NCBI GenBank assembly: GCA_000934665.2
Contig: JYFJ02003019.1
Span: forward strand, 1-47,708
Reading direction: 5' to 3'
Origin: Catajapyx aquilonaris
Taxonomy: Eukaryota
DNA length: 47,708 nucleotides
The position numbers and the translations under genes were made by a program. Shown in pieces: positions 1 through 47,708 of this stretch. The notes under the pieces are model-generated. The model was given only the letters and a program-made list of their open reading frames with translations. It searched no databases and had not been told where the DNA came from. Position 1 is the stretch's first letter. Every line of letters begins with the position of its first letter.

Positions 1-345
1 TCGGATGCGTATGTTTCCCTGATTTTAGCCCTTCTTATTAACATTCCAATTCTAGACTCTCATTTGATTAGCAAGTCGCTTCATTTCCACCTTAATAAAA
101 ACCTTGACTGCGGCTCCTAGCAACAGGATTACCACGTGAACTGTGGCTAAAAACTAATGAAGAAAATGATAAAGGGCGTCTTACTTCAAGATGAGTTGTA
201 GATGAGATTTAAACTGATACCAAATATCGCTCTGAAAAGTCGAATCGTTTAGTGGATGCATTACAGTCCATATTTTTGTGATAGCCTATGCAGCGAAATA
301 TTACTATAGACTTCTTGATATCAGCAGCTAGTGGTCGCCTTATGG

Positions 346-624
346 ATACTCTCCGATTCTCATAAGTCCGAACCTTTTCGGGTATACAAACGCGGGTGAG
401 TCGCAGCAAAATTAGTCCCCGGTATCGCTGGCTTTCTCGAAGAAACAGTGCTCGTACATGTAATTCGAATGGCTAATTATCATGGGCAGCCCATGCGGTA
501 GCTACAGCGCCACACAAAATGCACATTTTGATGTGAGGAGCGGTATGGTCCGGCATGGTGGGAACTACTTTCGAGCGTATATGGATATCCAAAAAGGTTC
601 GGACTTATGCGAATCTGAGAGTAT
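346..624. mobile_element. Degenerate inverted-repeat (MITE-like) element
   Basis: About 40-bp arms ATACTCTCCGATTCTCATAAGTCCGAACCTTTTCGGGTAT (346-385) and GATATCCAAAAAGGTTCGGACTTATGCGAATCTGAGAGTAT (584-624). Confidence 0.6.
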
Positions 625-3600
625 ATGATGGATATTGATATAGGCAGACAAAGGGTTTAATACTTCAATCGGTTTATGCCAGAAAGGTTAAAGGTCTTTA
701 CAGGGATCTCTTCCAATGTAATAGACCCTGTGTACTTCAATGCCATATACAGCTATAAGATATTCCAATGGGAAATCAACAAACATAACGAAAGAACACT
801 TCTTGTAAATTAAGCTAATGGTGTTACACACAAAATGGAAACATGATGACATATTCAATATTGTCCAGCAATTTAGTCACCATTAACGTATAGCTACTTT
901 CGCACTCAGAGAGTTGTTCAGAGTGAGCTCAGATCCGCTGCCTGCTACAAATGTTTGAAATGTTTGAAACTTGGGGTAACAAATTAAAATAACATCAACA
1001 TAATTAAATGCCATTGAGGCCGGTAACGGTACTGTAGTGGAAAAGGTAAACTATTATCCACATAAACCTACCTGAACAAAGCCCTGGAGGTAGATAAAAT
1101 GCCAAAAAAATACCGCCTCTACTTTCCACAGTATTTCTTCTGCAGTACCATAATTCTGAGATGAAATACAACTCTTGCCCTTTATTAGTTCACGAACTTA
1201 TGCAGTATGCATCTTAATCGGAAGACCATTCGGATATCCCAACCCAGAGTCATGTGGCTTAATATGCTTTCCTCTGTTGAGTCCCCAAGCTTGCAACTCG
1301 AGGGGCTAGTAGTTGATAAACAACAAGAATAAAACTTTGATGTGGGCATCGATCCGGCAACTCCACTCACTACTAGAGGTATGAAACCACCAAACCACCA
1401 CTACCACCAACAGCAGCACCCCTCGGGCCACGTCTCTGCCTGCCCCAGCCATCAATTATTCAACCTGCTTAGCAACTACACGAACACATCATCTCCAGGA
1501 CTCATTAACCGAGAGAGCAAAAGGGCGTGGTCACGGACACCTCCTCAACATTTGCGCAACATCCTCCTTTTCAGCCTATTTGCACAGGAGGAGAGGGGTC
1601 TGACAGAGTTCAATCTTGTGGAGAGCTGGCCAACTGAGTGGGATGTTTACCACAGGAGGCCACGGCTCCCACACACCACTGGTGTCATCAATCACCCTGT
1701 GCTGTACCCGACCAGTTTGAGGCATTCACAATTAAATCTTGCCAGATGACGCTTGTCTAACACCATGCCCTTTTGCCTCCCCACCAGTTCATATTAAGGG
1801 CTTTATGATAGCCTATCAATACCCCGGCTCATTCGATACCTAACATCAACTTCTAAAAGTACCCACCATGGTCGAGGAGTTTGTGTATATACTGTATGGT
1901 ACAGGTCTCGCAACTTCCCCTCTTATCGCATGGATCTTTAGAATCCCACCCGGCCGCTGATCCACTAAGTCGAGAAACGACACTACCCTACTGTGGCAAA
2001 TATTATTACTATTATTAGAACGGATGATGAGAACGTGGATTCCAACAGGCCCCAGTGCAAAGGAACGAACGGACCAAGATTTGAATGGGCGGTTTGGGAG
2101 TCTTGGTCCGCCATGTTGCGCCACCAGATTCGCTGTGTACCGATTGTTGGATGTAGATACCCTAGTTGGATGACGTAACTGAAGGAACAGGCCAAGCGCC
2201 GAAACTAAAGCGAAGCGGCAACCCACCTAACTACTGGTATGCCGCTCTAAGTTCACGGGGATTTGACGGGGAAACATATATTTTTAAAAACGGATTTGCA
2301 GTGGGGTGGTACCCACAGAACCCTATTCGCCGCAACTTGGGAGAGAGTACTCTCTCATGTAATGAACTTGTCAAATAAAGCGTCGTCCAAACTATGACAA
2401 TAAATTTTTTGGACAAATAGTATACGCAGCCCACTGCCAAGTTCAGCAGGTATATCCAAATGTGCAAACGATGTATTTCCATTATCCCTCATTATTTTGC
2501 TGCCTCTAATACAAATGGCAACAAGTTGGTCCCCCGAAAAAGCTCTAGTCACCTAGCACAGTTCAAAACAAACCCATTTTCCTTCCCTGCACTCTTAACT
2601 CAATTATCAATTATTCATAGATTGTACATAACTCACCATCTTCGGGGTACATTCGTTGGGCACCCGCTACACATGAGGCCACCCTAACCTGCACCTCGCC
2701 ACCCATCACTATCGGGCCGTCTGCACCACCTGCCTATACTTACGCTCCCAACCCACTACTTGAGCCTCTGATTGATTGGCCGCCTCTAGCTAGCAGGCTA
2801 CCTTATCTACCTGCTACAACTACGCACGGGTGGCAAGCCGAATGGAAACCTTGCCGCATTACTGAATATGCATTGGAATAAATTTTACTGGCCTATTTAA
2901 GTGTGATTGATAGTGTTGTAGTTGTGTACCACCACTCGATATTGGGTATCAACCTAGGGCTAAAACTCATTTTTGTTCTGCAAATTTGCCCGATAGCTTT
3001 ATGTAAAACGGGGCACCTCGTGGCGAATACAGGTGGTGTTTTCCGAGAGAGAGAGACCTTGTACTGGAAAGCTTATTTCATAAACAACCTCTAGAGTCCC
3101 TCATGTAATCAGGCCCAAAATGTGGCCTAGCGCAGAGCTTTCAATCTCTTTTTATGACAGCGTGTCCTTGGACTTCTCCGGATGCTCAGTTTGGAAATTA
3201 CATTACATGTAACTGAACCAGAGAGAGAGGCAATAATCAAACTACAAGTAGTAAAGTCAGGATTTGTTTCATCAGGCATAAAATCAATACTGGCTTAAAT
3301 CGACGCCCTTCGCTATAACTTGACAGCCCAAATGCGAGCCTAATCTGGTAAGTAAATCACAAGATATACGAAGGCGATGGGAGCTCCAAAAAATATCACC
3401 TACAAAGAAAATGGCGCAAAATAATTGGTTATTAGACGAAGCCGGTTAAAGAAAGCAGACTCAACCATCGAAGTACCAAGCTTTTGTACACTACGTATAT
3501 AGTGTGTATATTATCGGGTGCGTATAAGGGGGGAAACATGTGTATACAGTGGACAGACACTCTTGACCGAGGAAACTATTGACGACTTTGCTAGAAGGCC

Positions 3601-4745
3601 ATCGACATTAACAATCTCTCCGAAAACCCATACAACTTGCGATGAATAAATCAACATGCAAAAAAGAAAAAAAGAAAAAAAAACCTTCGCTCAACAAGGT
3701 TACCCCCGAACACAGCGCCATGCGGAACATATTCATTATTCTGCATGGAAATACTTGGCATGTTTCAAATGAAAAGCACATTATCACATGCTAATTAGCT
3801 GACCATTATGCCTGCCATGCAAATAATCAATTCTATTTATTTCGAATAACGGCTGTCTCCCAATTACTCTTCGTTAGCAATCTACATAAAGTGACTCTGA
3901 TTGTTATACCCAGTCATCCGTACAGTACTATACTGGTACTAATGTGCTACTTTCATTAACATTCAGCAATCTGCAAAGCTTTGTAGAAATTAACGATATA
4001 TGCGGCTGTTGAAGTACTTCACAATGATGAAGGGCTAATAGAGAAGGAAATAGTCTAACTGATGCATTCCGACATATGTACGATAACAACGCAACAACAA
4101 AAAACTGATTTGCCCTGTTAGGTTATTATACAGTCTACAATATTATGGTGGTGGTATGTAGAACCAGTTGATGGCAACATGAAACAAACAGCTCGTGCTC
4201 ATGCTATGTTGCCATATACTGTATAGTGAAACATTATTAATCCAAACAACGTAACGGAAAGAAAATAAGGAAAAAAAAAGTTTTACTACCTTCGTACAGC
4301 AACCACAATATGCAACATTGTGCAGAATTGCAAATGAATCCAGCCTTTTTCCCCAACAGACCTACCTATACGTATTCTGTTTCACATCTTCCTATTTGTT
4401 TTATTACGTAACATTACCTTGTGTAGAAACAAAGTGATTATGACGTAATGCAATTATTAAAGACTCATCCAATTACACTACTTCGCACGCGGCTGTCATT
4501 AAATAGCATGTCAGGTGAGTGGTTCAAAAGGTCACACGCCCATATTCGTTCCATACAGACGCCCGCATATGCAACACTGGCTGTACTTATTGACAGAAAC
4601 ATATGCGGTTTTTATTATGCAGTTCGGAGGTTTTTTTGGCAGTTGTGGGAATGAATTTCACCACGATGCAGTGTAGCCTATAGCCTAAAACTATAGCACT
4701 GTGTGGTCACGTTTCGTTCCGGTTATTTGATGCAGCAGCAGCACC

Positions 4746-4826
<81 letters not shown>
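4746..4826. repeat. (AAT)n microsatellite
   Basis: Direct reading. Confidence 0.95.
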
Positions 4827-4827
<1 letters not shown>

Positions 4828-5338
4828 GTCATTTAACAAATGCGATGAGCAGTTACGGATGTTGTTTCTTTTGCGAATATTCCTGTTGGCTGATTCTAGT
4901 CTTGCGTGCCGTAAAGCTATTACTAGGTAGAGGGCTCTTGTTATGCAACTGCTAATAAAGTATTCGGAGAAATAAAATTCCAGCCAAGAAGAAATCTACC
5001 TGTAGCTCATTATTTTTCGTAACGTATAGGCTCGAAAAACCGGAACAAATAATTGCAAATCTGGTGAGCTTCTCATCATCTCGCATTACGCATTCGCAGA
5101 AATCCTGAGTAATACAGTATTTCAAGTTCCATATTAATTTTTGTGGCAAGAGGATGCGCTCCTTATTTAGTCCTCGCTACCATAATAATATTGCAGAGTA
5201 AACTTCTAAAGGCAGGTTAAAATGATCACACATTCCCAGCAAAAATATTATGTAAGCTACACGCACACGAATGCTCCATATGTATCCATTTCATTCCATC
5301 ACCTGTGATTTTTCTTATCAATAAATTATCACATCCTA

Positions 5339-5458
5339 CACTCTAAGAAATGTCCGGGTTAAATGTATTTATCCCGGAAAAAATATCACTTTTGTCGTGG
5401 TTATTTAACCCGGACATTTCTTAGTAATGGTTATTTAACCCGGACATTTCTTAGAGTG
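5339..5458. mobile_element. 120-bp MITE with TA TSD and a tandemly duplicated right TIR
   Basis: TA|CACTCTAAGAAATGTCCGGGTTAAAT ... ATTTAACCCGGACATTTCTTAGAGTG|TA; TGGTTATTTAACCCGGACATTTCTTAG occurs twice at 30-bp spacing. Confidence 0.85.
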
Positions 5459-5569
5459 TATACATTCCATTTCCACTTTTATTTCGTATCTGAATGGAGA
5501 GAACATGAAAATTATTACCGTCACTCTACTAATTTACACACGGCGTTTCCTTCGTAAAGTAGGCTTAGC

Positions 5570-5630
<61 letters not shown>

Positions 5631-5755
5631 GTAATAATACAGTAATACAGGAAGATAGGGTAGGAGGAGAAATTAGAAAATATTAGCCCCTGTCCGATAC
5701 TTTCCGGCACACACATGTTCACCAGGTTGCGTGTCACCCAGGATAAGTTACGGTT
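5570..5755 (-). mobile_element. Possible 3' end of a retroelement with an (ATT)n tail
   Basis: (AAT)n at 5570-5630 abuts a GC-richer unique segment; only a 7-bp flanking repeat (TAGGCTT); no second copy in the window. Confidence 0.35.
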
Positions 5756-7856
5756 TTACATTTATAAGGTTACTCAAATATTAGGCTTGTCCCGGCGAAC
5801 CCCTTCATACAAAGGTGTTGGAGCAGTTGGCTGGTAAGTATTAAAAATCCAGCATAGTGTGTAAAGATCAAAGTTGTGACAGAGTGAGTTTTCAAAATGA
5901 TCCAGACACGACGACGCGACATCTCGCATTCACTGATTATTCTCATTTCACTTAGCCTACGCTGTTCTTTTCATCAGCTGCTGACAATGACTACATACTT
6001 TTTCCATTATCCGGAGGCTTTGTCAGTGCTATTTTAGATACATGAACAGCCAATCAGTGCACTGACAAAATGTCAATCGATTCGCTGGTAAGAATCTCAT
6101 TATAACCAGGCTAATAAAATATATCATATGGATATTATAAAAGGCCTTTCTGTCACGTAACGAGACACAAGCTTTAGGAGTACTACCAAGAAATTAAAGC
6201 AATATGCACCTGATCATTTCTTCTGCTGTGTGGTTATAACTGTTGTAGCAGCCGGTTCTCAAGCAACAATATGTTATTCCTGTCATAAATTCGCATTCAT
6301 GGGAAGGACCTTTATTTCTCGAAATTATCTTGGGAAATGTTAGCATGCACTACATGAGTAATCTAGGCACATTTTATCTATGGCCTCACTGTCAGTGTTT
6401 AAGTTTAGTCGAGGTTATCTTAAAGAGTGCAAACTTATCTTTCTTTGTACACACCGTAGATATTAAACACACAAGATAATGTTATAGTTCTTGCACCCTA
6501 GCTACAAAAATAGAAGCGAAAAGAGTATATCTATTTATGGGACTGCCTGCCGGGAGGTAACAATGAACCTTTATTGAAACAAGGTTTTCTGACGAAACTG
6601 CTAATGAGGGAAGACCATTAAATAATTCAAAAGTATAATTTTCTAAATATTCGGGCAAACAAATGTGAATACAGTAACAGTAGTTAATGTTCAGCTAAGA
6701 AATAACTAGATCATATTGTAGCACTGTAAGCAAACAAAGAAAATTACAAAAACTCTTTGCGTACTGTAGAGTAGAGTCATACCAGCAAAATACCGTGTAA
6801 GCAGGCAGTTAGAAGTGAATGCTGCGGTGGCGGAACATTACACAATATCCAGTGATAAAAATAGGATATACGCTATGCTATTCCACCCGTTGGGTTGAAT
6901 AAAAAATAAGTTCGGAAGTCACGTTCGTCATCTAGAAACTTTCTAACACTACCCTAAGCACGAACATGTAGCCAAACTTTTCTCTTGACGTTCCCTCCAA
7001 TAAGAATCGTCAACACTAATTTGCATTTAAATGTTTTTAAATTAGAAAGAAATACCTGTGAGGTCTGCCTAAATGAAGGTGCAGGTAACGAAGGAATGAC
7101 AAGTGTGATTCTTTCTGAGCTGTCGAAATGAAGGAGGCAAGCATGTCCTCACACTGCAAAGTCAGTTAAAATTAATGTGTTCACTGTACAATATGTACAA
7201 AACTCTAAACTGGAAGATAATGTTTCTTAAATGTACATCTGAATTATCGGAGTCTGTCAGCAGAGCGCTGTAATTTTGCTGCAAACCTATCCAACTCTTA
7301 CCACAATGATATGCGAGGTCTCACCAACGCTTCTGTGTACTGTTATATAAGTCAGCGCCTCGTTTCTCATTGCCTGTCGGTTTCTACAGGTATTGCAAGC
7401 GAGTGTAAGGCTTTATTCTGCGATCAATTTCGGGTGACTGGCGAACCTATGCTTGTTTTGCAAGTGGCGACGAGTTATGTATGGCCCAATAATTCTGCTG
7501 ACTGGTTTCTGTTGACTGGAAAATCTAGACCCAAGTACGGCTTCCTATACCCACGCATTATCTTTAGAAATGCGAGCGCTTATTGCCCACTCAATTTGCC
7601 TCCCTCCAGCAGAACTACCTCCATTCCCCCATCCATTCCCTCCAATGAACCGCATATGTGCGGTTTATATTAAATTGGGCCTGCCTTGATCAAGTCTCAT
7701 TGCTACGGATTACTGAATGCAAAACAAGCAAATAAGTTAGTCAGTGATAGGTCTACCTATCCACAACGGACTCTGGACACAGCTGAAACTTGTCCATTAT
7801 GGTCCCGGCGCGGAGCGGGATTTTCAATATGTTTCTCTCGTATAATGAATAGACCC

Positions 7857-8116
7857 TAATATGAGGGGTATGGTGGGAAAATGTGAGAAACATTTTTGTC
7901 ATTTTGGACCTAAACACCAAGCAACTATGTAGAAGACATCACAAACAGTTTGGTATACTCCAAGTTCACATATCATGCACGAGAGGGCAGCACGGACTCG
8001 TAGATCAAACCGGCATTCCCTATGATTTTGTGAAGAGAATGCAAACTTAAATTCGCTCTCCTGAAAAATTACACTTTTGTGGGTTATCACCTTTTTCTAC
8101 CACACCCATCATATTA
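7857..8116. mobile_element. About 260-bp MITE, copy 1
   Basis: TIRs TAATATGAGGGGTATGGTGGGAAAA / TTTTCTACCACACCCATCATATTA; a homologous copy lies in inverted orientation at 40733-40990. Confidence 0.85.
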
Positions 8117-11100
8117 GTCTATATTATACTGATATATGATAGTCACATGTACTGTAAATACTGAAAGCGATTATTAGTCGCGGCCCCATCAAGGAGGTTC
8201 CACATCCCGGAAACATCACGAACAATTCTAGCGTGACGAATTCAGGATCACGCATTTCCTCAAATTATGCATTACGTATCAACTATTAAACTCCTCGCTA
8301 TCAATCAGCAGAAGACGAGCGGGATCAACAGTCTTTCCGCTGAGGTCATCCTGAACACCCCAGTCCTTCACTACTGTATACAACTGGAATATAAAGCAAG
8401 TTGGGAGAGTTTTAAAAAATGTTTTTAATGATGGAGGTTACTTCTGCCTCTGTAAATCCAAACCATTTTCACCTTGCTGGCTGCGGTGTTAAAAACACCA
8501 TTGGAGCTAGAAGTGTAATTGAGGTGGACAAAAGCGACCTATATCCCATCTGAAAACCGGTAAACCTGTTTGCTGACGCCCAGACAATGAAAATCCAGGA
8601 TCGACAATCGAATCTTAGCCAACCGTATAATAGTAATCACCCCTCGATGATACTTCTACAGCCGCCCAGGCCAATGCCCTTTTTCCGCACTGTGACGCTA
8701 ATAACGCAGCATTGCAGAGGATTCATTTTTGCACTCCAATGCCCACCACAAATATATCCCCCAGATAGCTTAATCAGATGATCATTTTTGAAGAAATCCG
8801 GAAGAATGCTTTAAAAAAGGAAGTAACTGGATGCTATATGCGTGATAAGAAATGTTCGTGCGTTGCGTGCTGTCAGGGCACAACGTACCGGGCTAGATCC
8901 TACACACCTGATAGCTGTCGCAGGAAGGACTGTAAACGATATTCACAGAGAAATTACCCCACCTGTTTTGTCCCATCACAATAGCTAAGAAGTAATGGCT
9001 ATTTTTGTCACTGTTGGAAAGGGAGGTATGACGTCACAAAGTGGCGCGAAGATGGGAACTTCAGGGGTTGGGGNGGGGGGGGATGAAAGGAAGGATCGAT
9101 CCTGGGGATTGTTATCGATTGAGGGCGGGGTTTCCTATAAACGCATGTGTGTCTTTGGCAAAGCGATGCCCCCGCCACTAACCCCCAACGCCAACCTCAC
9201 GTCCAGCCATAGAGGCATGGTTTCCAAAAGCATTCCTCTTCGTATTCTTTTGGATGTTCATATCAGCTGACGCTTTTGACACCCAGAATATCGACAACCA
9301 TGCGTGATTCTGGTCTTCCCACACCAAATTATCATGTCACAGATGCCACTAATATCATCCCATTGCATTGGGATGATTATAAGGTGCGTACGATATGATG
9401 GGAAGCACCTGCTAAATGGCAACCAAAAACTCCGAAAACCCATTGTTTTACGAACTTATTGGTTGCACAGGAGTGATAAGTGTACTTAATTATGCTATAT
9501 GTCACATGCAAATGCAATATTGGCTTAATTCATTAATATCCTTAATAAAACTTAATGAATGGCTAATGTAAATGTAAAAGAGTGGTATATATGAACGTAC
9601 TAACTGTTAAGTCTGAAACCTTACAGACTGACTGGAAAAACGTGATTTTGGTGTCAGTTCGGTGAAAATTCACGGAAATCCGAACTCTCTCACAAAGCCC
9701 CTGCGCTGGTTGCAGCAGAATCGCTTGCATTCCGATAAAATCACGTGCAACCAGACCGATATATTGTATACTCAGCTTGGTACTCAGAGACAGAAGAACA
9801 TTTTCAGAGACAGTTGCACTGAGAACATTCTCATACAGGGGGTGGAAGAAAGTTTTGTCAGAATTTATTGTAACAATGGGGTTGACGAAAAATATACTGA
9901 CGTCACGTGAGTCCAAGGTGTGTATCATATGTACAGGGTCATTGAAAAAGAATGCGCGTATTTTAAAACCCTATAACTCGAAGACTTTGTAGACATATCT
10001 TAGTCATTTAAGTTTTGAAATACTAAGAAAGGTCTAAAGTTTTGGTCTCACTTTAGTTTAAAATCTGCCTTCTGGGTTTTTAAAAAATGAAAAGATTTAA
10101 TCACACCTCGTGCATTTTGTGGCACAAGACATATCGCGACCATTATTGCTTTGTGTTGGCCTGAAGCTATTTACAGGGCCATGTGCAGGTCTATACGTCT
10201 ACTGAATGAGAGGACATTTTAACCCTATACCTGAAGAGACGCTGAGTGCACTAACTTCGCAGAATGGCACTTTAGAGTTTAGAGTACCGTATTGAAGAGA
10301 GGAATTTTGTAACCGAAGTTGCGAAGTTTTCCAGGGTTTTCGCTACATGGCATGCCTGTCGAAAGAGAAGGAACACGGTTGCATGTATAATGCAGTCCTC
10401 TCATGTTAGTTATTTCCTCGTGTAAACTTTTTCTGTTCAGACTAGGTCAAAGTAGGGAAGGTGAAGTGAGCAGGAGGCGTGACTTGTCACAAGTGAGTCA
10501 AGGTGGTGTGAAAAGGATGTCGCGATACTTTCGCTAAGAGTTAAACTGCCTCATTATCTCTTCCGGTAAAAAAACAACAAAAGGTAGGGCTAAGAACTTA
10601 ATGGCGTCCGTTCTTCATTGATCTACAGTACATTATCTGTTGAGTGATGGTCTTTTCATAAAATGTTTCTTACGTCATGTTCAAAGTCTATATCGTTTTT
10701 CCATATATTACTGACATATGTAGACATCTACTTCCTAACATGCTAATAAAATATACGGTAACATTAAAGTTATGTATAATAAATAGGTTGCAAAATTGTG
10801 TAGTTAATATGAAATTCATTAAACGAAAAACTATGATGAACAGTAATTACACATATTACGCGGTACACTGAATGCTCTAATATATTGCATAAAGGTATAT
10901 ATATTAGCTGCTGCAATCATGCCAAAATAGTATGGAGTATACGGTATATGAAATTGAAATAAAGTGAAACCTGCCTCTAGCATACCTAACGGGGGGAAAC
11001 TTGTGTATTAATTGAAAAAATTAGCGAGAAGAAACGATTCCGCTTAGCAAGCACCACTGTGCGCACAAGGCGGACACTTAAATCCCTCAGCATGAATTGT

Positions 11101-11529
11101 ATCATCCACTAGGTGCTTGTGCATAATTCAGGTGCATATGTGCATAATTTTACTTATTGGATGGGATGTTACATAAAAATTAATAGTCTAATACATGGTA
11201 TTAATTTAGTGCATTAAGTTTTTGACGTATTTGCCCAATTTCAACATTCGCCTTCACATTTAAATGCAGAATGTGTGAAAAGCTATAATCACATTTTTTA
11301 AAATTCGTAATTTGTATTCGAATGGCAAACGACGCTGCTTAATTATTCAAGTGCAAAGCCTGTGAATATTAAAATCCTCGTATAGGGCATTAAAGGACTA
11401 TTTTCCATTTTCTGCCTGTTTAAATTTTCATGTGTCTAGCAGTGTTCAAGCTAGATTAACAAAGTACCTAAGCAAGTTATAACTGTTCACGACAGGCTTA
11501 TCAATACGTATTACCTCTGGTATTACATA

Positions 11530-11696
11530 CAGAGTGTTCCAGATTTGTGGGTCACTTTTTAATAACTGACATCTCCCGATAGCAGTTATTTTTGTAGCTT
11601 GTTATGCCCCTAACCCATTCGTGCCCACTGGGGGTCGAATATAGCATTGGGCGATATCAGTTATTAAAAAGTGACCCCCGAATCTGGAACACCCTG
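11530..11696. mobile_element. Tc1/mariner-type MITE
   Basis: About 40-bp TIRs CAGAGTGTTCCAGATTTGTGGGTCACTTTTTAATAACTGA / TCAGTTATTAAAAAGTGACCCCCGAATCTGGAACACCCTG, with TA on the left flank. Confidence 0.8.
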
Positions 11697-12087
11697 GTAA
11701 AATCGCCGTCGATAAATAACTGAATCTAAAAAATTACGCGAATGATATTTAACGCCATCGTTAGTTATGTCAGTTAAACAGTCGCTAGGTAAAATTGCGC
11801 ACACACTCTCCTAAATGTGCACAATATATTAGGTTCGATTGAATAATATTATATAGAGAGTGCATATTTCCTACCTGAGAGTTATTCATGTCATAATATA
11901 TTGACGTACGCATAATTTGACGTGCGCACATTACATTCGCTGGAAGGGTTTTAATTTTGAACACGGAACTCTTATTAGGTGAACAACGCACAATCCTCCG
12001 CAGCAGGCCATGAATAATTTTCCTTCATTAGTGCACCTCATCTGTTACAGGGATACCTATATGTGTTGCATATTTCGATGCACCTAT

Positions 12088-12334
12088 GGGACGTACGGTG
12101 GTGCAGTGATTAGCGCCACAGCCTTCCACCTCTGAGGTCCCGCGTTCGATCCCCTGGTCGGACAGTGGATACTTATGTGGTTGGGTTCTCTCCGTGTTCA
12201 CGTGTGTTTTCCCTGGGCTCCCACTATCAAAACCCATCGGAGTACAGGCAAATGATTAAAGTCGGGTATTTAAAAGGCGATCCCCTAAAAGGCCCAAGAA
12301 GGCCTATCACGGGATATCTATCTATCTATCTATC

Positions 12335-12403
<69 letters not shown>
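12088..12403 (+). mobile_element. tRNA-derived SINE, family A (V-domain-like body), full length
   Basis: A box TGGTGCAGTGATTAG, B box GTTCGATCC, body similar to 16585-16830, (TATC)n(ATT)n tail, TSD TATTTCGATGC[A/G]CCT at 12071-12085 and 12404-12418. Confidence 0.9.
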
Positions 12404-12407
<4 letters not shown>

Positions 12408-13279
12408 TCGATGCGCCTTCAGGGAACACCAAACAAATCACGGAGAAAACAACTTTGCATAAATTCGGCGTTCTCAAATTTCTATCATTGTTTTTCTCGC
12501 ACTAAATAGTACCAGTTTGTGGCATATTAATTTTTCAATAATTCTGCCTAATATACTGTATATAGACGTCTTTACGCTTTTTCGAGGAATTTCCCTATAA
12601 GAGTAGGCCTACTATTAGCTCTTCGTGTACGACGCAATCCTACAGACGTACAGTACGCAATGGCGTACACTGGCAACAAGTGGGCAGGATCGGAAATGAC
12701 GGCTCTGGTGCCATGGAACTTCGATTCGGATTGTGTACAGATCCCACGCTGAGCTTTGTGTGTGAAACACAATCACCGCTAGGAATACTGCTTCACGTTA
12801 CACGTGCCACACTATAACTTGATAATAACAATTAGCTATGTGGAAGAGCCCGGGCATAATAATGGGACAAGACGACAGAAGCAGCTTTTAGAGTATACGC
12901 TTAGCTGCGTTCCACAGCGTGAAAACCCAGACTTCGTGATGAATCTCGATAGCTCGCAGGAAAATGAACATTTATCCCCCACGTTAGTAGACCAGCAAGG
13001 GATGCTCCGTTAGAGCAGTGTGATTATACAGGACGCTAATTAAGTAATGCAACGTAGTCTCACGACCCACAATATTGTCGCAAAGTGTAGTTAAGCTTCA
13101 GGGATTCGCTACAGATACTGATGTGCGATAACGCAATGAGTAAAAATGTTACTCATATGTACCTCTTGGGGCACTTTTCACTGAAGAAAAAATATAAAAG
13201 ACACCATAAAAGTAACCTACACCCATTTTTAACTATATTAAGCTCCAGTCGCAGGAACAATTCTATAGGTGTGGTCGAC

Positions 13280-13358
13280 GTAACTCTTGGTTGAGGATCG
13301 AACCCATGACCTTGGGTGTGAAACTAGGTGGTAGCCTTATCCGCTGTACCCCCATCCT
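13280..13358 (-). mobile_element. Degenerate tRNA-like SINE head fragment
   Basis: Minus strand GGGGTACAGCGGATAAGG...GGTCATGGGTTCGATCCTC (A/B-box spacing); no intact cloverleaf. Confidence 0.45.
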
Positions 13359-13594
13359 CTGACATTTGGACTATCTAATACAATCGTCATGTCAGGTAGA
13401 CCAATAACACAAAATGGCATTCTCGTACAATATGACGCAAAGTCAGCAATGAGAATCTGGTTAGTTGAAAACAATGTTGCTATGCATTTTGTATAGTAGT
13501 TGTTGCCAAAAAAGACCTTACAGTATATCAGGAATACTGCATAGTTTCTTTACTTCACATGTGGCTGTTCTCAGCAAATCACAGCGTGACACAC

Positions 13595-13935
13595 CTTTTT
13601 TTCTTATACCCCATTAGAGAGAACTGTGCCCTTTTCAGGGGTGGCACACCACCATATTTTCAATTTTCAAGTGATTTTTTCTTCAAGGTCCGTGCAGAGA
13701 AGAAAGGACATGAAGTAAGGATGGGAAATTTTAGGGGAGGAGACACGGGTGCTGGTGCAATGTCTGAAACAGGGTCATGTGCAGTCTCCCTGTAGGTTAG
13801 GTTGCCAGACGCCTCCAAGGCGCGGGTTAGAGACCCTCCTGAAGCAGGCGAAAGGAACTCCCGGGCGGGGATCGAACCCGGGACCTTCCGCTCAGCAAGC
13901 CGAGTCGTTATCAACTCGGCCACCATGCCTCCCAT
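13595..13935 (-). mobile_element. tRNA-derived SINE, family C, full length
   Basis: Minus strand GGGAGGCATGGTGGCCGAGTTGATAAC...GGGTTCGATCCCC; similar to 21000-21359; A-rich tail; perfect TSD GCGTGACACAC at 13584-13594 and 13936-13946. Confidence 0.9.
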
Positions 13936-14555
13936 GCGTGACACACGTTTCTAATAGATATGACGCATAATGCAATTGAACGATCGTTATTGGATTGAGT
14001 CAGGAATTAGGCACTTCCATGCGCAGAATGAAGACGGGCAGATGCTCCAGATTAATGCTGCCGGGAATTGTCATTTTGATCGCAACCTGTCATTTTCTCT
14101 CCCGCTGGCGTTTAGCCGCAGATAACTCTGACTCGCCGTTCAGCATCAGACTACTCTAGAAGTTACAACGCGCGCAGTTGTCCAATAAATCACTGAGAGC
14201 GATTATTATGGCTGGTAGTCCTGTACATGATGCCGCGGGCAGGAGCAGAGATCACTTTCCGTGTGCTCGTAGTCCAGGGTTAATTTTGTTAAGCGCTGTA
14301 ATTCGCACAAAACTCAGGTTTCTCCCTTTCAGAATTAACCTTCCTAGAAAAATGATTTTGGAAAATTATGATACGTGCCTAGTACCACAGGTGCAGGATA
14401 CCATTCATATAGTAGAAAAGTACCCCGGTGTTGTGCTGAAAAATGTATACAGTTGAGGCGCTACAGCAGCCCTGTAAAGTTTGGGCAACAACTTCTAAAT
14501 AGCTATTGTAGTAATGTTAAAACTTAAAAGTGACTCGGACTATATATATATATAT

Positions 14556-14619
14556 ATTTCTCTGTCCATACTAAACATTATATTGCAATATAATGTTTAG
14601 TATATATTGACAGAGAAAT
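14556..14619. repeat. Perfect 36-bp palindrome with 11-bp outer arms
   Basis: ATACTAAACATTATATTG|CAATATAATGTTTAGTAT at 14568-14603; ATTTCTCTGTC / GACAGAGAAAT flanks. Confidence 0.9.
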
Positions 14620-15003
14620 GTGTCTTTGACCCAGTTTTGATACATGATGATTACTCTGCAGAAAGACCCCTTCGTATGATACAAATAACGCAGATAAGAA
14701 TGTTCAGTGCTAGTCGTTCAGTGCAAATTGAACGGAAATTACAAAAACGCAATAAATAAAGGCGATTTGGAACCGTTCTATTGAGCATAATAATCCCGTC
14801 TCGCTTACTCGATTCACAGACGTTTCATATCACCACGCCATTAGTTATATCGTGGGTTCTCTTACTGTCTTTTAATATGTATAGGCTACTAAATGAGAAG
14901 CACTGAACATTCTGATTTGCATTGTTTCTTCGAATAAGGCGTTACTCTTCATAATCATGTAACAATTAGGTTCGGTGAAGCATTTCTCAGTCTTTACTAG
15001 ATA

Positions 15004-15268
15004 CACTGTACTCCCGATCATCCGGGCTAATGACTGCATGGGTGTTTCCGGATAATCGGAAAACCCGGATAATAATCAGAAAATTGCCCTGGACATAGTA
15101 AGAAATGAGCGGCTATTCACAGGTTTTTAATGTACTAACTGTATAGAAAGTATGCTACTTGGTTGAATCAAAATTTTAAAAAACTTACCATAGATTTTTT
15201 ACTTTGTCTTCTAGAAAAAGTCTTATATTTATTTGTTGGAAAATCCCCGGATAATCTGGGGTACAGTG
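15004..15268. mobile_element. MITE with TA TSD (pogo/Tigger-like ends)
   Basis: TA|CACTGTACTCCCGATCATCCGGG ... CCCGGATAATCTGGGGTACAGTG|TA; internal CCGGATAAT repeats. Confidence 0.8.
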
Positions 15269-16584
15269 TATTTCATTTGGACGAGTCATTGCTTACCACA
15301 ATAGCTATATAAGGGGAAGTGGGGAATCACTGTACTGTGTACACTGATTTTGATATAAAAATTTGCAACTTTAGAACAACTCCGTAAGCCCCAGTTTACA
15401 GCCAATGGTATAGTTGGCAACATAATTATATACAGGTAAAAAGTGCAACCGTCATGTCTTTTCTTATCGAATGGTATGTACCAGAATCCATAATACCTTA
15501 CCATTTGCTGTCTCGCCACTTCATGGAGTAAAATTATATTAAAACCGCACCTTTCCTACGGCGTGTATGGTGCAGGTAGATTTTGCTCAGCAACATGTCA
15601 TGCCAACCTGACGACTGGCTACCACTTTCAAATTAAGTACGGAGTTGCTCCACTTCCCCTTGTTTAGAAGTTGTTGCCCAAACTTTGCAGGCCTGTACAG
15701 CCTAAACCGTACATTTTTGACAAAGCACCACAGGACTTCATGACCCCTCTGGTGTTATGCGCATGTATCACATTTTCCAGATACAAAAAAAAACATAGCA
15801 TTTGAATCGACGAATATTGTTTTTCATAGCACTATTCAGAACTTTCAGCAAGAAAAATGTCACTTTAAAATATTCTGGAACAGTATTTTATCTATCGTCC
15901 GACACTAATTGCAGTTAAAATCAAAGAGTCAGGTATGTACAAAATCGTGATCCAACGCCACCCTAAAGTATTGCATTATTATGCAAATTAAAAATTTGCG
16001 AATGATTTAGCCAAAACGATCTATACGTGTCACTCAAGCATGATATACAAAGGAATTCCAACCGCTTGATCCAAAATATACAGTGGTCAATCTGCATAAC
16101 TTTCATGTGCCCCACAATTGGATCTGTACAGTGAGAGACTCGCCAGTCAGCAAGTTTTGCGCAAGCATTGTGTCGAGTGAATGCTTGGCATATATAGGGT
16201 AGGGCCTACATAATTTAGCTCTGCAGCATGCAAAACTCATTTCAGGTAATTGAATTTAGTTCGCTCCAAATGTGTGTTCTAGCAGAATATTTTCGCCATT
16301 GTTACTTGGCACTATAAAACTGTTTGCAACTCAACCTAAATACTTCGAAAAAGTTGACGCAAATGGATGGGCATTAATTCTGCCTGGGAGCATTAAAAAA
16401 AAGCCTCAGACCATTTCAAAAGCGAGTTTTGTGTCCCCCCCCCCCCCCNCCCCCCCTCCAAGTTGGTGGCGTCAAATAATTCTATACTCGTAGCTTTCAA
16501 TTGAATAATTCAGTCACCGACTGGAAGTTTTGATCTTCGTATAACCTGAAGTTAGCCACCTTGCACAATATACTCAACCATAAG

Positions 16585-16759
16585 ATACTTATGTGGATAG
16601 AGTTTCGATGGGTTCTCTCCGTGTGCGCGTGGGTTTTCTCGGGGTTCTCCCGTTTCCTCCCACTATCAAAATCCATCACATTACAGGCAAATGATTAAAG
16701 TCGGTTATTCAAAAGATGATCCCCTAAGAGGCCCAATAAGGGGCCTATCACGGGGTATC

Positions 16760-16830
<71 letters not shown>
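16585..16830 (+). mobile_element. SINE family A, 5'-truncated copy
   Basis: Aligns to about 12169-12403; GTTCTCTCCGTGTGCGCGTGGGTTTTCTCGGGGTTCTCCCGTTTCCTCCCAC body; (ATT)n tail; TSD TCAACCATAAG at 16574-16584 and 16834-16844. Confidence 0.9.
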
Positions 16831-16833
<3 letters not shown>

Positions 16834-18818
16834 TCAACCATAAGGGACGGCTGTATGAACACAAATTAAACACTTGAAAATAATCTCACTTTTCTTAAAG
16901 AACTGGTAGAATTCGTAAAGTCAGATTCTGCTTAGGCAAGATTTTGTGTCGAGAAAATGCCGGAATTTGTAAATATTTGTGCCAAAGCAGAAACATTTTC
17001 GATTATGTACAGATCCTTCATAACCGGAGATTTCGTACTTAATTTGCGTTAATGCAACAGGACCCAATACTATAATCTAAATTAGCCATTCTGTATGTGT
17101 GTCCTATACAGCAGTACTGGAGCGCTCCCCTTTTACCAGATTAAGCACACAAAAAATTCATGGGAATATCCTACTAGAAAACTACCACAATTCAAGCTCC
17201 ACAGCAGCAAAGCAAATGCTCAGCATTTGACAAAAGCTATAGTAAGAACCAGGGCCCTCGTGCCTACTGGGCCGTCAACGTGGCAATTAATTTCGGACAG
17301 CGTTTCCGGTATAAAGCTATAGAGAGCGTGTACAAAAATCAGCATTTTGAAAGAGCACATTTGAATTCAGATGCACCGTGTGTGAACCCTGTCCAGTACA
17401 CTGAAAAAACGGACTTACCGTCAGCAGATCCGAAATGCTCAGGCATGATGTCCGACTTCCTGCGTTCTGCCATGGTGCCTCAGCCCACCTGGAAAACAAC
17501 AATAAATTACCAATCATGTGCTGAGTGCTCGCAGATTCGCGAATAATTTATGACATCCCTCGCGGCCATATTCAGCTTGCATTATGGCACAAGCCAAATT
17601 ATCATATACGTAGTTATCATATCGTAGTTAAGAATATGAATCAATACCGAGTTGTAAAATCATGGGGATTGGCTTTTGACATAATTTATGCCCATTATTT
17701 CAGTGCATGTGAGGGTTTGGATACCGATGTACTGTATGTGCACACTGACGAATACAATGGATATTTCGATTTCAATGTTCACGAAATCATGCCATTACAA
17801 TTACATCGCAAGAAGTTTTTTAAACCTGGTACAAATGCAGGTATTTTTGGACTGTGATGAGAGACAGGTATAGTGAGTTCATCCTCATACGTCAGCTCCC
17901 TCCCACTGCCTCATGTGGATGCTACCCCCTACGGAAACTCAAACGCAATCACTGAGGGCGATAAGAGGCTCAAAAAAGACGCGGAGTTGTCATTTGACAC
18001 AAAGTAATATGTCAAGCATGACAACGCGCATCTTGCCGAGTTATTGTCGTTCTATGAAGTTGTGTTTGTGGCCGCAGCAGATATGGCTGTGACTCTGTGA
18101 GTGGGAGTTGACCAAGGAACTGAAGGAAGCTGAAAACACTCGAATCGTTCATATTACATATTTTATACATATTAAGCCTGCAAAAGTGAGAAGAGAGACA
18201 AATTCGTTTATACAATATGACTTCAATAATTTGTTGTACTTATTACATAGAAACCCGTCACATCACGAATGATTCAGTGTATCGCCCCCGTATATAAATC
18301 GGGCCAACTGGAATTCAGGTAATATCGATGTTGTTCGTTGAGCGGTTGTGATTTCCGCAGCAACATTTATAAATATTTCATTACTGATGCACAATATTAC
18401 GTTGCATTAGTGGTACAGCGCATATTCAGTAATTATCGACAAATTTGTGGCAGGTGTACAGTACAGGGTGTTCAATAATAAATTACTGTATCATGTGCAC
18501 TCTGCAGGTAAAATGGAATTAACCTATCTGCAGTACGTGTCCTATTAAGCGTTTAATTACAGAATGTTTACCTTATTTTTGGTTGAGAGGTTTGTTCTGA
18601 ATTTACCATATTAGCAGGTAATTTTTGACAACCTCTAAAAGAGGCACAAAGTAACTAAGTATACTTAAAAATAACCAGTTGAATGTTAAGAAAATTTCTA
18701 ACCACAACGGACACTTCCATTGGAACACACTGTATGATATGAACAGTGTGTTTTAAGAATAAGCTCACTGAGTACATGGGAAGTTTTTCTATCTGTTCAT
18801 AAAATATAATATATATGA

Positions 18819-19160
18819 GGAGGGAAGAGTGGCGCTGCGGTAACGTATGCGCCTACGGATGTTAAGGTCCCGGGTTCTATCCCAGCCCGGGGTTCCCCCC
18901 TTCATCTCGTGCAGAGTTGGGCCATCTCTGGCTTCGTCTCGGGTGTAATTTCCTTAGACTAATCCACCCAGGGGAGTTCAAAAAATGACATTAGCAACGA
19001 CATTGCACTGCACGTTGCACATCCCCTCCTGTCATCCTGCCCGTGGGCCCGAGCGTTTCGTAAATGGTTCCAAATGTGTGCATATACATGTAATGTACAA
19101 TTGGGTAATAATAAAAGTCCGTGCGAAGATACCGATAAGGTGAAAAGCACTACCCCTACG

Positions 19161-19230
<70 letters not shown>
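18819..19230 (+). mobile_element. tRNA-derived SINE, family B, full length
   Basis: Head GTGGCGCTGCGGTAACG...GGTCCCGGGTTCTATCCC; high similarity to 21801-22015 and 47205-47350; (ATT)n tail; ATAATATAT on both flanks. Confidence 0.9.
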
Positions 19231-19232
<2 letters not shown>

Positions 19233-20999
19233 ATATATGGAAGCACTTACTTCCCGTACGCTACAAATAACACTGGTCAAAGATTCACATCACTTCCTCT
19301 CCCTGCTAAACAAATTTAATCAACTTCACCTGATTTCCCTGTGAGAACTTTTCAAAGGGGGATTTGCATCCCTTCTGTTAGGCCTATAGGTTTTTACCTG
19401 CGAGGATACCTATGAGCATTCCAATTCAGCAAAGAAACAGCTGATGGATGCCTTCCTTGTCAAAGATATTCTCTGAATATACAATCAATTTCCTTTGAAA
19501 TGAGTCAGGCAGCACTTTGTACCTCGCAATAATATCCAATCTCCAATTTGATACAGGGTCCTCATTATTCCCACACTTATGTAAAACCCGAACCGTCTCG
19601 AGGCTTACGCGTTGAAAAGAGAGCGTATACAGTGAAATGCATAAAGAAAAGTATGTCGAGTGAGCCCTTGGGTTCGTATTTTTGAACACGCATCCAGGTG
19701 TTCCGTTTCAGAGAGCAGGAGACCACGAACTTCCTTTTACTATTAAAAAACACACAAAAAAAACTCAGCCTCATCCTCTTACAGAGACCTACGGTAGTGG
19801 AAGTAATCAAAACCTCTACTTTGAGTCTGACGCTATACTCATTACTTGACTCCACACTTTATTATAAACAAACAAAAAATCTACAGTATCAGCTATATAT
19901 CACAACGCTTGCCTAAGATTCTAGGAAAGTAAGTATTTTGTTTTCCTAATCTTTCAAGGGAAAAACATTATGCAAAAAATTCATATGTGACACCTCATTC
20001 CAAACCAACGATTCCACTGTTCTAAAGTGACATACTCTATACGTGACTTCTCGAGGGGTACTGTAGGACTATCTTTTGGAAAATCCACACAACGGGCAAT
20101 ATTTACCTCTATATACTAATAAAATGTCTCTTTCAAAATGCATTTTGTAATCTATTGCAATGCAGCTCTAATACTACGCTGTACAACAGCATAAGGTAAG
20201 TTATTCATCTATTTCACAAGCAGACATGGTGTTGTATAGTCTACAGTAGATACGTCCTGCTACATATGCCATAAAGTTAACAACATTGTCAGGTCAGCGA
20301 CGTGAGGAGTATTTTAGCATCAATCACGGGCAATGAACGCTTATTTGATGATGCAATATGCCCCATTGTTCAACAGCTTTCACATCAACTAATGCATGTT
20401 GCTATCGACGTCTCCCATATCCGATTTTCTCCCATAATTTCAAGAGGATTTCAACCTTACCGCAAATCTGCCTGCATAAAACATTGCAGGCCTGCAGGCA
20501 TTCAAACTTGCGCCAAAAACGTTGGGTAACTTAGGAACATGTATTATTAGGCCTATCCTGTAGGTTCCATAACAATAGCCATTCCTTAATAAAAATTCAT
20601 GATCCTACTAAGCAATGAGGTCTTACATTGTTCTAAAAAAATTCTCAAAATGGCTGAAACGGGAGCAGCGAAACAGGTGGAATGAGAATTTATCATTGAG
20701 CTCAGCGTTTTGTGCCCCTTCTGAGATGCTCTTATTGATGCATGGGTCTGAAACGTGTCCATAAAGCCACATAAAACTCGGCGTACACAGCTGGATTGAA
20801 GCTATTTAGCCTACCTACAGTTGCATACTAGTACCCTGCGGAAATTAAATATCTGACTACAGAGCCATGCACGACACTACTTCCACTGGGACGCAGAAGT
20901 TGTCTCCCAATTCAATTGTAATAATTCCCGTTGCAATGACTTGGCTTCCTTACACCCTCCTCCCAGCTGCACGCACCACTGACTCACAGTACACTGTTT

Positions 21000-21359
21000 G
21001 GGGGAGGTGTGGTGGCCGAGATGGTAACGTCTCGGCTTGCTGAGTGAAAGGCCCCAGGTTCGATCCCCGCCTGGGGAACTTTCCTTTCACCTGCGTCAGG
21101 AGGGTCTCTGACCTACACCAAGGAAGTGGCAACCTAACCTCCTGGGGGACAGCACATGACCCATTAGCTACGCCATTGCACCTTGCACCCATGTTCCCTC
21201 CCCAAAAATCCATATCCTTTCCCATTGTCCTTGTTTCCTTGCACCGGTGAAAGAAGCGAAAATATATACAGAAAATTGATGGTGGTATGCCACCCCCCTA
21301 TAGCTCCCGTAAGGGACATCACGGGGTAAAATAAAAAATAAATAAATAAAAAATAAAAA
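21000..21359 (+). mobile_element. tRNA-derived SINE, family C, full length
   Basis: A box TGGCCGAGATGG, B box GGTTCGATCC, A-rich (AAAT)n tail, TSD AGTACACTGTT at 20988-20998 and 21360-21370. Confidence 0.9.
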
Positions 21360-22119
21360 AGTACACTGTTGGGATGAGAAAGTGTGACCCAGTAAAGTGC
21401 TGTATTTCCACAATCTTCCCATAACGTAGATTAATCTCTCCACTTTCAAATGATTCTTACTGTAAAATTTACTATTGTCATATTGCGGTAGCTGGTGGAT
21501 ATTCAATCAATGCTTAGCTGGCCAAATGTAATAATTTACCATTCATAATGGCACGTGCAGCACTCGTTTTTTAAAGTACTGATGTAGGCAAGGACTGTAG
21601 GTATAAACTGTACTACCGTAAATGGTGAATCAATATTCATAAATTAAAATCAAATCAAATCATTTCAAATCTAATCATTATCAGGATTTTTAAAACACAA
21701 AAGGCAATAAATTATCACCCTCGTATGTACTTTTTCCGCTCCCCCCTTTTTACCAATTAATCAATCTTCTTTTTTTACTGATATTAATATGGAGCTGTAG
21801 GGGGAGGCGGAGTGGTGCTGCGGTAACGTATGCGCCCACGGATGTTAAGGTCCCGGGTTCGATCCCAGCCCGGGGTTCCCCCCTTCATCTCGTGCAGAGT
21901 TGGGTCGTCTCTGGCTTCGTCTCGGGTGGATATTTCCACTAGACTAATCCACCCGGGGGTGTTCACAAAATGACCAATATGCGACATTGCACTTGCACTT
22001 TGCACATCCCCTCCTACTTACCCTTGGAACAATTAAATAATATCACATTATATGGTTCCAAAAATGGTGGTATTCCACTCCCATAAAAAGGGCCCAAGGG
22101 CCGAGAACGGGGTACAATT

Positions 22120-22427
22120 AATATATATTAATTATATTATACCGTATATTATATTATATTATCATATGTTAATTATATAATATTATATAATATAATATTA
22201 TATAATATAATATTATATTGTTAATAATTGTTATAATGTTAATTATATAATATAATATTATATAATATAATATTATATTGTTAATAATTGTTATAATGTT
22301 AATTATATAATATAATATTATATAATATAATATTATATTGTTAATAATTGTTATAATGTTAATTATATAATATAATATAATAATATAATATAATATAATA
22401 TAATAGTATATAATATAATATATAATA

Positions 22428-22476
<49 letters not shown>

Positions 22477-23083
22477 GATACCCCGTGCTCGAGCCATTCG
22501 GCTCGTTTAGGGGGGAGGGGGAAGGTTCCCAAGGGGGGGCATCCTCGGTTTATAGTCACTCACGACTCTCTCAGATCACCAGACCTTTTCTCTGACCCCG
22601 GGCAGCTAAGGGGGTGCAATGCTGCCCCGGCGTGTCGGGTGAAAAGCGGAAAAAGACCCGGCCAAGCAGAGGTGACGGGGACGGGATTTGAACCCCGGCC
22701 TCCCGCTTGGCTAGTCAGTGGTGTAACCACTAGACTACCACGCCTCCCTTATATATAATATAATATTATATATAATATAATATTATATATAATATAATAT
22801 TATATATTATTATATATCATATATTAATTTTATTATACCGTACCGGTATATTATATTATATATTATATTATATATTATTGTATATCATATATTAATTTAT
22901 TATACCGTATATTATATTATATTATATATTATTGTATATCATATATTAATTATATTATATATTATTGTATATCATATATTAATTATATTATATATTATAT
23001 CATATATTAATTGTATTATATATTATATCATATATTAATTGTATTATATATTATATCATATATTGATTATATATTAATTATAT
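22120..23083. repeat. AT-rich low-complexity/minisatellite tract including a 60-bp unit in about 3 copies
   Basis: 22201-22260 and 22261-22320 are identical and 22321-22380 nearly so; TATATCATATATTAAT variants repeat at 22810-23065; interrupted by SINE D. Confidence 0.9.
22429..22748 (-). mobile_element. tRNA-derived SINE, family D, nested in an AT-rich tract
   Basis: Minus strand GGGAGGCGTGGTAGTCTAGTGGTTAC...GGGGTTCAAATCCC head; ends CACGGGGTATC(AAT)n. Confidence 0.85.
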
Positions 23084-23476
23084 ATATGGAGCTATAGTAA
23101 GTAGTAGTAGTAGCAGCGCATAGTAATGCACAAGACTATGCAAAGTATAGGTCAAACTATACGGATTATTCCCATGTCGTAGTTTTCCTCCTAATATTTA
23201 GGTTTATTCTGCCGAGTCAAAGCGATCCTCTTATAAACGCCTGATATGTCATTTTCGATCACCTTCCACACCATTAGATAATAATATTTGCTAACCAATA
23301 TAATCTTATCTCCTTTCAAATAATCAGCATAATTAATCTAGGCGGGCAAATACCTGTAGTCTAATTCGAATCAGACACGCAGTTTTGCTTGGCTTGGATT
23401 CGCCATTATTAATGCCTACTTGCCTTATGATACAGTGAAGAAAATTACCTTGGACCAAATTGTACAATGTAAACAG

Positions 23477-23576
<100 letters not shown>

Positions 23577-25289
23577 TACCATAGCTTGCACACCGCACCT
23601 AGAAGTCAATCAGCACACGTCTGCTGTCTAAACAGTGATTTCATCCGTCAGCAGAGGAGATTCATGTAGACATAAGGCCTGTTACATGAACACATTAAAA
23701 ACAGGGGGAAATGGCTGTGAGAATACCACAGATAAGAGGAATATCAGCACATTTTAGAGAATAGCTTTGTTTAAACACATCTCACACAAACTCAAGTGTG
23801 GAAATGTGGAATTAACAAAATAATGTAAGTTTACATATTGTTTCGGGTTTCTTCCCATTACCGTCGGCTGGTCTCTTCTCCTGCATCTCTATAAATTATT
23901 GTCATATTCAATAGGCTACTCCTCATCATGACCGTCCGCCAACAATACTCCGGTAAGTTAAGTCGAATATAGAATTTTCACGCCAATTCACACGTATAAT
24001 TGCATCAAAAAACGGCGTGATAAGACCAAAATAATTACTATCAGAAAGTCCCAGATTTGCAGGCACAATTAATACAAATTGGGTACAATGTAATATAGAT
24101 TTTATTGGGCATTTTTAAAAATATCCTTTACTATACGATTACGGTATTTTTTGTGCATGAGATGAAATTTTCTTTCGACATTATGTGATTTTGCTCCCAT
24201 TTGCGTCCGAGTTAACAAAAAGAACCTGTAAGCTTATACTGAAGGCAAACTTTCATTGCTACTATGCACCCACAAGCACCTAAAGAGACGGAGTCTACTA
24301 TATAGAGTCTGAGCTAAGTTCGACCAACAGAAGCAAAGATGCAGAGACTTTCTCTCCACAATCCGACCTCTCCCTTAGCCCCCTGAAGGGATAGAAGTGG
24401 CATTTGTGTGTCTCGGGTCAGCTGCTGGAAGCGTCGGACAGACGGAAATTTAAATGACTATATACTTGAACTAAAGCACTCGTACAAGTTCTGATTTAAG
24501 CCCGTCCGAGATGCAACTGCTAACATATTTTTTCGCGACAAGTTGCATTTCAATCCGTTTTGCGTGGAAGCTGATTTTAAAGTTGTGGAGGACGTATTGT
24601 ACCATGGCAGTTTTACTTAAGCAGGCACTCTACGGGGATTGTGGCAGAATTTCGTTCTCTCTTTTCCTATCTGACAACTGCACTTGCAACTATTTTTATC
24701 GACAAGCGAAGTCTATAGGTAGAGTATATAGTCAGGCACAATATGCATCCCTTGAGTTTGGTACTTTATTTGTCTTCGAAGCTAACTTAATCCTGTATAA
24801 AAGCAACGAATGCGAACGTGCTTGAAAGAATGGGACATTTTATGTTTGGGCCGGTTTGGGCTAACTGAACTGATGCTACCAGTACCAAGGGATATAATGC
24901 CATACGGAGGAAGGAACCTTTTTCAGTAGCGCACATCCACTACCATACAGTATTAGTTCACTTGTACTGTACAGTGGTGGAAAAATGCATTCATTGGTGC
25001 CTGCATTGGTGTTGCTTGCCAAGGTACTGTATACAAGGCATATTTTGCAGTAGTGTACACTTGAATTTAAAGCTGTGAGTCACCTATTAGCATAATTAAA
25101 CTGCTGGTGTCGAAGGCATTATTCCGGGGCTGTTATATTGTGCTTCTTCACCTGGTCAGTCCTGTTTCATTAATTATCAGTAAGCTGTTGACACTATTCC
25201 TCAAATCAGTATCAATCAAAAGCAGAATAAGGCTATAATGATTCTTTATGGAAAGTGTCACATAAAAGAACAAGATGGACTCTAGTCAA

Positions 25290-25606
25290 AATCTCGTTAT
25301 CTTCGTTATAGGTAATGGCATCGTCAAAATCTCTCAGAACTCAGGTTGGAATCTGGAAATTGGAGTGGAAGTTTGGAACTTTGGAATCACTCACAAAATG
25401 AAACGTCAGGACCCTCTCGATATCATACCAATGAAGCTCATTGTCGTCTCGTTCAAGGGCCCACTATACTCGACTTATCCTTAATCACACACGTTTGCAA
25501 GCATATATCCCAGGCCTCGTTCCATAGCATATTGACTAAAACCTCCTGGAATGACGCAGAAGAGCATTTCCCCATCATCTGCGTAATAGTTCCTCAGGAC
25601 TACTGA
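25290..25606 (+). pseudogene. Possible heavily decayed non-LTR retrotransposon APE-endonuclease fragment
   Basis: Across a frameshift: IFVIGNGIVKI (cf. IxxGDFNAK), GVEVWNFGITHKM (cf. GxxLxxFxxxHxL), PTILDLSL (cf. SxIDL), EHFPII (cf. SDHxPI), in the expected order; catalytic residues are not preserved. Confidence 0.3.
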
Positions 25607-27868
25607 AAGCCCTGATCATCCAATAAGTTCCGTACTAGCTGTAATAAGTCCGCTACGTTCCTTCCGAGCACTCCTATATATCTGCATAATGAACCTGATT
25701 GATAGATCTTCGTGAAACGATCCTACTTGAATTTCCCCGAGTGCTTCGCACGGCCCCAATTTCATGAGTAGAAGTGTATATAGTGTTTGTTGTGACGCAA
25801 GATCAGTCTGCATTGGTCTCCTCGCGCATCAGAGCCCTGTGACTATATAGGCTTATCTATATGCATGCCTGCCTCCTATTCAACGGAGTTCGAATCAATA
25901 TTTTTCTCCGTCCGTGGTTTTTCAAGCTGGAGTACAATCTGAGCACTTATTACGCAGGAATAGAGCAAGAGCCAAAATGTGACCAGGCTAGGAGCTCCCC
26001 CTATAGAAATCTCTTCTAAAATGGCGCTAACCGGCGCGGCGTCCATTCCAGCAGGAATCGAGTCCCCGAGAGAAATGGATGAATTCACTAGGCTTAATTG
26101 GCCTTAATTCTACGTTGAAAGGTTGAGTGCCTTATGCAATTAAGCGTCAGCGTGCAGTGTATGGCTACAGGTCTCGGAATGAAAGTCATGGCATCGATTT
26201 CAATTCATTAATTAAGTCACTGACAAGAGCTTCATTTGGAGCAACTTCCATGTTTGGGGTTCAATTACTAACAAGTTGCGGTCATCACCTCGCGGCTTTA
26301 ATCAATGACCGAAAGTCACGGAGTAGATGTACCAACAGGTCGGTTGTCAGTCAATATCCGACGTCCGGTGTCGGCGATAAATTAACTTATTGGTAAGACA
26401 GTGATTTGGGTATAAGAATTCGGAGGACAGTTATGATCCTACTGTTATGGTATGGTTTAATAGTCTGCAGGTAATTTTGAAAGTGCACGTTTTGATTCCC
26501 ATTTGAATGTGACGTCATGTGTTTGTCAATTTGCTTGTCCGGTAGAACTGGAGTCATAACTGATAAATAGAGGGACAAATTTTGGAAAATATGTTCGTAA
26601 ATGCGTTCAAGTGAGGTACACTGCCGCTCAGCTATCACCGCTATATATGTGAATCGATCCACTGAATATTTTAAGTTGCCTTTGAACATATTCTACTTAG
26701 TATACTGCATGGTGTACGTTCAGTGGAAAGAGAGTAAACATTTTGGTCAACTTCGGTCAACACACTGCAAATTCCGGACCTATATCATCGACGCTGTACA
26801 GTACAGCCTAGCACGTAGCCGATACACCAAGGACGCATTCGTTTGTAAGAAAGGCAATAATTATGGCAATAAGGATTATGACGGTGTCCCAATGGTGTCC
26901 AAACATTTCGACTGCTAGTAATCTATGTGGCTTTCCTGACAACATGAACGTCAATGTGCCATTATCATTCACTCAATAACATCACAATAACCTCAGCAGG
27001 TTCAGTCTTCGATTTTGAAAATCTTCCACTTTTTGTTAGGGTATGGTTTTGGGGTTATCTTCCGTCGACATAAAACAATGCCACTGTGGATCAAAATATT
27101 CAGAATATCGTTTCAGTCAAAAGTAATTCATGGCTGTAGACACCAATTACAAAAAAATATATATACTGTATAACTTACTTAGAACGGTATACAGTATTGA
27201 CGTAAAGCAACATTGTGCCACATTACGTAACACAATGCATACGTTTTATACCATTTTCCTCTCTTGTGACATATTTTTATATACTCATTAGGTTAAATCG
27301 CCATATCAGTTGGGTTTGTCCATCCCGACTTATGGTCACGACTCTTCACAATTCCAGACGGCCTTCCTAAATAACATTCCACATGTATGTATAAAAAATG
27401 ATATCGGATTTCTGGGTAATGACTGGGTAATGGCTCCGGGTAAGTTTCGAGTCGATATTGCGCGCTTATGTGGTCATGGGTCAACTCCCACTCGCTCAGT
27501 CAACCTTGAACGTGAAAGCTTGGGACTTGGCTGTTTGGCATTGGTTTCCAAATAGCCACTCACGTAAGGCAGCAGGGCAACGTCGTACAGTATATACATA
27601 TTGGTATATATACACACACACAGGAAAACCAACATATCTCTTTGCGCATGACAGATAAGTTCAGCCAAGCAGAAAGATGTGGCTTGGTTCACATGTCATA
27701 TCATATTACTGGTAGTACGAAAAAGGTTTAGACCTTATAAGAGAGTATTAAAAAATTGAAGTACCTAATTTCGAGCATTTTCAAGTAATTTTACAGCTCC
27801 TATTTTGTTGTAAACCCTATGTTGTAAATACACCAAGATCATGCTTATTTATTATGCTGCTATTACGG

Positions 27869-27918
27869 TATTATTATTATTATTATCATCATCATCATTA
27901 TCATTATTATCATTATTA

Positions 27919-27955
<37 letters not shown>
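27869..27955. repeat. Compound (ATT)/(ATC)n microsatellite
   Basis: Direct reading. Confidence 0.95.
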
Positions 27956-27956
<1 letters not shown>

Positions 27957-28184
27957 GCATGTGACACTCAGAATGGAACTGCCAAGTAATCTGTATACAG
28001 CACAGCGTCAGTAAGTGCCGGCCGGTGTCACCACCCCTAATTGGGTAGTAAGTGCTTGTAACCATCCGTAACAGTAATTGGTGCACATTTAAGCAAGTAA
28101 TTGCTGCTCCCTCAGAAAATGCAAATGTAATTACTGAATAAGGCAATTTTGTGCATTACTTATTTTATTGAATGTCGGGAATGA

Positions 28185-28305
28185 CACATGAGACGTAGGC
28201 CTATAGACAAAGAGATACCATAACCCCAGCACAAGGTTGAGAAGGGAAAGCCCATGCTTGGGATCGAACCGGGACCTTTACATTCGTGGATGAGAACGTC
28301 ACTTG
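28185..28305 (-). mobile_element. Degenerate family-B-related SINE head fragment
   Basis: Minus strand CCACGAATGTAAAGGTCCCGGTTCGATCCCAAGCATGGGCTTTCCCTTC resembles family B CCACGGATGTTAAGGTCCCGGGTTCGATCCCAGCCCGGGGTTCCCCCCTTC. Confidence 0.55.
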
Positions 28306-29074
28306 TTTATATCCCACTCGTTTTAATAGTCTTATAGCAACAAACATTTAAAAAATTCGGAAGGCTTATTATCACCGAGTCAGGGGCTGTAATTTTAAAT
28401 ATTTTCGGAATGTCCATAACCCAATAAAATTAAGACAATCCCGTAATTAGTTTATAGATCACTAATTTGATAAATTCATAAAATGTACACTACATAATAT
28501 ATTAATAATGCAGTTAATCTGACATAACCCTCGGACTATTTGTAGGGCTATATAATGCCAAAAGTGCAGAAAGTAGGTATACGAGTCTTCAAAACTCAAA
28601 ACGATAAAACTTGAATGTTCACTTTAAATGCCTCAATAAGGTTGAGAACTATACTCGTTTTAAAATGGTCAAAAATTTGTTAACATCTTACGCAAATCAT
28701 GCTTCCCCTCAGCAGATGAAACCAAGTGCTTCACAACCAGTTGAGGGATATTATAAGGCCCATGACTATATCAATATTCGCTGTGAATTCTGTGATGAGA
28801 ACTGAGAAGGAAAGGCCAATTCGTGACGCCAGTCATACAACATATGACGTACGTTTCCTTTATCATATTGCGATGTTAAGTTTTATCATCAAGGAAACAA
28901 CGACATAATATACAGTATATTTCCCTCAAGACTTCAGCACTTTCCCTGCAACTCCCCTTTGTTTACTGAAAGATTGAACATAATAGCAAACTCGACAATC
29001 AAACTACTTGTAATTTTTTGAATGGAGTCATTGACACATACAGATATTCCGCATGTATGAATCAAAATATTATA

Positions 29075-29472
29075 CAGGGTGGTCCAACTTCAAGTGTCGT
29101 TTTATAACGGCGATTAATAGCAGTGATTTTGCGATGACGTAGCAGCGACGTAGCAGCGACGTCCCACTTCGGCGCCATCGAAAATATTAGCTGCCAATAG
29201 CAGCACACATTTAATCAACCCTGCTGCTGGGTTGACCTGGAAAAAAAAGGAGGTGCACACATGACCTGCGATGCGCCTGGGTGAAATGGGTGACGTCTAA
29301 GTCACCAGATGGACCATGGTCCTGTAATGCAAGGGGGAAGCCTGCAAACGAAACACAGCTAATATTTTCGATGGCGCCGAAGTGGGCCATTTTACACGTG
29401 GCTGCTACAATAATCGTAAAGCGCTTCTATTAATAGCCGTTATAAAACAACACTTGAAGTTGGACCACCCTG
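29075..29472. mobile_element. Tc1/mariner-type MITE with bipartite long TIRs
   Basis: TA|CAGGGTGGTCCAACTTCAAGTGT ... ACACTTGAAGTTGGACCACCCTG|TA, plus an inner perfect pair CCCACTTCGGCGCCATCGAAAATATTAGCTG / CAGCTAATATTTTCGATGGCGCCGAAGTGGG. Confidence 0.9.
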
Positions 29473-30006
29473 TATATAATATGGATAGTTGGGTAGGCTT
29501 TTAGCTGTTTAATTTAGTACCATACTGAAATTAATAAACAAATCAGAGTGAAGCCCATATGAATCCACTGAATATGAGCAATGTGAGAGTCATCGGCTTG
29601 CTTGTGCATAACTACAGGCTTTATTCATACTCGTAGACTGCTAATAATGATACGGACAGATTGCCGACATAATCTAGCTGTCAAGCTTCGCACTCGCTCG
29701 TACCACAAATCAAAACCTATTAAATCCCAAGCCTCTCTACCCAAACAAATCTGTCCAGTTGATGCTGCGGAGGTTCTGCAACTCTATTTGGTATGTTTGA
29801 AACCATGATTTGCAGAACGATTACTCATTTTGGGTGAAATTGAGTAAGGATTATAGCAATTACAGTCCATATAGGCCCTAGAGAAATGTTTGAAAAACTA
29901 GATCCCAGAAGGGATAATGTAATCTCCAACCTTCAAGGGCTCATTATCTCGGTATCCCTCCGTTGTCCCTGATTGTTACGCCCCATTTCTGATCTTCATA
30001 TAACTG

Positions 30007-30141
30007 TGAACGAATCGACAACAATAATAATTATTGTCGATTCGTTCATGATGCCATAATTATTATGGCATCTGGAACTCAGTGGACCCAAAAGTTGGAT
30101 GTGCAATCCAGTTTTTCTGTGCGGGTCCACTGAGTTCCAGA
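30007..30141. repeat. Three abutting hairpins/palindromes
   Basis: 15-bp arms 30007-30021/30034-30048; 11-bp arms within 30050-30072; 19-bp arms 30071-30089/30123-30141. Confidence 0.9.
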
Positions 30142-33100
30142 CGGATGTGTTTTAGCAAGAAGCAGTCCACCTAATGAGGAGCATCATGCTGATCATGCTC
30201 ATGTTGAATACTGACTATAGTCGTGTAGGGTGAATGACCCACATAACTCAAACTTTTGCTCGACTGAGTGCGGCTTGAGAAGACCTGGCGATAATTAGCT
30301 TAGACCTCTTTCGATATCAATTCCTGATCACCTCTGCTGATGGGTTTCGCCTATATATGCCTATCCACAGGTTCAAAATGGCGGAGGTGTCAACGACTCT
30401 GCAGAATCCCTTCATTTCTTCTACGTTTTAACCACCTTCATTATAAAACAAATAAAAAGGCTGGTCAACAGTTGCAAATGAAGGCTGTTCACGGCTCGTT
30501 TCCGTATACGCAGCAGTTTTCGACTGTTCCGAGGGACCTACTTTCGCATGCTGATATTGTGCTCCACTACTGTGAAAATCTACATCTTGGCCCCGCAATG
30601 ACGCTTTTCTGTCACCAAGTCGTATGTTACTGAAAGCAATTACCGTAAAAGGCTGAGATGGGGGGCATGAACATTGTAATTCGTTGCGTCTAATAAGCTA
30701 CACTGTGGGACTGCCATAAATCATTTCCAATATGTATTATGATGCGTATCATCTGCTCTTGTTTCACTCTTCAAGACTGGGGCAGCCATTTGTAAAATGC
30801 TAAAAAGTTGTGTTTTCAATGGGGGGGAGTGTCCAGAAGATTGGTAAATCCTACTACGGTAATGTCAGGTGCATGACAAAGTCTAATGGAGCTGTAGCCG
30901 GGTTTCAATTTGTTGCTGGATTTTTAGTTTCGTGTAGAAACTCTTCTATTCACAGGCATGGGCTGCAATTGCGGAACACCAACGGTTGAGCATGTAACTC
31001 TCGTATTCAAACAGTCAAAATTTTGATTATGCAAATTACTCTGTTGGTGTCCTAATTAAAATTACAGGATCAAACTGTAACATCATTCGCTATAAATAAC
31101 TTATTTGGTCCCTGCTGTTTGAACGCGTGTAACAGGGCTCACTTTGACTCTAGCTTTCATCTTACATTATTTATCTGTGTGGGAAAGGTCGATCCATAGT
31201 GCCACCTCGATTTCGATAAAACACTCAGCAAACCGATTTTTCAGACACATGCACTTGCCATGTTAAATCTTTTTTAAAATGATTATTTTTCTTCTTTTTT
31301 CGCAGACAGTCACGCAGGTTATTATTTGAATTTCGCTCGAATCTCTTGTTGAATTATACAGTAGAAGCCTTGATGTATAGAGTACCGGTACTGTACAGTT
31401 GTTTCCTACTCGCCAGCCATTATGCCTTATCAGGAGATTAGTCCCCCGAGGAGAATTATTATAGGTACTCATTTGAACTACTGTACATAATGTCTGATGT
31501 CCATTTTTCCACGTGGTTTTGACTCCCAATGGCCTTAATTGGAGCAATTTGCTGCAAATGCATTTCCAATATGCTACTTGGGCTTTCAAATACAAGCTCC
31601 CCATTAGGATCGTTAGTAACGTGCCATACAACATTCAAACCGATAATTAGCCATGTCACTCACAGGTTTACACAAGGTAAGGCCTTTTGTGTACACCATG
31701 CCGTAGGCCTTCGTGCAAAATATAACCCGAAATATAACTAACTCGTTACTCGTATCTGCTCACTTCTGTTTCTAGCAGCCCGACTATTGTTGAGCACGGC
31801 CGAATTGGCTGACATCTGGAGACAGTCGCGTGAGTTACAGTAATGGCGGCCGTATAGGGGGTGTTCATGGGAACTTTTCAACGAAATCGTCGTAACCCAT
31901 ATTTTCAGGTCATAAGTGCTATTGCCTGCTGCCTATGAAGTTTGACCAAATGTCAAGATTCATGACCCTCCGAATGTTGTGTTCTAACTCCCCTGCAGTG
32001 CTCAAGATATTTAATTTGCGCATTATCAAAAGGTACAGTCGCGAACATAATAATGGGTAATAAAGCTTCAAGCAAGTAGTTCCTTTGTGCAGTCACCGGC
32101 AACAATTTTAAGAGGTCTTCCCTGCCTATTTACCTCATAATACGCTCAAAAACGACTAGATAAGTCGAAATACGGCCGCGTTAGAACGAGAAAACCCACA
32201 GGTTTTCCTCCTTAACCCGAGAAAATCGGGAGGTTAGTGTTCACCGGAGATTTAACTGCAGGTTTGCGTAATCTCGCGTTGATACAATGAGTTTGCTGTT
32301 AATCACAGATTTACTGCCTAGTAACCACAGACTTAGAGAAAACTTGCTTTGATACAACCGGCCCTAGGTCCATCATTATGCTCGCGACTGTATTTATTAC
32401 CAGAACATTACTTGTGAAGAAAAATATTGCTCACACTGGGAGTTGAATTTTTCACTACAATGCAAGCTGTATTCTGTGCAAATATCGTAAATAAAAAACA
32501 GTATTCTGACCATTTGCTATACACTCGTATGTCTAAGAGAGCCGATGGAGTTGCGTCACATGCCCATGACCCCTGATTGATATTTGCCGGATAGGAGATA
32601 AAACACTCAGGTTCTGAAGTGGATCCTATACGGGGCAAAACTTTGGGGCATGAAAATGCACAGTGTCTGGAACATTATCGATCAATCCCCTGCCACATAA
32701 GTTACTGTATATCCTGAATATAGCAGCAACGAGAACGTCAGTATCTAATATTCTCATCTTATCATATGGCCTACATAGATTTTTTTAACGTCGTCTTTAC
32801 CACCATATTTTATCATATTTCAGGTGCATTGTCATGCATCGACAAAATCGTTATTAAGTTCACGTGCAAAACTGAAATCTCATCTGTATATACTCTTACA
32901 TTGAAAGGAAGAGTAAATAAGTCGCTTCTCTGTGAAACAATGAATATTGCTCCTTATTACCCGCAAATAAAATAAGTTACATGGGCGATTTAAAGACCAA
33001 ACAGGAGTTTGGTTATAGTTTTACTTTTCTTTATTTCCTGTTTCAGTTGTCAGTTTTGGAATACCTTGTAATAATAATATTATTATTTTATTGTGTACAC

Positions 33101-36100
33101 AGCTACACATCAAAGTTAATGTTGAAAGATTAAGAAGAGGCAAAGGGTACAGCTAAACGCGGGATATCCAACCCATAATTATTTATGGTCGCGAAGCAAA
33201 CATCTTAGTATATGACATAGAATATGGCAGTACCACCACCCAAGGATGAAGGTAGCGTACAAGACATGAAGTATGCACGAACGCGAGGATGGAGTAAACA
33301 AAGAATTATGTTGAAAACTGTAGACGTACAGGGCACAGTTTCTTCATGCAGCAAAAGTAGCACAATCCGAGAGAATTTATTCGTAAAAACATTGCAGATT
33401 CTTCATCTAACTGAGTGTGCAGTATATATATGCCGTCGTTAGGCATGCACCATACACTAATGGATTCCCTTATTACTCTGCGAGGACGCATGCGCTGTAT
33501 GTATTCTAATTTTGTATGACATGCTCTGTGTATTACTGCTGATAATAATTGCGGGCCTCCAGCAAGAGATGGGTAAGCCACAAAAATAACCCTGAGAAAC
33601 AATGATGTTACTTAGTATGTTGATGTATATGTATATGGACAACCAAAATTAAACAATAAGAAGATGCAAAAGTAAAGTAGCTCCAACACTTTACCAGATC
33701 TACCGGTCCTGAGTACTGCTAGGTCGGAGCAGAAAAAGGTGCATGAAGTCAGACTCCTTGTATAGCAACAACAGTGAAGTTAGTCCGGGGCAACCTACTG
33801 GTCTCAACGCAACCTCCAACGCAACAGTGATGGCACATGGCATCCATATCAGAGGGAAGATCCCCTCAGGCCCTGCCAACTTTCGTGGCATAAGCGCAGC
33901 TTAGCAAACAAACAAACAAAATTCACTGTAAATGTGCAGGATAACAGTTCGTATGGGTCAAAAGTTTGATGGGATTTAGCACCATGTGGCCCAGAAAACT
34001 GATTTAATTTTTAGTATTCGATGATTTCCTCGGGGAAGGGAATCACTGTAGTTGTAATGTTGAAACCCGTACGATATTTCATTCCATTATGATTCCTGCT
34101 AAGACAAGTATATATTTAATCTAAAAAAAATTTGAAGAGCATAATTAATATACAGCGAAAATGTCCATACCTTCTTTCATCATATACATTATTATTGTGT
34201 TTACGCAAGTTCACTGTAGGCGTTTACATCTTTACAATTAAAAGGAAGGCACTGAATATAAGTTATCACTGTAAAGTGCTAGTGGATTGAGGCAAGTCCC
34301 TTCGCTGCACTTTCAAAAAAAAAGGAGTGAAAAATCATATTCCACTGGCGGCCATCACATCAGTATAATTTTTCAAGAAGTCAGCATTGTGAATTCTTCA
34401 ATTAATTCAACTAGCTTCCATATAAATACGCCATACAAATATTGGGCCTACTCTAATTAGTACCATCTACGAATGTTTGCACATCTGAAAATACCTTCTT
34501 CCCTGCTTCCAGTGCAATCAAAATGTAACTTTTGCGTTCAGGCAGAGTAGGATAAACAAGACGGATAACGAAAAAACAAATGCCACTGAGAAATCAAAAA
34601 AATTAAATTCAGCATGATACGAGTTAAACAGATAATTAAGTGGCCATCTCTATTAGCCAGCACTTCGCGGATACACCCTTTCAGAAAATGATTCTACCTT
34701 ATACAAACAAAAGTCAAACTTGACTCACTTCCTGTGCGTACATACCTGTAACTTGATTACAACCCAGTATATCTCCCTCTGTTCAATAGTTGATCGAGTT
34801 ATTTCGAGACAGCAAACTTGCCCATAAAATAATAACAACTTTCCTCCCTTACGCCACACGACCCGCCCACAGACGTATAATAAGGTTATGTCCATCAACA
34901 ATAACGCATGCTTGGAGCCAAGTTTCAATAATGTGTAAACTGCACTACCGGTGCAGCACTATTGTGCAGTACCTCCCAACTGTATATAGACTTTCCTGGG
35001 GCGTTCAACTAAGGTATAAGTTTGTTTTCAGAATGTCTGCGAAGCTAACTGACGTACAGGGTGTACAGTCTGCTATCCGGCGGAATCTTTTCTAACGCGA
35101 AAGTGTCAGGAACTTTCTATAAGGGCTTTTTCCTGATCCTCTGTAATTGGAACGTGACATACAATAATCCAACGTTGTGGAGACAGGAGATCGGCGACTT
35201 AGCCTTTTCATATACCGGTCGCAACCCAGCTTCATTCTTTTCATTTCCGCCCTAATGGGAAAGTTGAGCAGGTCAGGACCGACCTCAAGGTCTGGCATAG
35301 AGAACCTGCTTGCTGATGGTTTGCGTATACCGGTTACATAATCTCAGCCTATAGGTATGCAATTCAGGAAGATGAACACGTACTACTTTGTAATCGAGTA
35401 TATGATTGTAACTTTGTTTCACCCACACCATGCTTTCCATGAAAATCAGCATTATCATCACGTACGCAGGAAACAGCAGCATAACAGATTGCACGAGTGG
35501 CCAGCTGGCCAGCTGGCTGAAATATTTTCAGTTTCGCTTTCAAAGAAGTGATTTCTCACGTATTATTACTCCAACCAGAGAATGGTATAGTACTGATGTC
35601 ACAATGGAAAACAATGTCAACAATGTATAAGTACCAATTCAATGTAAGTACCAATTAAAAACTGATGTCAGTACCATTATTTGGTTGAACTGATAGTAGC
35701 AAGATAGTAGTGTATATCCTGGCGCTTTTGTTGTTGTTCAGTCGTGCATAAATGTGTATACAAAATAACAAAATTCCAGTCTAAAATTATTACAAATTGC
35801 ATAGTACAGATGAGCTACTTTTCTTAAACCCATGATTTTCCACTTAATTCCCAGTCAAAATTAATATGAGCCAATGACTATAGTCAACTAGGTTATAATA
35901 ATTATTATTATGAAACATGGAGATATTACGATACCAATATTACTAGCATTTATGTTCCTTCATGAAAGCCGGATTCTGATTTACAAACATAACCCATAAC
36001 TTGGAGTATCTACTCATGATTTGCACGCTCATCTTTTTACAATATATAATGCAAAAGAAGGAGACGGTACCGAAGCCCTTGAACGGATACCAACATCCAG

Positions 36101-36630
36101 AAACGTATTACACTCTTATTACATATTCATCAGAGGGTCTGTTATGGTAAGCAGTATAAGGGTTCGCTGGTATGGAGTATATAACTCGGAGTGAATAAAT
36201 TCGTGCTTCAATATCAGACGCCACCTCATGTTATTTCGTTCGATCATATTAGGCTACTTTAGCACTTTTTATAAGTGTAGTCTTAGTCTTACAACCGAAA
36301 CCGCACAATCCTGCTCCGTTTTGACGTATAAAAACTTGCGTTCCGGAGCATAATTCCCAAGGGGGTAACCACTCCCCAAAACCCGGTTCCAGGCCGGTTC
36401 CACAGGGACCATGTACACCGGTTCCACGAAGTGGCTATCCCCTCGATAATTCCATACCAATCCTATTTTGCGTAGTATAATAAAAAGATCCTGCTATAGG
36501 AAAACGTATACCGTATCTATAGAGTAGTGCACCGACCCGAACAATCACAAGCAGAAAATTGAAAAAATACGCAAATAATGGAACCCATGGTATTTGTTTC
36601 CATATTTTCTGCATAAAAATCGCCCACTCG

Positions 36631-36957
36631 GTTGGTTGGTTGGTTGGTAGGAAGGGTTACCCAGCTTGTATGGCTCTGTCTCAGTCGAGCCTTGGCAGCC
36701 GGGGGTAGGAGAGGAAGGTGTGGGATTGCAAGGTAGGGGTGGGTGAGAAGGGCGGGGGAGAGGAGGGCTGGCCCCGGCTGTACTGCAATGCCGGGTCCAA
36801 CCCAGGGACGGGGGTGGGATATTCTCCCAAGCACCCCGTCCAACCAAGAAATACGAGTCTGGTCCGAGGACCGCTCGAGGAAGAGAGTACCGTCGCTGGC
36901 GAATCAGCCGGGACCTCATACAACCTCATGTTAGCATTTTATATAAAAAAAATAAAA
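36631..36957 (-). mobile_element. TSD-flanked short retroposon carrying a U2 snRNA 3'-half domain and a (CCAA)n tail
   Basis: 16-bp direct repeat AAAAATCGCCCACTCG at 36615-36630 and 36958-36973; (GGTT)n at 36630-36648 on the plus strand; U2-like segment at 36852-36765. Confidence 0.75.
36765..36852 (-). pseudogene. U2 snRNA-derived 3' fragment (Sm-like site, stem-loop III, stem-loop IV)
   Basis: Minus strand ATTTCTTGG-TT-GGACGGGGTG...CACCCCCGTCC-CT-GGGTTGGACCCGGC-ATTGCAGTACA-GCCGGGGCCAGCCC. Order and sequence match the insect U2 3' half as recalled (ATTTTTGG...GACGGAGTG...GGGTTGGCCCGGTATTGCAGTACCGCCGGG). The U2 5' half is absent. Confidence 0.8.
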
Positions 36958-37186
36958 AAAAATCGCCCACTCGTTTCTTCCGAAGGGAAAACATTGGATG
37001 ACATACAGCACTAGCAATGCACGTTGCGGTATCAATTACGCCACTCAAGTCTTCGACAGAAAATGATCAGACCAATGTTGCAAGGCCTCTCGAACGGGTT
37101 TATTACGTTTTCTAAATATCAAATGACGCATAGGTTAAACTGTATGTAAAATATAACTCTCCTGTGTAGATATGCAGAAAACACGT

Positions 37187-37192
37187 TTTATT
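37187..37192 (-). promoter_or_regulatory. Polyadenylation signal of the secreted-protein gene
   Basis: AATAAA on the minus strand about 93 nt after the TAG stop; a second AATAAA at 37104-37099. Confidence 0.6.
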
Positions 37193-37284
37193 GCGTTATA
37201 TCTGTACAAATATTACATTCGCATGAGAGTCGTTTTCCAGCTTGGTCAGTTGCAAAAGGGGGACCTGCGCAATACATCAATTGA

Positions 37285-38417
37285 CTAATAATGTTTGTGA
37301 ACCTTGACAGGGACAGGGACTGGAACGTGCACTTTGTGCACTACTGGAACCTTGTGAACGACAGGGACCTTGTGAATGACAGGAATCTTGTGGACGACGG
37401 GTATTTTGTGGACCACGGGAACCTTATGCACCACTGGGATCTTGTGGACCACTGGGATCTTGTGGACTACCGGAACTTTGACCACTACAGGAATCACCTT
37501 GTGCTCCGTCTTGTCCTGTAAAATTATCTCAGCTTAGCTACGGTGTCCGAAAGGATCAGTTGCACGATAGGTTTATGAGCATTACAGGGATAATTTTTAA
37601 TGAGGATGTTCATAATAATCGTATAAGGAAAAGTGAAGTGTAGTTTTTTCCTACTCAGATCCTAAATGGTAATATAAATATTTCGAATTCGGGAATTGGC
37701 ATTTTTAAAATTTTAAGTGGGCACGGAAGTCATTAGGAGCTTTGATCGTCTGATTTTTACGGCAATAACAGCTGATGGGGATTTTTTATAATAATATATT
37801 ATTTACTATTTTGACATTAATGAAATAGGTCTATTGGCGTGCAATATTAGTTTCCCATTTTATAACCCAATGTGAAGGGATCTAGCAATGTGCAACGATA
37901 GTTGTGTAATCATCGATGCTATCAAATGTAAGTTTCAGTAAATAATAAGCAACACTAAAAGTGGTACATTTTCTATCATTGCCGTAAAAAGTTGGGAAAA
38001 AATTCTCATACGATCCTAAAACCTTCAGTGCCCATTTTAAGTCGAAGTAATGGCAAATTCTCAAATTTAAAATCCGAATTTCCAAATTGCAGGAAAAATA
38101 TATTAAAGTTTCACTTTCCACATAATACAATAGGTATACAACCTCACTAAAAATATATTGCGTCAAAACTGATCCTGCAACAAATCCTTTGTGAGTTTCC
38201 AACCCTCTCTCGCCTGATGTCGGACTTACGTCATGCCCACCACCATATCCGCCACCGAATCCTCCGCCAAAGTCTCCTCCGAAGCCATGCCCTCCTGTCT
38301 CGGCACACACAATCACAGCAGCAGCGGCGGCCAACAGAAGAACCTGACGGAACATGTCTTTAGACATTCTTTGCTTTTGACTAGTGCAAATATCGGCTTA
38401 CTTACCAGTCTAGCCAT
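37285..38417 (-). CDS. Three-exon gene, complement(join(37285..37515,38230..38343,38406..38417)), encoding a 118-aa secreted low-complexity Gly-rich / His-Lys-Val-Pro-repeat protein, probably a cuticular or other extracellular structural protein (CPG/CPLCP-like, no R&R motif)
   Basis: Exon 1 CAAA-ATG GCT AGA CTG|gtaagt; 62-nt intron ending ccgtcag; exon 2 VLLLAAAAAVIVCAETGGHGFGGDFGGGFGGGYGGGHD|gtaagt; 714-nt intron ending ttttacag; exon 3 DKTEHKVIPVVVKVPVV(HK[IV]PV[VI])x7HKVHVPVPVPVKVHKHY-TAG. Both introns are phase 0 and the frame is kept. MARLVLLLAAAAAVIVCA looks like a signal peptide. Repeat units differ mostly at third codon positions. Confidence 0.9.
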
Positions 38418-38471
38418 TTTGATGGGGGAGGTAAGAGAAGGCGACGTGGTTTCACTGATTTTCAGAAGGCG

Positions 38472-38509
38472 AGTGAATGTTCCTCCGAGACCCAACTCAG
38501 ACTTTTATA
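38472..38509 (-). promoter_or_regulatory. Core promoter of the secreted-protein gene: TATA box plus Inr-like start
   Basis: Minus strand TATAAAA at 38509-38503, with ACATTCACT about 30 nt downstream (A at 38478); a TCAGT also lies at 38458-38454; ATG at 38417. Confidence 0.75.
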
Positions 38510-40732
38510 CGCGAGCTGGGCTCGACACTTTCACGGCTGCTCAACCCAGAAACGCAAGGGTTGACAGAAATGAAGTAAGAGCGCGGATACTGTACATGCA
38601 CCCCCACTCTACGTGTGCACATGCAGGGTGCAAATTATACAATCCGGATATACACACTGACTGGATTTCTAACCGTGAAATTAACGACTTTTTTCCCTTG
38701 CATTATCTCATATTTCCAGCTTCCTTTTAATTTAACTAAACTTCTAGAGTATATACAACTCCATCATCGAATCATCATCATCGTTAATGTCGACATTGTT
38801 ATTTCTACAATACTGAATATTTTTCACAGGCGGCTATCATTTTAGCCCCGAGTGGCGATAAATCCTTGCAGATAATAATGCAATCTTAATGTCTATGTGC
38901 AATTTCCTTGAGGTTGATTTATGGCGCTGCAGCACCAATTCTCCTAATGGCAATAAAAGTTCCACATAAGATGCTTCTCGTTTTGGATTGCTTTCTGGTA
39001 TTAGACAAGGCAAGGCTGCACTTGGCACTAATTAAATTTATAAATAATAAGGTTCACTACCCACGTGCAGTACATGATCCCAGCGGGAGGTGCCACTTTT
39101 CTTTCTATTTCTGTTACAAAGAACAGAAGCGTGGAGGCAGGAGCCGCAGCAACACAACCTTGTGGTTGGGATTAAATGACAGTTAATCCTAACTGAAAAA
39201 TTATGTTTTTTTCTACTATCGGAAGACAAAATAATGTTGTACCAAAACAACAAATGAAATCGCCAATGTGAAGCTTTATTACTGACAAATTACGGTACGT
39301 TTTTATTATGACAACTCGTTATGCAGGCGAGTACCACCAACAACAGTTACTCTGCAATAAATTAGTGTCAAACTTCTCTCCGCATCATTCTGAGCTATGT
39401 ACGGTCTATATACGACAATTTCCCTAAAGTCATACCGGTATAAGCTGTTCTTTTCTCTTCAGTTACGGTCGCTTTGCAAACCATATTGAGCATACAAAAA
39501 TCGGATGCACGACACTTTCAGAGGCACCAAATGTTCAACAGACCGCTACCCTGCTAATTACATGGTCGTCTGAGAGAAAAATCAGATAAATACTAGCTTT
39601 ATTTTGTGTTCAGAGAGGATTACTATACCAGTGTCTCGCATCGCCAAATGCAGCTCAGGTTCCTAATGGCGGGATTTGTTTTTCAAAAACATATTTGCGT
39701 GTTATTCTAACAATCGCAAACTTGGGATGCCTTTAGTATTCGAAGTAAATATTAACTTAAGCTTTGCACACTCGAGAACCGTTGTAACTATAAACTAGTA
39801 TATTGTATACATATAAGTCAGCGACTATACACACTTTAGCCTGATGTATTAATACCCCCCCCCCCCCTCCCCAAGAGTGGAAGTGTCATGTCAGATAATT
39901 TCCGAGGCACCTTGTGTCAAATGCATTACATGACAACTCATGGTCTTGTATCCCTATAAGTCACGGCGTATGAAGTAGAATAGTGCGGGTATCAAGATAG
40001 TGGTTCAGGACTGTAGTTATAGCCACGGTCTTATGTTACAGCCATCGAACCAAACTTCCCTCAAAATGTTCCTTTCCGACCATTCACCTTCAAATACGAC
40101 GAGTTTCCTAATCCAGTTATCAATATATTGGAATTGTGCTTTTCCGCTGCTAAAGTTTACACAAGGTGAGTGACAACTTCTCCTCTTTGCTTTGTGGCAG
40201 GAGGGTCAGATAGAGTGGAATTCTGTTTCAGTGGTAGGGGTTGAGTGGTCCTGTGGGTTGGTTGGAAAACCTGCAATCCACCTATGTTGACGCCACTAGT
40301 GGCGTTAAGCTCAAAAATAGACTCTCAAGCATGACTACGAACCAATTTGACGCCTAGTGCGTATTTCGAAATAGGTTGGCCACGCAGAAGGATGGGTCTC
40401 GGTGCACCGAGCAAAATCGAATCCACAGCATGGCAAAAAAAAAGTGAGTGCAAAATTGGAAGGCAAAGGAGACCAGCACCTGTCTCCTGGTCGATTTCGT
40501 ATAAGAATAAAGCGAAAATGGTTTCTAAGATTTATCGTTTCTGAAGCGAGAGAAAGAAATTCAATTACCTTGTAACGATTGTGGCTGACACGAACGTGAC
40601 ATTTGACGGTATCTTATAATAAAATCTTATGGTCACAGATAACTCAACGACAGTTTCAGATTTAACTTTAAAGGCGTCACTTACCTATCACCTGGCACTG
40701 TATACATGTCCTGAGTGTATAGTATGGTCACA

Positions 40733-40990
40733 AATGAGGGGCGTGGTGGGAAAAGATGATAACCCACAAAAGTGTAATTTTTCAGGAGAGCGAATTTAAG
40801 CTTACATTCTCTTCACAAATCATTAGAGAATTCGGGTTTTGATCTAGTCCATGTTGTCGTCTCATTCATGATACGTGAACTTGGAGTATATACGAAACTG
40901 TTTGTCATGTCTTTCACATAGTTGCTACGTGTTTAGGTCAAAAATGACAAAAATTATGGTTATCACCTTTTTCCATCAGACTCCTCAAAT
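40733..40990. mobile_element. About 260-bp MITE, copy 2 (inverted relative to copy 1)
   Basis: GATAACCCACAAAAGTGTAATTTTTCAGGAGAGCGAATTTAAG is the reverse complement of the 8046-8088 region; similarity continues over the whole length. Confidence 0.85.
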
Positions 40991-41951
40991 GTCATGAAAT
41001 TCTCAGTTGCTGGGTGTTGTCATTAATAAAATTTTATACTGGAAACATATAGGCTACTGAGGACAGGTTGAATTAACTCAAATTAAGAGAAAACGTCTGA
41101 TTATTAATTTATTATGCATGTTGAATACTTATATTTGATACAACCAACCTTTTTTGACACACAGTATACAGAAAAACCTTTCAGAAGTAGAAATTCTTGA
41201 CACCATATTTTGACATCTTGGGCAACACCGGCGTAACAAGTAAGTTACTTTCAAACACTGAAAGTGCCCTGTATTTTCTGCTCACTGGAAAATAACTAAA
41301 TAAGCAGAATATCTGTAATATATGCTCCTGTCTTATTAGACCACCCTGTAAGTTGCAAAATGGAACTGACCACCGTCAAAGTCATGCATAATGCTTTTCC
41401 TGGTTTTGCAAAGCAACTGTCCCCCAAAGCCCAGCCTATATTAAGCACGTCTGTGAAGAGAACTAAAACGGAGTTGCACGCAAGAGGCACGAGACCTGAA
41501 ATACCATTGACATGTTGCACAAAAATATAATTCTCTTCGATCCGCACAGATCAGATAAGTGCTTTGCGGAAATTAAACTCAGATATCTGAGATGGCTACA
41601 GGCAAAAATAAAGCAACTCATAAGTAAACATCAGAACAAGTACGAGTACGGTATATAGATATATGCTAGAGCGAGAAAGCCGCATCACAACTCTTAATGT
41701 GATTCTGTGACTTACTTGTTAGTTCATATACGCTCATAATTGAGAACTTTGATCTATTTCAGTTCAAAACTTTAATCCTTGGAGGAAAATTAAAAAGCAA
41801 ATGTGTAAAGGAACTACAACAGACTCCACTCCCACAATCTATATGAGAATTTGTAACACAAGTGCAAAGTTACGCATAAGTTCCATATAGGGTTCAATAT
41901 AACTTCCATATAACGGGCATAATGGGCAGGTGCCTAGGGTGATGCCTTGGC

Positions 41952-42220
41952 ATATTCCAAGACCAATATGCTCTGCACTTTTCGGCTAAAATTGGTGCTG
42001 CGATGTGCGATGGAAAGTTTTGGCATCATTAAAACTTTAGACTTATAGAGAATATTCTCTATAGGGCAGACTACTCGGGTGGGTGGGGGACAACTATGAC
42101 GTTGGCCTGACCATCAGAATGTCCCGTATCATTCCCATGGTAACGTCACCAAAACTTCATTGCCACCGAACATCTCAAAATGACACCAGCTAAAAATGAT
42201 GTATTTTGGTCTTGCATATA
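41952..42220. mobile_element. Degenerate MITE-like inverted repeat with an internal 20-bp palindrome
   Basis: CAAGACCAA...AAGTTTTGG versus CCAAAACTT...TTGGTCTTG; TATAGAGAATATTCTCTATA at 42044-42063. Confidence 0.5.
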
Positions 42221-43623
42221 GTAGGTCAATGAATCGCTATTATCTGTTCATTATGCAGAAGTCACTCACCACACTGTGTATCGCGGTCAAAGTGAGGTGT
42301 GGGCTTCAATTAGCGATTTTTGTTTTTTTTTTGCCCTGAGCAGTAACTTTCAAAGAGTTGCTTTTAGGAGTTATCATTAAGTTGGATGGACCTGTCCTGT
42401 TTCGAGCCTGAAACCAATGAGCCATTCCCAATCGGGAATTCATTGAAATGCAGGGTTTAAATAGATTATTAAATTCAACATAATATTAGTAGTATTCGTT
42501 AAATAGTTGCCTAGATTAACTGTCACAAAGTAATTTCTTAAAAATAAGCAGAAAAAGGCGAAAAAATTTGGAACACGCTGTACAGTCCGAGAGAGCTCCG
42601 CCTTTCTAGCCATTGCAAAAAAAGAGAGTAAATTGAGTAAGGGCCTACTTCATTTCCCCATAAAATGTTCAATTTGCATATACCTAATATTCACAATCGA
42701 GGGGCTATTTCACGAGGTACCCACAGATTTTTTAATCCGTTTTATGGCAGGAAAAACTTTCAGATGTTCAAATGTTTTATTCCCTCCCCTGTGGCGAAAA
42801 ACCCCTTGTCAAACCTGTCAAAGGGAATTTTCACGTGACTATTATCGATGGTGTTTACAGAAACTTTTAAACACGGTCAAAATATGTTCAACTTTCTCGT
42901 AAACAAAGGGTTCGCTAGTGTCATCATGTATTGCATACAACAAGTAAACATTTAGACATGTCATGGAAAATTAGCTTTGAATTCACACTAATGATAGCCA
43001 TTATAAAATGATATTGTAGTATATTATTGGATAGGTATTGGGACCATGTAATCATATCAGTAAGAGTGTGTAAACGACCAATACGCATCAATGTCTGTAA
43101 ATATTTGTTTCAGTTAGCCAATTAGTAATATAACTAATGCTATAAAGATTGGGGCGGACACTAAAGAAATACAGTATTTTCTATTATTTTCAGATTTGGG
43201 CCGAGTCTCCGTCTGACAACTAGAGTCTTTGAGTGCTTGTCATGTGGCTGCAGCAAGCAAATGGACACTCTAAGTTTGGACCGAGGTCACTCAGTATTTG
43301 TCCCAATTCGACAACGATTTAGAAATGGTGGTCATGCCTCATCCACATACTACATGGATGTTATCATTTTTCAAAAGTTTCTGACCACGTTCTACAAGCG
43401 GTACCGAGCGAAGCCTGCCGAAAGCGAAAAGTTAAAAACTTGGGGAGCTGTTCTTGTTGTTGGTTGGTTCGCTACTCGACTCCGCATATAGATTTCATAG
43501 GTGAATTGACTTCCGCTAAAAATTGTTCCTGCATAAAAGAATACGTCCGATCAATTCCTCAGCTCAGACTGTTTCACCCCTCCTATTTAGGTCACGTTTC
43601 CGATCATTCCAGGAATATATACG

Positions 43624-43626
<3 letters not shown>

Positions 43627-43680
<54 letters not shown>
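43627..43680. repeat. (TA)n microsatellite
   Basis: Direct reading. Confidence 0.95.
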
Positions 43681-43681
<1 letters not shown>

Positions 43682-44111
43682 GGCTATAAGTGAAGCATAT
43701 TCAGAAAGTAAGCTTATAAACTGCACTGACTGCTTTTGACGAGAAATAATAGTTTTCATCAGCTTAATACGTGCTCCTGGCCATTTATTATTTCTAGCCT
43801 ACTTATTTTAACCGTGAAACACATATGCTCTCCCATCAGTGGCCACTACTTGACTGAAGCCAGGCTCCGAAACTTTTCCAAGCCGCAGTGCAGCCCGTAA
43901 CGGAACCAAAATTATACACCATAAAATGGACTAATTAGCCTATACGGAATGGAAATTTAACGCCATCTATTGCCAGAAGTTCAAAGTAGTTGAGAAATAT
44001 AAAAAGTAGCCTTATTAGGGTGGTCTTATTTGGTCCAGATTACAACTCGGGTAGTGAATCACCGCCTTTGCTCAATCCGTAACTTTCACAATCAATAACT
44101 ACATATTATTT

Positions 44112-44369
44112 ACCGAAGCAGGTTGGTGTTGTGGTTAAGGAGTCCGACTTCTAATCGGGCGGTCCTGGGTTCGAATCCCGGGGCCGGAGACCCTGACAGT
44201 TGGTTTTCTGTGGTTTCCCACGGTCCCCCCAGGATAATTCCAAGGTCGCTTCCGTACAAATAGCCCACAGCCACTTCCTTCCCTATATCCTTGGTCCCAT
44301 CCAATGGTGGTACTCCACTCCCCTAATGGAGCGCCGCGCCGTTCTCCCAAATGGGGTATAAACAAAAAC
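44112..44369 (+). mobile_element. tRNA-derived SINE, family E (Arg-TCT-like anticodon arm; body resembles widespread insect SINEs)
   Basis: TCCGA-CTTCTAA-TCGGG anticodon arm, GGTTCGAATCC B box, body GGTTTTCTGTGGTTTCCC...CCAGG...CCACAGCCACTTCCTTCCC; perfect 14-bp TSD ACTACATATTATTT at 44098-44111 and 44370-44383. Confidence 0.9.
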
Positions 44370-45492
44370 ACTACATATTATTTGATGGCGTAACTTGGCT
44401 CTGTTTACTTGTACTGCGTTTGTATGCCGAAGGTTCTCCAAAATGATGGGAGTGGCCTGTATCTCCACTCTTTCCACTTCTTGTTGATAGTCACCTTATA
44501 ACTTTGGCATCATGGTAATTCTATATATATGGTACAGTACGTATGACGGTATGAGGCATTCCACGCTCAACTGGACCCCCCTCCCTGACAAATCTTTTCC
44601 GATTTCGACCAAACCCGAGTATGTTGTTGTACCCATGTTTCTGAGCAGGGCGGGCTCGTTTTGTTTGTCCCTGCGACGTGTGGTTGCATAACTATACAGT
44701 CTGCGAAAGATACCGATTTTTGCCAATTATACGTCCGTCCGCCATCAGTTGGAGGGCCATAACTTCGGAAGGCGCGGTTGACGTGGAATGCCTCATACGG
44801 AATATGCAAGCTGCAAGCTGTAAATTCATCTGAACTATACATTGTCGGTTCCGGATTCTGCAGTGCAGTTTTCAATTGACAATAGAATTTTCAAGAAACC
44901 ACGTAGGCCTACCTATTGAAACGCACCATGTTGGGGTTCTAGCCTACATTTTGCAAACCCATGCAAAGAATTGTCCTTATTTTTAAATGAATTTTGGTGT
45001 TTTCTGTTTGAACTGAGAAATAAATATTAGTTTTCGAGCTATGATCTATCTAAGATCATAATAATTATACGGTACTATCGTATTGCCCTCTGACGTCACT
45101 GTTGTCAAAGGATGGGTGAGAGGCAGGAATGCACCCGGGTTGCTTTGTTCCTTTGTTGCCTAACAACGGAATCGAACGACCGCAAGTAAAGCCGCGAGGC
45201 AAGGGCCTGCTGACGTCACTGTTGTCCCCTTGGTTAGGCAGGAGTGGGAATGCGCCTTTTAGGCCACGCCCCCGTTTTTCCCGCCAAGTTGCGAGTGAAA
45301 TTTAACCCCCCGATAATTTATCGAGGAATGACATTTTGGTGCCGAAAAGTGGTGGAATGCATGTTTATATGTATGGTTGAGCTATTCGTGTAGGCTACAA
45401 ATTACCCAAATCCCAGGCCAAAGCTAGGACCCCATTAGGCGCTTGTGTGCGAACAAAAATATGATTTCTATGAGAAGGCAGGATAAATGAAT

Positions 45493-45740
45493 ACCTCGGG
45501 GGAAGAACGATCAAGGTCCACTTCAGGTGAAACTGAGTAGGCCCTATTCCAATTTTAAATTTCGAAGGCCCATATAAGGTTACATTGCAAATCCCACTTT
45601 CGGGGCCTTCCATTGCGACCTATGATCATTGCTCCACAACCACGACCAAATCATCATATTCTACACTAAGGAAAGGATCTTCTGAGATATGGTGCTCATT
45701 TTTGACAAAGAGTGGACCTTGATCGTTCTTCCCCCGAGGT
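45493..45740. mobile_element. MITE-like element with perfect 30-bp TIRs
   Basis: ACCTCGGGGGAAGAACGATCAAGGTCCACT (45493-45522) and its exact reverse complement (45711-45740); no clear TSD. Confidence 0.75.
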
Positions 45741-47204
45741 CTTCAAATGGTTAATACTTTGCAGACTCTAATTAAACAGATCGTTTTCCTTCTAAATAAT
45801 TATAGGCTATATACGCATTCCAGCAGCCCTGCTTTCTATAAGTACTGTGGAACAAGAATTCATACGCAGTAATTCCGCGAAAGTAACATTAGGCTGGATG
45901 TTTGGTTTCCTCCTTCAGGCGCAGCTGCATTCATCCAGACCCTCAAAGCAATCCCGTCTACGAAACAAACTGCACCCGAGTCTATACTAAATAAGACAAC
46001 ACTGCATCACCGCCGCACTTCAACAACTCAGAAGAAACCCTAACAACCCCACGGGACATGTCACGTTCCTTCAACAGAAACACCCCCAAGGTTTTCGCAA
46101 TCCGGCTCTTGGGGAGCTCCACGAGCATCGTCGAGAAAGGTCACCCGTAGCAACAAAATTGAGTAAAACGTCAACCTGTACATCCCATGCCACAAAAATA
46201 TCGGATGTCCAAAAAAAAAGAGGATTACATATTCTGTATAGGCTGTGCTTTAGTAATCAAAGCTAGTTCAGGAAATATTAGCGCAAGTCAGAAGACTCAG
46301 AACGCAGTATAACTGTCTCTGTTCATGGCGCATGTACTTTGCATCAATTCGTATATGAGATTGATCCCCAAGTACAGTAAAACAAAACGATAAGCCCTAC
46401 AACTGTGGCCTCTTCACAAATGAACTGTAATTAACTTCGAAATTTCCCTCCTGCTCATTTCATTTGCAAACTAATCCATATATGGTTTAATTATAAAATT
46501 TTGTAAGCTAAACGAGCCTATAATCGGCATCTCGCTGTCATTTCACTTCCCAGAAGACCGCAGTGATGTACACGTATACAGAACTATACTACTGCATCTT
46601 TAGCTAATATACGTCGCATGATGAGTTTTTGCCCGGTGTAATGACGATGTTTGACTTCTCAAATAGGCCTATACTTAAAGAAGGGATTCAGTTTGCGTTG
46701 GAGAAATATTATCGTTGTGGTGCCGATATTTTGCTTCACGCGTGAACTGTATACCCAACAGCCTCCACCGTGGCTTCCAAGCACCTGTGGCCCCATGACA
46801 CTTCTATATACTGTGTGCTCCTTGCTCTTCGACCGAAGCCTTTAATCATCTTCCCAGAACGCCAACCTTGCTCTCCGACCTTTTATATGCTTGCACACAG
46901 AGTACCCTCACCTTACTATACGTACTGTACGTATAACTAACAGCACGGGACACTTCACAAAATCAATTCGGATAATAACACCAACGCGGTTCTGTCAGGA
47001 GCTCTAACAGCAGGTAGAGTATACTCCTACATTCGCACATATAAACTATTATGCTGTTGATATCGTGCGTGGACCTAAACCCAACCTCTGGAATATGCGG
47101 AATATTATTTTGTCAACAGTATGGGTACCTATAGTGATCAAGTCATTGACCGCGTACCACTGCATTTCCTCTTGATAACATGCGCATTTCATATCCTTCA
47201 AGTA

Positions 47205-47438
47205 CGTGCAGAGTTCGGGGTCATCTCTGGCTTCGTCTCGGGTGGGATTTCCGATAGACTAACCACCCGGGGAGTTCACAAAATGACCAAAGCAACGACA
47301 TTCCATTGCACTTTGCACATCCCCTCCTGTCATCCTGCCCGTGGGCCCGGGCGCGCGCTTCAATTAATAGGTTCCACTGTATAATGGTTCAATAAAGGTC
47401 CGTGTGATATACCCCCAATGGCCCCAAACCCATGATTA

Positions 47439-47502
<64 letters not shown>
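47205..47502 (+). mobile_element. SINE family B, 5'-truncated copy
   Basis: Aligns to 18908 onward; (ATT)n tail; TSD ATATCCTT[C/A]AAGTA at 47191-47204 and 47503-47516. Confidence 0.9.
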
Positions 47503-47506
<4 letters not shown>

Positions 47507-47708
47507 CCTTAAAGTAGAATAACAAATTATGTCACCAGATATTGAACAGTGTTGGAAAAAAAAAATTGCATTGTACCCCCGCAAGCAGCGTCAAGCGGCC
47601 AGACCAGGGCCGAGGCTGTCTCGAGTTGAACTCGAGGATGCGACTCTGCCTGACGTCAAAATGGCGTATGCAGACCAATCCGGGGCAGGGAGGCACCCAG
47701 CCTACGTC

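Follow-up and report, generated by a model that had tools for sequence, protein, structure and literature searches.

The segment at 36615-36973 of the window, by which the whole analysed stretch of 47,708 nt is meant, raises the question of whether a short insert carrying what looks like the 3' domain of U2 snRNA is a decayed U2 gene, a single accident of retroposition, or one member of a mobile family, and, in the last case, which of its strands is the transposing RNA. A preliminary description, made from the letters of the window, had placed here a 327-bp insert with a perfect 16-bp target-site duplication (TSD), and both the coordinates and the description were found to be correct. The 16-mer AAAAATCGCCCACTCG at 36615-36630 is repeated exactly at 36958-36973, with 327 bp between the two copies (36631-36957). 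In 100 first-order Markov simulations, exact direct repeats of 16-mers lying 50-1000 nt apart arose by chance at a mean of 0.05 per window, which places the duplication far above chance; in the actual sequence, leaving aside the AT-rich satellite (about 22.2-23.0 kb), such repeats comprise the AAAAATCGCCCACTCG pair and one other locus (45090/45210). The latter is a 17-bp exact direct repeat at 45090-45106 and 45210-45226, 120 nt apart, and may flank a small insertion or represent a local duplication. The parts of the insert, with the strand given where one applies, are as follows.

36615..36630: left TSD copy, AAAAATCGCCCACTCG, identical to 36958-36973
36631..36648: tetranucleotide repeat at the end of the insert, reading (GGTT)4.5 in plus and (CAAC)n in minus orientation, from the sequence; longer by about 1.5 units in another copy
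36649..36764: non-U2 body, rich in purines when read on the plus strand and in pyrimidines when read on the minus; other copies show indels here (16 and 8 gap letters)
36765..36852, minus strand: segment read as the 3' domain of U2 snRNA from its RF00004 match, its fold and its identity to real U2 genes
36852-36844, minus strand: Sm-like site AUUUCUUGG, from the sequence
36841-36806, minus strand: stem-loop III, from sequence and fold
36803-36765, minus strand: stem-loop IV with the 11-nt loop AUUGCAGUACA (loop at 36789-36779), from sequence and fold
36853..36929: non-U2 body between the module and the AT-rich end, common to other copies up to about 36917-36942
36930..36957, plus strand: AT-rich end, then A8 T A9 adjoining the right TSD, from the sequence; other copies have other A-rich simple sequence there
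36958..36973: right TSD copy, 16 bp, an exact repeat of 36615-36630 that starts with A5

The non-U2 parts of the insert amount to 105-106 nt on one side of the module (36852-36957) and 134 nt on the other (36631-36764). That such flanks exist had been claimed beforehand and holds; the lengths then given, about 80 and about 115 nt, omitted the AT-rich end and the tetranucleotide repeat and are to be replaced by about 106 and 134 nt. Whether the repeat at 36631-36648 is a 5' leader or a 3' tail of LINE type depends on which strand is read as the RNA, the plus strand giving the leader and the minus strand the tail; the segment 36930-36957 is probably the 3' tail of the retroposed RNA. Within the body next to the tetranucleotide repeat, a 44-nt hairpin (36660-36703) is the minimum-energy fold on the minus strand (z -2.12). 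No promoter was recognised on either strand of the element, and E-value scans with Rfam over both non-U2 parts and both strands returned no credible match to any other family. A head derived from tRNA, 5S or 7SL RNA and holding an internal promoter, which is a trait of canonical SINEs, was considered and rejected: ARAGORN called 0 tRNAs in the window, Rfam matched no tRNA to the element in either orientation, and nothing credible was returned by Rfam for either end on either strand.

The identity of the module was assessed by covariance model, by comparison with complete U2 genes and by folding. With 161 nt as input, the Rfam U2 model (RF00004) aligned its positions 103-185, out of 192, to the minus strand of 36765-36851, with a score of 26.2 bits and an E-value of 7.4e-4; all pairs of the match were standard. 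The covariance model finds U2 where the preliminary description had placed it, at a score below the gathering score of 46 bits. The Rfam scan of the whole window at the gathering threshold held no U2 match, and U2 was not reported by the E-value scan of 801 nt, the filters of these scans being laxer with less sequence. Scaled to the whole window and to all families, the E-value of the match becomes about 0.2 by our own arithmetic, and the RF00004 score taken alone is only suggestive. A 21-letter pattern from stem-loop IV was then searched in metagenome contigs and gave four loci, two of which (L002 and L004) are full-length U2 genes scoring 144.7 bits. In the stem-loop IV core, the element agrees with both genes in 22 of 23 bases, a match for which the expectation by chance is about 1e-7 per window (own arithmetic). 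Neither of the remaining two loci (L001 and L003) matched U2 at E up to 0.01 or resembled the element in any other way, and both were taken as chance. On folding, a 97-nt stretch containing the module gives precisely the two U2 stem-loops (-50.2 kcal/mol, z -3.79), and none of 200 shuffled sequences was as stable; the fold of the other strand reaches -46.9 kcal/mol, and a U-G pair of stem-loop IV on the minus strand becomes a mismatch there.

The 5' half of U2 (model 1-102, with the branch-point-interacting region and stem-loops I and II) gave no match in the scans of the element. Because the score lies below the gathering score and the 5' half is absent, the segment is neither a U2 gene nor a plain pseudogene. 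It has in common with a genuine U2 gene (RF00004) the Sm site, stem-loops III and IV, the U2-type loop and standard pairing, and differs from one in the missing 5' half and in its score, 26.2 bits against the 144.7 bits of L002 and L004. Judged on sequence, the segment 36765-36852 is U2-derived and represents the 3' domain only. The preliminary description is borne out on these points: the Sm-like site and stem-loops III and IV that it had attributed to U2 agree with the 26.2-bit match, the standard pairing and the 22/23 identity; its view that the insert is not a plain U2 retropseudogene agrees with a match confined to model 103-185, without the 5' half; its view that the insert is not a tRNA SINE agrees with the ARAGORN and Rfam results on both strands; and its picture of a chimeric element using an internal U2 3' module agrees with a U2 match that lies inside the insert, with non-U2 sequence on both sides.

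Copy number was assessed by mapping the contigs of four public runs, all of one sample from one study and possibly of the very sample from which the window was assembled, to the 1201 nt at 36200-37400. The word depth of the unique flanks was 19-35, and the summed depth over 36610-36937 (eight bins) was 3612-22952 in the four runs. The depth of the element is therefore about 170-800 times that of the unique flanks; since summed contig depth is not the same as copy number, this was taken only as an order of hundreds. In the bin 36938-36978 the depth was back to 35-90, and the drop to flank level falls exactly at the duplication. Each run placed 289-397 contigs on the 1201-nt stretch, about 60 of them belonging to a separate repeat at 36364-36445. 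Sorted by identity, the contigs of run X1 numbered 93 at 99% and above, 88 at 95-99%, 85 at 90-95% and 49 below 90%. At 36632, seven contigs in each of runs X2 and X4 diverge into unlike flanks (agreement 0.43-0.46), and one other copy has about 1.5 extra units of the tetranucleotide repeat at this left end (joint 36942->36630). Contigs of other copies reach across 36713-36879 and 36812-36917, and further ends of other copies fall at 36929 and 36942. Those over 36713-36879, which comprises the module with 52 and 28 nt beyond it, have 22 other letters and 3 gaps; because they span this interval, the U2 module must have both its neighbours attached in other copies as well. That the insert might be single-copy, an outcome which the preliminary description had named as fatal to its proposal, is not what was found: the element is highly multi-copy, and its other copies bridge the module and both neighbours. 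In the 47.7-kb window, neither the repeat search nor blastn at word size 7 returned a second copy; two patterns searched in public genome contigs and one in viral contigs gave 0 element copies each, and none of the four metagenome loci with the stem-loop IV pattern is an element copy.

The separate repeat at 36364-36445 is short, lies about 190 bp to the left of the element and is itself of high copy number, with a summed depth of 1140-3742 against about 20-35 in the flanks. It contains motifs of the GGTTCC/GGAACC type, and other copies of it have extra letters inserted at 36381.

Three traits of a LINE-mobilised retroposon were found together at this locus: a TSD, a tail at one end and dispersal in many copies whose flanks differ. 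We put the probability at roughly 0.8 that the insert is a young copy from a high-copy family, numbering hundreds of copies, of non-autonomous, non-coding retroposons that are mobilised by a LINE and carry a fixed internal module from the 3' part of U2. Pfam searches of open reading frames in the window found no LINE coding sequence. Judging from the anatomy of the insert, an endonuclease and reverse transcriptase encoded by a LINE would have nicked the target, with the first nick, in the plus reading, on the bottom strand at TTTTT/A. Element RNA would then have been reverse transcribed from its tail by target priming at the nick, and a staggered second nick would have produced the 16-bp duplication. 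The module would be 87-88 nt copied from the U2 3' domain, comprising the Sm site and stem-loops III and IV and stopping near the end of the mature RNA. It most likely entered the ancestor of the family once, by template switching or by capture of a fragment of a U2 gene or pseudogene, and would have been carried since then as a passenger.

The orientation of the element is the weakest step of this explanation. The plus strand, with its A-rich 3' tail, has somewhat better than an even chance of being the transposing RNA, and the minus strand a little less than an even one. On the plus strand the A-rich end runs straight into the A5 that starts the right duplication. L1-type endonucleases prefer to nick at TTTTT/A, and the A-rich end together with the A5 start of the duplication would accordingly put the first nick of the plus reading at such a site on the bottom strand. 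Beyond the shared body, three other copies have different A-rich simple sequence, two of them in forms of A8-T with GAAW repeats and one as GCAAGAACAAGAATAA. Three other SINE-like inserts in the window, in which AT- or A-rich 3' tails are followed by duplications starting with tail-like bases, were also counted for the plus strand.

20999-21359: SINE-like insert, A-rich tail, duplication of 11 bp with A as its first base
about 12084-12404: SINE-like insert with an (ATT)n tail and a duplication starting with ATTT
about 18815-19232: SINE-like insert with an (ATT)n tail and a duplication starting with ATA

The loop of U2 stem-loop IV binds U2B''/SNF. If the plus strand is the retroposed RNA, the U2 module is antisense in it, so that the AUUGCAG loop would not be presented. 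The preliminary description had read the element on the minus strand, with this protein-binding loop displayed; the U2 sequence is indeed sense on that strand, and the A-rich tail on the plus strand and the A5 start of the duplication speak against the rest of that reading.

The rival that survives best, possible if rather doubtful, takes the minus strand as the transposing RNA, ending in a LINE-type (CAAC)n tail, and regards the sense U2 module as a functional RNA domain kept by selection. Such a domain might, with the same doubt attached, provide Sm-ring and U2A'/U2B'' binding, stability or nuclear import. On the minus strand, where the U-G pair of stem-loop IV can form (-50.2 versus -46.9 kcal/mol), the U2 sequence is sense, and the module reaches to about the U2 3' end; both are expected if a reverse transcriptase switched to U2 RNA as its template. 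The number of units in the terminal (CAAC)n is variable, and the 44-nt hairpin lies 5' of it, an arrangement resembling a stringent LINE/SINE tail. The depth is highest in the left 60 nt or so of the element, at the (CAAC)n end; the profile along the element is bumpy, with a dip at 36692-36773, and does not decide the orientation. Against these points, the 5' end in the minus-strand reading would be a T-rich run that merges with the T5 at the end of the duplication, and different T-rich simple sequence would be needed at the 5' ends of other copies, which target-primed reverse transcription does not predict. Moreover, the duplication has only one base in common with the (CAAC)n tail, whereas the other tailed inserts of the window show likeness between tail and target.

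Retained pairing despite sequence drift had been put forward in the preliminary description as a sign of selection on RNA structure. At 5 of 327 positions (36682, 36753, 36842, 36853 and 36860), the copy in the window lacks the letter that most of the family carries, and a sixth site, 36880, has a minority variant; none of the six lies in a stem. A copy with so few differences is young, and intact pairing is therefore expected in it without any selection. Variants at a frequency of at least 10% number 0 in the 74 nt of the two stem-loops and 6 in the other 253 nt of the element, a difference which favours a conserved module in direction and is not significant (p about 0.2-0.3, own estimate). 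Selection on the RNA structure of the module is thus not supported, though not refuted.

A bolder form of the minus-strand reading, which we consider unlikely, makes the element a mobile snRNA-like unit. On the minus strand a TATA-like box is present at 36945-36937, and 28 nt downstream of it lies 36917, where two other copies end exactly; these ends also count for the minus strand as the transposing RNA. An RNA of about 153 nt, running from 36917 to the end of stem-loop IV, would combine a new 5' domain with the Sm site and stem-loops III and IV of U2, and would borrow the snRNP pathway (Sm-ring assembly, U2A'/U2B'' binding and nuclear re-import) for stability and nuclear access. If this were true, U2 snRNP proteins could also be titrated by the hundreds of copies in the genome.

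It is highly improbable that the insert is a one-off chimeric retrocopy, the product of a single template switch in the manner of human U6-L1 or U2-Alu chimeras: only a single copy lies in the window, and such chimeras are documented, as citations in the accessible part of PMC4494074 indicate, but the element exceeds its flanks about 170-800-fold in summed depth, hundreds of contigs match all its parts at 80-100% identity, and contigs with unlike flanks diverge at both ends of the element. Chance resemblance of GC-rich repeat hairpins to U2 can be given equally little weight, for although 26.2 bits falls short of the gathering score of 46, the window-wide E is about 0.2 and the wider Rfam scans lack the match, the 22/23 identity to the core of real U2 stem-loop IV (about 1e-7 expected per window) and the correct order and spacing of the Sm site and stem-loops III and IV, with no non-standard pair, tell against it.

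The family of retroposons favoured above has its nearest described counterpart in SINEU of crocodilians (Kojima 2015, PMC4494074). In the portions of that paper available here, these are short poly(A) retroposons with 5' heads derived from U1 or U2 and no recognised promoter, for which an origin by template switch onto snRNA is proposed; SINEU-3 joins U2 nt 1-32 to an 83-nt middle piece, and no SINEU is reported outside crocodilians. As far as this description goes, the present element resembles SINEU in being short, multi-copy and non-autonomous and in having U2 sequence, an A-rich tail, TSDs and no recognisable internal promoter. The two differ in that the U1 or U2 pieces of SINEU form a sense 5' head, whereas here the 3' domain only (model 103-185) is present, in an internal position and possibly antisense to the tail. 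The module, about 134 nt and about 105 nt from the two ends of the insert, does not form a head.

Mammalian chimeric retrocopies of snRNAs and tailless U2 retropseudogenes are among the cases cited in the same portions of PMC4494074. As described there, these are like the present element in that U2 sequence was moved by LINE machinery, TSDs flank it and template switching is the likely source of the chimera; they are independent single events, whereas here the chimera itself has been amplified to high copy number. Tailless U2 pseudogenes, by the same description, keep the 5' end and lose the 3' end, whereas here it is the 5' half that is absent. Utopia and Keno, according to the part of PMC4640811 that was accessible, are LINEs inserting at U2 nt 38/39, so that the downstream part of U2 starts at nt 39. 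These too present a non-LTR-type element joined to U2 sequence, as far as that text describes them. An origin from Utopia or Keno was considered and rejected on this basis: the U2 part here starts at about nt 100, with nt 39-102 missing, and the insert lies in a non-U2 target with a duplication of its own.

Among papers on U2-derived SINEs in the searchable full-text literature, as far as the texts were accessible, only crocodilian SINEU was found. As far as can be told, the element therefore represents a second, differently built family of U2-bearing retroposons that is new relative to the searchable papers; its likeness to SINEU is judged from description, and the family may already be present in Repbase or Dfam. 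A second family would show that capture of snRNA fragments by retroposons is recurrent, that a captured snRNA piece need not be the head, and that such a chimera can amplify without a recognised internal promoter. If the module is sense and conserved, the family would offer a direct test of the use of snRNP proteins by a retroposon; if it is antisense, it is simply carried along, in a repeat that is curious but otherwise ordinary.

The coding content of the rest of the window was surveyed with Pfam. Of 13 open reading frames of at least 120 aa, 10 were searched, leaving out 12114-12509, which is simple repeat, and two that overlap the element; these 10 matched 0 families. Stop-to-stop frames of at least 70 aa numbered 125, and 93 of them were searched, the rest being the 10 already scanned and 22 overlapping simple repeats, SINE-like inserts or the element. 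The 93 frames gave only a sub-threshold zinc finger (PF23477, 17.5 bits against a cut-off of 27).

Several other repeats were observed in the window. The SINE-like insert at 20999-21359 has an A-rich tail, the 11-bp duplication AGTACACTGTT and a partial inverted copy at 13728-13933. Its head contains the box-B-like motif GGTTCGATCCCC, the sole basis for its tRNA-like look; neither Rfam nor ARAGORN called a tRNA on the insert, and Rfam returned 0 matches at E up to 1 on 20990-21120. Further SINE-like inserts with long (ATT)n tails, some of them after (ATCT)n, lie at about 12084-12404, 16580-16831, 18815-19232, 21810-21975 and 47218-47506. They carry box-B-like motifs and 10-13-bp duplications starting with tail-like bases, and segments of their bodies are common to them at 81-96% identity (repeat families D7-D14). 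An AT-rich satellite (GC 0.25) extends over about 22110-23075, its repeat units measuring roughly 60 nt and 33/54 nt, and is followed by a long (TA)n at 23480-23575. Finally, 8007-8129 and 40717-40839 form a 123-nt inverted pair (I1), 84% complementary and 32.6 kb apart, with a direct match nearby (8064-8114 and 40940-40990; D12); the members of the pair are probably copies of another dispersed repeat.
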